Shown: in pieces, positions 1 through 64,000 of the stretch
Layout: each line of letters starts with the position of its first letter
Numbering within the stretch: position 1 is the stretch's first letter
NCBI GenBank assembly: GCA_963780535.1
Contig: CAWACS010000043.1
Span: 17,613-81,612, forward strand
Length of the DNA: 64,000 nucleotides
Reading direction: 5' to 3'
From: an uncultured Verrucomicrobiae bacterium
Lineage (GTDB): Bacteria; Verrucomicrobiota; Verrucomicrobiia; Limisphaerales; UBA11358
Made by a program: the position numbers and the translations under genes
The notes under the pieces: generated by a model
Database searches by the model: none
Seen by the model: only the letters and a program-made list of their open reading frames with translations
Told to the model about the DNA's origin: nothing

Positions 1-110
1 AACTGGACATTGATGCCTGGGAACGGTTGACTCTGGACGTGGCAGCGAGCCAGCTCGACCGCGAGCACACGACGGCCCGCCTTAAAAAACTTCTCCGTAC
101 CCGCAAATGA
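1..110 (+). CDS. C-terminal end of an unidentified CDS entering from upstream (partial)
   Basis: Frame is open from the window edge to TGA at 108-110 (...LDREHTTARLKKLLRTRK*). No motif recognised. Confidence 0.3.
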   Translation, partial: LDIDAWERLTLDVAASQLDREHTTARLKKLLRTRK

Positions 111-222
111 GCACATCCTTCGGCGCATCGGGTCCGCCTTCATATGATTTCGGCGTGACGGGCAGGGGCACGGTGAATTTTGTTCCGTTGACAAAATTCA
201 CACCGGTCAACATTGTTCGGGC

Positions 223-750
223 ATGAAACGGACATTGTTCTTTGTTTCCCTGATGGCATGGCTCACCGGCGGCTGCGCCTGGTACACGATTCAGCCCATC
301 TCCGCCGATTCACTGAACGGCTGGGGCAAGACCAATGCCCTGCCGGAGGGATATATTTTCTACCAGCCGGAACTGTATTTCTCGGCGACCATTGTGACGG
401 AGTCCACCAGCTCGACCAGCAAGCAAACCGTCACGGTCACCCCGGTCTGGCTGCCGAACTATCAAAAACCCTACCGGGTGACGACGCACAATTTTCTGGC
501 CAAGGCGGATTTCACCTTCAACTTTGAAAACGGCTGGAAGTTGACGCAGATCGCCGACACGGGGGACAATTCGACGGTGGCGAACACCCTGGCCGGGCAA
601 CTGGCCGCGACATTGAAGGCGGCGGGGTTCAGTGCCGCAGCCAACAACCAGCCTCCCAAGCCACGCATCATCCTTTTCCGTCCGACGGTCAACCCCGCAA
701 CCGGCTATTTCAACGGCTTCGAGGAAGTGTCCACAAACATCGAAGATTAG
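223..750 (+). CDS. hypothetical exported lipoprotein
   Basis: 175-aa ATG ORF. N-terminus MKRTLFFVSLMAWLTGGC has a signal peptide plus a lipobox-like LTGGC. No family recognised. Confidence 0.6.
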   Translation: MKRTLFFVSLMAWLTGGCAWYTIQPISADSLNGWGKTNALPEGYIFYQPELYFSATIVTESTSSTSKQTVTVTPVWLPNYQKPYRVTTHNFLAKADFTFNFENGWKLTQIADTGDNSTVANTLAGQLAATLKAAGFSAAANNQPPKPRIILFRPTVNPATGYFNGFEEVSTNIED

Positions 751-970
751 CGGGGTGCGCCCGGTTTCGTTGGGCTATGGCCCGCACAGGCCATCGAATC
801 CGCCGGGCGGCCACGATCGCCTCCGGTTCCTTCAGGATGTGCAGACAAATGGCGCCTCGCCCGGAACATGAATGTCACCGAAATGCTGAACCGTCCCGGA
901 ATAGTCCATCGCAGTGATTTGCCGAAGGGACTTGCCGGAAACCCATAATTAAGCCAAAACAACCGGCGGC

Positions 971-1996
971 ATGGCGTTCAAGCACTTTTCTAAACCATCG
1001 CCGGGCGTCCAATTGCTCCAGCGCTCGCTGGCGCGCGGGCGGCTCGGCCATGCCTACCTCTTCACCGGCCACCGGCTCGAGGAACTGGAACAGCTCGCCC
1101 GCACCCTGGCCAAGACGTTGAACTGCCGGAACCCGGCCAAAACCGGCGGCGTGGCCACCGACTGCTGCGACGAATGCGCCAGTTGCCGGAAAATCGACAA
1201 CGAAACGCACGGGGACATCCACTGGGCCCGGCCCGAATCCAAGTCGCGGGTCGTCACGGTGGAGCAAACGCGTGAATTGATGCGCGAGATCCAGCTCAAA
1301 CCCACCGAGGCGGAGTACAAGGTCGCCGTCATCGCGGCGGCGGACCGGCTGAACCTGCAGGCGGCCAACGCCTTCCTGAAAACGCTGGAAGAGCCGCCGG
1401 CTAAATCGGTTTTGATTCTGCTTTCCACCGAACCCCAGCGCATTCTGGAAACCATCCTTTCCCGCTGCCTCCGTTTGAATTTCCCCGCTGAAGGCGCCCG
1501 ACCAGCCGATGATGCGCAAATCGAATGGCTGGCCCGCTTCGGCGCCCTGGCGGCGGACGAACAAAAAAGCCTGCTGGGCCGCTACCGGTTGCTCGACTTG
1601 TTGCTCCAAAAACTCGCCGAAATCCGCACGGGCGTGGACGAGGCGCTCACCGCGCGGTCGCCGTTGCAACGCTATGACGACGTGGAAAAGGATCTGCGCG
1701 AACGATGGGAGGACGAACTGACCGCCGCCATTGAAGCGGAATACCGGCGGCAACGCGCGGACCTGCTGTTGCTCGTGCAATGGTGGCTGCGGGACGTCTG
1801 GCTGCATAGCCTGGCGGTCGGCGGGAGTTTGCTGAACTTCCCGCAAATGGCCGGGGTGGAATCCATCGCCAAAAAAATCACACCGCGCCAGGCCCTGGAC
1901 AATCTGCAAACCCTGGAACACACCCAACGTTTATTGCACACCAACGTGCAGGAAGCGCTCGCCCTCGAAGTGGGCCTCTTGAAACTGCATCTGTGA
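971..1996 (+). CDS. holB: DNA polymerase III subunit delta-prime
   Basis: GRLGHAYLFTG degenerate P-loop, Cys cluster CCDECASCRKI, and SRC motif (ILSRCLRL). Length of 341 aa is typical. Confidence 0.85.
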   Translation: MAFKHFSKPSPGVQLLQRSLARGRLGHAYLFTGHRLEELEQLARTLAKTLNCRNPAKTGGVATDCCDECASCRKIDNETHGDIHWARPESKSRVVTVEQTRELMREIQLKPTEAEYKVAVIAAADRLNLQAANAFLKTLEEPPAKSVLILLSTEPQRILETILSRCLRLNFPAEGARPADDAQIEWLARFGALAADEQKSLLGRYRLLDLLLQKLAEIRTGVDEALTARSPLQRYDDVEKDLRERWEDELTAAIEAEYRRQRADLLLLVQWWLRDVWLHSLAVGGSLLNFPQMAGVESIAKKITPRQALDNLQTLEHTQRLLHTNVQEALALEVGLLKLHL

Positions 1997-2040
1997 GGCG
2001 CCGATGCCGCGCCGTCCAGCGAACTTGACGACTCGTTTTT

Positions 2041-2160
2041 AGGTAGTGGCACCTTTTGGTGGGGCGAGGCTGCTGACGAGCCGGCCTTGGCGCGTCAAAG
2101 CGTAACGAAGACGGCTCGCGGGGACGCTCGCCCCACCGAAAGTCGCAAAATGTGCCACCA
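2041..2160. repeat. REP-A palindromic intergenic element (long form)
   Basis: Inner arms GGTGGGGCGAG (2058) / CTCGCCCCACC (2128); outer arms GGTAGTGGCAC / GTGCCACC. Related copies at 5213, 23695 and 44015. Confidence 0.8.
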
Positions 2161-2209
2161 GCCATTTTTTTCGTTGCCTTTGCGGATTCAATTCCTAACT
2201 TGCTTGATA

Positions 2210-5152
2210 ATGAAAGCCATCACCCTGGTCTCCCGTCTCTTTCTTGCCATTTCGCTCGCTCTTTCCGCCGCGACGGCGTTCGGGGCCGAAATGTCGCCGG
2301 CCTCCGAACGGCTGTTGTTGGATTTCGGCTGGAAATTTCATCTCGGCAACGACTGGGGTTTTGCCCAAAGCCTGGCCAAGGCCGGCACCGGCAGCGGCCC
2401 GGCGAGCATGTCCTTCAGCGACGCGAGCTGGCGTCCGGTGAACCTGCCGCATGATTGGGTCGTGGAACTGCCATTCGATCCCAGTGCGGACGCCGGACAC
2501 GGCTTCAAGCCGGTCGGGCCGGGCTTTCCGCAAAACAGCGTCGCGTGGTACCGCCGCGCGTTTGACTTGCCGAAAACGGACGGGGGCAAGCGGCTGTGGC
2601 TGGAATTCGACGGCGTGTATCGCGATTGCGATGTGTTCGTGAACGGCTGGTTCGTCGGCCATCACAACAGCGGTTACGACAGCTTTCGTTATGACATCAC
2701 CGATGTGGCGAATTACGGGAGTAAAAACGTCGTGGCCGTGAAAGTGGATGCCTCGCAATTTGAAGGCTGGTTTTACGAAGGCGCGGGGATCTACCGGCAC
2801 GTCTGGCTCGTGAAAACCGCGCCGGTCGCCATCGCCCCGGACGGGATTTTTGTTTACAGTAAATTCAAAAATAATGTGCCGGAAGACCTGGCCGAGATTC
2901 ATATCGAAACCCGGCTGTGCAATTCGCAAAGCAACTCCGCCGCTGCAACCGTTAAATGTGAAATCATCAGTCCTGATGGAAAATCCGTCGGCCAGACTGA
3001 AAAACCACTTGATTTGAAATCGTGGGCTGACCAGCAAGTTGAGTCCGGTTTTTATCTGGTTCGTGAAGGGAAACCATTCGATATGGAAACTCCCATCGGC
3101 TGGAATGTCGTTTCTCACACGCCAATCCTCTGGTCTCCGGAATCACCCAAACTTTACAAGCTCATCACGACCGTTGAAAGCGGTGGAAAAATTGTTGACC
3201 AAAAAGAAACCGAGTTCGGCATCCGCACCGTCGCCTTCGACCCGGACAAGGGATTTCTGCTCAACGGCAAGCCTTACGAATTGCACGGCACGTGCAATCA
3301 CCAGGACATGGCGGGCGTGGGCGCGGCGCTGCCGGACGGGTTGCAATATTTTCGCGTCGAGAAATTAAAGGCGATGGGTTGCAACGCCATCCGCACGTCG
3401 CACAATGCGCCCACGCCGGAACTGCTTGAAGCCTGTGATCATCTCGGCCTGCTGGTGATGGATGAAAACCGCCTGCTCGGCAGTGATGCGGCCAACCTGG
3501 CCCAGTTCGAGGGTCAAATCCGGCGCGACCGGAACCATCCCAGCGTCGCCATCTGGAGCCTCGCCAACGAGGAATTCACCGTGCAGGACACGCCCGCCGG
3601 CAAACGGGTCGCCGATACCATGCAGACACTGCTCCAACGGCTTGACCCGACGCGGCCGATCACGTATGCCGCGCCCGTCGGCGACGATTATGAGGCCAAC
3701 ATCAATTCCGTCATCGAAGTCCGCGGCTGGAATTATCACGTCGGGCAGGACATGGACAATTATCACCGGGAACACCCGGCCCAGCCGGAAGTAGGCACCG
3801 AACAGGGCAGCACGGTCAGCACACGCGGCATTTACACCAACAACGCCGTCCGCGGTTACGTCAGTTCCTACGATTCGAACGCGCAACCCTGGTCAAACAC
3901 GGCCGAAAGCTGGTGGAGTTACTTCGCGGACCGTCCCTGGTTGTCGGGCGGGTTCATCTGGACGGGTTTTGATTATCGCGGCGAACCGACGCCGTACGGC
4001 TGGCCGTGCATCAATTCGCACTTTGGCGTCATGGACACGTGCGGTTTTCCCAAGGACCTTTACTACTATTACCAGGCCTGGTGGACGGACCAGCCGGTGC
4101 TGCACCTGTTGCCGCATTGGAACTGGCCGGGCCGGGAAGGCCAGGCCATTAACGTCTGGTGCTTCAGCAACTGCAAGGAGGTGGAATTGTTCTTGAACGG
4201 GAAAAGCCTGGGCCGGAAAACGATGAAACCCAATTCGCACCTGACCTGGACGGTGAACTACGAACCCGGCACGCTCTCGGCCAAGGGTTATGACCAAGAC
4301 GGCAAAGTGATTGCTGAAACCAAGGTGGAAACGACCGGCGACCCCGCCGCCGTCCAACTGGAGCCCGACCGCGCCACCATCAACGCCGACGGCGAGGATG
4401 TGAGCGTCATTACCGTTTCCGTGCGCGACGCGCAGAACCGCGTGGTGCCGGTGGCAACCAATCTGGTGGCTTTCGACCTCGAAGGTCCCGGAAAAATCCT
4501 GGGTGTTGGCAACGGCGACCCCAGTTGCCATGAGCCGGACATTTACCTGGCAAAGTGGCCGATCGAGACGGTTGCCCTCAATGACGGCTGGCATTGGAAA
4601 AAGGTGCCGAACGTGTATGATTCAAAGCCGCCCGAGGTGGAAACCAATTACGACGATTCGAGCTGGGAAACGGTTGATCCGCGGGCCGACAGCGGACCCT
4701 TGCGGGACCGCGGCCAGGCGGTTTTCCGCGCCAAAATCCAGGTGACCGAACAGGAACTGGCCGCCGAAAGTGTTGAGCTGAATTTCGGCAGGATTGACGA
4801 GGAAGGCTGGGTTTATGTCAACGGCCAGAAAGCCGGGGAATCCCATGACTGGCAATCGTCACCCGCCTTTGATGTAAAACGTTTTCTCCATCCCGGCGAG
4901 AATGTCATTGCCGTCGCGCTGGCCAACTGGAACGGCGCCGGCGGCATCAACAAGGGCGTGACCCTGCGGCTGGCTGGAAAACCGGAAATGCCCCAGTGGC
5001 AACGCAGCGTGTTCAATGGACTAGCGCAAATCATCGTGCAATCCAGCAAAACCCCGGGTGAAATCAAACTGACCGCGCGGGCGGAAGGGCTGTCGCCGGT
5101 GACGGTGATGATTCAGTCCCAACCATGCACGCCGCGCCCGGCCGTGCCTTGA
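2210..5152 (+). CDS. glycoside hydrolase family 2 (beta-galactosidase-like), secreted
   Basis: Signal peptide MKAITLVSRLFLAISLALSAATAFG starts at ATG 2210. GH2 signatures: NHPSVAIWSLANE and GGFIWTGFDYRGEP. The 41 codons upstream in the longest ORF lie inside REP-A and are rejected. Confidence 0.85.
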   Translation: MKAITLVSRLFLAISLALSAATAFGAEMSPASERLLLDFGWKFHLGNDWGFAQSLAKAGTGSGPASMSFSDASWRPVNLPHDWVVELPFDPSADAGHGFKPVGPGFPQNSVAWYRRAFDLPKTDGGKRLWLEFDGVYRDCDVFVNGWFVGHHNSGYDSFRYDITDVANYGSKNVVAVKVDASQFEGWFYEGAGIYRHVWLVKTAPVAIAPDGIFVYSKFKNNVPEDLAEIHIETRLCNSQSNSAAATVKCEIISPDGKSVGQTEKPLDLKSWADQQVESGFYLVREGKPFDMETPIGWNVVSHTPILWSPESPKLYKLITTVESGGKIVDQKETEFGIRTVAFDPDKGFLLNGKPYELHGTCNHQDMAGVGAALPDGLQYFRVEKLKAMGCNAIRTSHNAPTPELLEACDHLGLLVMDENRLLGSDAANLAQFEGQIRRDRNHPSVAIWSLANEEFTVQDTPAGKRVADTMQTLLQRLDPTRPITYAAPVGDDYEANINSVIEVRGWNYHVGQDMDNYHREHPAQPEVGTEQGSTVSTRGIYTNNAVRGYVSSYDSNAQPWSNTAESWWSYFADRPWLSGGFIWTGFDYRGEPTPYGWPCINSHFGVMDTCGFPKDLYYYYQAWWTDQPVLHLLPHWNWPGREGQAINVWCFSNCKEVELFLNGKSLGRKTMKPNSHLTWTVNYEPGTLSAKGYDQDGKVIAETKVETTGDPAAVQLEPDRATINADGEDVSVITVSVRDAQNRVVPVATNLVAFDLEGPGKILGVGNGDPSCHEPDIYLAKWPIETVALNDGWHWKKVPNVYDSKPPEVETNYDDSSWETVDPRADSGPLRDRGQAVFRAKIQVTEQELAAESVELNFGRIDEEGWVYVNGQKAGESHDWQSSPAFDVKRFLHPGENVIAVALANWNGAGGINKGVTLRLAGKPEMPQWQRSVFNGLAQIIVQSSKTPGEIKLTARAEGLSPVTVMIQSQPCTPRPAVP

Positions 5153-5212
5153 CGGGAGCGCCGGCAGCCTGCCGGCGAATTTTCAACTCCGTCCTTGGGT
5201 GCTGCTAAATTT

Positions 5213-5278
5213 CGGTGGGGCGAGGCTACTGACGAGCCGCCCTTGGCTCTTCAAAGCGTAGCGAAAAGTCACAAGCAA
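5213..5278. repeat. REP-A element, left half only
   Basis: TTTCGGTGGGGCGAGGCTACTGACGAGCCGCCCTTGGCTCTTCAAAGCGTAGCGAA matches the left arm and internal segment of the 2041 copy. The right arm is absent. Confidence 0.6.
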
Positions 5279-5305
5279 AGGTTTTAGAGCGGTTTCATCT
5301 TTAAT

Positions 5306-5358
5306 GTAGCGCGGACATTCTTGTCTGCGGGTCTGCGGGACTGGAAAGCCTGCGCTAC
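5306..5358. repeat. short element with GTAGCGC terminal inverted repeats
   Basis: GTAGCGCGGACATTCTTGTCTGCGG...CCTGCGCTAC. The termini are reverse complements. It lies at the left edge of the AT-richer island. Confidence 0.45.
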
Positions 5359-5582
5359 GTTATCATCGGAACCGCTATAGTTTTGAGCCTCTTGCGTATT
5401 TTTGTGGCTATGGTTTTAGTTAATTTTTTCAACGCGGATACCGGAGAGGGAAAGAATCCGCGAAAATTCATGGAATTCGTGTCGGATTTCAAGTTGCAAA
5501 GAATTGTCAAAGTAAGTGTTGACATCATGCCAGTATTTGCTGTGATGGTTGGCGCAGGACATGAGACCATTCGGCACATGTA

Positions 5583-5927
5583 ATGCCGCTTGCTCAGGGC
5601 AAGTCAACCGCGCAACCGCGCAATAGTGCAGGGGAATCGTTTACCCGATCAAAATCTGGTTTGGCGCGCTTTGGCATGGATCGGGCGCATAGCTTTGCGC
5701 ACACCGGAATTGACCACCAAATCCAACCCTGCATCGAAATGAATGGTGGAACAATTAAAACTGGGGACATGGGCCCACGTGGCCAACTGGTTTTACCGTG
5801 GGGAAAAAGTAAATTTGTGTCAATACTTGGGACTGAACCCTTTACTGGCGATTGGCTGCGCTGGGTGAGCACGCGCGGCGGCAAAGGCCCGTGGAACGAG
5901 CCGGTCAGCGCTACGATTGCAGGATGA
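5583..5927 (+). CDS. possible gene remnant with FN3-like C-terminal strand
   Basis: The tail ...DWLRWVSTRGGKGPWNEPVSATIAG resembles the last strands of fibronectin-III-like domains. Its stop overlaps the next ATG (ATGA at 5924-5927). The N-terminal part looks non-coding. Weak call. Confidence 0.25.
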   Translation: MPLAQGKSTAQPRNSAGESFTRSKSGLARFGMDRAHSFAHTGIDHQIQPCIEMNGGTIKTGDMGPRGQLVLPWGKSKFVSILGTEPFTGDWLRWVSTRGGKGPWNEPVSATIAG

Positions 5928-7078
5928 AAGCGAAATGCAACATCCACAAGATGGCTTTAGTTGTCTTGGTGTTAGTTGTTTTAGTAGCGCAACCTTGGCT
6001 TGCTGACGCCGGGCAAGTAATTGATGTTCAGGGGCACTATGTTAAGACGCTCTATAGATACGGGAAACCAACAAGTGAATCTTTGCGTGTAACTTTTTTC
6101 ATTACCCTTTCGACAAACGCCTGTGGGATATGGGCGACGAACATGGACGATGCCTCTGTATGGGAAACTGTTGTTTACGATGGCACCAATACATATTTGC
6201 TAACTCCGATTGCCGGCCATTCCCCCCAAGGGGCGAGCGGAGCCACATTGTGTGGACTTGTAGATCCCGGACGTCAGTACTATACGATGGGCATAAGTTT
6301 TTTGGATACATATATTCCGTGGATAACATATTGCTTACGACCGTCTGACGTAACTCCCCACATGCATACACCCGGCGTGAACTGGAGAAGTGATGTAAAT
6401 ACTTATGGCTGGCGTTGGAAAGAGGTTGTGATTTCTTCCGACGGAAGGTTTTTGCAAGGATTTGTAATTGTCCGGGATTCATCGCTTGATTTGAACGGCA
6501 AGAGCGAACTTCTCCGGACCAATCTTGAGTATCCGCGAACAATTGATGATTTTCAAAATCAGAATCAATATCTAGCTTATCGTAAAAGCATTCCCGATGG
6601 TTGGGTTGGAAGAACATATATATGCGAGCAGTGGTATGAGACAAATGGCTATACTATTCCCTTGAGCGCCGAATTTAAACATTATGCTTTTAGCGGCGGC
6701 AAAACGCTTCTTACTGACAGTATAATCATACAGGCCGATACGATAAGTGTTTCCGAAGAAGCCACAAACTCGGCTCCGCCGCTAGCAGAGAAAACTTATG
6801 TCAGGGATTACCGCTACACCCGCCGGAACGAAAGTCGGATGTTCCCCTATGCCGAATATGTCGGATCGGGATCATGGAAACCTGATAACGACCCAGAGTT
6901 ATTAGCACAAGCAAATCGTTATATGAAATATGGGCCTACATTTGGTGATTTTGGGGTAGTGTCGAAGTTTTTCAGTCCTCAAGGAGGTCGCTTAATAGTG
7001 ATTTGGCTGTCATTGTTGCTCGTCAACGTAACAGTGATTGTCATATTAGTCCGTAACAAACTAAAAAAACACAAATAA
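5924..7078 (+). CDS. hypothetical exported, C-terminally membrane-anchored protein
   Basis: Signal peptide (MALVVLVLVVLVAQPWLADA). C-terminal TM helix plus basic tail (LIVIWLSLLLVNVTVIVILVRNKLKKHK). AT-richer than the flanks. No family recognised. Confidence 0.6.
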   Translation: MKAKCNIHKMALVVLVLVVLVAQPWLADAGQVIDVQGHYVKTLYRYGKPTSESLRVTFFITLSTNACGIWATNMDDASVWETVVYDGTNTYLLTPIAGHSPQGASGATLCGLVDPGRQYYTMGISFLDTYIPWITYCLRPSDVTPHMHTPGVNWRSDVNTYGWRWKEVVISSDGRFLQGFVIVRDSSLDLNGKSELLRTNLEYPRTIDDFQNQNQYLAYRKSIPDGWVGRTYICEQWYETNGYTIPLSAEFKHYAFSGGKTLLTDSIIIQADTISVSEEATNSAPPLAEKTYVRDYRYTRRNESRMFPYAEYVGSGSWKPDNDPELLAQANRYMKYGPTFGDFGVVSKFFSPQGGRLIVIWLSLLLVNVTVIVILVRNKLKKHK

Positions 7079-7082
7079 CAAC

Positions 7083-7328
7083 ATGAAAAATAAACTAAAA
7101 ATGACAATCGGTTTGCTTGCATTGTTGGGGATTGGAATAATCCCTGTGTCCATATTGGCTGCGGAAGATGCGGCAGCCTGCGCGTCGGAGACGCCTCCAT
7201 GTGATGGAGGAGAATGCCTGGCAAGTTATCCTGCAGGAGGCAATCAGCGTGGCCAATGTATTCAACAGGACAACCCTAGGTTTGACGGGGATCCGAAATG
7301 GTGCTTTTGTATTCCCGCCGGCAATTAG
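7083..7328 (+). CDS. small secreted cysteine-rich protein (6 Cys in a mature part of about 54 aa)
   Basis: Starts 4 nt after the previous stop. Signal peptide MKNKLKMTIGLLALLGIGIIPVSILA. Mature Cys pattern is C-x6-C-x4-C-x14-C-x14-C-x-C. Confidence 0.6.
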   Translation: MKNKLKMTIGLLALLGIGIIPVSILAAEDAAACASETPPCDGGECLASYPAGGNQRGQCIQQDNPRFDGDPKWCFCIPAGN

Positions 7329-7331
7329 GCC

Positions 7332-7853
7332 TTGTTAACCAAGCCACCATGCTTGATAAATCCATTGAAGCGACAAAGCAAAAAACAGAGCCAAGATCGT
7401 GTATCCGGCTCTGTTATCCTTGTTATAAGCCGAACACTTTTTATAAAATCAGCGGGAGTGTTGTTAACATTGACAGCGTTGGCAAAGCTGTATACAGCAT
7501 ATGCGGGATTGCGAATAATTGATTTGCACGATCCAATTCTGGGGTTCCGATTTCGCCACGAGTTGTTAGCCATCGGCATATTGGAGTTAACAATCGCTTG
7601 CGTGTGTTTGCTTACAAACCGCATCGGCTTGCAGTTGGGGCTTATTGCATGGCTGGGAACATGCTTCGCGGTGTATCGGTTAGGTCTATGGTGGATCGGC
7701 GGTGTTCAAGCTTGTCCTTGTCTCGGCAATTTTCCTGATGATCTTCATCTTTCAAAGGCAATCACCAATGCTATAACGTCGTGGATTATAATCTATTTAT
7801 TGATAGGGAGTTACAGCGGGCTGCTTAATATATGTTTACGAAAATCGGAGTAG
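7332..7853 (+). CDS. MauE/DoxX-like four-helix membrane protein
   Basis: Starts 3 nt after the previous stop (TTG start in the track). Four hydrophobic helices. CPCLG motif after helix 3, resembling the CGCFG-type motif of the MauE family. Confidence 0.5.
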
Positions 7854-10186
7854 TTTTCAGAGCAACAGTGCTGCTCGCAGTGCTTGTTTGCTGCCTATTC
7901 CAGTATGCATTGCGGTATCGCAGTCCTTTGAATAGGGATATTGCCACATTTGAACTGGTTTTTCTGCCTCAAGCCCAGTGGATGATTTTCGTGCTGGCTT
8001 GTGTTTGGTGCATTGGTCTGATCGCTTTGACGTATCAGTGGAACAATTTGTGGTTGATTGGACTTCTGTTGATTGTAGTCTTCGCCTATGCATCAAATTA
8101 CAAAATAGCTGCCTCGGATCCCAGCGCCTTAATTCTGTTGGTTGCTGTGGCTGCTGGCAAAGGAATCCTTTATTTTCGACAACAGAGACTCACACTTTCC
8201 TGTCTGATTGCGCTCTTGGTGGTGGCTTCCTGTTGGCACATTGAAAAGATTGTTGGCCATTATGTCGGGCCGCGCTGGATGGGGCTTTGGGATAATCCCA
8301 ATGACTACGGGTTGTTGATGGCCGTGGGCTTGATTCTAGCCGTTGGATTGTTGGCCGCGAAGAGGCACAAAAGGCACATAGAAACAGCAAATCAGAAAGC
8401 GGAAGGCGGAAACCAGGAAATAACAATCATAAAAAGGTACAAAGAGCACAAAGAAAATTCAAATTCTTTATTCCGTTCCTTTTTGCGTTCTCTGCGCTTT
8501 TTTGCGGCCAAAATAATTTCTGTTCTTCTTTTTATCGCGGCCTTTATGATGGCAACAGGATTGATCTTCAGTTACAGCCGTGGCGCATGGGTGGGAACGG
8601 CCATTGGGTTGCTGTATCTGGCAATGACTTACGGAAAGTTCAAGTGGCGGTGGGTGATACCGGGAATTTTCGTCGTGGCGGCGGTGGTATGGTTTTTCTG
8701 GAATGCCACGCCGGACAATGCGCCGTGGTATGTGAAGCGGCTGGATTTAGGCAGGGCATCGGCGCAACACCGGGTTGCGGCTTGGAAAGCGGGCTTTCAA
8801 ATGATGCGGGATCATCCTTTTGGCGTGGGTTGGAACGAGGTCGTTGATCTTTATCAGAAAAATTATTTGCCGCCGGAAGATGGCGCGGCGGCCATTACCA
8901 CGAATGATTATTTGATGCTGGGGACGCAATTGGGCTTGCCAGGGTTGATTTGTTTTGTGGCCTACGCTGCGCTCTGCTTTGTAGATAGGAGATGGAAGTT
9001 GGGAGTTGGCAAAGAAAAGCCTCACCTCACCCCGGCCCTCTCCCCATTTGGCCCCGCTGCCCCCGCCAAACGCGGAGAGGGAGAATTGTCGGTCGTCGCG
9101 ACGCAAACCATTTCACTTGGCACTCGTCACCTGTCACCCGCTTTCGCGTCACTTGCCACCCGTCACCTGTCACTCCAAGCCGCCTGCCGTTCGGCGGCGC
9201 TGGCCATGCTGGTGGCGTTTTGGTTTGACGGCGGGTTGTTCAAGCTGGCCACGGCAGCGGTGTTCTGGATTCTGTTGGAATTGGGAGCAGAGACAAGACG
9301 GAAGACAGAGGTCAGGGACCAGAAGACAGAGATCGAAAATCAGAAGTCAGAAGTCAGAAACCCGACCTCTGACCTCCGACCTCTGACTTCCGGCTTTACG
9401 CTCATTGAATTGCTGGTCGTTATCGCCATCATCGCAATTCTGGCCGCGCTATTGCTGCCCGCTCTTTCTGTCGCTAAACGAAGGGCTTCAGATATTCAGT
9501 GCATAAATAATCTCGGCCAAATGGCGATAGCAGGCACGCTATATTCCCATGATCACGATAAAACCGTCGCTTATACGGACGACTTGGGTATACCAAGGGC
9601 TGGCGACATCTGGTTGGCCCTTTTAAGCGAGTATTACTCTAATGTGAATGCCATTCGCCTCTGCCCGTTCGCATCGCAAGTCGCTACAAACACAGTTTGG
9701 TACGCAAAAGACATGAATAGCGCATGGCTTTTCAGATCCGTGGTGGATCCGAATAAGACTTATTCGGGGAGCTACGCGATGAATGGCTGGCTTTACACAG
9801 GTTTGCCGGACCCCAACGGCTACTTTTTCGAAAAATATTCCGCTGTAAAAAATACATCCATGACTCCGTTTTTCTGCGATTCCATCTGGGCAGATGTCTG
9901 GCCCGATGAAGTATCCGGCCCGGCGATTGATTTGACGAGGGGCGCGCTCACACCGGATATTGGACGCATAACCATTGCTCGACACGGCATATCTCCCGGG
10001 AATGTCCCCAGAAACATGACGGGCACCACGCCACTTCCGGGGTTCATCAATCTCTCCTTTATGGATGGACACGCGGAACGGGCATCCTTGGAGAGTCTGT
10101 GGGGGTTTTTGTGGCATCTAAAGTATGCGCCGCCAAAAATCCGCCCCCCGGCGATCGGTCAACCTCCACCGTGGCCGCCTAAATGA
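7832..10186 (+). CDS. single 784-aa ORF joining an O-antigen-ligase/Wzy_C-type polytopic protein to a prepilin-type protein
   Basis: N-terminal about 490 aa are multi-TM with Wzy_C-type loop motifs ([39 protein letters not shown]). There is no stop codon before the pilin-like module. The junction and one loop consist of repeat elements. Confidence 0.6.
9036..9081. repeat. CCCTCTCCCC...GGAGAGGG palindromic element inside a CDS
   Basis: Arms at 9036-9045 and 9074-9081. Translated in frame as [16 protein letters not shown]. Same arm sequence as the elements at 30291-30389. Confidence 0.7.
9124..9176. repeat. 7-nt periodic array (GTCACCY-type) inside a CDS
   Basis: tcGTCACCTGTCACCCgctttcgcGTCACTTGCCACCCGTCACCTGTCACTcc, translated as [17 protein letters not shown]. 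Confidence 0.7.
9289..9391. repeat. inverted pair of 7-nt arrays, (CAGAAGT)n / (GACCTCT)n, at the ligase-pilin junction
   Basis: Left: ...atCAGAAGTCAGAAGTCAGAAA. Right: GACCTCTGACCTCCGACCTCTGACTTCC. The arms are imperfectly complementary. Translated as ...[21 protein letters not shown]. Confidence 0.75.
9392..10186 (+). other. prepilin-type N-terminal cleavage/methylation module with DUF1559/H-X9-DG-like C-terminus
   Basis: G|[24 protein letters not shown] class-III signal at 9392. C-terminal ...[11 protein letters not shown]. No in-frame ATG/GTG/TTG in the roughly 30 codons upstream, so no independent canonical start is visible. Confidence 0.6.
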
Positions 10187-10221
10187 CGTCATAAATTATA
10201 TTGGCGTATCACACAGAATTC

Positions 10222-11955
10222 ATGACCAGCCCATCCACAGAATTCACCAGGAAACGGTTCACCATTTGGATTGTTCTTGGCGCGATTTTGTTTGTCTTGG
10301 GTTGGAGGGCGTTGGTGATAGCCGCTCAATATTTCAACGAACCTGATGTTGTCCGGGAACTTTGTTCCATACCGCAATTCGAGCAGGACTTGATTCCCAA
10401 CAGTGCCAACACGCGCTTGGTATTTTGCCAGGACACGGAGGCTGGCGTTGGTATTTATTTTTGCGATACCGACGGTGGGAAACCGCAATTATTGTGCGAA
10501 CAGAAAGAAAAAGGGAATCATTACAGACGTTTCTCGATGTTAGGTTGGGCTCCGGATGACAGTCTATTCGCGTGTGCTTGGCCGGAGAACACACAAGATC
10601 AAGAGTTCATCCTGATTTTTGATGGTCTCACGGGCCAGCTTTTAAGCAAGCTTGAAGCTGACCAAAGCTTTGAACAGTTTACTTGGCTTTCCAGTGGATC
10701 TTTCGCTTATTCCGCAGGCGGCACCTCGGTCAGGGTTGTCATCAAGCAGGCGGATGGTAGTTGGGTTCATAAGCGATATTTTGAGAATGTTGCCACCAAT
10801 ATGGACAATTTCGTCGCTTTTTCTCCCGATTCAGTTGCCTGGCACGACGGCAACGCGATTTGGTTGTTCAATCTTGATTCGGGCTCCTCGGAAAAAGTCT
10901 GGGAAGCGACCAATCAGTTGGTGGAGTTTACCATCGCCAGGGATAGCGGCGGATTTTTGCTGAATTGCAGCGATGACCTTGGACAATATCTGTCGTGGTT
11001 TGACCTGCAGGACAAACGTACAGTTGATTTGGGGCGGATCAGCGACCAGCAGAATTACATCCGTAACGCCATCTGGAACGGTCATGGCAGCAGTTACGCC
11101 TACCTGACGAACGATTTGGCGGGAAGCGCCTTTTGTATCAAGACCGCAGAAATGACCACGCCGATCACAATTACATGGCGCGGGGGCGTTCACAATTTAA
11201 CCCTGAACGGCAATCAATTGTTTTTCACCGGCAATCCGGAAGATCAACCACCGGGTATTTGGGAATACGACATCCAATTCAAAACCTTCAAATGTATAGT
11301 TCCCAGCACAAGCGGCCCGCCTGGAAATAGGATCGGGAGTCCGCCGATGTGTCAAATGATGACCAACTCCCTGGGCGAACAACGGTTCTACCATCTTTGG
11401 GGGCCACCTCATGTTTCACCCAATAAGAAATATCCGGTCTTGCTAGCTCAGGAGCTTAACTACTGGTTCCCCTGTTTTCAGGTCGCCGCCGACAGCGGTT
11501 ACTATGTGGCAGTGGTGGATCGCCCATTCTTCAACACTTGGGATGGGAATCCAGAGCATTCGTGGGTTGAAGACGTTAGTGGTCTCTATGAGGTTGCGAT
11601 GCGCAATCCAAACGTTGATACCAACCGTGTTTATCTTTACGCCTGCAGCAGAGAGACATCATTTTTGAGCCAATTGATGAATGAGAGGCCATCACTGGCG
11701 AAGGGCGCAATTCTATTCAGTCCGACCGGTCTTCCCGATGCTTCTGCCTTGCAAAACAAGCGGATTCTGATCGTGGATGGAAAGCTCGATGGCGACGCCT
11801 CACAGCGATTTTCTGAATTTCAGGACCGTGCAGCCCAGGAAGGGAATAACGTTACACTCCTTCTGCAAGATAATGCGGGTCATATTTCCGCCTCCGGCAC
11901 AACTCTATGTAATCAGGCGAGGCTGTTTGCCAAATTTATCTCGGATTACAAATGA
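10222..11955 (+). CDS. membrane-anchored beta-propeller plus alpha/beta-hydrolase (S9-peptidase-like) protein
   Basis: N-terminal TM (FTIWIVLGAILFVLGWRALVIAA). TolB/WD-like repeats (WAPDDSLFACAW, FSPDSVAWHDGNAIWLFNLDSG). C-terminal hydrolase-like region (KYPVLLAQ..., YLYACSRE, DGKLDGD, NAGHI). A TTG at 10201 is an alternative start. Confidence 0.6.
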   Translation: MTSPSTEFTRKRFTIWIVLGAILFVLGWRALVIAAQYFNEPDVVRELCSIPQFEQDLIPNSANTRLVFCQDTEAGVGIYFCDTDGGKPQLLCEQKEKGNHYRRFSMLGWAPDDSLFACAWPENTQDQEFILIFDGLTGQLLSKLEADQSFEQFTWLSSGSFAYSAGGTSVRVVIKQADGSWVHKRYFENVATNMDNFVAFSPDSVAWHDGNAIWLFNLDSGSSEKVWEATNQLVEFTIARDSGGFLLNCSDDLGQYLSWFDLQDKRTVDLGRISDQQNYIRNAIWNGHGSSYAYLTNDLAGSAFCIKTAEMTTPITITWRGGVHNLTLNGNQLFFTGNPEDQPPGIWEYDIQFKTFKCIVPSTSGPPGNRIGSPPMCQMMTNSLGEQRFYHLWGPPHVSPNKKYPVLLAQELNYWFPCFQVAADSGYYVAVVDRPFFNTWDGNPEHSWVEDVSGLYEVAMRNPNVDTNRVYLYACSRETSFLSQLMNERPSLAKGAILFSPTGLPDASALQNKRILIVDGKLDGDASQRFSEFQDRAAQEGNNVTLLLQDNAGHISASGTTLCNQARLFAKFISDYK

Positions 11956-12057
11956 CCTTTGACACTGCCAACTTCAATTCAATCGTGACCGGTTTCTCTG
12001 GGGAAGGGTTGGAACGATGGATTGTAGTCGCTCGGACCGGCATTGGTCTGGAAAGAT

Positions 12058-12747
12058 ATGCAGCCTAAACTCACGTTCTACTTCACGAATTCGGCCGCCG
12101 CCTTGCTGGCCGCCATGGCCACAGTTTTTTTTGTCGGCAATCTGGCCACCGGAACCTTGGTTCAACCACACGACCCGGTGTTGATGGTTTCTATGCGGAT
12201 TTTGTTTTGGATTCTGGGGATGGCTGGACTGGCGGTGTCCTTGTTCTGCATCTTTGCGAACAATCCTCAGTGGAAGATTGCACTTGTTCTGTGGCTTTCC
12301 CTGGACTTGGTGATTTACGGATTTGCCTTTCAATGGAGTGGGACACATGGCCTCGGCACCTATTTGGGCGCGGTTGCAGAACCATTCGGACTCTCAACCG
12401 GCACGTCCGGCTTCATTCTGACAGCCATGTTTGTGTATTTATTGGTAGGCAGTTCCTTTTTGCTCGGATCCTCCTGGTGGCAAAAGATTAGAGAGGAAGC
12501 AGGTGGCTACCTGAAAATTCCATGTCCCTCCTGTGGGGGCAAAATTAAATTTCCGCCGGCTGATATGGGCCGACAGATTCCTTGTCCGCATTGTCAGGTA
12601 TTGCTTACGCTGCGAAAACCCGAAGACAGGATGAAAATGGTCTGCGTTTTGTGTGGAGGACACGTTGAATTCCCCGCCCATGCGCTGGGACAAAAAATCC
12701 CATGCCCTCATTGCGCGAAAACCATCACACTGCTTCAGCCAACTTGA
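12058..12747 (+). CDS. membrane protein with two C-terminal zinc-ribbon repeats
   Basis: Four or five hydrophobic helices followed by CPSCGGKIKFP...IPCPHCQ and CVLCGGHVEFP...IPCPHCA. A TTG at 12043 is an alternative start. Confidence 0.6.
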   Translation: MQPKLTFYFTNSAAALLAAMATVFFVGNLATGTLVQPHDPVLMVSMRILFWILGMAGLAVSLFCIFANNPQWKIALVLWLSLDLVIYGFAFQWSGTHGLGTYLGAVAEPFGLSTGTSGFILTAMFVYLLVGSSFLLGSSWWQKIREEAGGYLKIPCPSCGGKIKFPPADMGRQIPCPHCQVLLTLRKPEDRMKMVCVLCGGHVEFPAHALGQKIPCPHCAKTITLLQPT

Positions 12748-12807
12748 ACGGCTTTGTCGCGGATGACATTGGTGATTCACAGCAGGCCCTGTGTGCCTTG
12801 AGGAAAC

Positions 12808-14589
<1,782 letters not shown>

Positions 14590-14677
14590 TCAATGCTCCC
14601 GGTTCATGCACCCAAAACGGGTTCGAATATGAAAAAGCCCGTTCCGTTTCGTCAAGCGGGGAAACTTCATGATGAAA

Positions 14678-16006
14678 CTATTTTTCCGGCACAATATAAA
14701 TGCCCCGGCCCTTCAGATTTTCCAAAATCATTTCCACCGTCCGGCCCATGGCTCCCAGATTTTCGCGGACGACCAGGAGCGCATTACGCCGCAATTCCTC
14801 GCGCCGGTTTTCATCCGCCAGCAATTCGCCCAGCGCCAGCTCCAGGGCCGCCGCGTCGGCCACCTGGACCGCCGCGTTCCGGGCGATAAAATTTCGCGCA
14901 ATGTCCGTGAAATTCTGCATGTTCGGCCCGAATACCATGGCCTTGCCCGCCGCCCCCGGCTCGATTGGATTCTGCCCGCCAACCGCCGTGAGGCTCTTGC
15001 CCACGAACACCAATGTCGCATGTTCATAGAAAAACCGCAACTCGCCGGTCGTGTTGACGAGCAAACATTCGATCTGCCCCTCGGTAAACCGCGCGCTGGC
15101 AAGGATTTCGTTGCGATAAACAAATTTGACGCCCCGTTCGCGCAATTGCCGCCCCACCTCACGGCACCGCTCAAAATGCCGGGGCACCAGCACCAGAAAC
15201 AGCCGGGGAAACAATATCCGCAGCCGTTGCGCGATCTCCGCCAGGGCGATTTCCTCGCCGGCATGGGTGCTGCCGCACACCAAAATCGGCGCGTCCGGCG
15301 GCACGCCGATCTGCTGCAACAGCGCCGGCACGTCAAGCCGGCGGTGACCATCGATCTTGGCCGCATCGAATTTCAAATTTCCCACCACCCGGATCGCTTC
15401 GGGCCGGCACCCGATTTCCCGCAGGCGTTCGGCGTCGGCTTCATTCTGCGCGCTGACACCCGTAAAGGCCGCGAACAGCGGGCGGAACAAAAATCCAAAG
15501 CGCCGGTAGCCACGGTGGGAACGGCTGGAAAGCCGGGCGTTGACCAGAAACAGGGGAATCTTGCGATTCCGCGCGCGCCACAGGAAGTTTGGCCAGATTT
15601 CCGCCTCAAAAAGCACAACGGCCACGGGATTGATGGTATCCAGGGCACGAATGACGGTTCTCCGCCCGTCCAAAGGATAGTAAATTTTACTGATGTGCGG
15701 CGGCAAATGACGGTGTAATTCCGCCATGCCGGTCGTCGTCGTCGTTGAAACCACGATTTTCAAATTGGGCACGCGCGGCTCGAGGGCGCGAATGAGCTGC
15801 GTGCACAGATTGACTTCGCCAACGCTGACGGCATGCAGCCAGATCACCTGGCGATTGGTCAACGCCTGCTTGAGGTTCCGGTGGTAACAGCCAAACCGCT
15901 CGGAAAAACCGGAAAGCCAGTCGCCGCGCCGCCACATCCGCAGGAAATAATACGGCGCGGTCAACACGAAGAAAACCGTGAACAGAATATTGTAGAGCGT
16001 TTGCAC
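14678..16006 (-). CDS. waaA: 3-deoxy-D-manno-octulosonic acid (Kdo) transferase
   Basis: N-terminal anchor LYNILFTVFFVLTAPYYFLRMWRRG, then WLHAVSVGE. GTG start at 16006 chosen. The track ORF extends to 16570 but that part overlaps the next gene. Confidence 0.8.
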   Translation of the reverse strand: MQTLYNILFTVFFVLTAPYYFLRMWRRGDWLSGFSERFGCYHRNLKQALTNRQVIWLHAVSVGEVNLCTQLIRALEPRVPNLKIVVSTTTTTGMAELHRHLPPHISKIYYPLDGRRTVIRALDTINPVAVVLFEAEIWPNFLWRARNRKIPLFLVNARLSSRSHRGYRRFGFLFRPLFAAFTGVSAQNEADAERLREIGCRPEAIRVVGNLKFDAAKIDGHRRLDVPALLQQIGVPPDAPILVCGSTHAGEEIALAEIAQRLRILFPRLFLVLVPRHFERCREVGRQLRERGVKFVYRNEILASARFTEGQIECLLVNTTGELRFFYEHATLVFVGKSLTAVGGQNPIEPGAAGKAMVFGPNMQNFTDIARNFIARNAAVQVADAAALELALGELLADENRREELRRNALLVVRENLGAMGRTVEMILENLKGRGIYIVPEK

Positions 16007-16074
16007 TCCAAGGTTAAACGGAACAGCCCTATTTTCCCGCAAACCGGAGCCGCGCGCAAAGAAAATGTTGCAAA

Positions 16075-17343
16075 TCAACCACGAAAGAAGACCAGCCACA
16101 CCGCCAGCAGCATCGGCAACAGGAACGGCAGCGTGAATTTCCAGATAAATCCCGGAAACGTCGGGGTACGGACTTTTTCGTGGTCGGCGATGGCTTTGAC
16201 CATGAAATTCGGCCCGTTGCCGATGTAAGTGGCGGCGCCGAAAAAGACCGCCCCCACACTGATGGCCACCAGATTCAGGGTATTTCCGCCCAATAGTCCC
16301 CCGACATCCCGGACGCCAGTCGCGCCCGAAAGTGCACTCAAAAAACTGAGATAAGTCGGCGCGTTGTCCAGCATGGTGGACAGTGTGCCCGTGCCAAAAT
16401 AGAAAAAGGCCGGCGCCGGTTCCGCGCCCAGCAACGCCCGCGCGTGCAAATCGAGCCAGTCCAGCGCGGGAATCATCGTGGCAAAAATGCCGGCGAATAA
16501 AATGGCCACCTCCTGAATCGGATGGAAATTGAAACGATTGGCCGCGTGCACGGCTTTGGGGGTGGTCCACCAGGAACCCGCGGCCGCGGCCAGCAGGATG
16601 CCTTCACGCAAAAAGACCGGGCGGTGGATGAACACCGCGCCCAGCATCAGGCCCAAAAAGAACAAATTCGCCAACCCGTCGAATTTCCAGGTTTCCCGCG
16701 CCGTCTCCCTTTGTCGGATTTCCCGCGGCGCGCGGAGGAAGTTGCGCCGGTCCACGACGTAGAACATGGCCAGCAGGATGCCGACGCCCATGGCCCACAT
16801 TCCCCAGCAATGCTCCGCCACCCACCAAAAGGGAATCCCCTGCAAGTAACCCAGAAACAACGGCGGATCACCAATGGGCGTCAGGCAGCCACCCACGTTC
16901 GCCACGATGAAAATAAAAAAAACAACGTGGTGCGCGGTGACACGGTATTGGTTCATCCGGAGCCATGGCCGGATCAGGAGCATGGCCGCGCCGGTCGTGC
17001 CTAAAACATTTGCCAGGACGGCGCCGATCAGCAGAAAAACCACATTCACCAACGGCGTCGCCTCGCCTTTCACGTTGATGTGGATGCCGCCGGCAACCAC
17101 AAACAGCGAGCCGACCAGCAGGATGAAACTGGCGTAATCGTGGGCCACGTGCAGCACGCGGTCCGGCGCCCGGAGAACCAGGAGGTAATAGCCCAGGGTG
17201 ATGAAGCCGAGACCGAGCGCGACCTTGGGATAGTGCCGCAACCACCAACCCGGGGCGATCAACGGCGCCAGGGCGATGGCCCCAAGCAGCAGCACAAACG
17301 GCAGAATCATCCACGGATTGGGCGCCATGATGTTTTCACTCAC
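16075..17343 (-). CDS. ArsB/NhaD-superfamily ion transporter (sodium:proton antiporter-like)
   Basis: 422 aa with about 10-12 TM helices. Motifs GTTGAAMLLIRP and VANVGGCLTPIGDPPLFLGY are typical of this permease superfamily. Confidence 0.65.
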   Translation of the reverse strand: MSENIMAPNPWMILPFVLLLGAIALAPLIAPGWWLRHYPKVALGLGFITLGYYLLVLRAPDRVLHVAHDYASFILLVGSLFVVAGGIHINVKGEATPLVNVVFLLIGAVLANVLGTTGAAMLLIRPWLRMNQYRVTAHHVVFFIFIVANVGGCLTPIGDPPLFLGYLQGIPFWWVAEHCWGMWAMGVGILLAMFYVVDRRNFLRAPREIRQRETARETWKFDGLANLFFLGLMLGAVFIHRPVFLREGILLAAAAGSWWTTPKAVHAANRFNFHPIQEVAILFAGIFATMIPALDWLDLHARALLGAEPAPAFFYFGTGTLSTMLDNAPTYLSFLSALSGATGVRDVGGLLGGNTLNLVAISVGAVFFGAATYIGNGPNFMVKAIADHEKVRTPTFPGFIWKFTLPFLLPMLLAVWLVFFRG

Positions 17344-17399
17344 GCGCGGGAAGGTTGCGCGGTCGAGGGAAACCAGGTCAAACAGAAACGCCGGAAAGT

Positions 17400-18240
17400 C
17401 ACCCCAGTGTTCAGGACGTGGATTACTGCCCTCATTGGCCTGCGATCACCTTGGCTGGATCCGCGACTCCGGGAATGGCGGTTTGCGCTGATTGGTGTTG
17501 CCAGGGCAGCCTTGCTGGCCACCTGCCCCGGTTACTATTTCCGTCCGCATTATTTTCTTCTGGCCTGCCGGCTGTGTCGCTGTTGGCCGGTTGTGGCGTC
17601 AGCGGCATGGAATCGATCATCCCGAACGCCACCGGTTCCACCGCCTTGCGGAAAGCCGGGCCCGGTGCGGCATTCATGCTGATCGTGGCGGTGAGTGTTT
17701 TTCTCAACCGGCAGGTGTGGTTTGAGTTGAAGCCGGCACCGGCCAGCCGGGAGATTTACGGTTTCGACCTGTTTTCCCAGGCCGGATCGGTTGCCACACT
17801 CATCCAGGCCATCACACCACCGGACGCGCGGGTGGCGGTGCTGGGTTCGGAACCGGAGATCTATTTTCTTTCACACCGGCGGCCGGCCACCAGCTACCTC
17901 TACGCCTATGCGCTGATGAAACCGCAGCCGTTTGCGCGCCGGATGCAGCAGAAAATGATCGGCGCAATTGATTCAGCCCGGCCGGAATGCGTGGCGGTGC
18001 TCACCTTCAACGTCTCCCGGATCAGCGGCCGGAATCGGACCGTGAAATCTTTGACTGGTGGGATTCCTACCGGACGAATTACGATCTGGTCCGCAGCCTT
18101 CCCATCACCCCCGCGCCGGCGGGCAGCGCCCTTTTGACCTGCCAGCGGCTTCCAGTCATACCGGCGACAACTTCTGTCCATTCAACCCCAGCGCCTCCGC
18201 AACCCGGCACCAGCGGATTTTATCTTCATCAGGGTTGACG
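17400..18240 (+). pseudogene. truncated, multiply frameshifted remnant of an ArnT/GT39-like membrane glycosyltransferase (C-terminal part only)
   Basis: A coherent sequence is spread over three frames. It reads ...CPGYYFRPHYFLL in one frame. It continues LPAVSLLAG...VLGSEPEIYFLSHRRPATSYLYAYALMKPQPFA...ECVAVLTFNVS in the next, then PESDREIFDWWDSYRTNYDLV in the third. There is no room for the N-terminal half. Confidence 0.5.
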
Positions 18241-18271
18241 CGCGAGGCGTCCACTGCGACGTTACCGCGGC

Positions 18272-21200
18272 TTGGCGCAAAACGCGACAGCGTCGGCGAC
18301 AGGCGATTTGTTCGCTGACATCGCACACTTTCCCGCCGTGCAGTCCCTCATACGGCGATTGGAGCATGGCGGAGTGTTGTCCGGTGCCGGCGTCTGCCAG
18401 GCGGCCCAGCCGTTTCTCGCGGTTCTGCTTCAGGACATTTTCCCGCGACGACCGCTTGTCATTGTCGCGTCGGACCTGAAAATCCAGGAAAGTTTCCAGC
18501 AGGACATTGAAACGTGGCTTTCCGTGGGTCGAAAGACGAGGAGTGAAAGTCGAGGGCAAAAGCCGCCCGGTGAGTCGGGTCCTCGACCCCCGGCCCTCGA
18601 CCCTCGACTGCTGTTTTATCCCGCCTGGGAATCACTGCCGCACGAGGGCAAACTGCCGCACGCCGACACCATCAGCGATCGCCTCCAAACCCTGGTGGCC
18701 TTGTCCGGCAACTTAAACCTTAAAACTCAAAACTCCACACTGCTGGTCACGAGTGTCACCGCCCTGCTCCAGCAAACCTTTCCGCCCGGCGAAATTGATC
18801 AGCGCACCCGCCGGCTGGCACGCGGGGACAAAATCGATCCGCTGGATCTGATCGAATGGCTGGAAGCGCAGGATTACGAACCGGAAGCCCAAGTGACCCA
18901 AAAGGGCGAGATCGCCCTGCGCGGCGGCATTCTGGATGTCTGGCCGCTGACCCGTCCCTGGCCGGCGCGGCTGGAGTTCTTCGGCGATGAATTGGAATCG
19001 CTCCGCCACTTCGACCCGCTCACGCAAATCTCGCGTGAGGAAATTTCACAGATCGCCATTCCACCGGGAGGCGAACTGGGAATATTGAAGTCCAAAATCC
19101 AAGGTCCGGAGTCCAGGGTCAGCGAATTCGCCACCCTTCTGGATTACCTGCCACCGAATACGATCTTTCTGCTCTGCGAACCGGAACAGTTGGCCGCCCG
19201 CGCGGAGGAATACGCGCAGCAAATTCCTCCGGACGATCCGTTTTTCATTTCATGGGTAGAGTTTCTGCGACGACTCACCACCAAAGCAATGGCGGTGGTG
19301 AAACTGGCCGAAACGGGCGATCAAGGTTCGCAATCCGACCCGGCGCCTGCCGAAAATCCAAAATCCGCAATCCACATTCCGCCATTCCAAAGCCTCGATA
19401 TTTACCGTCCCCTGGCCGGGCGTACGCTGGAATTGCCCATTGTCGAGGCTCAGCGCCGCGAATTTTTCAATCACCTCCATCATTGGCTGCGGCAGGGCTA
19501 CGCCGTTCATGTCTTCTGCAACAACGAGAGCGAACGGCAGCGGTTCGGTGAGATTTGGGAAGAATCGGGCCTTGGGTCTGGCGTCCCGGATCCAGGGAAA
19601 GACCCCGCCGGCGCACAACCCCAAGCTCCGGACCCCAGACCCCAGACGCAAATCGGCTCGCTCGCCCGCGGCTTCCTTTGCGACTACGCCAAACTGGTCG
19701 TCGTCACCGACGCGGAAATTTTCGGCCGTTACAAAATCCAGCGACCGCGCCGCCTCAAATCACCGCACGCGCTCGCCACCCGCTCCGCCCTGGACATCGA
19801 TTTCACCGCCTTGGAGGAAGGCGACCTCGTCGTGCACCTCCAATACGGCATTGGCCGTTACCTGGGCCTGAAAACCCTGCCGGCTTCGAGCCGTGTTCCC
19901 GTCTCCCATCTCCCATCTCCCATCACCGAAACAGAATGTTTGGTCATCGAATACGCCCCCGCGAATCCCGGCGATGAACGGCCGAAACTTTATGTGCCGG
20001 TGACCGAGGCGCATCTGGTCGGCAAATATGTCGGGGCCGGCAAGGCGCATCCGCCGTTGAACACGCTGGGAGGCACGCGCTGGCGCAAGGCGAAGGAACA
20101 GGCCGAACGCGCGGTGCGCGATGTCGCCGCCGAACTGCTGCAAATCCAGGCCGTGCGCGAATCCCAACCCGGCCACGCCTGCAAACCCGATGTCCCCTGG
20201 CAACGGGAGTTCGAAGGCGCCTTCATTTTTGAGGAAACACCCGATCAATGGCGCGCAATCCAGGAAACCAAGTCCGACATGGAAAGACCAAAGCCGATGG
20301 ACCGGCTGATCTGCGGCGACGTCGGCTTCGGCAAAACCGAGGTGGCCATCCGGGCGGCGTTCAAGGCCGTGATGGACGGCCGGCAGGTGGCCGTACTGGT
20401 GCCCACGACCGTGCTGGCGCAACAGCATTTCAACACCTTCCGGGAGCGGATGGCGGATTATCCGGTGCGCATCGAATTGCTCTCGCGTTTTCGTTCACGC
20501 CGCCAGCAACAGCGGGTGGTCAAGGACCTGGCTAACGGCGCCGTGGACATCGTCATCGGCACCCACCGGTTGATTCAAAACGACATTACCTTCAAGGATC
20601 TCGGCCTGGTCGTCATTGACGAGGAGCAACGGTTCGGCGTGTTGCACAAGGAAAAATTCAAGCGCCTGCGCACGCTGGTGGATGTGCTGACGCTCAGCGC
20701 CACGCCGATCCCCCGCACACTTTACCTGGCCCTCACCGGCGCGCGCGACATGAGCACCATCCAGACGCCGCCACACGACCGCCTGCCGGTCGAAACCATC
20801 GTCACCCAGTTCGACGAACGCGTCATCCGCGATGCCATCCAGCGTGAACTGAGCCGCGGCGGCCAGGTTTTCTTTCTGCACAACCGGGTGATGACGATTC
20901 AGCTGACGGCCGACCGGCTGAAACGGCTGCTGCCGCGCGCGCGCATCGTCGTTGGCCACGGCCAGATGGATGCGGACGAACTGGAAGAGGTCATGACCAA
21001 GTTCGTCAATGGCGAGGCGGACGTCCTGCTGTCCACCACCATCATCGAGAGCGGCTTGGATATTCCAAACGCGAACACCATCATCATCGATCGCGCCGAC
21101 CGGTTCGGCCTGAGCGATTTGTATCAATTACGCGGGCGCGTCGGGCGGTACAAGCATCAGGCCTACGCGTATCTGCTGTTGCCGCGCCACGTGAGCCTGC

Positions 21201-21844
21201 TCACTGATGTGCGCAAACGCATCAGCGCCATCCGGCAATATTCCACGCTCGGCAGCGGCTTCAAAATCGCGATGCGCGACCTCGAAATCCGCGGCGCGGG
21301 CAATCTGCTCGGCGCGGAACAGAGCGGCCATATCACCGCCGTCGGCTTCGAGTTGTACTGCCAGTTGCTCAAACAGAGCGTTTCGTCGCTCAAGGGTGAA
21401 AAAGTAAAACCCCGCGTCGAAGTCAGTGTAACATTGGATTTCCTGGACCAGTCAGTAGTTCGTCGTCAATCGTCCGCAGCTACCGACTGCGGACCATTGA
21501 CGGCCGGCCTGCCCCACTCCTACGTTACCGGACCGCAGCATCGCATTGAAATCTATCGCAAGCTCGCCCAGGCGACGGACCAGCCGGCCATCGAAGCCTT
21601 GCAAACGGAAGTGCGCGACCGTTTCGGCCCGCCGCCGTCGGCGGTCAAATTGCTGTTGCTCGTGGCTGGACTGAAAATTCTGGCCGGCGAAAAGGCGGTG
21701 ACGGTCATCGAAGTGAAGGACGACAAGTTGATGCTGACGCGCCACGGCGATTTCATCACGCTCGGCGGGAAATTCCCGCGGCTGACCAAAAGGGACGCCC
21801 AGGCGCGGTTGAAGGAAATCAAGCGGCTGTTGCTGGCGATTTAG
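18272..21844 (+). CDS. mfd: transcription-repair coupling factor
   Basis: Helicase motifs [39 protein letters not shown] and RGRVGR. The 1190-aa length includes several repeat-derived inserts. Confidence 0.9.
18536..18612. repeat. inverted 7-nt arrays (GTCGAGG / CCTCGAC) inside mfd
   Basis: gagtgaaaGTCGAGGGcaaaag...CCTCGACccccggcCCTCGACCCTCGACtgc, translated as [23 protein letters not shown]. Confidence 0.7.
19353..19388. repeat. 7-nt array (AAAATCC-type) inside mfd
   Basis: AAAATCC AAAATCC GCAATCC ACATTCC GCCATTCC, translated as [13 protein letters not shown]. Confidence 0.65.
19570..19649. repeat. inverted 7-nt arrays (GGGTCTG / GACCCCA) inside mfd
   Basis: Left arm GGGTCTGGCGTCCCGGA (19574). 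Right arm TCCGGACCCCAGACCCCAGACGC (19627). Roughly complementary. Confidence 0.65.
19895..19928. repeat. 7-nt array (TCTCCCA)x3 inside mfd
   Basis: ccgTCTCCCATCTCCCATCTCCCATCACC, translated as VSHLPSPIT. Confidence 0.75.
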
Positions 21845-22047
21845 GCGGCGAAAAATTCATTTGCCTGATATGGAGGCTAAAATAAGCCTCGTGATTGGAT
21901 TTGTTGCAGAGGAGTTTGCTGGTTTTACAAATCGCCTTTTTTGAGCAACAAGGTTGAAGGCTTTTGGGAAGACCCCTTGCCAGTTGGATCAAAAAGTATT
22001 TTCATCGTGCCTTGATCTTTGTCTGTCTCGCATGAAATCACCGGCAG

Positions 22048-22275
22048 TCAATCATCGTGTAATGCAAATTCCCATGTTATCCCTCCAGCATCTTGAATTG
22101 TGCCCCGCAAATCAGGCTTTTCACCTTTCATTACAAATTGCGGGTCGGGCGGAATGGCTGCGGCAACGGCCATCATAAAACCTCCTCCCGCACGTTGATT
22201 CCCGGCATTCTCTATCTTCGCGATATCTGCTGGGTTGTTTATTTGATATCCTTGAATGATCGAGCCAGCCATCAC
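22048..22275 (-). CDS. small hypothetical protein in an AT-rich gap (possibly a fragment of a degraded gene)
   Basis: 75-aa ORF (MMAGSIIQGYQINNPADIAKIENAGN...ITWEFALHDD). A plausible upstream continuation (...LGTWNVSATVKVGF...) lies in another frame. No family recognised. Confidence 0.25.
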   Translation of the reverse strand: MMAGSIIQGYQINNPADIAKIENAGNQRAGGGFMMAVAAAIPPDPQFVMKGEKPDLRGTIQDAGGITWEFALHDD

Positions 22276-22449
22276 AACTTTTCTCTTCTGGTGGAAGTTG
22301 TATGTCGAAATCCCACCTTAACCGTCGCGGATACGTTCCATGTTCCCAAGAGCCATGTGCATTTGGCTTCATTGTCTTTCCGCTTTTGCTCCGCAGCCGC
22401 ATTTTCTTTATCCAGCCACCTGCGGCCGCGGCTGTTGTAGCCGTTTTGA

Positions 22450-23688
22450 TTAACTGAACTTCAGGAAAATTCCCTTCAAATAGTCCGATTCCTTGAAGGT
22501 CGCCGGATGATCCGGCGCGTGACGCGTGGTTTTCAGTTCCCTGAAGCGCCGACCGGAATCCACGGCCGCCGACCGCACGGCGCTGAAAAATTCCTCCGCA
22601 CTCACGTGCGCGGAGCACGAACCGGCCAGCAGCAGTCCGTCGGGCGTGAGCCGGCGGATGCCGTTCGCCGCCAGCCGGGCATACGCCCGAATTGCCCCGG
22701 CGCGTTCGGCCTCGCGTTTGGCGAGTGACGGCGGATCCAGGACGATCAACCCGTACTTCCGCGCGTCGCCGACCGCGAGCCAGTCAAACGCATCGGCCTG
22801 CACACATTCATGGCGGCAATGGGCGACGGCGGGATCGGCGGCATTCAGGTGGAAATTCCGTTGCGCCGCCGCCAGCGCGTGGGGGCTCAGGTCGAGATCG
22901 GTCACGGACTTCGCGCCGCCACGGGCCGCGTAAAGCGAGAAGCCACCAGAGAAGCTGAACGCGTTCAACACCTCACCTCCGCGTGCGAGTTCGCCGGCCT
23001 CGCGGCGGTTCTCCCGTTGATCGAGGAAAAATCCCGTTTTTTGCCCGCGCAACACGTCCGCCTCGAAGTGGATTCCGTTTTCCAAAAACACCACTGCCTC
23101 CGTCACTGCCGGACCGCACAAGATTTCCCCGTCGTGCCGGCCCCGGCCAAAAGGTTCCGCCGCGCGTTGAATATTCCGGCTCAGGCGCAGGACGATTCGT
23201 TCCGGCTCCAACCGCTCACAAATGAGCGCGGCAATATCGTCGAGCCTCGGCAGCCACGCCGCGGTGTAAAGCTTGAGAACGAAGGTTCGGTCGTATCGGT
23301 CAAGCACCAGGCCGGGCCAGCCATCGCTTTCGCCGTTGATGAGCCGATACCCGGTGGTGCGGGTGTCAAAAAGCCCGTCACGGCGGCGCACGGCGGCGGC
23401 GAGCCGCGCCGTCCACCAGGCGGCGTCCAACGCCTGCGGTTTGCCGGCATGCAACACGCGCACGCGGATGGGCGAATCGGGGTCAAACAGACCGGCAGCC
23501 AGAAATTTGTCCTGGCGGTCATAGATGACGGCGAGTTCACCGGCGGCGCCCTCCCGGTTTTGCTCGCGCACGCTGTCGGCAAAAACCCAGGGATGACCGG
23601 AACGGACATAATTTTCCGCCGCCGCCGTGATGCGGAGCCGCAGACGTGGGAGCTTTTCAGCAACGGATGGAGGATCAGGCGGTTTCAC
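22450..23688 (-). CDS. class I SAM-dependent rRNA methyltransferase, RlmI-like (with PUA-like N-terminus)
   Basis: [13 protein letters not shown]-terminal motif. SAM motif [32 protein letters not shown] motif IV. Confidence 0.8.
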
Positions 23689-23694
23689 GTTTCG

Positions 23695-23785
23695 GTACGG
23701 GTACTTTTTGGTGGGGCGAGGCTGCTGACGGGCCGGCTCGCGAGGACGCTCGCCCCACCAAAAACTGCGAAAGCTACCACTACCC
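23695..23785. repeat. REP-A palindromic intergenic element (short form)
   Basis: TTTTTGGTGGGGCGAGGCTGCTGACGGGCCGGCTCGCGAGGACGCTCGCCCCACCAAAAA with GGTAC.../...CTACC outer arms. Confidence 0.8.
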
Positions 23786-23790
23786 GCGTT

Positions 23791-25464
23791 TCAGCTGATT
23801 TGCAACCACACCGTCTTCAAATAGGCCGGTTCGGCGCGGCTGACGGGGAAATCCGGCGGCTGCGGAAAATAATGCTGCTGTAAAATTTCCCGTCGCGCGT
23901 GAAGGACGGCGGTTTCGACCTCGGCGAGAAACGCCTCCGGCGGCCAGTCGGTGGCATTGGTCGAGGCCAACAGGATTCCGCCCGGCTTTACCAGCGGCAG
24001 CGCCGCGGTCACAAGTTTTGCATAATCCTTCTCCACCCGGAACACACCGCTTTCCTTCGACTGCGAAAATGTCGGCGGATCGAGCAGCACGGTGTCGAAC
24101 CGGCGGCCCTTTTTCGCCAGCCGTCGCAGCCAGTCGAATGCATCGCCGTAAATGAACTCGTGCGCCGCTGGGTCCAGCCCGTTCACCGTGAAGTTGCGCC
24201 GGCCCCATTCGAGGTATTTCCTCGAGAGATCAAGGCTCGTCGTCCGGGCGCCCGCCCGCGCCGCACAGACGGAAAAACCGCAGGTGTAGGCGAATACGTT
24301 CAGAAGTTCGGAGTTCGGAGTTCGGAGTTCGGAGTTCGAAAAATCCGCGGCGATGTAACCGGTCAAAATTCGGCGGCGGTTGTCGCGCTGGTCCAAAAAC
24401 AAACCCATGGAATAACCTTCGTTGAAACTCAACTCAAAGCGGACGCCATTTTCCATGATCTCGAACCGCTCCGGCGCGGCCTCCCCCAGCACCCGTTGTG
24501 GCGACGCCTCCGCCGTCGTCGTGCGCCGAACCTGTTGCGACAGGATTTTGTGATACGCGCCGCGCGCGGCAAACGTTTTCAGCAGTCGCGCCAGCCCGTC
24601 GCGCTGGTCCACCCGCAACGGTTGCCCGGATTGCGAGAGCAGAAAATCGCCCAATCGCTCTACATACCATCCCGGCCAGCCGTCGCTCGCGCCGTGAATC
24701 GCGCGGAAGGCATTCGTCGCTTCCGGCTCGATCACCGCGGCCCGCAACGCGCAGGAGCCGACGTGAGGAGGCCCTGACTTTTCTGTTTTGTTTTTGAGAC
24801 TCGTCACCTCGTCTCCTGCAAAGTCAGCCGGCGCGCCAAATGTCACCGGCTTGCCGGTGGTCGGATGGGTGAAGAAAATTTCCGCCGCGTGCAGAAAGAC
24901 GCGCGACGACGTCGTGCCGCCATAGAGCGTGTCGCCGAGAACGGGAAATCCACTCTCCGCGGCGTGAACGCGGATCTGGTGCGTGCGTCCGGTAAGCGGC
25001 TCGGCCTCAATCACGTTGCAGCGGCGGTCACAGACCGCCGATACAGTAAAACGCGTTTCCGCGATTTCCGCACCCGTATGCGGCGGCCGGCTCACATACC
25101 TGTCACCGGCCCGAACCAGCGCGGTCTTGACCGTGAATTCCCCTTCTGGCACTTCGCGGTCGGTGAGCAGGAGATATTTCTTGCGGACACGCCGTTGCGT
25201 GAATTGTTCGGTCAGCGAACGGTTGGCGGCGGGGGTTTTGCCAAACACGAGCACGCCGCTCGTTTCCTTGTCCAGCCGGTGCAAAATCGCCAGCGCCGAC
25301 CAGCGCGGCTCGCGGTGGCGCAGCCAGTCGTAGATGCCCTCGCCCGCGTAGGGGCCGGGCGCATGCGTGTTCCAGCCGGCAGGCTTGTGGACCACCAGCA
25401 GATGCTCATCCTCAAAAATCACGCACGGCGCCATGCCCAGATGAAAGCATTTTCCCCCGCCCAA
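23791..25464 (-). CDS. fusion protein: RluA-family pseudouridine synthase (N-terminal) plus RlmI/RlmK-type SAM methyltransferase (C-terminal)
   Basis: N-terminus: FEDEHLLVVHKPAGWNTH and HRLDKETSGVLVFGKT (catalytic Asp motif). C-terminus: LLNVFAYTCGFSVCAARAGA (motif I) and VLLDPPTFSQSK. ATG 25434 is an alternative start. Confidence 0.75.
   Translation of the reverse strand: MGGGKCFHLGMAPCVIFEDEHLLVVHKPAGWNTHAPGPYAGEGIYDWLRHREPRWSALAILHRLDKETSGVLVFGKTPAANRSLTEQFTQRRVRKKYLLLTDREVPEGEFTVKTALVRAGDRYVSRPPHTGAEIAETRFTVSAVCDRRCNVIEAEPLTGRTHQIRVHAAESGFPVLGDTLYGGTTSSRVFLHAAEIFFTHPTTGKPVTFGAPADFAGDEVTSLKNKTEKSGPPHVGSCALRAAVIEPEATNAFRAIHGASDGWPGWYVERLGDFLLSQSGQPLRVDQRDGLARLLKTFAARGAYHKILSQQVRRTTTAEASPQRVLGEAAPERFEIMENGVRFELSFNEGYSMGLFLDQRDNRRRILTGYIAADFSNSELRTPNSELLNVFAYTCGFSVCAARAGARTTSLDLSRKYLEWGRRNFTVNGLDPAAHEFIYGDAFDWLRRLAKKGRRFDTVLLDPPTFSQSKESGVFRVEKDYAKLVTAALPLVKPGGILLASTNATDWPPEAFLAEVETAVLHARREILQQHYFPQPPDFPVSRAEPAYLKTVWLQIS
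24303..24340. repeat. 7-nt array (GGAGTTC)x5 inside the methyltransferase domain
   Basis: GAAGTTC GGAGTTC GGAGTTC GGAGTTC GGAGTTC. On the mRNA (minus) strand it reads (GAACTCC)n, translated as [11 protein letters not shown], directly before SAM motif I. Confidence 0.85.
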
Positions 25465-25522
25465 ATGAAAGCGTGGAATCAGGAACGCGCACAGTCATGG
25501 AATCGCCGTGCGCCGGTCCGGC

Positions 25523-27178
25523 TCACTTTGTTGAATTTGTTTTGGAGGAGTTCGAAGGGTTGCGGCAATAGTTGATGCCCAGTTGATCGAAGCGGTCGTA
25601 TTCGACCTGGAGGCGGCGCGTGAAATCATTCCAGTCGCGTGACGACCTGGGCGACCACGTGACTTCGGCAAGGGCGCACGCCCGCGGGAACAGCATGTAT
25701 TCGGCCTGCAACAGCGAAGGAATGTATTCCGTCCACAGGTTGCCCTGTGCACCAAGAATGTGTCGTTGGTATTGCGGCGCCAGCTTGGCGGGGATTGGCT
25801 CGAATGAATAAACCCGGTCCAGCGGCAGAAAGCCGCCGTTGGCGCGCGGCTCAGTGGAACGGTCCACCGATTGGTAATGGTCAAGGTAACAATAATCCGT
25901 CGGCGTCATCACCACGTCGTGACCGGCGCTCGCGGCTTCCACCGCGCCGCCAATCCAATCCATGACGACCGCGTTCTGCGCGAGGCCGCCTTGGCGGATT
26001 TCACTCCAGCCGATCAGCGTGCGTCCATGGGCGTTGATGAATTTTTCCATGCGCCGGATAAAGTAACCCTCCAGTTCGCTTTCGTTCCCAAGTCCTTCCC
26101 GCCGGATGACCGCCTGGTCCTTCGGACAACGCCGCCACTCATCCGTCGGCACCTCGTCGCCGCCGATGTGGATGTATTTGCCGGGAAAAAGCCGGAAAAC
26201 CTCCGCAAGCACGTTTTGAAGGAATACATAGGTTTCCTCATTACCCGTGCAATAAATGCCGGGAAAGACACCGCCCTTCAATTCGGGAGTGAACGGTTCG
26301 CCGGTGCAGCTGAATTGCGGATACGCCGCCAGCGCCGCTGATGAATGGCCGGGCATTTCAATCTCCGGCACGATGGTGATGTGCCGGGCGGCGGCGTATG
26401 CCACGACCTCGCGGATGTCATCCTGCGTGTAAAATCCGCCGTAGCGGCCATCCGGGCCGTAAGCCGTCGTGGATTTCGGGTCGAGATCAAAACCAACGCC
26501 CGGGCGCCACGCGCCAATTTGGGTGAGCCTGGGATATTTTTTGATTTCGATGCGCCAGCCCTGATCGTCCGTGAGATGCCAGTGAAATGTGTTCATTTTG
26601 AGCAATGCCATTGCGTCAAGAATTTTTTCAACTTCTGACTTGTTGTAAAAATGACGGCTGACATCGAGCATCAAACCGCGCCAGGGGAACCGCGGCCGGT
26701 CTTCAATCTGAACACACGGCATTTGCCAGCTCGGGTGGGCGGCCAGTTGCGTTGAAAAAACCTCCGGCGGCAGCAATTGCAACAGCGTCTGCACACCGTA
26801 GAACAAACCCGCCGGCGCGGGCGCGCGAATGACGACGGCATTCGAGGCGACGGTGAGTTCGTACCCTTCCGCGCCCAGATTCGTGCCGGCGGACCGGGTT
26901 GTCAACAGGATGCCGTCCAAGACCGCCGTGCCGGAGAAAAAACTCGTGCTGACCTTCAGCGGATAACCCGTGGACCGGCGAAGAGTGGCGGCCAGCTGGT
27001 TTGCGGTTTCAAGGGAACCCGGGCTGGCGACAATTTTCGTGTCCGGCGCGAGTTTGAACACGCCCGCTCGCAGTTCAAGCGTTTGAGGTTGCGGAATGAT
27101 GGCGGGCGGGCTGGGGGCCTCCGCAAAAACCGTTGCGCCCAGCGATAGAAAAATGGATCCGGCAATTATGAATTTCAT
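25523..27178 (-). CDS. beta-N-acetylhexosaminidase (GH20), secreted
   Basis: Signal peptide MKFIIAGSIFLSLGATVFA at ATG 27178, which overlaps the upstream stop as ATGA. GH20 motifs HWHLTDDQGWRIE and IHIGGDEV. Confidence 0.85.
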   Translation of the reverse strand: MKFIIAGSIFLSLGATVFAEAPSPPAIIPQPQTLELRAGVFKLAPDTKIVASPGSLETANQLAATLRRSTGYPLKVSTSFFSGTAVLDGILLTTRSAGTNLGAEGYELTVASNAVVIRAPAPAGLFYGVQTLLQLLPPEVFSTQLAAHPSWQMPCVQIEDRPRFPWRGLMLDVSRHFYNKSEVEKILDAMALLKMNTFHWHLTDDQGWRIEIKKYPRLTQIGAWRPGVGFDLDPKSTTAYGPDGRYGGFYTQDDIREVVAYAAARHITIVPEIEMPGHSSAALAAYPQFSCTGEPFTPELKGGVFPGIYCTGNEETYVFLQNVLAEVFRLFPGKYIHIGGDEVPTDEWRRCPKDQAVIRREGLGNESELEGYFIRRMEKFINAHGRTLIGWSEIRQGGLAQNAVVMDWIGGAVEAASAGHDVVMTPTDYCYLDHYQSVDRSTEPRANGGFLPLDRVYSFEPIPAKLAPQYQRHILGAQGNLWTEYIPSLLQAEYMLFPRACALAEVTWSPRSSRDWNDFTRRLQVEYDRFDQLGINYCRNPSNSSKTNSTK

Positions 27179-28944
27179 GGGATTCCGGATTTCCGCCGGC
27201 CTTCGAAATGTTCCTCGATTTCTTCCAGCGTTTTTCCCTTCGTCTCCGGCAGGAAGAAGGCGGCGGTGACCAAGTAGATCACCGTGCAGCCGGCGAACGC
27301 AAAAAACATCGTCGCGTAGCCGTATTTGCCGACGGCCGGCAGGAAAACCGCGGCGATGGCCGTGGAAACGGCCTGGTTGATGAGCAGCGCGATGCTCATG
27401 CCGTTGGAGCGGATGCGGGTCGGCATCAATTCCGACAGCGCCAGCCAGACGCACACGCCGGGGCCGACGGCGAAGAACGACATGAACATGAACAGGCAGA
27501 CGGCCGTCAGCCAGCCGTTTTGTTCGTCCGGCACGGGCGTGACGAGGGCATTTTCAATTTTCAACGGAGCCGCGCGCGCCGCGTCAAGATCGGCAAACGG
27601 ATTCGAGAAAAACGCCACAACCTTGTTGGGTGGAATGCCATTTTCACGGGTGATATCAATGGGTTTTGCAGCCCGGTCGTCGGAGCGGATGGCGGTGGTT
27701 GCTCCGTGAAAACCGCCGTAGGAATAAATGACCACCAATGAACCCGGCAAATCCCTGCCGGTTAAATGCGTCATCACGGTTTCATTGAAAGCGAGCGCAA
27801 GCGTTTGATTCGTCGCAACCATCGTTTGCACGGCGTCTTTCACATCCACGCGCAGGTTTTCGGCATGGTGAAAAAGAATCCCCGCGCAAAAAAGCGAGAT
27901 GATGATTCCGGCGCTGCCCAGCGAGAGCAGAAATTTTCTTCCCCGGCGGTCCACGAGCATGACTCCACCGATGGTCGCCAGGAAGTTAATCATTGTGAAA
28001 AGAACGTTGGCAAAATGAGCGTGCAGGTCGGAAAGGCCGGCCTGGATCAGAATCGTCGCATTGTAACCGATGATGGAATTGATGCCGGTGAGCTGGTTGC
28101 ACGCGAGGATGATGCAGGCCAGAAGAAATGGGATGACGTATTTGCGGTGCAGCAGTGATTCCCTGATTTTTTCGCCGGCCGGGGTTTTCGCCTTTTCGGC
28201 GGCCACCGTTTCGCTCATCTCGGCCAATTCAACTTCCGCCTGCTCATCCGTGCGCGAACATAAAAGCGCGGCGCGCGCAGCGTCGATTTTCCCGCGGCGA
28301 AACAGCCAGCGCGGCGATTCGGCAACCATGAAACTGCCGATGACAAACAAGATTCCCGGCGGAAAGGAAACCCAGAAAATGCCGCGCCAGGCGGTGTCCT
28401 TGAACGCAAAAAGTTTGTCAGCGTCGCCGAGTCTGGCGATTTCATCAACGCGGCGGCTGAAATACAGGCCGATGATTGTCGCCGCGAAAATGCCGAACGT
28501 CAGCAGCCACTGAAAAATCCCCGTGCCCCGGCCGCGGCGGGAGGCGTCCAGACATTCGGCGAGATAGAGCGGCACGACGACGCCAATCAATCCGGCGCTG
28601 ATGCCTTGCAGCAGGCGGCCCAAAACGAGCGGCCAGTAACCGTGCGCCAGCGCAATGGTCGGAATGCTGACGACAAACAGGACGCCGCCCAGTGTCATCA
28701 GTTTTTTCCGTCCCATCCCGTCGGCCAGCATGCCGGCGAACAAGGTTGAAATCACGCTGCCGAGCAAAACGGCGGCGACGATGAATGACAACTGCCCCGC
28801 GTTCAAACCGGACGTGGCCTCCAGGTAGGGCAACGCGCCGGCAATGATGCCGACGTCCACGCCATAGAGCAAACCTCCCAGCCCCGCGACCAGCAGAAGA
28901 AAGCGGTTGTAACCGGACTTCGTTGTGCCTGGGGCACCGCTCAT
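27175..28944 (-). CDS. MFS sugar-porter-family transporter with an extra loop domain of about 115 aa
   Basis: Sugar-porter motifs GMLADGMGRKK, PESPRWL, VDRRGRK and PETKGKTLEEIE. 589 aa, compared with about 470 aa typical. Confidence 0.85.
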   Translation of the reverse strand: MSGAPGTTKSGYNRFLLLVAGLGGLLYGVDVGIIAGALPYLEATSGLNAGQLSFIVAAVLLGSVISTLFAGMLADGMGRKKLMTLGGVLFVVSIPTIALAHGYWPLVLGRLLQGISAGLIGVVVPLYLAECLDASRRGRGTGIFQWLLTFGIFAATIIGLYFSRRVDEIARLGDADKLFAFKDTAWRGIFWVSFPPGILFVIGSFMVAESPRWLFRRGKIDAARAALLCSRTDEQAEVELAEMSETVAAEKAKTPAGEKIRESLLHRKYVIPFLLACIILACNQLTGINSIIGYNATILIQAGLSDLHAHFANVLFTMINFLATIGGVMLVDRRGRKFLLSLGSAGIIISLFCAGILFHHAENLRVDVKDAVQTMVATNQTLALAFNETVMTHLTGRDLPGSLVVIYSYGGFHGATTAIRSDDRAAKPIDITRENGIPPNKVVAFFSNPFADLDAARAAPLKIENALVTPVPDEQNGWLTAVCLFMFMSFFAVGPGVCVWLALSELMPTRIRSNGMSIALLINQAVSTAIAAVFLPAVGKYGYATMFFAFAGCTVIYLVTAAFFLPETKGKTLEEIEEHFEGRRKSGIP

Positions 28945-28950
28945 ATCGGG

Positions 28951-29754
28951 TTATTGCGCCGGTTGATGGGTGCGGAATGGTTTCCATTCCGGTTCATTCT
29001 CGTAAATCCACCGGTAATAATCCGTTGCCTTCAGACGGCCGGCCGCCGCCTCGTCCAGGACCACCACGCAACGCGGATGCCACTGCAACGCAGTTGCGGA
29101 AATCATGCCGGTCATCGGGCCTTCGACGGCTTGCGCGACAATTTCCGCCTTGTCCCCGCCGGTGGCCAGCAGCAGGCAGCGGCGACAATCGAGAATGGTG
29201 CCCACGCCCATCGTGATGGCGCGGCGCGGCATCCCATCGGGTCTGGAAAAAAGCGGCGCGTTTTGTGCGAGGGTCACTGGCGAAAGCGCCTTGACCCGGG
29301 TGCGCGAGCGGAAGGCGGACAGCGGCTCATTAAATCCCAGGTGCCCGGCCAGGCCAAGCCCGAGCAATTGCAAATCAATGCCGCCGGATTCACCGATGAG
29401 CCGTTCGTAATTTCCGCATTCGGCGTCCAGGTCGGCGGCCATGCCGTCCGGCAAATGCGTGTTGCGCAAATCGATGTTCACCTTTGAAAACAAGTGATGG
29501 TTCATGTAGTGCCGGTAGGAATGGGGATCGCCGCTGGACAGCCCCACGTATTCATCGAGATTGAATGTGCGGCACCGGGAGAAATTCAGCGCTTCCTCGC
29601 GGTGCATTTCCGCCAAACGGGCATAAACCGGTTCCACCGTGCAACCGGTCGCCAAGCCAAGAACCAGTGCCGGCCGGGCGCGTAATTCTGCGGCGATGAC
29701 ACAAGCCACCCAGTCAGCGGCGGCTTCCGGGCTGGGCTGAATGATGACTTCCAT
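28951..29754 (-). CDS. nagB: glucosamine-6-phosphate deaminase
   Basis: LVLGLATGCT and FNLDEYVGL motifs. 267 aa. First gene of a nagB-MFS-GH20 operon. Confidence 0.9.
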   Translation of the reverse strand: MEVIIQPSPEAAADWVACVIAAELRARPALVLGLATGCTVEPVYARLAEMHREEALNFSRCRTFNLDEYVGLSSGDPHSYRHYMNHHLFSKVNIDLRNTHLPDGMAADLDAECGNYERLIGESGGIDLQLLGLGLAGHLGFNEPLSAFRSRTRVKALSPVTLAQNAPLFSRPDGMPRRAITMGVGTILDCRRCLLLATGGDKAEIVAQAVEGPMTGMISATALQWHPRCVVVLDEAAAGRLKATDYYRWIYENEPEWKPFRTHQPAQ

Positions 29755-30034
29755 ATTCGTTTCGTTCGGAAACAGACGTTCGCAAAATTAATCCTTGCCC
29801 GCAACGGCGATTTCGTCACCCAGGCCAAAGGTTCCCACGTCTTTCCAAAAGGAAACTCAAGACCAACCTCCCGAAAATCAAACATCTGCTGCGGAACGAT
29901 GGAGGTGGCGAGTTTGAGATCGCAGGCAAAAACACAAAGGGGTTTCATTTATTCAAGCCTCCGCAGATATGCGGGTCATTTTTGTTTTGCTGAAAAAACT
30001 CGCCGGCGCTTTTTTTCCAATTCATTTTACCGGC

Positions 30035-31258
30035 GTGCATCTGGCCCATTTGCGACTCCGGGACTTCCGCAATTACGCGCGGTTGGACATGGATTTTGCG
30101 CCCGGCTTTCACCTGCTGCTGGGCGACAACGCGCAGGGCAAAACGAACATTCTCGAGGCCATTTACCTCATGGCCACGCTGCGGTCGTTCCGCGGCGTCG
30201 GCGGCGCCCAAATGATCCGGCACGGTGCGAAAGGCTATTTCGTCGGCGGCCACGTGGTGGGCGGAAACATTCCGGCCTCGCCGACATCTTCCTCTCTCTC
30301 CGCCAACAGAGTTGGGGGAGAGGTGGCGCCAAGTTCCCAAACTCAACCCCCCCCGCCCCAGCCCTCTCCCCGCTCGGGCGGGGAGAGGGAGTCAAAAATC
30401 CTGACCCGTCAAAACTCACGCGAAATCAAAATGTACTGGTCGGCCAGCGAACGCAAACTGGCACTCGATGGCCAGCCGGTGAAAAAACTGGGCGATTACC
30501 TCGGCGTGTTGCGGACGGTGGTGTTTTGCACCGAGGATTTGCAGCTGGTCAAGGGCGCCACGCGGGCGCGCCGGCGGTTTCTCGACCTGCTGCTCGCGCA
30601 GACGCAGCCCGGTTATCTTCCCCTGCTCCAGCGTTATATGCACGCCGTCCGCGCCCGCAACGCGCTGCTCAAGCAACGCGTCACGGACGAGGCCGCGCTC
30701 GACAGTTTTTCACAGGAACTCGTGAAGCTTGGCGACGAAATCATCCGCGCCCGCCGCGAACTGACGCCGAAATTCTCCCCGCTGGCGCGGCTGGCCTACC
30801 GGCGCATTTCCCATGACGCGGAGGAAATGCGCCTGGAATACCAGCCGAGCGTGAAAAAAGATTTCGCCGTGGAACTCGCGCAATCCCGCGTCCGGGAACG
30901 CACCCATCGTTCCACGCTCGTCGGCCCGCACCGCGACGATTTGCAACTGCTGCTCAATGAAAAATCCGCCGCGCAATTCGGAAGCGAAGGCCAGAAACGG
31001 ACGTTGGCCATCGCCCTCAAAATGGCGCAGGCGGAATTTCTCGCCGGCCTCCAGGGTTCGCCGCCGATCCTGTTGATTGACGACGTGATGGGCGAACTGG
31101 ACGTGAACCGGCGCAGCGGTTTTCTGCCGTTGCTCGAATCGGCGCGCAAGGCCAGCGGCCAGGTCTTCATGACCGCCACCGGGGAAAACTGGCCGAGTGA
31201 ACTTGGCAAGGACCTGCAGCGGTGGGAGGTGCAGACCGGAACGCTTAAGAAACTTTAA
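30035..31258 (+). CDS. recF: DNA replication and repair protein RecF (with a repeat-derived insert of about 52 aa)
   Basis: GTG start gives VHLAHLRLRDFRNY. Walker A GDNAQGKTNILEAI. Signature region and Walker B LLIDDVMGELD. Confidence 0.8.
   Translation: MHLAHLRLRDFRNYARLDMDFAPGFHLLLGDNAQGKTNILEAIYLMATLRSFRGVGGAQMIRHGAKGYFVGGHVVGGNIPASPTSSSLSANRVGGEVAPSSQTQPPPPQPSPRSGGERESKILTRQNSREIKMYWSASERKLALDGQPVKKLGDYLGVLRTVVFCTEDLQLVKGATRARRRFLDLLLAQTQPGYLPLLQRYMHAVRARNALLKQRVTDEAALDSFSQELVKLGDEIIRARRELTPKFSPLARLAYRRISHDAEEMRLEYQPSVKKDFAVELAQSRVRERTHRSTLVGPHRDDLQLLLNEKSAAQFGSEGQKRTLAIALKMAQAEFLAGLQGSPPILLIDDVMGELDVNRRSGFLPLLESARKASGQVFMTATGENWPSELGKDLQRWEVQTGTLKKL
30291..30389. repeat. two CTCTCC/GGAGAG palindromic elements inside recF
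   Basis: CCTCTCTCTCCgccaacagagttgGGGGAGAGG (30291-30323) and CCCTCTCCCCgctcgggCGGGGAGAGGG (30362-30389). Confidence 0.8.
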
Positions 31259-31326
31259 CCGCCAAGGCACCGAGGGCGCCAAGATTTTTTCTTTGTGTTC
31301 TTTGCGCTCTTTGCGGTTAATGTCTT

Positions 31327-32292
31327 ATGCGAATTTTGTCAGGCATCCAGCCCAGTGGCGCGCTGCATCTTGGAAACTACTTTGGGATGATGCGACCCGC
31401 CCTCGAATTGCAGGAAAAGGGCGAGGCATTCTATTTCATCGCAGACTATCATTCGATGACCTCCCTGTTCGACCCGGCCCAACGCCGCCGGAACACCCTG
31501 GACGTGGCGCTCGACTTCCTGGCCTGCGGGTTGGACCCGAAACGGACCGTTTTCTTCCGCCAATCCGACGTGCCGGAAGTGACCGAATTGACCTGGATTC
31601 TTTCCACGATGACGCCCATGGGATTGCTCGAACGCGCCCACAGCTACAAGGACAAAACCGCCAAGGGTATCGCCGCCAGCCTCGGCCTGTTTGCCTATCC
31701 GGTGCTCATGGCGGCGGACATTTTGATTTACGACTCCAACCTCGTGCCGGTGGGGCGCGACCAGAAGCAGCACGTCGAAATGACGCGCGACATCGCCATC
31801 AAATTCAACGAGCAGTACGGCCAGACGTTCGTGATCCCCGAACCGCAAATCCGCGACGAGGTGGCCGTGGTGCCCGGCACCGACGGCCAGAAGATGAGCA
31901 AGAGCTACGGCAACACCATTGAAATTTTTGGCGATGAAAAAGCCACGCGCAAAAAAATCATGGGCATTGTCATGGACTCGCGCACACCCGCGGAGCCAAA
32001 GCCCGACGCGGACAAAAACCTGGCCGTCCAATTGCTCAAGCTGGTGGCGCCGGCGGCGGTGGCGAAGGATTTTGAAGGCCGCCTGCGGGCTGGCGGACTC
32101 GGCTATGGCGACTTGAAGAAGGCATTATACGAGCATTATTGGAATTACTTTGCCGACGCGCGGCAGCGGCGCGCGGAGCTCGTCACGAACCTGGATTATG
32201 TGAACCAGATTCTGGCCGGCGGCGCGCAAAAAGCGCGGGCGCAGGCGCAAAAAGTCCTGCAGCGGGCCAAAGTCGCCAGCGGGCTGGCTTGA
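31327..32292 (+). CDS. trpS: tryptophan--tRNA ligase
   Basis: MRILSGIQPSGALHLGNYFG (HIGH-type motif) and KMSKS motif. Confidence 0.9.
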   Translation: MRILSGIQPSGALHLGNYFGMMRPALELQEKGEAFYFIADYHSMTSLFDPAQRRRNTLDVALDFLACGLDPKRTVFFRQSDVPEVTELTWILSTMTPMGLLERAHSYKDKTAKGIAASLGLFAYPVLMAADILIYDSNLVPVGRDQKQHVEMTRDIAIKFNEQYGQTFVIPEPQIRDEVAVVPGTDGQKMSKSYGNTIEIFGDEKATRKKIMGIVMDSRTPAEPKPDADKNLAVQLLKLVAPAAVAKDFEGRLRAGGLGYGDLKKALYEHYWNYFADARQRRAELVTNLDYVNQILAGGAQKARAQAQKVLQRAKVASGLA

Positions 32293-32546
32293 AGGGTTTT
32301 CTGGCACATGACTTGCAGTATTGCCCGCATGGCCAAGAAAACCGGTTTGTTGAAAATCTCCCCGCAAACTCGCGCCGCCGGCGGAGCTGCAAATCAGCAG
32401 CGCCCGTCGCAACCGGCTGCCTTGTGCCTGATGCAACTCCGCTCGCATGTCATGCGAATCACCATGTCAAAACGCCGGTTGCAAATTGCCATTGAAGATC
32501 AGACCGAAGGCGACCTGCCCCAGCCGGTTAAAATCAACCACGCTGG

Positions 32547-33218
32547 CTAAAATTTAGGCACGTCTTCGTGCGCCGGGCCGGCCGGACTTTGGTCAACAAA
32601 CTCAACCGTCCCAAATCCCGCCTGATGCAGGAACAAGGCCAGTTCCAGTCGCGCCCGTTCGCCGGCATCGTTCAAAATCCCATCCGTTCGAGCCGCCCGG
32701 CTGATATCATCCACGGCGTTCTGGCGGGCGGTTTGCTCGAGGTCCTTGTCGAACGTGCGTAAAAAGCCCCGCTGCCAGTCAATCACCTGCGTTTGCCTTT
32801 CATCCAGATAGGCGTCGGTGATTTGCGGTGGCGGCAGGCGCAGGGTGATCTTCCGGCCGGAAATCAGCACGTCCTCCGGTTTGAGGCGTTTCAGGTCAAT
32901 GCCCGCCTTGACGATGCCGTGCGCCAGCAGCAACACGCGGTTGTTGCCTTCCACAAACTGTCCCAGTGCGCTCGTCGGCGGCGAATCGAGAATGACCACT
33001 TTCTCCAGGACGTACTTGACCGTGACCAAATCCGACAGCGTCTGGACCTGTTCCACGACGGTGGCGGTGTTTTCCTCGTGCGCGCCGGAACCCGGCGCCA
33101 GCAGGCGGGTCAGCTTGATGCCGAACACGCCGCCGGCGATGAAAATGACGGCCACCACCAGGACCCACAAAATCTGTTGCAACCGCCGCATGCCAAAAAT
33201 CCATGACACGAATTCCAC
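32547..33218 (-). CDS. DUF4230-like membrane-anchored protein
   Basis: N-terminal TM, then ...VTVKYVLEKVV...GIVKAGIDL...ITLRLPPPQI, a pattern typical of DUF4230. Confidence 0.65.
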   Translation of the reverse strand: MEFVSWIFGMRRLQQILWVLVVAVIFIAGGVFGIKLTRLLAPGSGAHEENTATVVEQVQTLSDLVTVKYVLEKVVILDSPPTSALGQFVEGNNRVLLLAHGIVKAGIDLKRLKPEDVLISGRKITLRLPPPQITDAYLDERQTQVIDWQRGFLRTFDKDLEQTARQNAVDDISRAARTDGILNDAGERARLELALFLHQAGFGTVEFVDQSPAGPAHEDVPKF

Positions 33219-33314
33219 GAATTGTCACGAAGGGAATTGGTTCAATTTGCTGTAGAAGTTGACAGCTTCACCAGCGGTGGATATCTCCACTTTCCGCTTG
33301 GAAACTCTTTCATG

Positions 33315-33375
33315 GTGGCAGCCGACGTCAGTCGGCTCATTTCTCAAGATGGAGCGGACCAACGTCCACTGCCAC
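33315..33375. repeat. GCAGCCGACGT-type palindromic element (intergenic copy)
   Basis: GTGGCAGCCGACGTCAGTCGGCTC-loop-GAGCGGACCAACGTCCACTGCCAC. A related copy lies inside copA at 50292. Confidence 0.75.
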
Positions 33376-33422
33376 GTAAACTTTGCGCTTTGCACAGCGC
33401 GCACAAAATCTAAACTGTCCCC

Positions 33423-34409
33423 ATGACTTTGCCCGGATTTCCCGTGTATCGCCCGCGCCGGTTGCGGCAATCGCCGGCGCTGCGCCGGCTGGTCGCCGAA
33501 ACCCGATTGAGCGTCGAGCAGTTGGTCCTGCCGCTGTTCGCGCGCTCCGGTAAAAAATTGCGCCGCCCCATCGAGGCCATGCCCGGCGTGTTCCAGTTTT
33601 CACCCGATGAACTGGTCCGTGAAGCGGCGCGCGCCCATGCGCTCGGCGTGCCGGCGGTCTTGCTTTTCGGCATCCCCGACCAAAAGGACGGCAAGGCCTC
33701 GGGCGCTTATGCTAAAAACGGCATCGTGCAGCAAACCGTCCGGCTGCTGAAACAGGAACTGCCGTCATTGCTGGTCATCACCGACGTTTGCCTGTGCGAA
33801 TACATGGCGCACGGTCACTGCGGCATCGTATCGGGCGGGAAAATCCTGAACGACCCATCGTTGAAACTGCTCGCGCGCACCGCCGCCAGCCATGCCGAAG
33901 CCGGGGCGGACATGGTCGCACCGAGCGACATGATGGACGGCCGCGTGCGCGCCATCCGCGCCGAGCTGGAACGGGACGGTTTCACCGACACGCCGATCAT
34001 GTCCTACGCGGCCAAATTCGCGTCGGCGTTTTACGGACCGTTCCGGGAAGCCGCCGAGTCCGCGCCGAAATTCGGCGACCGGCGCAATTACCAGATGGAC
34101 GCGGCCAATGCGAACGAGGCGTTGCGCGAGGTGGCGCTGGACATTCAGGAAGGCGCGGACATTGTGATGGTCAAGCCGGCACTGGCGTATCTGGATTTGA
34201 TTCATCGCGTGAAGACCGGATTCGGTTATCCCACCGCCGCCTATTCCGTAAGCGCCGAACACGCGATGATCAAGGCGGCCGGCGCCCGGGGCTGGATTGA
34301 TGAACGCGCGGTGACGTTGGAAAGCCTGCTGGCCATGCGGCGCGCGGGCGCGGACATTCTCATCACCTACGCCGCGGCGGACGTGGCTGGGTGGTTAAAA
34401 GCCGGCTGA
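33423..34409 (+). CDS. hemB: porphobilinogen synthase (delta-aminolevulinate dehydratase)
   Basis: RPRRLR N-terminus, metal site DVCLCEYMAHGHCG, active-site lysine region VMVKPALAYLD. Confidence 0.9.
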   Translation: MTLPGFPVYRPRRLRQSPALRRLVAETRLSVEQLVLPLFARSGKKLRRPIEAMPGVFQFSPDELVREAARAHALGVPAVLLFGIPDQKDGKASGAYAKNGIVQQTVRLLKQELPSLLVITDVCLCEYMAHGHCGIVSGGKILNDPSLKLLARTAASHAEAGADMVAPSDMMDGRVRAIRAELERDGFTDTPIMSYAAKFASAFYGPFREAAESAPKFGDRRNYQMDAANANEALREVALDIQEGADIVMVKPALAYLDLIHRVKTGFGYPTAAYSVSAEHAMIKAAGARGWIDERAVTLESLLAMRRAGADILITYAAADVAGWLKAG

Positions 34410-34568
34410 AGGCGAATTCCGCTTGCCGGCGAAATGATGGTAGGTCAGGCATCCTGCCTGCGGATTCACGAAGCCTCCGGTTTTGTGTGCCAGAGCGGGA
34501 AACCTGCGTTAGCCGGGCTGGAAAGCGGGATGCGCGCGGCAGCAGGGTCGTTTGTTTTGTGAGCGTGA

Positions 34569-34633
34569 GTTGCTGGAGTTCATGCTTTGGCATGTTTTCG
34601 GCCCGAAACAGCCTGAAGGCTGAACTCCAACAG
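34569..34633. repeat. TGGAGTTCA...TGAACTCCA palindromic element (intergenic)
   Basis: GTTGCTGGAGTTCA-loop-TGAACTCCAACAG. A related copy lies at 41618. Confidence 0.7.
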
Positions 34634-34740
34634 GGTTCCCCGACAAAACAAAAGACCCTGCAGGCACCAGCCGACCTGCACCCTTTTGCGTTGACCGGGA
34701 TTGGCCGGGCCGGTTACGCTGGATTTTCCTTTTTTGACCT

Positions 34741-36426
34741 ATGATCGGAACGATTCGCAAGCATTCAAAATGGCTGTGGTGGTTCATTGCCGGCCTTACC
34801 ATCATTTCCTTTATCTACTGGGGCGCCGCCCCGGCAACGCGCAACAGTGGCGGCGCGCGAGGCGGGGCGGGCGACCTGGGTTCCATTGCCGGCCGAAAAG
34901 TCACCCCGGAAGCTTATGCCAGCGCCATGAACGACGTGGCCCTCTTTCATTGGTTTCGCTTTCATCAATGGCCGGATCGGGATCCCAATTATTCCGCCGC
35001 CGACTGGCAGCGTGAGGCTTACGTGCGCCTGATGCTCATCCAAAAGGGGCAGGATTTGGGCATTAACATCGGCGACGACGCGGTGGTCGCGGCCGCGAAC
35101 GAGATTCTAAGCACGCCGGGCCTGGCGCAGGCATTGGGGGTGGACGGCCAGACGGTGCCGATGGATGCTTTTGTCAGGGGGATTCTGCAACCGAAAGGGC
35201 TGACGGCCGCGGATTTTGAATCGTTTGTCCGGCATGACCTGATCGTGGATCAATTACGCGAGGCCATGGGGCTGGCCGGTGAACTCATCACCCCCCAGGA
35301 AGCCGCCGCCGTTTATCAACGCCAAAATCAGGAGCTCTCGGCCCGAATCGTTTTCTTTTCCGCGTCAAATTATCTGGCCGCCGTGCCGGTAACCCCTGCC
35401 GCCGTCGGCCGGTTTTACACGAATTATCTCGCGCAATACCGCCTGCCTGACCGCGTGCAGGTCAGTTATGTCGCGTTTACGGTGAGCAATTTCATGGCCG
35501 GAGCGGAACAGGAATTATCCCACACCAATCTCAACGACCAGGTGGAGGCCATCTACCGCCGGTACGGCACCAACGCCGTGCCGGAGGCGAAAACGCCCGA
35601 GGAAGCGATGGCGAAAATTCGCGACCTGCTGATCCAGCAACAGGCGCTCACCGATGCACGTCAGCAGGCCGATGACTTTGCCAGCGCGGTTTTCAACCTG
35701 GATCCGCCGCAGCCGGAAAACCTTGCGACGGTCGCCAAACAAAAAGGGCTGGCCGTGCACCTGACGGCGCCGTTCAGCCAGGAATCTGGTCCGGAGGAAT
35801 TTGCCGCCCCGGAGGCTTTCACGAAGGCGGCGTTTGGCCTGACGCCGGACGATCCACTGGCCGGGCCCATCATCAGCCGCGAGGCCATCTATGTCATCGC
35901 GCTCGCCAAACAATTGCCCACCGAAATTCCCCCGCTCAGCCGGATCACGGAGCGGGTTACCCGGGACTACCAGCTCCATGAAGCCATGTTGCGGGCACAA
36001 CAGGTTGGAACCAATTTCGTTCTGAAACTCCAAACCGGCCTGGCGCTGGGAAGCAGTTTTTCGTCCATTTGCGCCGCCGCCGGACGGCACGCCGAAACCC
36101 TGTCGCCGTTTTCCCTGAGCACCAGCAGTCTGCCGGAATTGGGCGCCCGCGCCACGATGGAACAGGTCAAGTCGGCCGCGTTTGCCACGCCCATCGGCCA
36201 GGCAAGTGATTTTCAGGCAACGGATGACGGCGGCTTTGTGGTCTTCGTCAACGCGCAATTGCCCATTGATACCACGGCCATGAACGCCAATCTGCCGCAA
36301 TATGCCGCCGCCATCCGCCAGCAGCGTCAGCTCGCCGCATTTTACAACTGGCTGGGGCACACCGCCGCCCGGGACCTGCAGGACACCCCCATCGGGTCGG
36401 GGCAGGCGGCGGACAAAGCGCCATAA
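34741..36426 (+). CDS. PpiD/SurA-N-like periplasmic chaperone (peptidyl-prolyl isomerase D-like)
   Basis: N-terminus MIGTIRKHSKWLWWFIAGLTIISFIYWG is typical of PpiD. 561 aa. Confidence 0.7.
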   Translation: MIGTIRKHSKWLWWFIAGLTIISFIYWGAAPATRNSGGARGGAGDLGSIAGRKVTPEAYASAMNDVALFHWFRFHQWPDRDPNYSAADWQREAYVRLMLIQKGQDLGINIGDDAVVAAANEILSTPGLAQALGVDGQTVPMDAFVRGILQPKGLTAADFESFVRHDLIVDQLREAMGLAGELITPQEAAAVYQRQNQELSARIVFFSASNYLAAVPVTPAAVGRFYTNYLAQYRLPDRVQVSYVAFTVSNFMAGAEQELSHTNLNDQVEAIYRRYGTNAVPEAKTPEEAMAKIRDLLIQQQALTDARQQADDFASAVFNLDPPQPENLATVAKQKGLAVHLTAPFSQESGPEEFAAPEAFTKAAFGLTPDDPLAGPIISREAIYVIALAKQLPTEIPPLSRITERVTRDYQLHEAMLRAQQVGTNFVLKLQTGLALGSSFSSICAAAGRHAETLSPFSLSTSSLPELGARATMEQVKSAAFATPIGQASDFQATDDGGFVVFVNAQLPIDTTAMNANLPQYAAAIRQQRQLAAFYNWLGHTAARDLQDTPIGSGQAADKAP

Positions 36427-36479
36427 TCCCGGGACGGACGCGCCCGCGGCCGCAGTGGCGCCGTAAAATCACCACGCGA

Positions 36480-37283
36480 TTGAAAGCCGAGACCACCATC
36501 AAACTGTCCGCGCCGGCCACGCGTGAATTCTGGGAAATTCCGGTCCTGTTCGAGGACGCTTATCTGCTGGCCCTGGACAAACCCCCGGGGTTGCTGGCCT
36601 CGCCGGACCGCGACGATCCGCAGCGGCCCAATCTGATGCAGTTGCTTCACGCCGCCATCACCGCCGGCAAGCCGTGGGCGCGCGAACGCGGGCTGGATTA
36701 CCTGATGACCGCCCACCGGCTCGATTTTGAGACCGGGGGCGTGATGCTGCTCGCCAAAAACAAACCGACGCTGGTCGCGCTGGCCAATTTGTTTGGCTCC
36801 GAAAAGCCGCTCAAAAAATATGCGGCGCTGGTTCAGGGTTCACCCCGGGAGGATCCATTTGAAATTGACGCCAAACTCGCGCCGCACCCCATGAAAATCG
36901 GCTTGATGCGCGTGGACGCCCAAAACGGCAAGAAATCCAGGACCCGGTTTGCAGCGCTGGAGCGCTTTTCCGGTTACACGCTGTTGCAATGCGAGCCGTT
37001 CACCGATCGCACGCATCAAATCCGCGCCCACCTGCGTCACGCCGGCTTGCCGATGGTTGGCGACGACCTTTATGGCGGCAAAAAGCTCTGGCTGTCGCGG
37101 CTCAAGCCGGATTACCGGCTCAAACCCGGACGCGAAGAACGTCCCTTGATTTCACGCGCCGCGCTGCACGCGGCAGAATTGTCGTTGCCGCATCCCGTCA
37201 CCGGCCAGACCGTGACCATCACCGCACCCTGGCCCAAGGACCTCCAGGTGGCGTTGAAGTACCTGCGCCAATATGCCTTGTAG
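36480..37283 (+). CDS. RluA-family pseudouridine synthase
   Basis: FEDAYLLALDKPPGLL, HRLDFETGGVMLLAK (catalytic Asp) and TDRTHQIRAHL. Confidence 0.8.
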   Translation: MKAETTIKLSAPATREFWEIPVLFEDAYLLALDKPPGLLASPDRDDPQRPNLMQLLHAAITAGKPWARERGLDYLMTAHRLDFETGGVMLLAKNKPTLVALANLFGSEKPLKKYAALVQGSPREDPFEIDAKLAPHPMKIGLMRVDAQNGKKSRTRFAALERFSGYTLLQCEPFTDRTHQIRAHLRHAGLPMVGDDLYGGKKLWLSRLKPDYRLKPGREERPLISRAALHAAELSLPHPVTGQTVTITAPWPKDLQVALKYLRQYAL

Positions 37284-37440
37284 TCTCGCGACGACTCGAA
37301 CCCCGGCGGAATCGAACCCGCGGCTGCGAGTTGGAATGTAAACAGCTTGATACAACTTGTTCCGAACAGCAAGGGAGGCAGCGCAAGGTCGCAGTTATTC
37401 GGGGCCAAAAACAATCCGCCAAATCAACATGGTTTGCGGT

Positions 37441-37830
37441 TCAGTCCATGGCTGAACCGGGGATGGGATCGCTGTTGAGCGGGTTGGCGGCGGTCCGGTA
37501 TCTTAGACGGCGGCTTTGAATTTCTCCCAATTCGCCCCGGCCTCGGAGTGGAGACGAATCTCGTTTAATCCGCCACCCCCGTTGGCGGGGGTGATGACGC
37601 GGGCACAAATCAGTATCCCAAACGACTTCGGGGAAGATTTCCCGCTCCTCACTCTTCAGACGACACGCAATAACGTGGATCGGCTTCAGCCCTTCCTTTG
37701 CTTCAAGAACGAAAGCCACGCATTGTTCCAGGCCTTTGACACTGGAAAGATTGCCGTTGCCGGGACACGCTTCCCTGCCGAACAGGAGGTCGGCGGTGAC
37801 TTTCAAGATTTTATCCTTCGGTGCGTTCAT
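37441..37830 (-). CDS. hypothetical protein (only the first 75 aa or so look protein-like)
   Basis: The ATG overlaps the stop of a 31-codon upstream ORF (ATGA at 37830). The C-terminal third runs through a CACCCCCG-TTGG-CGGGGGTG hairpin region. No family recognised. Confidence 0.3.
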   Translation of the reverse strand: MNAPKDKILKVTADLLFGREACPGNGNLSSVKGLEQCVAFVLEAKEGLKPIHVIACRLKSEEREIFPEVVWDTDLCPRHHPRQRGWRIKRDSSPLRGRGELGEIQSRRLRYRTAANPLNSDPIPGSAMD

Positions 37831-37938
37831 GACTCATCCCAGGAATCCTTGCGCCGCAAGTCTGCCTTGTGCCACAGCTGCAAAAGCATGGACATGGTGT
37901 GGTGAACGATCCACGTTTTCATAAACGCGGGGACGGCA

Positions 37939-38841
37939 TCACGACACCACCCAGTTCAATGCCGCCTTTTGCACGTGCAACCGGTTTTCGGCCTGCGTGA
38001 ATATCGTGTCGGCGTGGGCCTCAAACGTTTCCTCGTCGATTTCCTTGCCGCGATACGCCGGCAGGCAGTGCATCACCAGCGCGTCCGGCCTGGCCAGCCG
38101 GAGCAGCTTCTGGTTGATCTGGTAGCCGCCCAGGATTTTCAGGCGCTCGGCGGACTCGGCTTCCTTGCCCATCGAAACCCACACGTCGGTGTACAGCAGG
38201 TCCGCGCCCTTCGCGGCCGCCGGCAAATCGTCGGTGCAAATGATGTTTCCGCCCGCGCGCTTCACCAGGGCCGCCGGCGGCTGGAATTTTTTGGGCGCGG
38301 CGATGCGCAATTCAAAGCCGAGTTTTCCCGCCGCAAACATCCAGGACCGCGGCACGTTGCACGCGCCGTCGCCCACAAACGTCACCACCTTGCCCGCAAT
38401 CGGCCCGCGCGCCTCCCGGAACGTCATGATGTCCGCCAGAATCTGGCAGGGATGCTCGTCGTCCGTCAGCGCATTGATGGTCGGGATGCCGGAAAATTCG
38501 GCGAACTCCTCGACGTCGCCCTGCGCAAACGTGCGGATGACCGCGCCGTCAATCAGCCGGCCGAGGACCCGCGCGGTGTCCTTGACGGGTTCGCCCCGGC
38601 CCAGTTGAATCTCGCTCGCATTGAGGAACATCGTCTGGCCGCCCAGCTCGCGAATGCCGACCTCAAACGAAACCCGCGTGCGCGTGGACGACTTGGAAAA
38701 CATCAGCGCCCAGATCTGCCCGGCCAGCGGCAGCCGGTCGCGCCGCGCCCGCTCGCGTTTGTACGTGACCGCGTCGCGCAGGATTCTCTCCAGGTCCGCG
38801 CCCGGCAATTTCTCCAATGACAGCAGATGTTTCGTTTTCAA
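37939..38841 (-). CDS. argF: ornithine carbamoyltransferase
   Basis: STRTRVSFE, HPCQILAD and HCLPA motifs. TTG start at 38841 gives MKTKHLLSLEKL and a typical length of about 300 aa. Confidence 0.85.
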   Translation of the reverse strand: MKTKHLLSLEKLPGADLERILRDAVTYKRERARRDRLPLAGQIWALMFSKSSTRTRVSFEVGIRELGGQTMFLNASEIQLGRGEPVKDTARVLGRLIDGAVIRTFAQGDVEEFAEFSGIPTINALTDDEHPCQILADIMTFREARGPIAGKVVTFVGDGACNVPRSWMFAAGKLGFELRIAAPKKFQPPAALVKRAGGNIICTDDLPAAAKGADLLYTDVWVSMGKEAESAERLKILGGYQINQKLLRLARPDALVMHCLPAYRGKEIDEETFEAHADTIFTQAENRLHVQKAALNWVVS

Positions 38842-38894
38842 AAGTTTTGGAATTTTCGCCCAAAGGAACTTATTAACGCAAGTCCGGCGCGCCG

Positions 38895-39518
38895 TCACTT
38901 CTTTTTCTTCGCCGCGTTGGCCGCCTGCCAGAGATACCACGCGGCGGTGGTGCGATGCGGACGCCAGCGTTCACCGAAGGCGAGCAATTCCTTTGCCCGG
39001 GGCAGATCGCGCTTCCGGTAGGCATGACGGAAACCGGTGCGCACGCCGAAATCGTCCGCCGGCAACACGTCCGGCCGGGCCAGTTGAAAAATCAGCAGCA
39101 TCTCCACCGTCCACCGCCCCACCCCGCGAACTTCCGTGAGCCGCGCAATGATTTCGTCGTCGGACAGTTTCGCGATCTGCCGCGACGTTGGGACGACGCC
39201 GGACAGCGTCTTGGCCGTGATGTCGCGGATGGATTTGATTTTGGCGAAGGAGAACCCGCAGGCGCGGATTTGCGCGTCGGTGACGCCGGCCAGGTCTTCC
39301 GGGCGCGGAAACCGGCGTCCGGGAAACAATTGGATGAACCGCCGCAAAATGGTGCCGGCGGCGGTGCCGTTGAGCTGCTGGTGCGCCACCGCCTGCACCA
39401 GCGATTGAAACGGTGAGCGGCGCGTTTCCGGCGTGAGCGCGCATTTTCCGTGCTCACGAATGAGCCGGCGCATCACCGGATCGCTGGCGGACAGATGTTT
39501 GTGGGCGGCGGGAGTCAT
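38895..39518 (-). CDS. DNA-3-methyladenine glycosylase II family (HhH-GPD)
   Basis: HhH-GPD region LTEVRGVGRWTVEMLLIFQL and catalytic-Asp region LPADDFGVR. Confidence 0.75.
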   Translation of the reverse strand: MTPAAHKHLSASDPVMRRLIREHGKCALTPETRRSPFQSLVQAVAHQQLNGTAAGTILRRFIQLFPGRRFPRPEDLAGVTDAQIRACGFSFAKIKSIRDITAKTLSGVVPTSRQIAKLSDDEIIARLTEVRGVGRWTVEMLLIFQLARPDVLPADDFGVRTGFRHAYRKRDLPRAKELLAFGERWRPHRTTAAWYLWQAANAAKKKK

Positions 39519-39548
39519 GGCTTTGCTAACAGTGGCGTCGCAAACCTA

Positions 39549-40286
39549 TCATGAAGTTAGCGTTTGTTGCCACCATACCGAAAGCATTGCATAATATGCC
39601 GCGCTTGCCCACTCTCCTTTGACGCGCCACTGCTCGAGGAACTCTCCTTCTAATTTCATGCCTGCCTTCTCAACCATTCGACGACCAGCGAGGTCTCGAA
39701 CATCTATTCTGACCCGAATGTCATGCAGAGCGATGCCGTTAAACCCAAAATCGAGGAGGCCACGAACCGCTTCAGTTCCATATCCTCGCCGTCGGTAACC
39801 AGGATGTATCATTATATGGAATGATCCCTGCCGATGCTCTTCTGGGTCATTTAAATCAAACGTCAGATTGCCTATAACCTTCACATTTTCTTTGAGTTCG
39901 ATTCCTAAAGCCAAGCGCCCATTAGGAGACGCGAGCCGAAGGGTCTTACATTTCTCCAACCAAATCCTGGTTTCTTCATCGTCCGGCGGGTAGTTAGTGA
40001 GATATTTATAGGAATCGTGATCTGTCACAAATTCAAGCCAGTCGGGCAGATCTTCCGTCCGCAATGGTCTTATGTTTAATCTCGGCGTTTTAATTGGAAG
40101 CGGAAGTTCTCTACCTTTTTCCGAGCCAGCCGGCGGGACTACTACTGTTTCGGAACAGTGCGGACATTCCTGCGCCGTGCCGAGGCGTGTTTCGGGAAAC
40201 GAAAGCGCCGCACCGCAATATGGACACCGAAAATCTATCAATTCATCGTCTGGCCGCTCAATGCTCATGACAATTCCAGCTTTCAA
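39549..40286 (-). CDS. GNAT (RimJ/RimL-type) N-acetyltransferase with N-terminal zinc ribbon
   Basis: CPYCGAALSFP...CPHCSETVVVP, then LRPLRTEDLPDWLEF...GYRRRGYGTEA (acetyl-CoA motif A). The ATG overlaps the argD stop (ATGA). Visibly lower GC than its neighbours. Confidence 0.75.
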   Translation of the reverse strand: MKAGIVMSIERPDDELIDFRCPYCGAALSFPETRLGTAQECPHCSETVVVPPAGSEKGRELPLPIKTPRLNIRPLRTEDLPDWLEFVTDHDSYKYLTNYPPDDEETRIWLEKCKTLRLASPNGRLALGIELKENVKVIGNLTFDLNDPEEHRQGSFHIMIHPGYRRRGYGTEAVRGLLDFGFNGIALHDIRVRIDVRDLAGRRMVEKAGMKLEGEFLEQWRVKGEWASAAYYAMLSVWWQQTLTS

Positions 40287-41593
40287 ACCAGCGATTTGAC
40301 GACTTCCTCGATTTTGCCGATGCCTTCACCGGCTTCCTGCGGCTTGAGGTTCAACGGCGGCAGCAGCCGCACGATTTGCGTTCCCGCTGGTATCGTCAGC
40401 ACGCCGGCCGAGTGCAGCCGGTTGACCAACTGGACCGCCGCCGTCTGGTCGCCCGAGGCGAACGCCGGAATTTTCTCCTTCTCCACCAGTTCCAGGCCGA
40501 GCATGAAACCAAATCCCCGCGCGCCCTTGAGCACCCGCGGATAACGGGCGACCAGCTGTTCCAGCCCGTGCTTCATCCAGTCGCCGAGTTGGCGCGCGTT
40601 TTCATCCAGCCGCTCGCGTTCGATGACCTCCAGGACTTTGAGCGCCACGGCGCAGGCCAGCGGCGTGCCGCCAAACGTCGTCGCGTGCGTGCCCGGCCCG
40701 AGCAGATCCGCATACGGCGCCCGCACCCAGAACGCGCCGATGGGAAATCCGCCGCCCAACGATTTGGCCATCGAAATGCCGTCGGGCCGGAAATCGGAGT
40801 CCGGAGTTCGAAGTCCGGAGTCCGGAGTTGCCGCTTCGAGAATCCTTTGGAAGCTCTGGAATCGGCCCGTCCGATAATGTCCGCACTGCACGCCATCAAG
40901 GAACAGCAGCAGCTTTTTCTCGTCGCACAACGCGCGCAGGCCCAGGAGGTATTCCGGCGTGGCAGGCGTGACGCCGCCCTCGCCCTGCACACCTTCAATG
41001 AGAATGGCGACCGTCGCGGGCGAAATCGCCGCGCGCACCGCCGCCAGATCGTTGAACGGCACGTGCCGGAAACCCGGCGTCATCGGTTCAAACCCCTTTT
41101 TAACCTTGTCCTGGCCGGTCGCCGCGATGGCGGCCAGCGTGCGCCCATGAAACGAGTTCGTCGCGGTCAGGATTTCAAACCGGCCCTCGGCGTGACCGAA
41201 TTTCCGGGCCAGTTTGAACAACCCTTCGTTGGCCTCCGCGCCGCTGTTGGCGAAGAAGCATTTGCCCGGGCCGATGCGTCGGACCAGTTCGGCGGCCAGC
41301 CGGCCCTGCGGCTCGGTGAAATACAGGTTCGAGACGTGAATCAGCTTGCGCGATTGCTCGACGAGCGCCTCGGTGATGGCCGGATGCGCGTGGCCGAGGC
41401 AGCACACAGCGATGCCGCCGCCCAGGTCGAGATAACGTTTGCCCGCAACGTCAAAAACGTAACTGCCCGCGCCGTGGCTGAGCACGAGGTCAAAACGCCC
41501 GTAGCTCGGCACGACGTTCTGGTTGAACAATTGCCGCACCGACTCGTGCTGGTTGTGCACGAGCGGCGGCGGTGAGGGAACGATTTCTTTCAT
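40283..41593 (-). CDS. argD: acetylornithine aminotransferase
   Basis: Class-III aminotransferase motifs (GGGIAVCCLGHAHP, LLFLDGVQCGHYRTG, AKSLGGGFPIGA). Start moved to ATG 41593, because the upstream ATG 41629 lies inside a repeat element. Confidence 0.85.
   Translation of the reverse strand: MKEIVPSPPPLVHNQHESVRQLFNQNVVPSYGRFDLVLSHGAGSYVFDVAGKRYLDLGGGIAVCCLGHAHPAITEALVEQSRKLIHVSNLYFTEPQGRLAAELVRRIGPGKCFFANSGAEANEGLFKLARKFGHAEGRFEILTATNSFHGRTLAAIAATGQDKVKKGFEPMTPGFRHVPFNDLAAVRAAISPATVAILIEGVQGEGGVTPATPEYLLGLRALCDEKKLLLFLDGVQCGHYRTGRFQSFQRILEAATPDSGLRTPDSDFRPDGISMAKSLGGGFPIGAFWVRAPYADLLGPGTHATTFGGTPLACAVALKVLEVIERERLDENARQLGDWMKHGLEQLVARYPRVLKGARGFGFMLGLELVEKEKIPAFASGDQTAAVQLVNRLHSAGVLTIPAGTQIVRLLPPLNLKPQEAGEGIGKIEEVVKSLV
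40807..40841. repeat. 7-nt array (GGAGTYC)x5 inside argD
   Basis: GGAGTCC GGAGTTC GAAGTCC GGAGTCC GGAGTTG. On the mRNA strand it is translated as TPDSGLRTPDSD. Confidence 0.8.
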
Positions 41594-41617
41594 TTCCGGT
41601 TCAGGCTTTGCATTTTT

Positions 41618-41690
41618 GTTGGAGTTCACGCTTCAGCGTGTTGGCTCGGAAAGAGCGCGACTCCCGACAAGCTAAAGCTTGAACGCCAAC
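41618..41690. repeat. TGGAGTTCA-type palindromic element at the argD 5' end
   Basis: GTTGGAGTTCACGCTTCAGCGTG...CAAGCTAAAGCTTGAACGCCAAC. Confidence 0.7.
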
Positions 41691-41732
41691 CCGCAAACGT
41701 CAATCGTAATTCACAAATCCCAAATCGCAATT

Positions 41733-42299
41733 TTACTTTTCGTTCTGGAGGGCGTCCCAGGTTTCGAGGTAGTACGCACGCACGGCGGAATTCACGGCGA
41801 GATCGCGCGGCAAATTACGGTATTTGATCAATTCAATGACATCCGTTTTATCCTTGTGCCGGCGCACGGGCGAACCAACCCAACTGTCGAGCTTGAGCGA
41901 AATCAAATCCTCCAGCGTCACCATCTGGATCTGTTCGGTGACCTTGCCGGGTTGCGGGAACGGCACCTTGCAACCGCGCCGCAACACTCTCCCGGCCGGC
42001 AGCAAATCAATCATCACGCCGTTGCGCCGGTCCTCCACGCGATCGTCAACGCCGGGCACGCGATAAAACGGCCCGGTCAGGCTGGCCGTAAGAAATTCCA
42101 CCGCCTCCAGCACATCCGGCACGACGATGTCCACATCAATCGTCACCCGCGGATAGCCGTGTTCCTGCACCGCCAATCCGCCCACGACCAGATGCGGAAT
42201 CTCATGGTCCGCCAGCACGGACACCGCCGTCCGGGCGGTCTCCACAATGCCGGAGGTCCCGGTGTTCTCGCGCAAAATGTAAGCATCTCGATTCGTCAC
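41733..42299 (-). CDS. nucleotidyltransferase-fold protein (MNT/AbiEii-like)
   Basis: GGLAVQEHGYPRVTIDVDIVV matches the G-x-...-D-x-D minimal nucleotidyltransferase signature. No partner gene is visible. Confidence 0.5.
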   Translation of the reverse strand: MTNRDAYILRENTGTSGIVETARTAVSVLADHEIPHLVVGGLAVQEHGYPRVTIDVDIVVPDVLEAVEFLTASLTGPFYRVPGVDDRVEDRRNGVMIDLLPAGRVLRRGCKVPFPQPGKVTEQIQMVTLEDLISLKLDSWVGSPVRRHKDKTDVIELIKYRNLPRDLAVNSAVRAYYLETWDALQNEK

Positions 42300-42534
42300 G
42301 TTGACAAAGTCTCACAGAAGGCGGTTTGCTTCAAACCATTCGGAGGTGTCTTAATTTGAAATGGTTCATTGTTTCTTTCGGAAAAAGGCAATGTAAATAA
42401 CAGCGCAAATTATTCCTAAATAGAATATGATTAACCCGAGTCTTGTCATTGGGGTGGCATCTTGGACCTGCCATGTCGTAATGTTCGTCATTTTCTGGCC
42501 TTTTGATTTTGTACGCGGCTTCAACAATCCGAAA

Positions 42535-43416
42535 TTACAAAACGATTTCCGTGCCGACGCCTTCGTCGGTGAAAATTTCCAGCAGCACGGCGTGCGGCAC
42601 CCGGCCGTCCACGAAGGAAACCTTTTCCACGCCGGACCGGATGGCGGCCACGGCGCTGTCCACCTTCGGGATCATGCCCCGGTCAATGATGCCCTGCTTT
42701 TTGAGTTCGCCGACCTCGCCGGTTTTGAGGTGCGGCACGACCGAATCCGGCCGTTTCGGATCGCTCAGCAGGCCCGGCACGTCGCTCATGAACACGAGCC
42801 GCTGGGCCTTGAGGGCGATGGCCAGTTGCGCCGCGGCGATGTCCGCGTTGCAATTGTAAATCTTCCCGTCCTCGCCGCGCGCCGTCGGGCTGATGACCGG
42901 CGTGAAACCGCACCAGATGGACTCCTTCAACGGCGCGGTGTTCACCTCCACGACTTCGCCGACGTAGCCAACGTCAATTTTCCCGCCCGGGTTATCCTTG
43001 TCATCCAACCAGAGCTTGCGGCATTTGAAAATGTCCCGGCCGGCAAAGCCGACCGGTTTGCCTCCCAGCTCCTTGATGGTCTTGACGATCTCCGGGTTGA
43101 TTTCGCCGGACAAGACGTCATCCACGATCTTCGCCGTCGCCTCGTCGGTGACGCGCTGGCCCTGGATGAACTCCGTCTGCAGCCCGGCCTTTTCCATCGC
43201 GCGGGTGATGGCCTTGCCGCCGCCGTGCACCACCACGGGATTGATTTCAACAGCCTCAAGAAAAACAACGTCCCGCGCGACGCTGTTACGGACGTTGGCG
43301 TCGGGCGAATCCATGAAACTGCCGCCGTATTTGACGACGAAAGTGGCGCCGCTGAACCTCAGGATATACGGCAGCGCTTCCAGCAGCGTCTCGGCTTTGG
43401 CGATGAGGTCTTGCAC
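42535..43416 (-). CDS. argB: acetylglutamate kinase
   Basis: FVVKYGGSFM, PVVVHGGG and NCNADIAAAQLA motifs. Confidence 0.9.
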   Translation of the reverse strand: MQDLIAKAETLLEALPYILRFSGATFVVKYGGSFMDSPDANVRNSVARDVVFLEAVEINPVVVHGGGKAITRAMEKAGLQTEFIQGQRVTDEATAKIVDDVLSGEINPEIVKTIKELGGKPVGFAGRDIFKCRKLWLDDKDNPGGKIDVGYVGEVVEVNTAPLKESIWCGFTPVISPTARGEDGKIYNCNADIAAAQLAIALKAQRLVFMSDVPGLLSDPKRPDSVVPHLKTGEVGELKKQGIIDRGMIPKVDSAVAAIRSGVEKVSFVDGRVPHAVLLEIFTDEGVGTEIVL

Positions 43417-43515
43417 GGGCTTATTCCTAGCAGGAAGCCGGGCGAAGGAAAGCGCGTTTCGTCATCCCGATTTCACTTTCACCGGGGCGGAGATTTTCAT
43501 AGATTCCCTGCCGCC

Positions 43516-43920
43516 ATGCCTGAAATTGCCAAGTTTGTGAACAGCGCCGCCGGCACGATCACCCCGGCGATTGCCGAAAAGGTTTTGCGGCAATTGCCGC
43601 AGTGGAAGCTCGAATTCACCCAGATCAACGCGCCGAAGTTTCCGCATCTGGTGGACCAGCTGGAATTTCTGGCCAATGCCGCCGAGGACGCGATTGAAGG
43701 CGCTTACAAGGAATTGCCGTATCAGACCATCGCCCAATCGGTGTTTGCGTTGCTGTACACACACAAAAAAATGGGCATCATCCCGGACAGCATTCTGGAG
43801 CTGGGCCGAGCGGACGATTCGAGTGTGGTGCGCAGCGTGCTGATTCAGAACGAAAAGGTGTTTGAGAAATACGCCGGGTTGCAGGGCGTCAACTGGCAGA
43901 AAATCACCAGTCAGCCCTAA
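43516..43920 (+). CDS. hypothetical protein (134 aa)
   Basis: Only the last 134 codons of the 497-aa track ORF lie outside the argB antisense region. ATG at 43516 gives MPEIAKFVNS.... No family recognised. Confidence 0.5.
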   Translation: MPEIAKFVNSAAGTITPAIAEKVLRQLPQWKLEFTQINAPKFPHLVDQLEFLANAAEDAIEGAYKELPYQTIAQSVFALLYTHKKMGIIPDSILELGRADDSSVVRSVLIQNEKVFEKYAGLQGVNWQKITSQP

Positions 43921-44014
43921 GGCAAGGGGTCGCTTTGCGATTTGCGGGCTGGTCCCGACGGCGGCCGGTCCGAGCACGGCCAGCTTGAACGCCATATTCC
44001 CTCCCACCCTGTCT

Positions 44015-44103
44015 TGGGTACTGGCACATTTGGTGGGGCGAGGCTACTGACGAGCCGGCTCGCGAGTACGCTCGCCCCACCGAAAGCTGCAAAACGTACC
44101 CCC
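44015..44103. repeat. REP-A palindromic intergenic element (short form)
   Basis: GGGTACTGGCACATTTGGTGGGGCGAGGCTACTGACGAGCCGGCTCGCGAGTACGCTCGCCCCACCGAAAGCTGCAAAACGTACCC. Confidence 0.8.
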
Positions 44104-44145
44104 ACCCTGTCTTGACTGTGTTCGCCGAAAAAATACGATTCCGGG

Positions 44146-46423
44146 ATGCACCTTAAACAAACTCAAGTGGGGGTGTGGCTGGCGGTCTTGCTGGCCGGGT
44201 TGATGCCCCGGCCAGCGTTCTGCCAGGCAACCAACGTGCCGTCGCAACCGTATGTGTGGAAGAATGTGAAAGTCGTCGCCGGCGGTTTTGTTCCCGGCAT
44301 CATCTTCAACCTCAAGCAGCCGGGTCTGGCCTATTGTCGCACCGACATCGGCAGTTCCTACAAATGGGACAACGCGGCCGGACGATGGCTTCCGCTGACC
44401 GATTGGAGCCCGGATTCCAATCTGCAAGGCACCGAAAGTCTCGCGACCGATCCGGTGGATCCCAACCGGTTGTATCTTGCCCAAGGCATGTATTCGCGCG
44501 ACCCGGCGGCCATCTTCCGTTCCATGGATCAGGGCAAAACGTTTCAAGTGATTGATGTGCCCTTTCGCATGGGCGGCAACGAAAATGGCCGCGGCGTGGG
44601 TGAACGCCTGGCCATTGACCCCAATGATGACAACCTCCTTTACTTCGGCTCGCGATACGATGGTCTGTGGCTGAGCCAGGATACCGCGTTGACCTGGCAC
44701 AAGGTCGGGAATTTTCCCGTCAAAGGCAGCGGTGTTCCGGACCCAAAAGACGGTTTCCCCCGGGGTAAACACGGTGCGGGCCTGAGCTTCGTCGTTTTCG
44801 ACCCCGCCACAGGCACACCGGGCAAACCCACGGGGACCACTTACGTCGGCTCCACCGACCCCGGCGATGCCCAGCTCTATTGGAGCACCAATGCCGGCGC
44901 GACCTGGGGACCGGTGCCGGGACAACCAACGAATTTCGTGCCCGTTCATGCCGCCTTCGACACCCAGGGCCTGCTTTATCTGGTCTATGACAACGGCGTC
45001 GGGCCGTATGGCGTCACCGATGGCGCGGTTTGGAAATTCAACCCCCGGAACAACGCCTGGACCAACATTACTCCGGTCACCGACCCCAACCGCCCGCCGG
45101 GAGGTTATGGCGGCCTGGGGGTTGACCGCCTGAATCCCGGCACGCTCGTCGTGGCGTCGCTGAACCGCAAGACAAAGGATGATGACGACCGCATCTACCG
45201 CACGACCGACGGCGGTGCGACCTGGAAGGACATCACCGCCGGAACCCAGCGCGATCCGGCGGCGTCGCCATATCTGATCTGGGGCAAACCCGCGCCGACG
45301 CCTGGCTGGTGGATCGCCACGCTGGCCATCGACCCGTTTGATTCAAACCATGTCTGCTACGCCACCGGCGCGACCATCTGGAACACCGACGACATCCACG
45401 ACGCGGACCTGGACCAGGACACGCACTGGTCGGTCTGGGCGAATGGCCTCGAGGAAACGGCCGTGATTGGCCTCGCCAGCCCGCCCGCGGGCGCGCACCT
45501 CGTCAGTGCCTTCGGCGATATCGGCGGTTTTGTGCACGACGACCTGGGCGTCTCGCCGGCGGGCGGGATGTTCCTGCATCCGCTGTTCACCACCACCTAC
45601 TCGCTCGATTTTGCGGAAAAGGAACCCAACATTTTTGTCCGAAGCGGCTCGCCGGCATTGCACATTCCCGACCGCGCCACCCTGGCGTATTCACTTGATG
45701 GCGGACACACTTGGAACCCCTTTTCGTCCGGCGAAGCAAACCCCGGCGGCCAACGAGGCGGCGAGGAGGGTCCGCAAGGTGGCGGCGTCGGCTCCGGCGC
45801 ACTGATTCTCTCGGCGGACGGTTCGGTGTTCATGAGCACCGTGGATACCGTGCAGATTTCCACCAATCGCGGCGGGACCTGGACGCCCGTGGAAGGACTT
45901 CCACCGGGCGTCCGGCCGGTCGCTGATCGCTCCAACCCGGAGAAGTTCTATGGCTTGGACCTCGCCGCCCGGAAAATTTACCGGAGCACCGACGGCGGGG
46001 CCACGTTCACCACCAACGACGTCACTGGTTTGACCGGGACCAACGGTGGGGAGCTGCGGTTGCTGGCCGTGCCTGACCGGGAAGGCGACCTGTGGTTGTA
46101 TGGCCGCGGCCAGTTGTATCACTCCCTTGACGGCGGGAAACGCTTCGAGCCGGTGACCAACCCACCCCACATCCGTGCGCTGGGCTTTGGCAAGGCGGCC
46201 AGGGCACTGGGGTTATCCGGCGCTTTACATCGCCGGCGCGGTCAATGGCCGGGATGGCCTCTTCCGTTCTGACAACCTGGGCGTCACCTGGGTACGCATC
46301 AACGACGACCAGCATCAATGGGGCAACCGCTTCCGCTGCATTGCCGGCGACCCGCGCATTTACGGCCGGGTCTATGTTGGCACCGATGGCCGTGGCATCC
46401 TGTTTGGCGACATTGCCAGATGA
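44146..46423 (+). pseudogene. GH74-like BNR/Asp-box repeat glycosidase, reading frame broken near 46195-46205
   Basis: Signal peptide. YVWKNVKVVAGGFVPGIIF...YCRTDIGSSYKWD plus many Asp-boxes (TDGGATW, LDGGHTW, TNRGGTW). The conserved C-terminus GYPALYIAGAVNG...WVRINDDQHQWG...GRVYVGTDGRGILFG continues in the +1 frame (track ORF 46175..46423). This is either a true frameshift or a sequencing error. Confidence 0.6.
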
Positions 46424-46588
46424 GTTTCCAGACAACTGGTGCTGATGAATTCTTGACTGGCGCTCGCCCCCGGCATGCCAACGTGGTTTGCGCGGATTAA
46501 GCTGCCTGAGGCGGTGGTTTTGAACCTGCCGGAAGGCAGATCGCTCGTCTCCCCTGCAAATAATTGTGCCGGCCCGGAACCAGTCCGT

Positions 46589-48649
46589 TTAATGTTTCTG
46601 ATATCGTTGCTGCATTTCGGGGGAGAGATCCCCAAAATTGACCTTCGTCATCGCCCACCCGCCGCCCGCCGGCGTATAACTGATGATGATTCCGTCCGAC
46701 ATCACCCGTTGCACCTCCGCATTTCTGTAGATGGATCCCGTAATGGTCACAAGTGCCGGAGCCTGTCTTGTCTGTGCCAAGGGACGGGGTCGCATTGGCG
46801 CCGCGTGAAGCACCAGGGAGGTCTTGGGCATTGCCAGCGCCACCGGCCGTAGCGTCTTGATTGGCGCCGCAACCACCGGTCGGGAGGTGACAACTGGAGC
46901 CACCGCAGCATGGGCGACCACCGGAGTGGGTTTCACGGAAATGACTTTGGCCACGGCGACAGGAGCTTCAGTTGCCGTTTCGGCGGCCACGGAAGCTTTC
47001 GGAGCCGAAGCAGGAGTAACCGGAGCCGCCGCTGGCGGTTGAGCCTGCGGATGATCCAAGTCGTACATTTTTTGCTCCAAAGCCGCCCGGGCAACCGCCA
47101 TTTCTGAAGCGCTGACAGCGGGAGCGGGAGTGGCACTGTCGATGGTGGCTGTGGAAACCGATGTTTCGTTTGTAGCCGCAGGGGCAGATGACGCTTCCGC
47201 AACCGGAGCCGTCGTCGGAGTGGTTACCGCTGGAGTTTCAACTGTCGGTGCCGTGGGTGCCGTGGCTTCAGCCGAAGTGGCCGCGGCAGGAGCAACGTCG
47301 GTTGTGGCTGCGGAAACCGGTTTAGTCTCAGTCGGAACGGCGGTCACGGTATTGGTGTCAACCGATGTTTCATTCGTAGCCGCAGGGGTAGATGACGCTT
47401 CGGCAACCGGAGTTGTCGTCGGAGCGGTTGCCACCGGAGTTTCCATTGTCGGTGCCGTCGGTGCCGTGGCTTCAGCCGAAGTGGCCGCGGCAGGAGCAAC
47501 GTCGGTTGTGGCTGCGGAAACCGGTTTGGTCTCAGTCGGAACGGCGTTCACGGTATTGGTGTCAACCGATGTTTCGTTCGTAGCCGCAGGGGTAGATGAC
47601 GCTTCGGCAACCGGAGTTGTCGTCGGAGCGGTTGCCACCGGAGTTTCCATTGTCGGTGCCGCCGATGCCGTGGCTTCCGTCGAAGCGGTCGCGGCTGGAG
47701 CAACGTCGGTTGCGGCGGTGGAAACCGGTTTGGTCTCAGTCGGAACGGCAGCTACGGAATTGGTGGCAAAAGACGTTTCGTTCGTGGCTGCGGGAGCAGA
47801 CGACGCTTCGGCAACCTGAGCCGTCGTCGGAGCGGTTGCCACCGGAGTTTCCATTGTCGGTGCCGCCGATGCCGTGGCTTCCGTCGAAGCGGTCGCGGCT
47901 GGAGCAACGTCGGTTGCGGCGGTGGAAACCGGTTTGGTCTCAGCCGGAACGGAGGTCACGGTATTGGTGGCAAAAGACGTTTCGTTCGTGGCCGCGAGAG
48001 CAGACGACGCTTCGGCAACCGGAGCTGTCGTCGGAGTGGTTGCTACCGGAGCTTCAATTGTCGGTGCCGCCGGCGCCGTGGCTTCCGTCGAAGCGGTCGC
48101 GGCTGGAGCAACGTCGGTTGTGGCTGTGGAAACCGGTTTGGTCTCAGCCGGAACGGCAGCTACGGAATTGGTGGCAACAGACGTTTCGTTCGTGGCCGCG
48201 AGAGCAGACGACGCTTCGGCAACCGGAGCCGTCGTCGGAGTGGTTGCCACTGGAGCTTCAATTGTCGGTGCCGCTGGCGCCGTGGCTTCCGTCGAAGCGG
48301 TCGCCGCAGGAGCAACGTCGGCGGCGGCGGTGGAAACCGGTTTGGTCTCAGCCGGAACGGCAGCTACGGAATTGGTGGCCTCAGACGTTTCGTTTGTAGC
48401 CGCAGGGGTGGATGACGCTTCCGCGACCGGAGCCGCCGCCGCGGTGATGTTGGTCGTGGAGGATGCGGATTGCGCCGCCGCCGTTAAATTTGTATCCGTC
48501 GACGGCTGGGCCTGCGGGTGGTCGAGCTCAAATATTTTTTGCTCGAAAGCCGCGCGGGCCGCGGCCTGGTCCGGCGTATCATCCGCACGGGCAGAAAGCA
48601 TGGTCGCCGCCACAACGACGGATAAGCCAACCTGGATTCGGGTTTTCAT
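46589..48649 (-). CDS. secreted Ala/Thr/Pro/Glu-rich tandem-repeat protein with SH3-like C-terminal domain
   Basis: Signal peptide MKTRIQVGLSVVVAATMLSA at ATG 48649. Six full copies and one partial copy of a 68-aa unit. C-terminus ...GSIYRNAEVQRVMSDGIIISYTPAGGGWAMTKVNFGDLSPEMQQRY. Confidence 0.75.
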   Translation of the reverse strand: MKTRIQVGLSVVVAATMLSARADDTPDQAAARAAFEQKIFELDHPQAQPSTDTNLTAAAQSASSTTNITAAAAPVAEASSTPAATNETSEATNSVAAVPAETKPVSTAAADVAPAATASTEATAPAAPTIEAPVATTPTTAPVAEASSALAATNETSVATNSVAAVPAETKPVSTATTDVAPAATASTEATAPAAPTIEAPVATTPTTAPVAEASSALAATNETSFATNTVTSVPAETKPVSTAATDVAPAATASTEATASAAPTMETPVATAPTTAQVAEASSAPAATNETSFATNSVAAVPTETKPVSTAATDVAPAATASTEATASAAPTMETPVATAPTTTPVAEASSTPAATNETSVDTNTVNAVPTETKPVSAATTDVAPAAATSAEATAPTAPTMETPVATAPTTTPVAEASSTPAATNETSVDTNTVTAVPTETKPVSAATTDVAPAAATSAEATAPTAPTVETPAVTTPTTAPVAEASSAPAATNETSVSTATIDSATPAPAVSASEMAVARAALEQKMYDLDHPQAQPPAAAPVTPASAPKASVAAETATEAPVAVAKVISVKPTPVVAHAAVAPVVTSRPVVAAPIKTLRPVALAMPKTSLVLHAAPMRPRPLAQTRQAPALVTITGSIYRNAEVQRVMSDGIIISYTPAGGGWAMTKVNFGDLSPEMQQRYQKH
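47156..48433. repeat. 204-nt tandem repeat, about 6.3 copies (coding)
   Basis: The period is seen directly: near-identical out-of-frame track ORFs start at 47392 and 47596 (204 nt apart). The protein unit is APVAEASSxxAATNETSxxTNxVxxVPxETKPVSxAxTDVAPAAxxSxEATAxxAPTxExPVATxPTT. Confidence 0.85.
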
Positions 48650-48865
48650 AAATTTTCCTGTCTTCACCGGCCCTTGCGAGCATCTCCGGGGCCAATCTGG
48701 TTGGTCGCCGGTGCAAAGCGCATTTTTCCTCCAGCGAACGGTTTCCGGGGATGTCCGGGGATGATAGGAAATTCCATCTTCATGGAAAATTCCCGTTTGA
48801 ATCACAATATTGGTGAATGTCCAAATATTTGACGGGCTGGTATAAGTCGTGAAGACTGGAGATTA

Positions 48866-51250
48866 ATGGCAACCGACCCGATTTGCGGCATGACGGTGAA
48901 CGAAACGTCCGCCTTGCGCACCGAACGGGACGGGCAGACGTATTATTTTTGCTGCGAACATTGCCGGCAAAAGTTCTCGGAAATTCCGAACTCCGAACTC
49001 CGAACTCCGAACTCCGGCCATGGCCACGGGCATCACGGCGAGGCGGCGGCAAAGCCGGCCTCAAACACGCGGTATTTTTGTCCGATGTGTCCCGGTGTGG
49101 AATCGGACCGGACGGGCGATTGCCCGAAGTGCGGGATGCCGTTGGAACCCAAAACCGTGTCCGCCGAACCGGAGGACGACGGCGAAACCCGCACGCTGGC
49201 CCGCAAATTCCGGATCGGCCTGGCGCTGACCATTCCCGTCGTGTTTCTGGCAATGGGCCAATGGATTCCCGGCGTGCCAATCGACCGGTGGATTTCCAGG
49301 CCGGTTTCCCATTGGCTGGAATTGTTGTTGAGCACGCCGGTGGTGGTGTGGACGGGCGGGATCTTTTTTGGCCGGGCGTGGCGGTCGTTGAAGACGCGCC
49401 AGTTGAACATGTTTACCCTCATCGCGACCGGCGTCGGTGCGGCGTACGTTTACAGTGTCGTGGCCGTCGTCGCTCCCGGCATTTTCCCGCCATCGTTCCG
49501 GCAGCACGGCGTGGGACTTTATTTTGAGGCGGCCGCGGTCATCACCGTGCTGGTGTTGCTGGGACAGATGCTCGAAGCCAAAGCACGCCGCCGCACCGGA
49601 CAGGCCATCCAGGCGCTGCTCGGTCTGGCAGCCAAAACCGCGCACCGCGTCCGGGACGGCCACGAACTGGATGTGCCGGTGGAGGAATTGCAAAAAGGCG
49701 ACGTGCTGCGCATCCGGCCCGGCGAAAAGATTCCCCTCGACGGTGTGATGATCGAAGGCCACAGCAACGTGGACGAATCCATGATCACCGGTGAACCGAT
49801 GCCGGTCACCAAAGGCGTGCATGACGCGGTCGTCGGCGCGACCGTAAATCAAACGGGAACGTTTCTGATGCGCGCGGAGAAGGTCGGCTCGGAAACCCTG
49901 CTGGCGCAGATCGTGCAAATGGTGGTGGAAGCCCAGCGCAGCCGCGCGCCCATCCAGAAACTGGCGGACAGCGTGGCGGGCTATTTTGTGCCGACCGTCA
50001 TCGGCGCCGCCATCATCACCTTCGTGGTCTGGGCCGTTTGGGGACCGGCGCCGGCCATGGCCTGCGCGCTGGTCAATGCGGTGTCGGTGCTCATCATTGC
50101 CTGTCCGTGCGCGCTGGGTCTGGCGACGCCGATGTCCATCATGGTCGGCGTGGGCCGCGGCGCGCAGTCGGGCATTCTCATCCGAAACGCGGAAGCGATT
50201 GAAACGACGGAAAAGGTCACGCACCTGCTGACCGACAAGACCGGAACATTGACCGCCGGAAAACCGAAGGTGGTGAGCACCGTTTCGTCCCGTAGCAGCC
50301 GACGTGAGTCGGCTCAAACTGAAGGTTTTATAGAGGGTCAGAGCCGACTGACGTTGGCTGCTACAGATTTTAAAGAAGACACGCAACTGCTCGGCCTGGC
50401 TGCGTCGGTCGAGCAACTGAGTGAACATCCGCTGGCCCGGGCGATTGTGGACGAGGCAAAGGAAAGGAGAATCGCCCTGTCGCCGGTGAATGATTTTGAA
50501 TCCATAACCGGCGGCGGCGTGTCGGGAAAGATCGGCGACCGGACAGTCCGCGTGGGCAAGGAGAAATTTCTAAGTGAATTCGGCGTGATGATTCCCGACG
50601 ACTTGAAACAGGCATCGCAGCAACTTCAGGAAAAGGCGCAGACGGTGGTCTGGGTGGCGGTGGATGGCAGGGCGGTTGGCATCATCGGCATTGCCGATCC
50701 CATCAAGGAAACGACGCCCGCTGCCATCCGGGCGCTGCATGACATGGGACTGAAGGTCATCATGTGCACCGGCGACAATCGCAAGACCGCCGAGGCGGTG
50801 GCAAAGGAACTGGGCATTGACGAAGTCCGGGCGGAGTTGTCGCCGCAGGGTAAACATAAGCTGGTGAAGAAACTGAAAGCCGAGGGCAAGATTGTGGCGA
50901 TGGCCGGCGATGGCATCAACGACGCGCCCGCTCTGGCCGAGGCGCACGTGGGCATTGCGATGGGGACCGGAACGGACGTGGCCATCCAAAGTGCCGGCAT
51001 CACGCTGGTGAAAGGCGACCTGCAGGGCATCATCAAGGCGCTGTCCCTCAGCCGGGGCGTGATGAAGAACATCCGGCAGAATTTATTTTTCGCGTTTGTC
51101 TATAACGCACTGGGCGTGCCGATTGCGGCGGGAATTTTATATCCGGTGGCCCACCTGCTGCTCAATCCAATGATTGCCGGCGCCGCGATGAGTTGCAGCT
51201 CGCTCTCGGTCGTCAGCAACGCGCTGCGCCTGCGCAAGTTGAAATTGTAA
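48866..51250 (+). CDS. copA: copper-translocating P1B-type ATPase with N-terminal TRASH/YHS and CxxC-x-CxxC metal-binding modules
   Basis: DPICGMTV...[17 protein letters not shown]...[15 protein letters not shown] ([13 protein letters not shown]), DKTGTLT and GDGINDAP. Confidence 0.9.
48980..49017. repeat. 7-nt array (CGAACTC)x5 inside copA
   Basis: GAAATTC CGAACTC CGAACTC CGAACTC CGAACTC CGG, translated as [13 protein letters not shown], in the linker between the two metal-binding modules. Confidence 0.85.
50292..50364. repeat. GCAGCCGACGT-type palindromic element inside copA
   Basis: GTAGCAGCCGACGTGAGTCGGCTC-loop-GAGCCGACTGACGTTGGCTGCTAC, translated as [24 protein letters not shown]. It lies about 20 codons after DKTGTLT. 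Confidence 0.8.
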
Positions 51251-51281
51251 ACATGCCAACTTGATTAAGCAGATTCATCAT

Positions 51282-52319
51282 TTATTTGGCTTCATTCAAA
51301 TCGCGCACAAATTCAGCTATTGCGAGAAACCACTCACGCATTTTGTCATCAGCGCAAAAATCTTCAGTCAAACGTTTACGAAAACGAATCCAACTTTTCT
51401 CTTCTTTCTGAACAAAACACCCACCCACACCTTCTTCCTCTGGATACAACTGACTTCCCCAGACAGAATGAGTTTTTAACTTCTCAAACAATGTCCTTTT
51501 ATCTCCAACGAAAGCACGTTGCGCATGAACATAAATTTCCGGGGGTGATTGATGCATTTGGAAACCAAACCAAAAACCTTGGATGTCTTTGCCATAAGCT
51601 CCCAACCATAAATCACCCTTCCATATTTCAAATTTAATTTGACTGCCCTTAAACAAGGCTCCAAGGCGCTTATTCTTTCTTAAACTTTCGAGGAAATTTT
51701 CCATGTCTTCTCTTAATTGAAAACCATCAAAGTAATCCCGGATTTTTTGAATTTTAATTTTCATAGGTTTTAAACCTTGGTGGGCCAGAAATTCAGCGAA
51801 CCAAAGACAAACAAATTGCAATCCATGGTCACTGCGATCTCTAGGAGTAGCCAACAGTTCTTGCACTTGAGACCACGTGCAATGTTTGTCAGCACCTGTA
51901 GGCCGTTCAGAAAGAGGAGTAATTGTAACAACGTACCGATTAGCATACTTTCCAGATTGTCGGTCAATAATTTTCCTATAATCCTGAAGCTGATTTTTGC
52001 GAAAATCACTCCACACCTTATTCTCCAAAACAACGAAAAAGCTTCCTGCGTAAGACGAGATGGTTAAATCAAATCGATTTCCATCATCTGCCGATTGCGT
52101 TTCTATTTTCAAATCCGGCTGGCATTCCAATCCAAATAGGCGAAGAAAGGTTTTACGAAAATCTAAATTAACCCGAAGACACCAAGCCAAAGTTTCCGTG
52201 CAGAAATCTTCAAGGGGATCACGATTATCACGAGGAGTATAGGAAAACAATCGCGCTAATAAATTATTTGCCAGGGGATCATCGTCGTGCATTTCGGTTC
52301 TAATAACAGGAGAATTCAT
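51282..52319 (-). CDS. PD-(D/E)XK nuclease superfamily protein (PDDEXK_4-like)
   Basis: EDFCTETLAWCLR N-terminal motif. RFDLTISS...FFVVLENKVWSDFRKNQLQDYRKII gives the D...E-x-K core followed by QL-x-Y. AT-rich relative to both neighbours. Confidence 0.6.
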   Translation of the reverse strand: MNSPVIRTEMHDDDPLANNLLARLFSYTPRDNRDPLEDFCTETLAWCLRVNLDFRKTFLRLFGLECQPDLKIETQSADDGNRFDLTISSYAGSFFVVLENKVWSDFRKNQLQDYRKIIDRQSGKYANRYVVTITPLSERPTGADKHCTWSQVQELLATPRDRSDHGLQFVCLWFAEFLAHQGLKPMKIKIQKIRDYFDGFQLREDMENFLESLRKNKRLGALFKGSQIKFEIWKGDLWLGAYGKDIQGFWFGFQMHQSPPEIYVHAQRAFVGDKRTLFEKLKTHSVWGSQLYPEEEGVGGCFVQKEEKSWIRFRKRLTEDFCADDKMREWFLAIAEFVRDLNEAK

Positions 52320-52479
52320 TCAAGACACTTAAAATCTCATGCCAACACCTTTGTTCTAAAAAATCCAGCTTTGCCATGATAAAACGCGCTTGGGTCAACA
52401 GTATGCAAAGACTTGTAGCGATACCGAGAACCTTGAAGCGTTGACAACCATGGGGCTTCCGCAACAATAGCCGCGTTAC

Positions 52480-52965
52480 ATGCGGTCATTCGAAGGTCAT
52501 TGGTCCCGCTTTTTCCTCCGGTCAGTCGCGCTGGCCGTGCTCATGCTTTGGTGCGGCTGCCAGACGACGACCCAAAATCTGTTCACGGCCACCGGCCCCG
52601 GCTGGCACATCCAACAAGGCCAGGCGCTCTGGCGGCCCAAACAAGGCCTGCCGGAATTCGGCGGCGACCTCATATTGGCCACCAACGCGGACGGCTGGGC
52701 GCTGATTCAATTCGACAAGACGCCGCTGTCCATGGTGTTCGCACAGACCACTCCCACCCGTTGGTTCATCCAGTTTCCCCAGCAGCAGTATCATTTCTCC
52801 GGGCACGGGCTGGCACCCACCCGGTTTGCCTGGCTTTATCTGCCCGCGGCCCTGGCCGGGAAACCGCTGCCCCTGACATTGCGTTTTGAGCGCCGACCGC
52901 AGGGTGGCTGGCGGCTGGAAAACACCGGCACGGGAGAAACCCTGGAAGGTTTCCTGTCACCGTGA
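52480..52965 (+). CDS. small exported protein or lipoprotein, first gene of the lipid cluster
   Basis: Signal-like N-terminus FFLRSVALAVLMLWCGC. 161 aa. It occupies the position of the small lipoprotein (DUF3261-type) in aryl-polyene-type clusters; that equivalence is an inference only. Confidence 0.5.
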   Translation: MRSFEGHWSRFFLRSVALAVLMLWCGCQTTTQNLFTATGPGWHIQQGQALWRPKQGLPEFGGDLILATNADGWALIQFDKTPLSMVFAQTTPTRWFIQFPQQQYHFSGHGLAPTRFAWLYLPAALAGKPLPLTLRFERRPQGGWRLENTGTGETLEGFLSP

Positions 52966-52998
52966 GAGGTTTCCGCAAAAAAATTCAAACCCGCACCC

Positions 52999-53068
52999 GG
53001 AACGCCGAGCACCGTCTCGGCGCAATGGAAAATCAACATCCTCACGCCGAGGCGGTGCCCGGCGTTCC
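52999..53068. repeat. GGARCGCCGAGCACCGTCTCGGC-type palindromic element (intergenic)
   Basis: GGAACGCCGAGCACCGTCTCGGC-loop-GCCGAGGCGGTGCCCGGCGTTCC. A second copy lies at 58825. Confidence 0.8.
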
Positions 53069-53086
53069 AATTTTACAAAAGTCACC

Positions 53087-56000
53087 GTGAGTTCCTTCCT
53101 GAAACGCTGGTGGTGGGCGCTGCTCCTCGTGGCCATCGGCCTCGGCGCCGGCCGGCTCCGCTTCGACGTGGACATTCTCAACCTGTTGCCGCCGGACGAG
53201 CCGACGGTCCAGGGCCTGAAACTTTACCAGGAGCATTTTGCCAACGCCCGCGAACTGATCATCACCCTCCGCGCACCGGATGCCGGGCAGGCGGAACGGT
53301 TGGCGGGCGAATTGGCCGACCGTTTGCGGCAGCAAACCAATCTGGTCTCGGAAGTAACCTGGCAGGCGCCGTGGATGGAACATCCGGAGCAACTGGGCGA
53401 ACTGCTCGGCTGGCTCTGGTTCAATCAATCCCCGGAGTCGTTTGCGGCACTGACCAACCGGCTCGCCCCGGACCAGCTCAAACCCACACTGGAGCAGACC
53501 AAGGAAGCGCTCGCCACGTCCATGTCGCCGATGGACCTGGCCCGGCATGAGTTTGATCCGTTCGATTTGTTGACGATGCCGGGGCTGACCAATCTCGCGG
53601 GTTTTTCAGGCGGGCAAAGCCAGCAGATGTTCGCCTCGCCGGACGGGAAATTCCGATTGTTGTACGTGGAATCCGCCGTGGATCTGGGCAGTTACCGTTC
53701 CTGTGAGAGCTGGTTGAAAGCGATTCATGCAATCGTCGGAGCGCCGGCATCCCTGCCGGCGACTGGGGGAACCAACGCGAGTGAAACACGCCGGAAAGAT
53801 CAGCCTTCGTCGGACTACGGCGCGACAGGTGCCGGCGCTCCCGGGACGAACGGCATCGTGGTCCGTTACACCGGGCGACCGGTGTTTGTGGAGGAAATCG
53901 CGACGAGCATGCAACACGACATGAGCCATTCGGTGGGCATCACTTCCACCGTCATTGCGCTGCTCTTCTGGCTGACGCATCGGCGCTGGCGTCCGATGCT
54001 GTGGTTGCTGGCGCTGCTCATGTTGATTTTGGGCGCGACGCTCGCGCTGGGCGGGCTGGTGCTGGGCACCATCAGCGTGGTGGCGCTGGGTTTCGCCGCC
54101 GTGTTGCTGGGTTTGGCGGTGGATTATGCCGTGGTGCATTATCAGGAGGCGCTCGCGCACCCGCAAATGACGGTGCCGGAAATCCGCCGCGCGATTGCGC
54201 CGAGCATTTTATGGGCGGCCATCACCACGATGAGCGCGTTTCTGGTGCTGAACCTGGGCGGGTTGCCCGGCCTGGGACAACTCGGCACGCTGGTGGCCAT
54301 CGGCATCGCCCTGTCAGCCCTGGTGATGGTGATGATTTATCTGCCGCCGCTGTTTCCCGACCGCCGGAAACCGCGTCCCGACCAGCCGCCATTCCGCTGG
54401 TGGAATTATTTCGTCGCGCCGCTACCGGGAGCGCCGGCATCCGTGCCGGCGAGTTCGGCGCTAAATGCAGGGTCTCGCCGGCAAGATCAGCCTTCGTCAG
54501 ACTACGGCGCGACAGGTGCCGGCGCTCCCGGCAATAACATCGCTTTCCCGCTCCTGTTGACCGGTTTGATTCCGCTCGTGGCGTGCGCGGTGTTATGTTT
54601 CCGCCAGCCGGGATTGGACCGGACCGGCAACGCCCTGCAACCGCAACACGGGGAGGCGCAGACCACCTTGGACGAAATCACGTCGGAACTGGGTCTGCCG
54701 CCGCAACCGCTTTGGGTCATCATTACCGGAAAGGATGAACCGGAAGTTTATCAACGTCTTACCAAGGCCGACGGGTTGTTGGACGGCGCGGTTTCAAATC
54801 ATGTCATCGGCCAGTATTTGCTGCCGACCGCGCTGTGGCCGCGCGTTGAATATCAGGCAGCCAACCGGACGGCGGCGGCGGCTCTGGGAACGAAAGGACC
54901 GTTGCTGCGGGACGCCGCGCTGGGCGATGGTTTCAACACCAACGCGCTCGTGTTGACGGAGGAATTGGTAAACACGTGGGCCAGCGCCGGCGCCGACACA
55001 AATGTCTTCTGGCCGACCAATCATCTCAGTCAATGGCTCTTGAAACGGTTCATCACCCGAAGTCCCAACGAATGGCTGGTAATGGGTCTGGTTTATCCCG
55101 CGACCAATCGGGTCGAGCCGGCGGCGCTGACCGGCTTGTCCACGCATCTGGCCCGGAACGGCGCGTTGCTGTCCAGTTGGGAATTATTGGGAGGCGCAAC
55201 CCTGAAGCGGGTGCAGTCAAGAATGGGGGAAGTGGTGACGCCGATGGTGGTGCTGGTGTTGCTTTCGCTCTGGTTCGCCTTTCACCGGGCAACGGAAATT
55301 CTGTTGGGCGTGGCGGTGTTGTGCCTGAGCGGACTGTGCCTGCTGGCCATCATGGCGGTGAGCGGCTGGACCTGGAACCTGATGAACCTGATGGCCCTGC
55401 CGTTGATGCTCGGCACGGGCGTGGACTACACCCTGTTCATCCAACTGGCGTTGCGCCGGCATGGCGGCGATCTCGGCGCGGTCCGGCGTTCCGTTGGCCG
55501 GGCGCTGATGTTGTGCGGCGGCACGGCCGTGGCCGGGTTTGGGTCTTTGGGATTTTCCAGCAATCCCGGCATGGCCAGCCTGGGCAAGGTGTGCGCGGTC
55601 GGCATTGGCGCCAATATGCTCATCTCCGTGTTTTTGCTTCCCACGTGGTGGCAGTTATTAAGGCCAAAGGCTAAAGGCCAAAGGCTAAAGGCTGAAGTTA
55701 AAGGCACGAAGTCAGCAAGCGGGGAGAGGGAATCCATCATCCATCATCCATCATCCATCAACGCGTTTTCTTTGTATCGCGCCGGTTTGTGGCGGCTGGG
55801 ACTCGTCGTCGTCCGAATCCTGCCGGTCGGGTTGGTAAAAGGGTTCGCCATGATCGTGGCCGGGTTTTATTGGCGGTGCCAACGACAACGCTGCGAAGTG
55901 GTGGTGCAAAATTTCCTGCCTCTCTTTGCGGGCGACCGGGCGGCCGCCGCAAAGGCCGCGCATCGGCTTCACCGGAAGTTCGCCGCGAAGATGGTGGATT

Positions 56001-56638
56001 TATGGCGCGTCGAAAGCGGGGTGCCGGTGCAAAACTGGCTGACCAACCTGGACGAACTGGACATCATCCGTGCCGCCCGGCAACGCGGACGCGGCACGCT
56101 GTTCATCACGCTGCACCTCGGCAATTGGGAGCATGGCGGCCTGTTGCTGACGCAACTGGGCATCCGGCTGACGATCCTGACGATGGCCGAACCTGACGAC
56201 GGCCTGACCGACCTGCGCATCGAGGCGCGGCGGCGTTGCGGGGTCGAGACGCTGGTCATCGGCCAGGACGATTTCGCTTTTGTGGAGGTCATCAAACAGC
56301 TTCAAGCCGGGGCCGACCTGGCCATATCGCTGGACCGGCCGCCGGAAAAGGGCGGTGTCCCGATAGAGTTTTTCGGTCACCCATTCGAGGCGTCGCTGGC
56401 GGCGGCGGAGCTGGCGCGGGCCTCCGGCTGCGCGTTGATCGGCGTGACCATTGTCCGCCGGCCGGACGGCTACGCCGTGAAAGTGCTGCCGGAGTTCACC
56501 TACGACCGCCAGGCGCTGGGGAATCGCGAGGCCCGCCGGGAATTGACCCAGCAAATCCTGCGTGCATTCGAGCCGGAAATTCGCAAGGATATTGATCAAT
56601 GGTATCAATTCACTCCCATCTGGCCGAAGGACGGGTAA
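53087..56638 (+). CDS. MMPL/RND-type lipid exporter, reading through without a stop into an LpxL/HtrB-type acyltransferase
   Basis: GTG 53087 gives SSFLKRWWWALLLVAIGLGAG. Two six-helix bundles separated by soluble loops are typical of predicted MMPL exporters. No stop codon occurs before 56638. Contains two in-frame palindromic inserts and a repeat-built linker. Confidence 0.7.
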   Translation: MSSFLKRWWWALLLVAIGLGAGRLRFDVDILNLLPPDEPTVQGLKLYQEHFANARELIITLRAPDAGQAERLAGELADRLRQQTNLVSEVTWQAPWMEHPEQLGELLGWLWFNQSPESFAALTNRLAPDQLKPTLEQTKEALATSMSPMDLARHEFDPFDLLTMPGLTNLAGFSGGQSQQMFASPDGKFRLLYVESAVDLGSYRSCESWLKAIHAIVGAPASLPATGGTNASETRRKDQPSSDYGATGAGAPGTNGIVVRYTGRPVFVEEIATSMQHDMSHSVGITSTVIALLFWLTHRRWRPMLWLLALLMLILGATLALGGLVLGTISVVALGFAAVLLGLAVDYAVVHYQEALAHPQMTVPEIRRAIAPSILWAAITTMSAFLVLNLGGLPGLGQLGTLVAIGIALSALVMVMIYLPPLFPDRRKPRPDQPPFRWWNYFVAPLPGAPASVPASSALNAGSRRQDQPSSDYGATGAGAPGNNIAFPLLLTGLIPLVACAVLCFRQPGLDRTGNALQPQHGEAQTTLDEITSELGLPPQPLWVIITGKDEPEVYQRLTKADGLLDGAVSNHVIGQYLLPTALWPRVEYQAANRTAAAALGTKGPLLRDAALGDGFNTNALVLTEELVNTWASAGADTNVFWPTNHLSQWLLKRFITRSPNEWLVMGLVYPATNRVEPAALTGLSTHLARNGALLSSWELLGGATLKRVQSRMGEVVTPMVVLVLLSLWFAFHRATEILLGVAVLCLSGLCLLAIMAVSGWTWNLMNLMALPLMLGTGVDYTLFIQLALRRHGGDLGAVRRSVGRALMLCGGTAVAGFGSLGFSSNPGMASLGKVCAVGIGANMLISVFLLPTWWQLLRPKAKGQRLKAEVKGTKSASGERESIIHHPSSINAFSLYRAGLWRLGLVVVRILPVGLVKGFAMIVAGFYWRCQRQRCEVVVQNFLPLFAGDRAAAAKAAHRLHRKFAAKMVDLWRVESGVPVQNWLTNLDELDIIRAARQRGRGTLFITLHLGNWEHGGLLLTQLGIRLTILTMAEPDDGLTDLRIEARRRCGVETLVIGQDDFAFVEVIKQLQAGADLAISLDRPPEKGGVPIEFFGHPFEASLAAAELARASGCALIGVTIVRRPDGYAVKVLPEFTYDRQALGNREARRELTQQILRAFEPEIRKDIDQWYQFTPIWPKDG
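53747..53853. repeat. GGAGCGCCGGCA...TGCCGGCGCTCC palindromic element, copy 1 (in frame in the exporter)
   Basis: Terminal inverted repeats at 53747-53758 and 53839-53850. Translated as GAPASLPATGGTNASETRRKDQPSSDYGATGAGAPG. Confidence 0.85.
54425..54531. repeat. GGAGCGCCGGCA...TGCCGGCGCTCC palindromic element, copy 2 (in frame in the exporter)
   Basis: Same termini and the internal AAGATCAGCCTTCGTCrGACTACGGCGCGACAGG as copy 1. Translated as GAPASVPASSALNAGSRRQDQPSSDYGATGAGAPG. Confidence 0.85.
55660..55761. repeat. 7-nt arrays (AAGGCYA)n and (CATCCAT)n forming the exporter-acyltransferase linker
   Basis: AAGGCCA AAGGCTA AAGGCCA AAGGCTA AAGGCTG AAGTTAA ... aatCCATCATCCATCATCCATCATCCATCaac, translated as RPKAKGQRLKAEVKG...ESIIHHPSSINA. 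Confidence 0.85.
55772..56638 (+). other. LpxL/HtrB-type lipid A biosynthesis acyltransferase module (possible independent TTG start)
   Basis: HLGNWE catalytic motif (FITLHLGNWEHGG). N-terminal anchor YRAGLWRLGLVVVRILP. In-frame TTG at 55772. Confidence 0.7.
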
Positions 56639-56661
56639 CCTTGTTCATCCGCGCCCTGCGG

Positions 56662-56758
56662 TTTCTTAATCTTAATCGCAATCTTAATCCTAATCTTTCC
56701 CGACAGCCTGAGGTCGAGATGAAGATTAGGAGTAAGATTATGATTAAGAGGAAGATTT
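56662..56758. repeat. inverted hexamer/heptamer arrays (CTTAAT / AAGATT) bracketing the LolA-like start
   Basis: Left arm TTCTTAATCTTAATCGCAATCTTAATCCTAATCTT. Right arm AAGATTAGGAGTAAGATTATGATTAAGAGGAAGATT. The loop carries GAGGT and ATG 56719. Confidence 0.8.
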
Positions 56759-57426
56759 CGGTCCTCGCTGGTTGCAGCATGGTTGCGTTTTGCGCGGTGG
56801 CGGCTGTCGCCCAGGAGGCCGGCTCCAACGCGCAATTCAACCGCTGGTTCGAGGTGCAGACCAACCTGCACAGCTGGTCCGCCGACTTCACCCAGACGCG
56901 CACGCTCAAGGTATTGAATCAGCCGCTGGTGTCCACCGGCAAGGTCTGGGTCACGCCGGGTGAGTTCCGTTGGGAGTTGGGCCAGCCGGTGCAGACCATC
57001 GTGCTCCGCCAGCCGGACCAGTTGCTCATCATCTATCCCCGGCTCAAACAGGCGGAAAAATATCCGCTCGGCGCCGTTCCGACCGGACCGATCAAGGACG
57101 CGCTGGCCCTGCTGGACGCCACCCTGCCCCGCGACCGGGCAACCATGGAAAAGAACTTCAGCCTGCTGTCGGCCATGGAAACGAACGCGATGCTGCAAAT
57201 GACGCTCCAGCCCCGGAGCGATTCCGCGCGCAAATTTATCAGTGAAATTCTAATCGGTTTTCACACCAACGATTTCACCATCGCCGCCACCGAGATGAAA
57301 TTCGCCGACGGCTCCAGTCTCCGGAACGATTTCACCAACGTGGTCTTGAACCAGCCGATTGATCCCGCACGATTCGAGGCCAGACTGCCGCCGGATTTTA
57401 CCGTGGTTGAACCGCTAAAGCAATGA
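56719..57426 (+). CDS. LolA-like outer-membrane lipoprotein carrier family protein
   Basis: Signal peptide ISVLAGCSMVAFCAVAAVAQEA. FTQTRTLKVLNQPLVSTGKVWVTPGEFRWEL and IIYPRLKQAE are typical of the LolA fold family. ATG 56740 is an alternative start. Confidence 0.75.
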   Translation: MKIRSKIMIKRKISVLAGCSMVAFCAVAAVAQEAGSNAQFNRWFEVQTNLHSWSADFTQTRTLKVLNQPLVSTGKVWVTPGEFRWELGQPVQTIVLRQPDQLLIIYPRLKQAEKYPLGAVPTGPIKDALALLDATLPRDRATMEKNFSLLSAMETNAMLQMTLQPRSDSARKFISEILIGFHTNDFTIAATEMKFADGSSLRNDFTNVVLNQPIDPARFEARLPPDFTVVEPLKQ

Positions 57427-57445
57427 ACGCAAGCCGGACCTATTA

Positions 57446-57514
57446 CCGGGAGCGCCGGCATTCTTGCCGGCAAGTTTCCGACACGGCGGGCCGGCAAGAT
57501 GCCGGCGCTCCCGG
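57446..57514. repeat. GGAGCGCCGGCA...TGCCGGCGCTCC palindromic element, short intergenic copy
   Basis: CCGGGAGCGCCGGCATTCTTGCCGGC-loop-GCCGGCAAGATGCCGGCGCTCCCGG. Near-perfect hairpin ending 10 nt before the next start codon. Confidence 0.85.
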
Positions 57515-57523
57515 ATTAAAACC

Positions 57524-58006
57524 ATGAGCGCGTCGCCTGACATTTTGGAACTGGCCATGAAATCGCTGCCGCACGGGCCGGAATTCCGGTTCGTGGACCG
57601 GATGGTGAGCCTGACGCCCGGCAAGCACGGCGTGGGGGAATATCGCGTGCGCGGCGATGAGTTTTATCTGCGCGGCCATCTGCCGGGCGAACCGATTTTG
57701 CCCGGGGTGCTGCTCGTGGAGGCCGGCGCCCAGGTGGCCGGCATGGTGGCGCAGGAAGACCCGGCCAATCCCACCTGGCCGCGAATGAAACTGTCCGCGC
57801 TGCGCGCCGTCAAAATTCTCGGCTCGGCCAAACCCGGCGATACCCTGCGCATCGAGGCCACCATCACCGGCCAACTGGGTTCCTTGATTCAGGCGGCGGT
57901 GTCCGCCTTCATCGCGGACACCAAGGTGCTGTCCGCGGAACTCACCCTGGCGGGCATGGGCAAGGCTGGTGAACCGGCGGAGGAGCCTGCCCGCTCTGCG
58001 GCATGA
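57524..58006 (+). CDS. FabZ/ApeI-like hot-dog beta-hydroxyacyl-ACP dehydratase
   Basis: LPHGPEFRFVDRM and FYLRGHLPGEPILPGVLLVEAGAQ (catalytic His region). Confidence 0.8.
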   Translation: MSASPDILELAMKSLPHGPEFRFVDRMVSLTPGKHGVGEYRVRGDEFYLRGHLPGEPILPGVLLVEAGAQVAGMVAQEDPANPTWPRMKLSALRAVKILGSAKPGDTLRIEATITGQLGSLIQAAVSAFIADTKVLSAELTLAGMGKAGEPAEEPARSAA

Positions 58007-58743
58007 ACATGATGGCGCCGACCGAGCAGCCCCTCCGCACCTTCCAGTTTGAACGCGACACCTTCGCGTTTCCCCACGAACTGGTGTGGCAATACCATTT
58101 CGATCCGGTGACGGGGGCGATGACCACGTTTGACTCCAACCCGCCGCCCACTTACTATCATCGCTGCTTCGTGATGGTGCGCTCGGCGCGGCAATTCTTT
58201 TTTCACGCCCGTTTTGCGCCGGAATTGCCGCCCGTGGAACCGGAGGTGTACCGGCGGTTGATCCGCGAAGTCATCTCCCGCAATCCGCGCCGGGGGTGTG
58301 CGGAATCCAAACGCGTGGTCATTCCCGGCCATGACGGTCTGCGTTCACTCAGCCAGACGCACGAAGCGTTGCTCAAGGCGGAAATGGGCGGTCCCTGGCA
58401 ATCGTATTTTCTGCGGAGCCACTGGCGGATGGTGTTTCCGTTTGTTGGCCGGCACCGGGAATGGATGGCGCGAAAGCTGAAGCGTTCCCTGCAAAAACGC
58501 GGCGTGTCGCTCGTGCACCTGTTCCGTTTTCCGCGCATCACCATCAACCATGGCATTGTGCTGTACCGGCTGACGGAGTTGGAGCAACACCTGGAATTCG
58601 AAGCGTATGATCCCAACATTCCGGCGCATCCGGTCAAATTGATTTACGACCGGCAACAACGGAAATTCAACTTTCCGCCCAGTTGTTATTGGCGCGGGGG
58701 AGCGCTGAACGTGGTTGAAATCTTTTGCGGCGGGTTTTACTAG
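58003..58743 (+). CDS. hypothetical protein, translationally coupled to the dehydratase
   Basis: ATGA overlap at 58003-58006. 246 aa. No family recognised. Contains YYHRCFVMV, ITINHGIVLY and EAYDPN, which could form a Cys/His/Asp set (speculative). Confidence 0.6.
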   Translation: MNMMAPTEQPLRTFQFERDTFAFPHELVWQYHFDPVTGAMTTFDSNPPPTYYHRCFVMVRSARQFFFHARFAPELPPVEPEVYRRLIREVISRNPRRGCAESKRVVIPGHDGLRSLSQTHEALLKAEMGGPWQSYFLRSHWRMVFPFVGRHREWMARKLKRSLQKRGVSLVHLFRFPRITINHGIVLYRLTELEQHLEFEAYDPNIPAHPVKLIYDRQQRKFNFPPSCYWRGGALNVVEIFCGGFY

Positions 58744-58824
58744 GGTGGGATATCAATGCGGCAACCCATGGCATGAGGCTTCCGCCATTGGTCAGGTTCC
58801 CCTGATTTAGTGGACGGGGGAACT

Positions 58825-58894
58825 GGAGCGCCGAGCACCGTCTCGGCATGTGCCATGGATTTTCCGGCCGGGCCGAGACGGTGCTCGGCGTTCC
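58825..58894. repeat. GGARCGCCGAGCACCGTCTCGGC-type palindromic element (intergenic)
   Basis: GGAGCGCCGAGCACCGTCTCGGC-loop-GCCGAGACGGTGCTCGGCGTTCC. Confidence 0.8.
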
Positions 58895-58943
58895 GAACGC
58901 CCGGGAAACGGGTTTCGTGCCCGGCCGGCCGCCATTCACGCTT

Positions 58944-59309
58944 TCAGCGCCGGTTTCGCGGGAACCGGAAGGCGACGCCAAAAAACAATGTGCCGCAGGT
59001 ATTGATCCCCACCAGGTAACCGATGTTGTAGAGCCGGCCGGAATTGTTCGGCGCGTAAATCGGGAAATCATTGCCCATCAACAAACCCGGCAGGGCGGCG
59101 GGCATCAGGAAGCCATGCAGAAACCCCAGGTAAAAGCCGGCGACATGGTTCGGCTTGTAAGAACGGGTGGCGGCCCAGCCTTGGGCAACCCCCAGTGCCA
59201 CGCCCAGCACAGTCAAGGCGACGATTTTAATCGTTATTTCCTTTGCCGTCAGGGAATGATGGGAAGCCGCGTCCGGCTTCGGAACAGATTCTTCCATGCG
59301 GCACAGCAT
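58944..59309 (-). CDS. small hypothetical membrane protein
   Basis: 121 aa with three hydrophobic helices (IVALTVLGVALGVAQGW, GFYLGFLHGFLMPAALPGLLM, YLVGINTCGTLFFGVAF). Opposite strand to the cluster. Confidence 0.45.
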   Translation of the reverse strand: MLCRMEESVPKPDAASHHSLTAKEITIKIVALTVLGVALGVAQGWAATRSYKPNHVAGFYLGFLHGFLMPAALPGLLMGNDFPIYAPNNSGRLYNIGYLVGINTCGTLFFGVAFRFPRNRR

Positions 59310-59690
59310 GTTCCGTCACCATCCTGCCGGGCAAGCACATAATGCCCGGAACCACCCGACAGACTCCCGCAATTTTCCAACGGCTCCACTGTTTTTTTCA
59401 ATTCCTGCGACTGTTCCCCCTTGGCGACTTCCCAAATCACCGGTTCGATGGCATGACTGACTTTAGCCCCGGGTAACCTTCCTCCGTGAGTCAACACGGC
59501 GATCGCCCTGAGCTTCCAAGCTTGACGCCGTTTCGAGCCGGGTCATACTCAAGGGAATGAGCATTGACCCTGATCTCTGCTTCCTCATTTGCGTAAAAGC
59601 CGGACTCGAACCCCGATCGGCTGCTTCGCCGTCAGCTTATGTCGTTGCGGTCGCAAACGACCGCCGCTTCGTCACCGAACACACCCAGCA

Positions 59691-59966
59691 ATGACCCCCG
59701 AGAAGGACCCTAAAGCCATCGCCGCGCAGCTTTGTCAGTTCGCGCGGACCAATTTCGTCGCCGAAGGCACCACTTTTGATGAAAACAGCCCGCTGGCCCA
59801 GGCCGGCATTGATTCCTTTGCGCTGGTCGAGCTGCTGCTTTATTGCGAGCGCGTCATCGGTGTCCGGGTGCCGGATTCGCACCTGACCGGCGCGAATCTG
59901 ACCTCGATGGCCACGCTGGCCAATTGCATTGCCGAGCTGGCCCGCAACCATCACTCCACAACCTAG
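59691..59966 (+). CDS. acyl carrier protein
   Basis: 91 aa from ATG 59691. Phosphopantetheine site LAQAGIDSFALVELLL. Confidence 0.8.
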   Translation: MTPEKDPKAIAAQLCQFARTNFVAEGTTFDENSPLAQAGIDSFALVELLLYCERVIGVRVPDSHLTGANLTSMATLANCIAELARNHHSTT

Positions 59967-59985
59967 CACCAACGGCCTGTCCCCT

Positions 59986-61323
59986 ATGCCTGACCTGCCC
60001 CGTCAGATTCGATTTGCTGCCGGAGATTACTTCATGCACGCCCAGGATCGCCGGATGCGGCGGAGTGGACTGCCCGGCAATGTCTGCTGCGCGGTGATGC
60101 ACCTGGACCGGGGATTTGATGCCGGCCGGCTGCGCCGGCGGCTGGGTGAATCTCCCATCATGGATTGGCTGGCCCGGGCGCACATGGCCCGGACGTTGCC
60201 GGTGTTGCCTCCGGTCTGGCGGACGGCGGCGGAACCCAAGCCGATTTTTTTCGAGCACCGCGATCAGAATGGCGGCGGTGAAACGCCATGGTCGCCGCCC
60301 GCGGCGGTCACGGAGCGCGCATTGCGCGCCGAGGAGGGGCCGGGTCTGGCGTTTGACGTGGTGCCCCACGCGGATGGCACGAGCCATTTGTTTCTTTCGT
60401 GGAACCACACCCTGCTGGATTCACAGGGCCTGGATCTCCTCTTGCATCATTTGAACGCGGGCGGCGAGACAAACGGAGCGCCCGCGGTGGGGGATTTTAT
60501 CAGCCCCAAACAAAATCAAAAGTGGACCCCGGCCGGCTGGTGGGAGAACGCGAAACTGGCCTACACGGCGAGGCCGTGGCTGGTGGAATCCGGCAAGGAA
60601 CCGCTTTTCACCCCCGCGCCGCCCGAACCCCGTTCCGGCACGCGGGAAAACCATCGCCGCCGGATTGTGTTCACCGAGGCGGAAACCGCCCGCATTGACG
60701 CGCGCAGCCAGCAAATCACCGCCGGTTTCCGTCGCAGCCACTTTTATCTGGCGGCTTCGGTCCGCGCCTTGCATGCCATCGCCCTCCAGCGCGGCAACCA
60801 GGACGGGGCGTATCTGGTTCCCGTGCCTCACGACACGCGCCGGCACGGCGCGAAAGGCCCCATCTTTTCCAATCACCTCTCGATTCTGTTCTATCGCATC
60901 GAGCCGCGGCAGGCCGGACGGATCCGCGACATTGTCGGCGAACTCAGCCGGCAGATGACGGACCAGATTCGCGACCGCTTCCCCCAAGCCTGCATGGCGG
61001 CGCTGGATTTGTTCAAACCGTTGCCGCCGGGATATTACGTGCATCATCTGGGAAAACCGACCCGCGGCAAGATGGCCTCGTTGAGCTTTTCGGACTCGGG
61101 CGAAATCTGTCCCGGCATGACGGAATGGTGCGGTGGCCGGATTTTGGATGTCACCCACCTGATCCCCTGCTGGCGGTCACCCGGCCTGACGACGTTGTTT
61201 TTGAGGTATGGCAACCGGCTTTCCCTGATGCTGTCGTGGGTGGATGACTGCCTGAACCCGGCCGACCTGGACCAACTGGAAGGGGACATGCGCCGGGCTT
61301 TACTGGAGGAGGACCTGTCATGA
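59986..61323 (+). CDS. condensation-domain-like (HxxxD) acyltransferase
   Basis: 445 aa from ATG 59986. FLSWNHTLLDSQG carries the HxxxD(x)G-type catalytic motif of the condensation / WS-DGAT / PapA5-type superfamily. Confidence 0.55.
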   Translation: MPDLPRQIRFAAGDYFMHAQDRRMRRSGLPGNVCCAVMHLDRGFDAGRLRRRLGESPIMDWLARAHMARTLPVLPPVWRTAAEPKPIFFEHRDQNGGGETPWSPPAAVTERALRAEEGPGLAFDVVPHADGTSHLFLSWNHTLLDSQGLDLLLHHLNAGGETNGAPAVGDFISPKQNQKWTPAGWWENAKLAYTARPWLVESGKEPLFTPAPPEPRSGTRENHRRRIVFTEAETARIDARSQQITAGFRRSHFYLAASVRALHAIALQRGNQDGAYLVPVPHDTRRHGAKGPIFSNHLSILFYRIEPRQAGRIRDIVGELSRQMTDQIRDRFPQACMAALDLFKPLPPGYYVHHLGKPTRGKMASLSFSDSGEICPGMTEWCGGRILDVTHLIPCWRSPGLTTLFLRYGNRLSLMLSWVDDCLNPADLDQLEGDMRRALLEEDLS

Positions 61324-62732
61324 AGTTGCTGCTGGTGGCGACGAACCGCGAGCGCTCGCCCTATCCCGTGGCCCCGTTGGGAGCGCTGTGCGCCGCGGCC
61401 GCCGCCCGGACCGCCGGTCATGAGGTGACGTTTTTGGATCTGGGACCGGTGCGGACACCGCAACGCGCACTGCGAAAGGCAATCGCGTCGGACAAATTTC
61501 AGGCCGTTGCCTTTGGCATCCGCAATCTGGACAACTGCTGGTCGTTTGCGCCGCGTTCCTATTTCGGCGAGGTGCGGGATCTGGCGGAAACAGTGCGGCA
61601 GCATTTTGACGGGCCGTTGATTCTGGGCGGCAGCGGTTTTTCGGTGTCCCCGCAGGGTTGGATGCGGCGGCTGCGGCCTGACGGCGGTGTTGTCGGCGAA
61701 GGGGAACGGGCCTTCCCGGAAGTGTTGGCGCGGTTGGAAACCGGGCGTTCCCTGGAGGGTATTGAAGGCGTCATCACCCCGGGCAAAGGAGATGGCTCCG
61801 ACAGCGTCCTGCCCGCGAAAGCCATCGAGCGGCTGGGTGAATTGCCGCCGCCCGCCCACGACTTGTGCCGTTACCAGCCGTATGTCCGGCGCGGCGGATT
61901 TGTTGGCGTGCAAACCAAACGCGGATGTCCGTTCAAATGCGCTTACTGCATTTATCCCCAATTGGAAGGGCGGCGTTACCGGCTGCGTCCGCCAGAAGCC
62001 TTGGTTCAGGAAATTGAAACCGTGTTCACCCGGTCGAAGCTGCGGCATTTCTTTTTCGTGGACAGCGTCTTCAACGATCCCCGGAGTCACGCGCTGGCGA
62101 TCTGCCGCCAACTCGGCCGCCGGCGGTTGCCGGTCCGCTGGTCGGCCTTCTGCAATCCGACCGGGTTTGACGCGGAACTGGCGCACGCCATGAAGGAAGG
62201 CGGTTGCAACGGAGTGGAGTTCGGACTGGATGTGGCCTCGGACAAGATGCTGGCGGCCCTGGACAAGCCGTTCGGACAGAAGGAAACACGGATTGCCATG
62301 CAAGCGGCGCACGACGCCGGCCTGCCCATCGCGGTCTACCTGTTGTTCGGCGGTCCCGGTGAAACCTGGGCGGATGTCCGGGATACCCAGAATTTTTTGG
62401 ATGATTGCGCGCGGGCGAACGCCGTGTTTGCCACCATTGGCATCCGCGTTTACGAAGGCACGCCCCTGGCCCGGACGGCGGTGCGGGAAGGCCAGGTGAA
62501 GCCGGACCAGGACCTTTTCGAGCCGGCCTATTATCTTTCACCCGGGCTGGCGGAGGATACGGAGAACCGGCTCGATGCCATTGCGCGGCGGCGCGCGGAA
62601 TGGACCTCGCCGGTGGACTGGCGCCGGCCGGTGACGCGCCTGGGACAGAAGGTGACGGTTTTTCTGAACGTGCGGCCACAGTGGAAACACCTCCGCAGTT
62701 ACGGTGAGCACATGAGACCGCAAGCACCGTGA
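61320..62732 (+). CDS. B12-binding-domain radical SAM protein
   Basis: ATGA overlap with the previous gene. N-terminal Rossmann-like KLLLVATNRERSPYPVAPLG...GHEVTFLDL. CxxxCxxC cluster (RGCPFKCAYCIYP). Confidence 0.85.
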   Translation: MKLLLVATNRERSPYPVAPLGALCAAAAARTAGHEVTFLDLGPVRTPQRALRKAIASDKFQAVAFGIRNLDNCWSFAPRSYFGEVRDLAETVRQHFDGPLILGGSGFSVSPQGWMRRLRPDGGVVGEGERAFPEVLARLETGRSLEGIEGVITPGKGDGSDSVLPAKAIERLGELPPPAHDLCRYQPYVRRGGFVGVQTKRGCPFKCAYCIYPQLEGRRYRLRPPEALVQEIETVFTRSKLRHFFFVDSVFNDPRSHALAICRQLGRRRLPVRWSAFCNPTGFDAELAHAMKEGGCNGVEFGLDVASDKMLAALDKPFGQKETRIAMQAAHDAGLPIAVYLLFGGPGETWADVRDTQNFLDDCARANAVFATIGIRVYEGTPLARTAVREGQVKPDQDLFEPAYYLSPGLAEDTENRLDAIARRRAEWTSPVDWRRPVTRLGQKVTVFLNVRPQWKHLRSYGEHMRPQAP

Positions 62733-64000
62733 GCCGCGCATCACGCATTGGTGGAACGACCATTCCCTGCGACGTGCTGGTCATTGGTGGCGGTGCGGCG
62801 GGGGTGGCCGCGGCAGTGGCCGCCGGGCGCGCCGGCACGCAGGTGGTGCTGTTGGAGCGATACGGATTTCTGGGCGGGCTGGCCACCACCGCACAGGTCG
62901 GCACCATCTGCGGACTCTATCTGCGGAACACCACGGACGCGAAAGCCATACCGGTGGGCGGCGGATTTGCACAGGAATTTGCCGCGCGGTTGCAACGCGC
63001 CATCGATGTCAAACCCCTGCGGGTGGACACCGGTCTTTGGGTGCTGCCCTATTCCCCACCTGCTTTCGCCCGGGTGGCCGATGCGATGGTCAGTGAGGCT
63101 GGAAACATCACCGTCGTGCTGCACGCCACCTTGGCCGAAGCGCAGGCTGAGGCCGCCCGCTTGAATCAGGTCCGCGCCCTGGCCTGGAATGAGCCGCTGC
63201 GGTTGTGTCCGAAAACCGTGGTGGATTGCACCGGGGAAGCGACCGTCGCCGCCCTGGCCGGCGCCAACGCGGAAAATGGCGCCGCCGACCAGGCGCCCGC
63301 CCTGGTTTTTGTTCTGGAAAACGTTGATCCCAATCTGGCCATCCGCGGTCTGCTCGAAGTGCGCCGCGAACTGCGTCGGGCCGTTGAAAGTGGAGTCCTG
63401 CCCGCGCTCTGTGAACGATTGTCGCTGGTGCCCGGCACCGGCGCGAACGGCCGCCTTGCGCTCAAACTCAGCCTGCTTCCGGCAAACCCCGACCGCGCGC
63501 CCTGGCAACAGGTCACGGATTGGGAACGCGAAGCCCGTGCGCTGCTGGAGCCGCTCCGGCGATTCCTGGTCGAAAACATCGCTGCCTGCCGCAACGCGCG
63601 CCTCGATTCCGTTGCTCCGCAGCTGGGCGTCCGCTCCGGCCGCCGCATATTGGGACGCGCCCGACTGACGGACCAAGATGTGTTGGGCGCGCGAAAATCT
63701 CCGGTCGGGATTGCCCGTGGCTGCTGGCCGATGGAACGTTGGACGAACAGTCCGAGGCCGGAAATGACTTATTTTGCCGAGCGCGATTATTACGACATTC
63801 CTCTCGACTGCCTCCGTCCGGTGGAACTGGACAACGTGTTGGTGGCCGGGCGCTGCCTTTCGGCGGAGACCGGCGCCATGACCTCGGCCCGGGTCATCGG
63901 CACGGCCCTGGCGACGGGTTGGGCGGCGGGAACCGCGGCCGCTTTTCAGGCTTCAGGCCGGACACTCGATGACGCGGTGGCGCGGATTCGGAAGCAGATG
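62729..64000 (+). CDS. FAD-dependent oxidoreductase (FAD_oxidored/GIDA-like), 3' end outside the window
   Basis: GTG 62729 overlaps the previous stop (GTGA). DVLVIGGGAAGVAAAVAAGRAGTQVVLLERYGFLGG dinucleotide fold, and later GRCLSAETGAMTSARVIGTALATG. The frame is open to base 64000. It is absent from the ORF track because it is open-ended. The 311-aa minus-strand ORF here is a shadow. Confidence 0.75.
   Translation, partial: MSRASRIGGTTIPCDVLVIGGGAAGVAAAVAAGRAGTQVVLLERYGFLGGLATTAQVGTICGLYLRNTTDAKAIPVGGGFAQEFAARLQRAIDVKPLRVDTGLWVLPYSPPAFARVADAMVSEAGNITVVLHATLAEAQAEAARLNQVRALAWNEPLRLCPKTVVDCTGEATVAALAGANAENGAADQAPALVFVLENVDPNLAIRGLLEVRRELRRAVESGVLPALCERLSLVPGTGANGRLALKLSLLPANPDRAPWQQVTDWEREARALLEPLRRFLVENIAACRNARLDSVAPQLGVRSGRRILGRARLTDQDVLGARKSPVGIARGCWPMERWTNSPRPEMTYFAERDYYDIPLDCLRPVELDNVLVAGRCLSAETGAMTSARVIGTALATGWAAGTAAAFQASGRTLDDAVARIRKQM

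Follow-up and report, generated by a model that had tools for sequence, protein, structure and literature searches.

Heptamer arrays within three conserved enzymes

The window, by which we mean the entire 64-kb stretch of verrucomicrobial DNA analysed (64,000 nt), contains three genes for conserved enzymes that each carry, in frame, a short tandem array of GAACTCC-type heptamers. The copA gene (48866..51250, plus strand) encodes a Cu+ P-type ATPase of 794 aa with YHS, HMBD, E1-E2_ATPase and Hydrolase domains (Pfam). Its array, perfect by sequence reading and TRF, is (TCCGAAC)x4.6, equivalent to GAACTCC, and occupies 32 nt (48985..49016, plus strand) in the linker between the YHS (aa 3-41) and HMBD (aa 70-96) domains. 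A homologue search recovered a protein of the same length and 100% identical to this CopA (P0241, from a 109,702-bp MAG contig); an exact look-up of the CopA ORF gave none. An ORF at 23791..25464 on the minus strand encodes a fusion of an RluA pseudouridine synthase with an RlmI-like SAM methyltransferase (PF00849, PF10672 and homologues), the database protein for which (P0121) begins 10 codons inside the ORF. The array in its methyltransferase domain is likewise perfect (24305..24338, minus strand; 34 nt, 4.9 units, reading CGAACTC... in the sense direction), and the encoded peptide directly precedes LLNVFAYTCGFS, which is SAM motif I. The third gene, argD (40283..41629, minus strand; PF00202), encodes an acetylornithine aminotransferase, represented by a 436-aa database protein (P0001) that starts at codon 13 of the ORF. 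Its array (40795..40829, minus strand; sequence reading and TRF) consists of degenerate heptamers encoding TPDSGLRTPDS; the sense strand reads AACTCCG GACTCCG GACTTCG AACTCCG GACTCCG, a mosaic of GAACTCC, GGACTCC and GGACTTC units for which TRF reports 85% matches and the consensus CGGAGTC.

The original prediction, of five GAACTCC units at each of these sites, was accurate for the perfect arrays of CopA and RluA-RlmI but not for ArgD, whose mosaic has another consensus and lies about 12 nt from the position then given (40807-40841); the ArgD peptide itself had been read correctly, PDSGLRTPDSD being found in the translation. It also stands that the mRNA-sense strand carries the GAACTCC-type repeat at all three sites, with the genes on different DNA strands, and that the unit contains no stop codon on either strand (GAA CTC CGA ACT CCG AAC TCC and GGA GTT CGG AGT TCG GAG TTC).

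Inserts were mapped by sequence alignment to solved structures, an AlphaFold2 model of ArgD being left unused because an alignment of 27 sequences gave too little depth (mean pLDDT 37.7). RlmI has 11 residues more than PDB 2b78 and E. coli RlmI (3c0k), and ArgD exceeds Thermotoga AcOAT (2ord) by 15 residues, an insertion in which the array lies, just upstream of the strand with the catalytic lysine. With the interdomain position in CopA, these alignments bear out the suggested orthologue comparison, and they support the view that the inserts are lineage-specific, in-frame additions to loops or linkers, rather than ancestral protein. Comparison of the sequences revealed no flanks, target-site duplications or terminal repeats common to the three arrays, and neither terminal inverted repeats nor target duplications were found at any of them. 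An Rfam scan of the window matched no family; for RNA folding, z was -1.8 at the ArgD array and about 0 at the other two.

Prevalence of period 7 in the window and beyond

Such repeats within genes are usual in the lineage, and the trio of arrays is an instance of this, not an element aimed at three genes. Besides these three, TRF identified at least 11 heptamer arrays in the window, built of other units and lying in Mfd, in an MMPL fusion or in a Wzy/prepilin ORF. The arrays in mfd, all in frame and on the plus strand (TRF, translation, Pfam), consist of CCTCGAC (18581-18608), AACTCAA (18710-18735), AAAATCC (19353-19391), GACCCCA (19631-19647) and TCCCATC (19897-19924), and the orthologous Mfd sites of relatives hold other units. 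Imperfect AAGGCTA x6.7 and perfect ATCCATC x4.1 (55660..55760, plus strand) lie in the linker from an MMPL to a lipid A acyltransferase domain, and adjacent arrays of TCAGAAG x2.9 and GACCTCT x3.4 (9340..9387, plus strand) lie between a Wzy_C domain and a prepilin-type N-terminal motif. The latter, with sequence at 9300-9323, form an inverted-array hairpin. Chance does not account for these runs: (GAACTCC)x3 with up to 3 mismatches gave nine overlapping matches in the window, all within the CopA, RlmI and ArgD sites, and none in 100 dinucleotide-preserving shuffles, while exact period-7 runs of 18 nt or more numbered 5 in the window versus 0.0 in shuffles, the same comparison showing no enrichment there of the other periods from 6 to 12.

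Period 7 is the dominant tandem repeat period in this Limisphaerales-like clade. In 80 related loci (939 kb), exact period-7 runs numbered 64, compared with 1-11 for periods 5, 6 and 8-12, and of the 158 period-7 arrays that TRF detected there, 141 (about 90%) lie inside long ORFs with positive codon scores. The preference extends to other phyla, where 863 kb from 120 loci among the matches listed contained 212 period-7 runs versus 0-15 for other periods. A GTDB scan located GAACTCC arrays in at least 120 loci of many phyla, with hosts among the matches listed that include Calothrix, Crocosphaera, Hormoscilla, Dolichospermum, Verrucomicrobiota, Omnitrophota, Acidobacteriota and others; the cyanobacterial arrays among these matches are mostly intergenic. 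The same unit occurred at two or more loci in 16 of 96 genomes among the matches listed from that scan, and GAACTCC occurs at three sites within the 64 kb of the host genome that the window covers. GAACTCC is not globally special, since in viral contigs it occurs at 14 loci, against 16 and 11 for two control heptamers matched in composition. The proposal of three copies of one special array has thus to be given up: the ArgD consensus differs, the window abounds in arrays of other units, and the same RlmI loop holds other units elsewhere.

Allelic variation at the array sites

The anticipated polymorphism among strains is present, and always in steps of 7 aa. Between alleles of close relatives the step is exactly 21 nt, or three units: ArgD has AACTCCG x5 in one locus (L244, 434-aa protein) and x2 in another (L242, 427-aa protein), alleles of 2 and 5 units occurring at 92-95% protein identity, and long and short alleles are likewise found for RlmI (LFKSEIGNRKSEIL versus LFKSEIL) and CopA (IPNSEFRTPNSVRP versus IPNSVRP). 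Short and array-free alleles are known in close relatives for all three proteins. In searches that lean towards intact genes and consensus assemblies, none of 80 RlmI loci carried a frameshifted allele, and the listed ArgD and CopA homologues, which differ by whole 7-aa steps, included no out-of-frame step. Six RlmI loci that failed a motif search, and so were candidates for frameshifts, all proved to be in frame; an apparent frameshift in the CopA array of L243 relative to L242 reflects differing gene callers, the DNA being identical.

Variation also takes the form of replacement. Whole-array replacement occurs among ArgD homologues (e.g. PTSDPRPPTS), and a single RlmI loop position holds, across lineages, arrays of AAATCGG, CAATCCG, AATTCAA, CGATTCA, CCCTCAA, CCAGACG, TTTGGAC or CCGAACT. 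Flanks that are 96-98% identical may carry unrelated cassettes, divergence being limited to about -10 to +15 nt round the array, and cassette types are polyphyletic on the flank tree. Identical arrays also occur in flanks differing by 12-19%: AAATCGG x4.6 is 100% identical in four lineages with flanks 81-88% identical, and three lineages share, letter for letter, a 39-nt CopA tract (the array plus 7 nt), two of them (L247 and L248) with copA genes 85.5-87% identical to that of the window. Array length is highly uniform, at about 4.6-4.9 units. Correlated unit change between ArgD and CopA within genomes, a sign of inter-locus homogenisation, was not evident: one genome combines ArgD PTSDPRPPTSD with CopA NPGSEFRTPES, and a contig with CopA TPHSALGTPHS has ArgD NVAPNSD.

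Orientation and similarity of units

Array orientation in the clade follows peptide hydrophilicity, not a transcript rule. The sense strand encodes the less hydrophobic peptide in 62 unique clade arrays versus 17 (p = 4e-7), and the sense orientation originally taken to be linked to transcription does not generalise, since the GAACTCC arrays in the matches listed across phyla read sense in 48 cases and antisense in 26, a bias of only 48:26, with 58 more being intergenic. The idea that unrelated sites share units beyond chance fared better. Units at non-orthologous sites are somewhat more alike than in composition-matched, stop-free shuffles (identical, 1.2% versus 0.23%; at most one mismatch, 5.2% versus 2.6%), similarity is greater within a locus than between loci (11-13% versus 5.3%, p about 0.001-0.002), and some 10 unit families are common to unrelated sites in Mfd, RlmI, CopA and ArgD. 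This clustering, the within-locus likeness and the repeated units per genome suggest that arrays are to some extent copied from site to site, or that a sequence preference operates beyond plain slippage.

Comparison with known repeats

Rickettsia palindromic elements are in-frame selfish repeats of about 100-150 nt in genes for conserved proteins. Like them, the GAACTCC arrays are short repeated DNA placed in frame in loops of conserved housekeeping proteins, which are not destroyed by it; unlike them, they are tandem heptamers of 21-35 nt with no palindrome. Set against RPE/REP/MITE-like elements generally, they display in-frame insertion in permissive loops but lack the hairpin architecture. 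With phase-variable contingency loci they share a tandem repeat of non-3n unit within an ORF; however, the strains differ only by three units, no out-of-frame alleles were found, and the hosts are housekeeping genes (ArgD, CopA, RluA-RlmI, Mfd), in contrast to the surface, virulence or restriction-modification functions of such loci.

Heptamers are the most abundant class of long simple sequence repeats (LSSRs) in many bacteria, for which polymerase slippage has been proposed (Mrazek 2007, as related in PMC4679880 and PMC4692102). As far as those accounts go, LSSR heptamers (Mrazek, Guo and Shah 2007) resemble ours in their head-to-tail 7-nt units beyond chance, in the excess of period 7 over its neighbours and in their hosts, large-genome environmental bacteria. 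The arrays described here qualify as members of that class in having perfect runs of 32 and 34 nt (with one of 85%), enrichment of period 7 and strain-variable copy number. They differ from the LSSRs in those accounts in that about 90% lie in frame in conserved genes, with three-unit allele steps. Surveys, as reported in the same two articles, find non-3n units under-represented in ORFs and heptamers mainly intergenic, a coding depletion that the clade arrays do not show (141 of 158 in long ORFs). Verrucomicrobiota are not among the LSSR host cases described in PMC4679880 and PMC4692102, and our literature searches found no report of in-frame heptamer repeats in Verrucomicrobia.

TAACTGA repeats occur in Beggiatoaceae, Cyanobacteria and Bacteroidetes, their spreading mechanism not being known (PMC4679880). 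These and the cyanobacterial STRRs are similar to our arrays in that a given heptamer recurs in distant phyla; each occupies many sites of one genome, as GAACTCC may do, but they are mainly intergenic, and TAACTGA has stops in all forward frames (PMC4679880). The verrucomicrobial arrays are stop-free and comprise many units per genome, with no single dominant unit seen; all three arrays in question, and about 90% of those of the clade, are coding. The GGGNATC arrays of Xanthomonas and Nostoc are likewise abundant and favour about 4 units per array, but are G-rich, intergenic and G-quadruplex-forming (PMC4692102), whereas the GAACTCC arrays are coding and have neither G-tracts nor a fold signal.

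Origin and maintenance of the arrays

We regard it as reasonably probable that the three arrays are ordinary heptanucleotide microsatellites, of the STRR or LSSR type, situated in coding genes, tolerated in loops, altered in three-unit steps and reshuffled by recombination. Array length would change through replication slippage or misaligned repair. Since 7 and 3 have no common factor, three heptamer units (21 nt) make one 7-aa peptide period in any reading frame, as the sequence shows directly; in genes, the frame would be kept only by changes of three units, and surviving alleles would therefore fall into two sizes, of about 2 or about 5 units. Selection may spare arrays only where they lie in surface loops or in linkers between domains, and mostly the orientation giving a hydrophilic peptide would survive, ELRTPNS for instance being favoured over GVRSSEF. 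The loop cassettes may be old polymorphisms, or may have been swapped between related lineages by short-tract homologous recombination, either of which would explain the discordance of array type with flank phylogeny. We infer, then, that slippage generates the arrays, that they change by several units at a time, and that recombination shuffles them. The array-encoded peptides are probably without function of their own, and the added 7-amino-acid loops in three housekeeping enzymes of this uncultured soil verrucomicrobium are harmless.

Several observations sit awkwardly with so simple a scheme. A single slippage event cannot turn a two-unit seed into five units: the route requires passage through frameshifted alleles, or repeated slipping within one pass of replication, and neither was observed. 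Perfect arrays are also better conserved than their coding flanks, which is not what neutral decay in its simple form predicts; it calls for fast turnover from a seed that is itself conserved, for recent spread, or for constraint. The likeness of units at non-orthologous sites and within a locus, and the recurrence of one unit at several loci of a genome, count against the scheme as well.

Alternatively, the heptamers could constitute dispersed or mobile families, arrays being copied between non-homologous sites by template switching or templated break repair with an array as donor, and the three GAACTCC arrays deriving from one source. We consider this unlikely. The unit families spanning unrelated Mfd, RlmI, CopA and ArgD sites are in its favour, but at least 10 different units exist in the window alone, and there is therefore no single master unit. 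Greater likeness of units within a locus, and recurrence of one unit at several loci in 16 of 96 genomes among the matches listed, also agree with it, as do the genome-specific families of such kind reported for TAACTGA repeats (PMC4679880); yet, compared across relatives, the units at one site of a genome do not change together with those at another, and the CopA, RlmI and ArgD arrays have no common flank, target-site duplication or terminal repeat. Closely related backgrounds do hold different cassettes out of one repertoire, but these alleles bring with them a few linked flank differences, which allelic recombination fits better than copying of arrays alone. Inverted pairs of one array exist, as expected of fold-back template switching.

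A bolder and decidedly speculative extension, to which we attach a low probability, is that the clade's arrays, and perhaps bacterial heptamers generally, arise and spread through a dedicated or at least specific process, which would write about three units at once and copy unit families between non-homologous sites. The arrays would then be mobile microsatellites without a transposase, settling in protein loops and afterwards crossing lineages by recombination. Candidate processes would be reiterative templated synthesis in break repair, or fold-back template switching. If true, this would explain the shared families, the conservation of arrays above flanks, their uniform size of about 4.6 units and the inverted pairs.

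A functional role appears improbable, whether as a selected peptide module (a flexible or regulated linker) or as a contingency switch in which slippage by one unit in either direction toggles argD, copA, mfd and rlmI. The conservation of perfect arrays above flank level, even at would-be synonymous positions, and their uniform length of about 4.6-4.9 units speak in its favour; but short or array-free alleles in close relatives of all three proteins argue that the peptide is dispensable, the same loop tolerates peptides unrelated to one another, and palindromic elements in frame as well, and the arrays have no RNA structure. A non-3n unit within an ORF is indeed the layout of phase-variable genes, but neither the 80 RlmI loci nor the ArgD and CopA homologues listed include an out-of-frame allele, and the genes concerned serve housekeeping rather than surface or restriction-modification functions. 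That the segments are ancestral protein, chance coincidence or assembly artefact, a reading of negligible probability to which only the sharing of the CopA segment by many relatives at 75-85% identity lends colour, is refuted by orthologue alignments and shuffle controls, for the segments are missing from solved orthologues and some close relatives, no shuffle produced a match, and arrays of at most 35 nt recur in independent JGI, ENA and NCBI assemblies.

Bacterial heptamer repeats, with their 7-nt preference and genome-specific families, have been noted since the reports of cyanobacterial STRRs. The clade offers a clean natural experiment on repeat dynamics: selection in genes removes all but three-unit steps, and the dynamics are therefore recorded in the protein alignments of thousands of metagenomic relatives. 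It shows loops of conserved enzymes gaining and exchanging short disordered segments, and the sites in ArgD, RlmI, CopA and Mfd are candidate permissive sites for engineered insertions. For annotation there is a hazard, in that protein length variation is inflated by repeat-encoded inserts of 7-aa periodicity and by in-frame palindromic elements. Elements of the latter kind occupy the ArgD and RlmI loops in some relatives.

Heptamer arrays in the window and across the clade

The arrays in copA and in the gene for a fused RluA-RlmI protein are perfect period-7 runs of one heptamer, as originally described: a 32-nt run at 48985-49016 on the plus strand (TCCGAAC x4.6, within ORF 48866-51250) and a 34-nt run at 24305-24338, reading GAACTCC on the minus, coding strand of ORF 23791-25464. 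The original prediction placed the same array in argD as well. An array is indeed present on the coding strand of ORF 40283-41629, at 40795-40829 (encoding ATPDSGLRTPDSD), about 12 nt from where it had been located, but its units are related rather than the same (AACTCCG GACTCCG GACTTCG AACTCCG GACTCCG; TRF consensus CGGAGTC, 85% matches). A search of the window for (GAACTCC)x3, allowing up to three mismatches, returned these three sites only, and 0 of 100 dinucleotide-preserving shuffles of the window contained a match; the arrays are not a product of chance. Direct reading of GAACTCC bears out the absence of stop codons in every phase on both strands, and since 7 and 3 are coprime, the choice of frame merely rotates the peptide period, ELRTPNS on one strand and GVRSSEF on the other.

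The trio is part of a much larger class. Seven is the sole enriched exact tandem period in the window (5 runs of 18 nt or longer; shuffles gave 0.0), and TRF reports 14 period-7 arrays, the focal three included. The other 11 have different units and are likewise in frame: five in Mfd, two in the linker of an MMPL-acyltransferase fusion and four in the Wzy_C/prepilin ORF 7832-10186, two of the latter lying between the Wzy_C domain and the prepilin-type N-terminal motif. This ORF, which carries an O-antigen-ligase (Wzy_C) domain and a prepilin-type N-terminal methylation motif in one reading frame, probably represents two separate genes, or else stop-free repeats have obscured where one gene ends and the next begins. 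In 80 related loci from metagenomes (939 kb), retrieved with the RlmI fusion as query, we counted 64 exact period-7 runs, whereas periods 5, 6 and 8-12 had 1-11; perfect runs usually had lengths of about 27 and 32-33 nt. TRF found 158 period-7 arrays in these loci, 141 of them in long ORFs with positive codon-usage scores.

Host proteins and sites of insertion

Exact or near-exact database matches of the host proteins lie on a 109,702-bp MAG contig; the closest relatives carry the labels Verrucomicrobiota, Verrucomicrobiae or Limisphaerales. By Pfam, CopA comprises YHS (aa 3-41) and HMBD (aa 70-96) domains and the ATPase core, with the array between the two metal-binding domains; ArgD is a class-III aminotransferase, and the third host joins an RluA pseudouridine synthase to an RlmI-type SAM methyltransferase in one protein. 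Orthologue alignments agree with the expectation of inserts placed in loops or linkers. The ArgD segment LEAATPDSGLRTPDSDF leaves 15 residues unmatched against Thermotoga maritima acetylornithine aminotransferase (2ord), directly upstream of the catalytic-lysine strand, and the RlmI array peptide is an 11-residue insertion relative to the RlmI-family structures 2b78 and 3c0k (E. coli RlmI), directly preceding the first strand and motif I of the methyltransferase domain. Since the AlphaFold model of ArgD failed on a shallow alignment (pLDDT 38), surface exposure of these loops is suggested from sequence only.

The pseudouridine-synthase half of the RluA-RlmI fusions contains a second array hotspot at about aa 140-160 (near gene nt 410-480 in related loci L135, L143, L157, L159, L165 and L176), where units again differ by lineage. 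A large part of the 120-aa variation in length among family members (P0121-P0240, 531-648 aa) is due to this hotspot.

Allelic steps and variation of units

Length alleles, sought as strain-level polymorphism, were found. ArgD relatives at 92-95% protein identity to the window's ArgD carry either the loop AATPNSDFLP (427 aa) or a longer form (434 aa); at the DNA level, AACTCCG AATTCCG in one locus (L242) corresponds to five AACTCCG units in another (L244), a difference of exactly 21 nt. The RlmI loop shows comparable pairs (LFKSEIL and LFKSEIGNRKSEIL; LFQSSIL and LFQSAIRNPQFAIL), as does CopA (IPNSVRP and IPNSEFRTPNSVRP). All 80 RlmI loci were in frame, in searches biased toward intact genes. 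In variant loops of ArgD relatives, including PTSDPRPPTS, an identical nucleotide change extends throughout all units of an array. The single RlmI loop holds perfect or near-perfect arrays of very different units across lineages, namely AAATCGG (KSEIGNRKSEI), CAATCCG, AATTCAA, CGATTCA, CAAATCG, CCCTCAA, CCAGACG, TTTGGAC (DFGPWTPDFG) and CCGAACT, and orthologous Mfd sites likewise differ in unit. One ArgD homologue (P0118, 448 aa) has a nested insert, its heptamer peptide being split by 12 aa (PNSEL-PPSVAKPLRRTG-RTPNS).

On balance we favor the reading that these are heptanucleotide microsatellites, tolerated in permissive loops and linkers, filtered by frame and peptide, and recombined as loop cassettes. 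Arrays would arise and change size through misalignment in replication or repair, with the reading frame limiting surviving alleles to three-unit steps and peptide hydrophilicity filtering orientation and composition; repeated contraction and re-expansion would homogenize them, and homologous recombination would then swap them between related lineages as short loop cassettes. Expansion of a two-unit seed to five units is impossible in one slip, and long alleles would thus appear to need transient frameshifts or several slips per pass.

Sharing, conservation and probable exchange of arrays

Units remain non-random, and some features go beyond plain slippage. At non-orthologous sites, 1.2% of pairs have identical units and 5.2% differ by at most one mismatch, against 0.23% and 2.6% expected from composition-matched, stop-free, hydrophobicity-capped unit shuffles. 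Pairs within one mismatch are commoner within a locus (11-13%) than between loci (5.3%; p ~0.001-0.002), and among the matches listed, 16 of 96 genomes have GAACTCC at several loci. Recurrence of one unit at three sites had been thought improbable; units do cluster above shuffles, but at the observed frequencies it is only slightly surprising that, of 14 arrays, two share a unit and a third differs by one mismatch. Such clustering is what the main rival, true copying of unit families between non-homologous sites, would predict; we consider that rival unlikely.

Perfect arrays are also better conserved than nearby synonymous sites, as follows from an AAATCGG array in the RlmI loop that is 100% identical in L176, L189, L160 and L142 within 687-nt coding flanks just 81-88% identical. 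The CopA array and the 7 nt 5' of it do not differ between the window (48978-49018) and two related loci (L247, L248), the copA genes being 85.5-87% identical. Turnover from a conserved seed, recent spread or constraint could be the cause. Conversely, unrelated cassettes occur in flanks 96-98% identical: CCCCAGA-type in L138 and TTTGGAC-type in L155, L130 and L134, L133 and L135, and L154 and a palindromic element in L162. Divergence is restricted to about -10 to +15 nt around the array, and cassette types are scattered on a neighbor-joining tree of the flanks. The linked differences just outside arrays favor short-tract allelic recombination, or old polymorphism with recombined flanks, over rewriting of the array only. 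The encoded peptides are most likely passengers, because they are missing from close relatives and their loops also take unrelated arrays, even palindromic elements; a role as linker module or contingency switch, with which constraint on conserved arrays would be compatible, is quite improbable.

Orientation, breadth and comparison with known repeats

Across the clade, of 79 informative unique arrays, 62 are oriented so that the coding strand gives the peptide poorer in hydrophobic residues (p = 4e-7); for units that are stop-free on both strands, this holds for 47 of 63. Over one period, every T of a unit falls once at the second codon position and thereby contributes a single hydrophobic residue. 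With one T in GAACTCC against two on the complementary strand, only a mild orientation bias is expected. All three focal arrays are sense, as reported, but the proposal of a transcript-linked rule fails, since GAACTCC arrays in other phyla (at least 120 loci, self-trained gene calls) include 48 sense, 26 antisense and 58 intergenic among the matches listed; together with the mild predicted bias, these counts make three of three no sign of such a mechanism.

The scan of the genome collection with (GAACTCC)x3 reached at least 120 loci in at least 96 genomes, the matches listed spanning Cyanobacteria, Verrucomicrobiota, Omnitrophota, Acidobacteriota, Planctomycetota, Bacteroidota, Nitrospirota and others. 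We rejected GAACTCC as a special unit: in a viral-contig collection it occurs at 14 loci, and two stop-free control heptamers matched in composition occur at 16 and 11, which implies that this breadth mirrors heptamer arrays generally.

As summarized in PMC4679880 and PMC4692102, Mrazek (2007) described heptamers as the commonest long SSR class in many bacteria, attributed them to polymerase slippage and noted that units not divisible by three are scarce in ORFs; three tandem heptanucleotides are cited from Calothrix (via PMC4692102). G-rich GGGNATC repeats of Xanthomonas and Nostoc (PMC4692102) and TAACTGA repeats, common to several phyla and with no known mechanism (PMC4679880), are mostly intergenic. 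The verrucomicrobial arrays share with these the period of seven, the occurrence of one unit across phyla and possibly genome-specific families, but they are mostly coding and in frame, their alleles are quantized in 21-nt steps, and one loop takes many alternative units. We found no prior description of such in-frame arrays in Verrucomicrobia in the literature searched.

Palindromic and inverted elements

The ArgD and RlmI loops are general sinks for small repeats. In other lineages they hold different in-frame palindromic inserts (ArgD of P0017, P0067, P0079 and others; RlmI of L129, L153, L159, L162, L167 and L175), such as GQASSLSGTNRQDACST, RVAGILPANQNSLSCQQDAGST and SEGRVPRVPIQS...NSGTRGTRPSE, whose DNA is clearly inverted-repeat. 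The MMPL-acyltransferase ORF (52886-56638) contains, twice and in frame, a palindromic element some 115 nt long (53735-53851 and 54425-54538; 92-96% identical across repeated stretches; arms of 27 nt, 81% complementary, with a 53-nt spacer), so that RRKDQPSSDYGATGAGAPG is encoded twice in one protein. Rickettsia bears in-frame palindromic elements, which this pair resembles.

Heptamer arrays also occur with their reverse complement 16-45 nt away, in the window at 9296-9400 and 19562-19586/19630-19654 (mfd), in the RlmI loop of L199, L191 and L192, and in L134 (6550-6636) and L165 (6831-6917). Some pairs are in frame in genes and some apparently intergenic (AACATCC/GGATGTT). By their complementarity they could form hairpins; the computed fold of 9296-9400 has -37.6 kcal/mol (z = -3.8).

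Directly upstream of copA, ORF 46589-48805 (minus strand) contains a 204-nt tandem repeat (47151-48435; 6.3 copies, 91% identity). Its 738-aa product, for which no Pfam match was found, has 68-aa Ala/Thr/Pro-rich repeats and a hydrophobic, signal-peptide-like stretch near the N-terminus.

Follow-up and report, generated by a model that had tools for sequence, protein, structure and literature searches.

Heptanucleotide repeats are over-represented in bacteria (Mrazek et al. 2007, as summarised in PMC4679880 and PMC4692102). Known cases include STRR in cyanobacteria, TAACTGA in Beggiatoaceae, and GGGNATC in Xanthomonas and Nostoc; as these papers summarise them, the published heptamers are mainly intergenic, show under-representation within coding regions, and have one dominant unit per genome (PMC4679880; PMC4692102). 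Our literature search found no report of heptanucleotide repeats in Verrucomicrobia. The 64,000 nucleotides of verrucomicrobial DNA that we analysed (the window) contain two such arrays inside a gene whose product has two parts, each with described relatives. The closest solved structure to the exporter part is HpnN (5khn), and 6wu0 is also a solved relative. The solved relatives of the acyltransferase part are PatA (a PIM acyltransferase, 5f2t) and LpxM. The features of the gene and its surroundings are:

53087 to 56638, + strand: fused MMPL exporter / LPLAT acyltransferase gene (translation, Pfam, and database protein P0001; AlphaFold mean pLDDT of 81)
53087 to 55651, + strand: MMPL/RND exporter part (HpnN-like, HAE3-type; Pfam PF03176), with the C-terminal end ...LLPTWW
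53738 to 53851, + strand: dispersed palindromic repeat of ~110 nt (MITE/REP-like), in-frame copy 1, in an exporter loop (repeat search, blastn)
54428 to 54538, + strand: dispersed palindromic repeat of ~110 nt, in-frame copy 2 (repeat search, blastn)
55652 to 55771, + strand: 40-codon linker QLLRPKAKGQRLKAEVKGTKSASGERESIIHHPSSINAFS, predicted to be disordered (pLDDT below 50 for aa 862-892)
55660 to 55705, + strand: heptanucleotide array 1, consensus AAGGCTA, period 7 (Tandem Repeats Finder)
55679 to 55681, + strand: in-frame CAA codon, where T at 55679 would give TAA (sequence check; same C in the related locus L001)
55732 to 55760, + strand: heptanucleotide array 2, (ATCCATC)4.1, encoding IIHHPSSI (Tandem Repeats Finder, 100% match)
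55772 to 56635, + strand: lipid-A-type (LPLAT) acyltransferase part (Pfam PF03279), with the HX4E motif HLGNWE at ~56114-56131
56740 to 57426, + strand: LolA-like periplasmic carrier gene (Pfam LolA; NCBIfam LolA2_flexi-like), with a likely true start at ATG 56740
57464 to 58006, + strand: FabZ/ApeI-like dehydratase gene of a conserved lipid cluster (PF22818 ApeI-like matches in orthologues)
61320 to 62732, + strand: B12-binding radical SAM gene of the same lipid cluster (Pfam; TIGR04072)

The frame from 52886 to 56638 (+) is open throughout, without an internal stop in either the sequence read or its translation. The database gene call begins at GTG 53087 and gives 1183 amino acids plus a stop, or 1184 codons (P0001, 100% identity). 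MMPL (PF03176) and Lip_A_acyltrans (PF03279, aa 972-1246 of the 1250-aa ORF) share this frame. Thus the translation, Pfam, and P0001 all bear out the initial annotation, which had described exporter and acyltransferase as one ORF of 1184 codons with no stop between them. On this evidence the 1183-aa protein appears to be real and should not be split, which would settle the annotation question. Both domains have a well-folded structure in the AlphaFold model, where pLDDT falls below 50 in only four segments; three of these are the linker and the two other repeat-derived inserts.

The exporter part belongs to the MMPL/RND family: it matches the PF03176 profile in two stretches (66.5 bits; cut-off, 20.5). 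Like HpnN, it has the MMPL Pfam domain, and HpnN is its best match among both solved structures and NCBIfam models. However, all of the NCBIfam HpnN/HAE3 matches are under their cut-offs, and the HpnN equivalogs TIGR03480 and NF052374 are missed by far (137 bits versus 751.85 and 87 bits versus 1100, respectively). By these scores, the exporter part is HpnN-like in fold class only and is no HpnN orthologue. It also differs from HpnN and ApeM exporters in that its C-terminus is fused to an acyltransferase.

The acyltransferase part scores 69.5 bits against the PF03279 cut-off of 22.3 and has the HX4(D/E) motif of LPLAT / lipid A acyltransferases. H1010, G1012, N1013, W1014, and E1015 (within HLGNWE) are invariant in 26 of 26 sequences that range from 34% to 100% identity. 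PF03279 and the invariant HX4E are shared with PatA, LpxL/LpxM, and ApeD-type enzymes, and the ~290-aa domain with N-terminal hydrophobic helices is also typical of LPLAT acyltransferases. Unlike PatA and LpxL/LpxM, this domain is tethered to an exporter instead of being free-standing, and it misses the equivalog cut-offs for all of them (the best is PatA, with 85.6 bits versus 209, and all LpxL models are far lower).

The gene neighbourhood resembles the aryl-polyene (Ape)/flexirubin export module (ApeD, ApeM, ApeL, ApeI), in which an ApeM-type MMPL exporter has a LolA-like carrier and an ApeI-like dehydratase as neighbours. In every locus that we examined, the acyltransferase, MMPL, LolA-like, and dehydratase functions lie side by side and in synteny. 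The ORF of the LolA-like gene is open from 56599, and this gene is a conserved neighbour in all of these loci. The matches to the Ape module include precomputed PF22818 matches and LolA2_flexi at 62 bits versus a cut-off of 125. The conserved lipid-biosynthesis/export cluster also includes ACP and acyl-AMP ligases. Unlike in aryl-polyene/flexirubin clusters, no ketosynthase gene was seen adjoining the fused gene; instead, there is a B12 radical-SAM enzyme that resembles TIGR04072, the "lipid biosynthesis B12-binding/radical SAM protein" family (343 bits versus a cut-off of 360).

The fusion is widespread and is shared by most related Verrucomicrobia of soil and peat. Among the 120 homologue clusters listed (72-100% identity), 119 are proteins of 1103-1207 aa with both Pfam domains, and the sole exception is a truncated match of 983 aa (P0094). 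The fusion also extends to at least 25 clusters at 50% identity, and fused proteins of 1060-1148 aa are found down to 37% identity. Across 80 species-level genomes (Limisphaerales/Pedosphaera-type, all Verrucomicrobiota where reliably named), the gene is a single ORF in 74. In the other six, the exporter and acyltransferase genes are separate, each with its own start, and overlap at stop/start signals (ATGGCTGA, TGATG). The same two domains are therefore adjacent but separate in some genomes and joined in others, which is a "Rosetta stone" pattern, and the functional partnership apparently also occurs unfused.

The fusion appears to be older than the arrays because fused relatives under ~57% identity have short linkers (13-28 aa) that are not repeats. 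(Both this order of events and a "secondary fission" are argued from parsimony, as the relatives were ranked by identity and not placed on a tree.) The initial annotation had left a choice between a genuine fusion and an intergenic region that was overwritten by repeats with loss of the stop, and it had proposed comparing the orthologous locus in related genomes. That comparison gives a mostly fused locus, with repeats in close relatives but lacking in distant ones, and it upholds the genuine fusion. Overall, we consider it very probable that the fusion is genuine and old, and that purifying selection acts on a linker made up of in-frame heptanucleotide microsatellites.

As the initial annotation had proposed, the linker consists of (AAGGCYA)n followed by (CATCCAT)n, and Tandem Repeats Finder recovered both arrays. 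The units of array 1, (AAGGCYA)~5, are in order AAGGCCA, AAGGCTA, AAGGCCA, AAGGCTA, and AAGGCTG, followed by degenerate units; a second Tandem Repeats Finder description of this array is AAGGCCAAAGGCTA x2.4, with a 100% match. Both array patterns are unique to the linker within the window, and shuffled sequences are expected to have 0.03-0.04 matches. The peptides of the linker junction region include AEVKGTK, SASGER, and ESIIHHPSSINAFSLYR. Another claim, that a strict (AAGGCTA)n array would place TAA in frame at 55679-55681 and that CAA avoids this, was confirmed in silico: with (AAGGCTA)5 swapped in, translation stops at residue 865. The sole barrier to an in-frame TAA in the linker is the C at 55679. 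This base seems to be a necessary residue of purifying selection on a real ORF, and its presence in L001 indicates that it was inherited. Similar stop-patching is seen elsewhere: the unit GACCTCC at ~9371-9377 of the window yields CGA and not TGA, and a GTGTCGG unit in locus L005 sidesteps TGA.

Among relatives, linkers vary from 13 to 79 aa, and their lengths form the series 33/40/47, 36/43/50, and 22/29 aa. A DNA alignment of the linkers places arrays at orthologous positions in close relatives, with GGCYA, GTCCA, or GTTCA units depending on the genome, and the units are homogenised inside each genome. Judging from this alignment, the arrays are orthologous and are evolving in concert. Copy number also varies between related genomes. 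The two linker indels that we saw are each exactly 21 nt (3 units): ATCCATC is present four times in the window and once in L001, and L002, L007, L008, L011, and L059 all have a shorter array 1 than the window and L001.

Period-7 arrays are a habit of the whole lineage and not of one locus. In the window, we found four perfect arrays of at least three copies at period 7 and none at other periods from 4 to 15. Near-perfect arrays number six at period 7, and among other periods from 4 to 21 there is just one, at period 9. Shuffles gave zero in both cases. Further period-7 arrays of the window sit within Mfd, aminotransferase, and P-type ATPase ORFs, and the P-type ATPase array has equal copy number in L001. 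Across loci, the density of period-7 arrays is 0.16 per kb at 80% identity or above versus ~0.02 per kb under 60%, and periods 8-14 are nearly absent (5 arrays in ~870 kb of loci). The 47 period-7 arrays from the window and the loci are 3-5.4 units long and have 29 distinct units, so we rejected a single mobile heptamer element.

With at least three head-to-tail 7-nt units that are commoner than chance and than other periods, these arrays are heptanucleotide simple-sequence repeats (LSSRs). They resemble other bacterial heptanucleotide LSSRs in the preference for period 7 over neighbouring periods, in the typical array of ~4 units, in copy number that varies between relatives, and in being a property of the lineage. 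Unlike the published heptamers, they have many units instead of a dominant one, and those in the window are within ORFs, where they are translated as linker or loop peptides with a period of 7 aa that change in 21-nt steps. They illustrate cleanly, in a natural setting, how non-triplet microsatellites can persist within coding sequence, whereas the published surveys, as summarised, place heptamer repeats mostly between genes. The routes to persistence are steps of three units, homogenisation of units, and patching of whichever unit, one in every three, would give rise to a stop.

How might the fused protein work, and how did the arrays arise? We propose that the protein combines a lipid exporter of the inner membrane (MMPL/RND, HpnN-like) with an acyltransferase of the LPLAT family, and that the disordered tether between them probably lies in the cytoplasm. 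The acyltransferase would take the acyl chain carried by the ACP of the cluster and acylate a lipid acceptor with it on the inner leaflet, and the exporter would then take the acylated product and pass it to the LolA-like carrier. This coupling of acylation and export is suggested by a cluster role that was assigned from weak family matches, all below equivalog cut-offs. An acyltransferase that is physically linked to its own exporter in a widespread verrucomicrobial lipid cluster would be a useful hint that substrates are channelled towards the outer membrane.

The tether itself would be under almost no sequence constraint, and the two arrays presumably grew inside it by slipped-strand mispairing, as the sequence patterns suggest. 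As the downstream domain must keep its frame, only stop-free versions and net changes of three units (21 nt, 7 aa) would survive. This filter would explain the 7-aa-periodic peptides (KAKGQRL from (AAGGCYA)3 and IIHHPSS from (ATCCATC)3), the 21-nt indels between relatives, and the C at 55679, where a TAA-containing unit would place a stop in frame. No new mechanism is needed for either the fusion or the arrays. We know of no established cause for the preference for period 7.

A very unlikely alternative is that array 1 is a contingency (phase-variable) switch, in which slips of one unit either way toggle between the fused and the exporter-only protein and uncouple the two activities in a subpopulation. 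In silico, gaining one unit or losing one or two in array 1 always truncates the protein at residue 864, because both other frames hold stops inside the array, and the product is a complete MMPL exporter with a 9-aa tail; also, fused and unfused states are both found in nature. But phase-variable contingency loci have long and highly mutable tracts, typically of more than 6-8 units, with both in-frame and out-of-frame alleles in populations. Here, none of the 47 arrays reaches 6 units (the largest has 5.4), and no array-bearing locus has an out-of-frame linker. Array 1 and the ATPase array are stable in copy number and sequence between genomes that are ~89% identical in protein, and the unfused loci are split by ordinary overlapping stop/start signals and not by array slips. 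We also considered, as an unlikely idea, that a lineage-specific mutational process writes expansions of three 7-nt units into low-constraint parts of genes, with array 1 as a built-in "fuse." If so, 7-aa-periodic disordered spacers would arise in housekeeping and envelope proteins, and inverted-array hairpins in leader regions. Slippage by one unit, or a C-to-T mutation at 55679, would then cleanly release the exporter-only protein, so that lipid acylation and export would be switched heritably between a coupled and an uncoupled state.

If instead the merger were recent, with repeats overwriting a spacer and removing a stop, then the ORF might be non-functional or might yield two proteins via the in-frame TTG at 55772, which the initial annotation had suggested as a separate start for the acyltransferase. 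This is highly improbable because the fusion is present without linker repeats in relatives at 37-57% identity, even though six related genomes have the unfused state. The TTG is not conserved: close relatives have TTC (Phe) or TGG (Trp) instead, and most homologues encode Phe at this position. It also lacks a preceding Shine-Dalgarno-like purine run. There is no promoter-like site in the linker, and the lone terminator-like match (55847-55860) lies downstream of it and is no more than is found in shuffles. Predicted folding of the linker RNA is no more stable than that of shuffled sequence (MFE −34.9 kcal/mol, z = +0.82, with equal or better folding in 161 of 200 shuffles). In addition, the model gives a good fold for both domains, and no variation is seen in the catalytic HX4E motif. 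Short tandem repeats are error-prone in assembly and the source is evidently a MAG contig, so collapse or expansion of the repeats could in principle have made a false open frame. We regard such an assembly or sequencing artefact as extremely improbable because the identical linker peptide recurs in independent assemblies from other samples (P0002 and P0006) and L001 has the same arrays with point differences. Also, the arrays are at most 46 nt, which is far under the read length, and the frame is kept in 74 independent genomes. This leaves the old fusion with an in-frame repeat linker as our preferred reading.

A hairpin between arrays 1 and 2 was rejected, given the RNA folding result and the lack of an inverted repeat between the arrays in the repeat search. 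Rfam gave no match across the whole window at gathering thresholds.

The exporter part carries repeats of another kind. Rickettsia palindromic elements (RPEs) are selfish repeats that are inserted in frame within protein genes. The two in-frame ~110-nt palindromic copies are similar in that they lie in surface loops, are predicted to be disordered (pLDDT below 50 for aa 222-254 in copy 1 and aa 444-484 in copy 2), and are missing from many orthologues. They differ from RPEs in sequence family and phylum, and the linker arrays are microsatellites and not copies of a mobile element.

The gene at 53087–56638 (+) is, to judge from its sequence and its relatives, a conserved exporter-acyltransferase fusion. 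Translation of the window gives an uninterrupted open frame from 52886 to 56638, and an identical public gene call (P0001) starts at GTG 53087 and encodes 1183 amino acids, or 1184 codons with the stop. Pfam assigns the upstream part of this frame to MMPL (PF03176) and the downstream part to Lip_A_acyltrans (PF03279). The initial annotation described a 1184-codon ORF with no stop between exporter and acyltransferase, and sequence, translation, and Pfam agree; its account of the region, including the linker arrays and a CAA where a stop would arise, is accurate in all details.

We searched 5.8 billion proteins and obtained 1569 matches. Among the best 120 of the 1569 (72–100% identity), 119 contain both Pfam domains and are 1103–1207 amino acids long; the exception (P0094, 983 amino acids) breaks off within the acyltransferase part. 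Several homologues carry the JGI name [quoted passage not shown] When 50%-identity representatives were scanned exhaustively with HMMER, at least 25 further clusters had the fused architecture (1060–1148 amino acids, down to 37% identity), and MMPL-only relatives (about 780–840 amino acids) also turned up. At the species level (one genome per species), we found 80 loci with 37–89% identity, nearly all labeled Verrucomicrobiota, Verrucomicrobiae, Limisphaerales, or Pedosphaera, from peat, soil, and lakes. The initial annotation had proposed comparing orthologous loci: the two parts form one ORF in 74 of the 80, which, with the fused homologues down to 37% identity, bears out its option of a genuine fusion. 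In the other six (L039, L066, L074, L076, L083, and L084), each part has its own gene and the two genes differ in frame, with typical coupled junctions (ATGGCTGA and TGATG) and, in one case, a 1.4-kb insertion. So, the exporter and the acyltransferase are partners, fused as a rule but with exceptions.

The 40-codon linker (55652–55771) holds two arrays, as identified by Tandem Repeats Finder:
55660–55705, array 1, period 7 with consensus AAGGCTA; also a perfect 14-nt unit, AAGGCCAAAGGCTA, present 2.4 times
55732–55760, array 2, 4.1 perfect copies of ATCCATC
Neither pattern has further copies elsewhere in the window (shuffles give about 0.03 matches).

TAA spans the junction between AAGGCTA units, so in a perfect array each frame runs into a stop every 21 nt. 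Within the perfect part of array 1, just one unit is in the stop-forming register. Its sequence, AAGGCCA, makes codon 55679–55681 an in-frame CAA, exactly where the stop would arise. If array 1 is replaced in silico by a strict (AAGGCTA)5, the protein stops at residue 865. The related locus L001 has the same C, so the variant was inherited and is not a coincidence in this genome. Similar patching occurs near 9371–9377, where GACCTCC gives CGA (GACCTCT would give an in-frame TGA), and in L005, where GTGTCGG in place of GTGACAA avoids TGA. Given a real ORF, the variant is the expected footprint of purifying selection and not evidence of a special device.

Across the best 120 of the 1569 homologues, the linker peptides are recognizable as translated 7-nt arrays. 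(KSKVQSP is (AAGTCCA)3, STVHSPQ is (GTCCACA)3, KSEVRSQ is (AAGTCAG)3, FKVQSSK is (GTTCAAA)3, LNPQPST is (CTCAACC)3, and VTRHPSP is (GTCACCC)3.) In a DNA alignment of seven close loci, arrays 1 and 2 are at orthologous positions and their units are homogenized per genome: GGCYA in the window and L001, GTCCA in L002, L008, and L059, and GTTCA in L007 and L011. The linker alignment has only two indels, each of exactly 21 nt: the window and L001 carry three extra units of array 1, and L001 has a single ATCCATC against four in the others. Family linker lengths form series spaced by 7 amino acids (33/40/47, 36/43/50, and 22/29). These indels and length series appear to be the signature of microsatellite turnover that is filtered by the acyltransferase frame, and because of this filter, arrays within ORFs tend to have about four units (1 + 3).

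As for the order of events, the linkers of fused relatives with less than about 57% identity are short (13–28 amino acids) and free of repeat structure, such as 'RFDAVSRRKSRLYG' and 'KFFLGNKKTKSAAEKISGPSQFYG'. Therefore the fusion was not created by repeats, and the suggestion that repeats erased a stop is not supported. Linker arrays occur mainly in the clade with at least 60% identity and sporadically elsewhere ((CCCTCGA)4 in L037 and (AGTCCAA)4 in L060); heptamers would thus have colonized a tether that already existed. The linkers of the distant relatives L035, L043, and L052 (locus coordinates about 6300–6500) instead contain in-frame peptides typical of dispersed GC-rich repeats, not heptamers (ETGRVGDRRSG; LTPALSRREREERSP...LPLPAGEGLGEGE), so it seems that repeat DNA in general tends to land in the tether.

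It is conceivable that slips in array 1 switch between the fused protein and the exporter alone (phase variation), as any slip of ±1 unit or of −2 units would give an 864-amino-acid exporter-only protein in silico. However, the tracts are short, the arrays show stability across genomes, no out-of-frame array was seen, and the natural unfused loci are not slip products. A separate acyltransferase start at TTG 55772, as the initial annotation suggested, is not supported either, as the codon is not conserved. Neither an RNA element nor a promoter or terminator in the linker is supported, and independent assemblies exclude an assembly error. The disordered tether is a set of in-frame heptanucleotide microsatellites shaped by purifying selection, and the fusion linker is a tidy case that known processes explain.

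Among periods 4–21, only period 7 forms tandem arrays above chance in the window, apart from one period-9 array, and all of its period-7 arrays are inside long ORFs with domain support. Outside the fused gene, these are:
9340–9392, arrays at the junction of O-antigen-ligase-like and prepilin-type domains
18581–18608, 19355–19391, and 19897–19927, arrays in the Mfd/TRCF ORF
24303–24340, array in the pseudouridine synthase-methyltransferase ORF (− strand)
40795–40828, array in the class-III aminotransferase ORF
48982–49017, array in the P-type ATPase ORF, between the YHS and HMBD domains
L001 has the identical ATPase array, with equal copy number. One Mfd/TRCF array falls within the CarD_TRCF_RID stretch, and this stretch exceeds the profile by 17 amino acids. 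GTTCGGA or its complement is the unit at three of the Mfd, pseudouridine synthase-methyltransferase, aminotransferase, and ATPase array sites.

In the fetched loci, period-7 arrays become sparser as loci grow more distant from that of the window (0.16 per kb at ≥80% identity, 0.10 at 60–79%, and about 0.02 below 60%), and periods 8–14 are nearly absent (5 arrays in about 870 kb). Heptamer arrays are common inside genes in this lineage. The 47 period-7 arrays have 29 different units and are only 3–5.4 units long, which points to a general bias toward slippage at period 7 rather than the spread of one element; their length also argues against hypermutable contingency tracts. [quoted passage not shown] We found no literature on heptanucleotide repeats in Verrucomicrobia.

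An AlphaFold model of the fused protein (built on 26 sequences) has a mean pLDDT of 81, with values below 50 in four segments (residues 169–176, 222–254, 444–484, and 862–892). Three of the four are repeat-derived: 862–892 is the heptamer linker, and 222–254 and 444–484 are two in-frame copies of a dispersed palindromic repeat of about 110 nt. In the prediction, all three repeat-derived segments are disordered filler that separates well-folded parts.

The exporter part is closest to HpnN and the acyltransferase part to PatA, LpxL, and LpxM, all below equivalog cut-offs; the acyltransferase HX4E motif (HLGNWE) is invariant. Conserved neighbors encode a LolA-like carrier, a FabZ/ApeI-like dehydratase, a DUF8321/8322 protein, an ACP, a TIGR04072-like B12 radical-SAM enzyme, an FAD oxidoreductase, and acyl-AMP ligases. 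From these family likenesses and conserved neighbors, we infer a putative module to acylate, export, and carry, which resembles the ApeD/ApeM/ApeL logic of aryl-polyene and flexirubin clusters.

Other repeats and merged ORFs in the window are:
7832–10186 (+), second merged ORF, an O-antigen-ligase-like Wzy_C domain and a prepilin-type N-terminal methylation motif with no stop between
23791–25464 (−), single ORF with PseudoU_synth_2 (residues 21–169) and Methyltrans_SAM (residues 315–540)
47151–48435, 204-nt unit, 6.3 copies at 91% identity, in ORF 46589–48805 (−)
53738–53851 and 54428–54538, in-frame copies of the 110-nt repeat in the exporter gene, with an internal inverted repeat (peptide ...DQPSSDYGATGAGAPG...)
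56664–56757, hexanucleotide arrays (TCTTAA)~5.7 and (AGATTA)~6.8, reverse complements of each other

Both in-frame copies of the 110-nt repeat are predicted to be disordered, and they are missing from many orthologues. In the homologue P0013, the site has 26 amino acids versus 58 in the window, and a repeated "GAP" lies on either side of the insertion. L002 has a third copy, between genes (7336–7431), and partial reverse-strand copies are in L007, L010, L059, and L032. Other orthologues have different in-frame palindromic inserts in the same exporter loop or in the linker (RQRLGVRQPSAAF...APEDWRSPKPGG; PRKGAWPPRGFTP). The repeat resembles the palindromic elements that are inserted in frame in Rickettsia.

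The hexanucleotide arrays lie between the stop of the fused gene and ATG 56740, where the LolA-like gene (signal peptide ...LAGC) probably starts. They form a long hairpin (−43.2 kcal/mol, z −4.8; 0 of 200 shuffles fold as well) whose 3' arm spans both the GGAG and the ATG of this gene, and which may serve in translational control or as a stabilizing hairpin. Related loci have period-7 arrays at this site; in L032, they are an inverted pair (7288–7312 and 7368–7392).

In the second merged ORF, the spacer is (TCAGAAG)3 and then a roughly inverted (GACCTCT)3, with the variant unit that gives CGA, not TGA, at the would-be stop. About 35 of the 120 listed homologues have both Wzy_C and the prepilin motif (700–850 amino acids), and the remainder have Wzy_C only. 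The 204-nt unit corresponds to a 68-residue protein repeat in a 738-residue protein with no Pfam match. Finally, 23791–25464 (−) may be another fusion, of RNA-modification enzymes.
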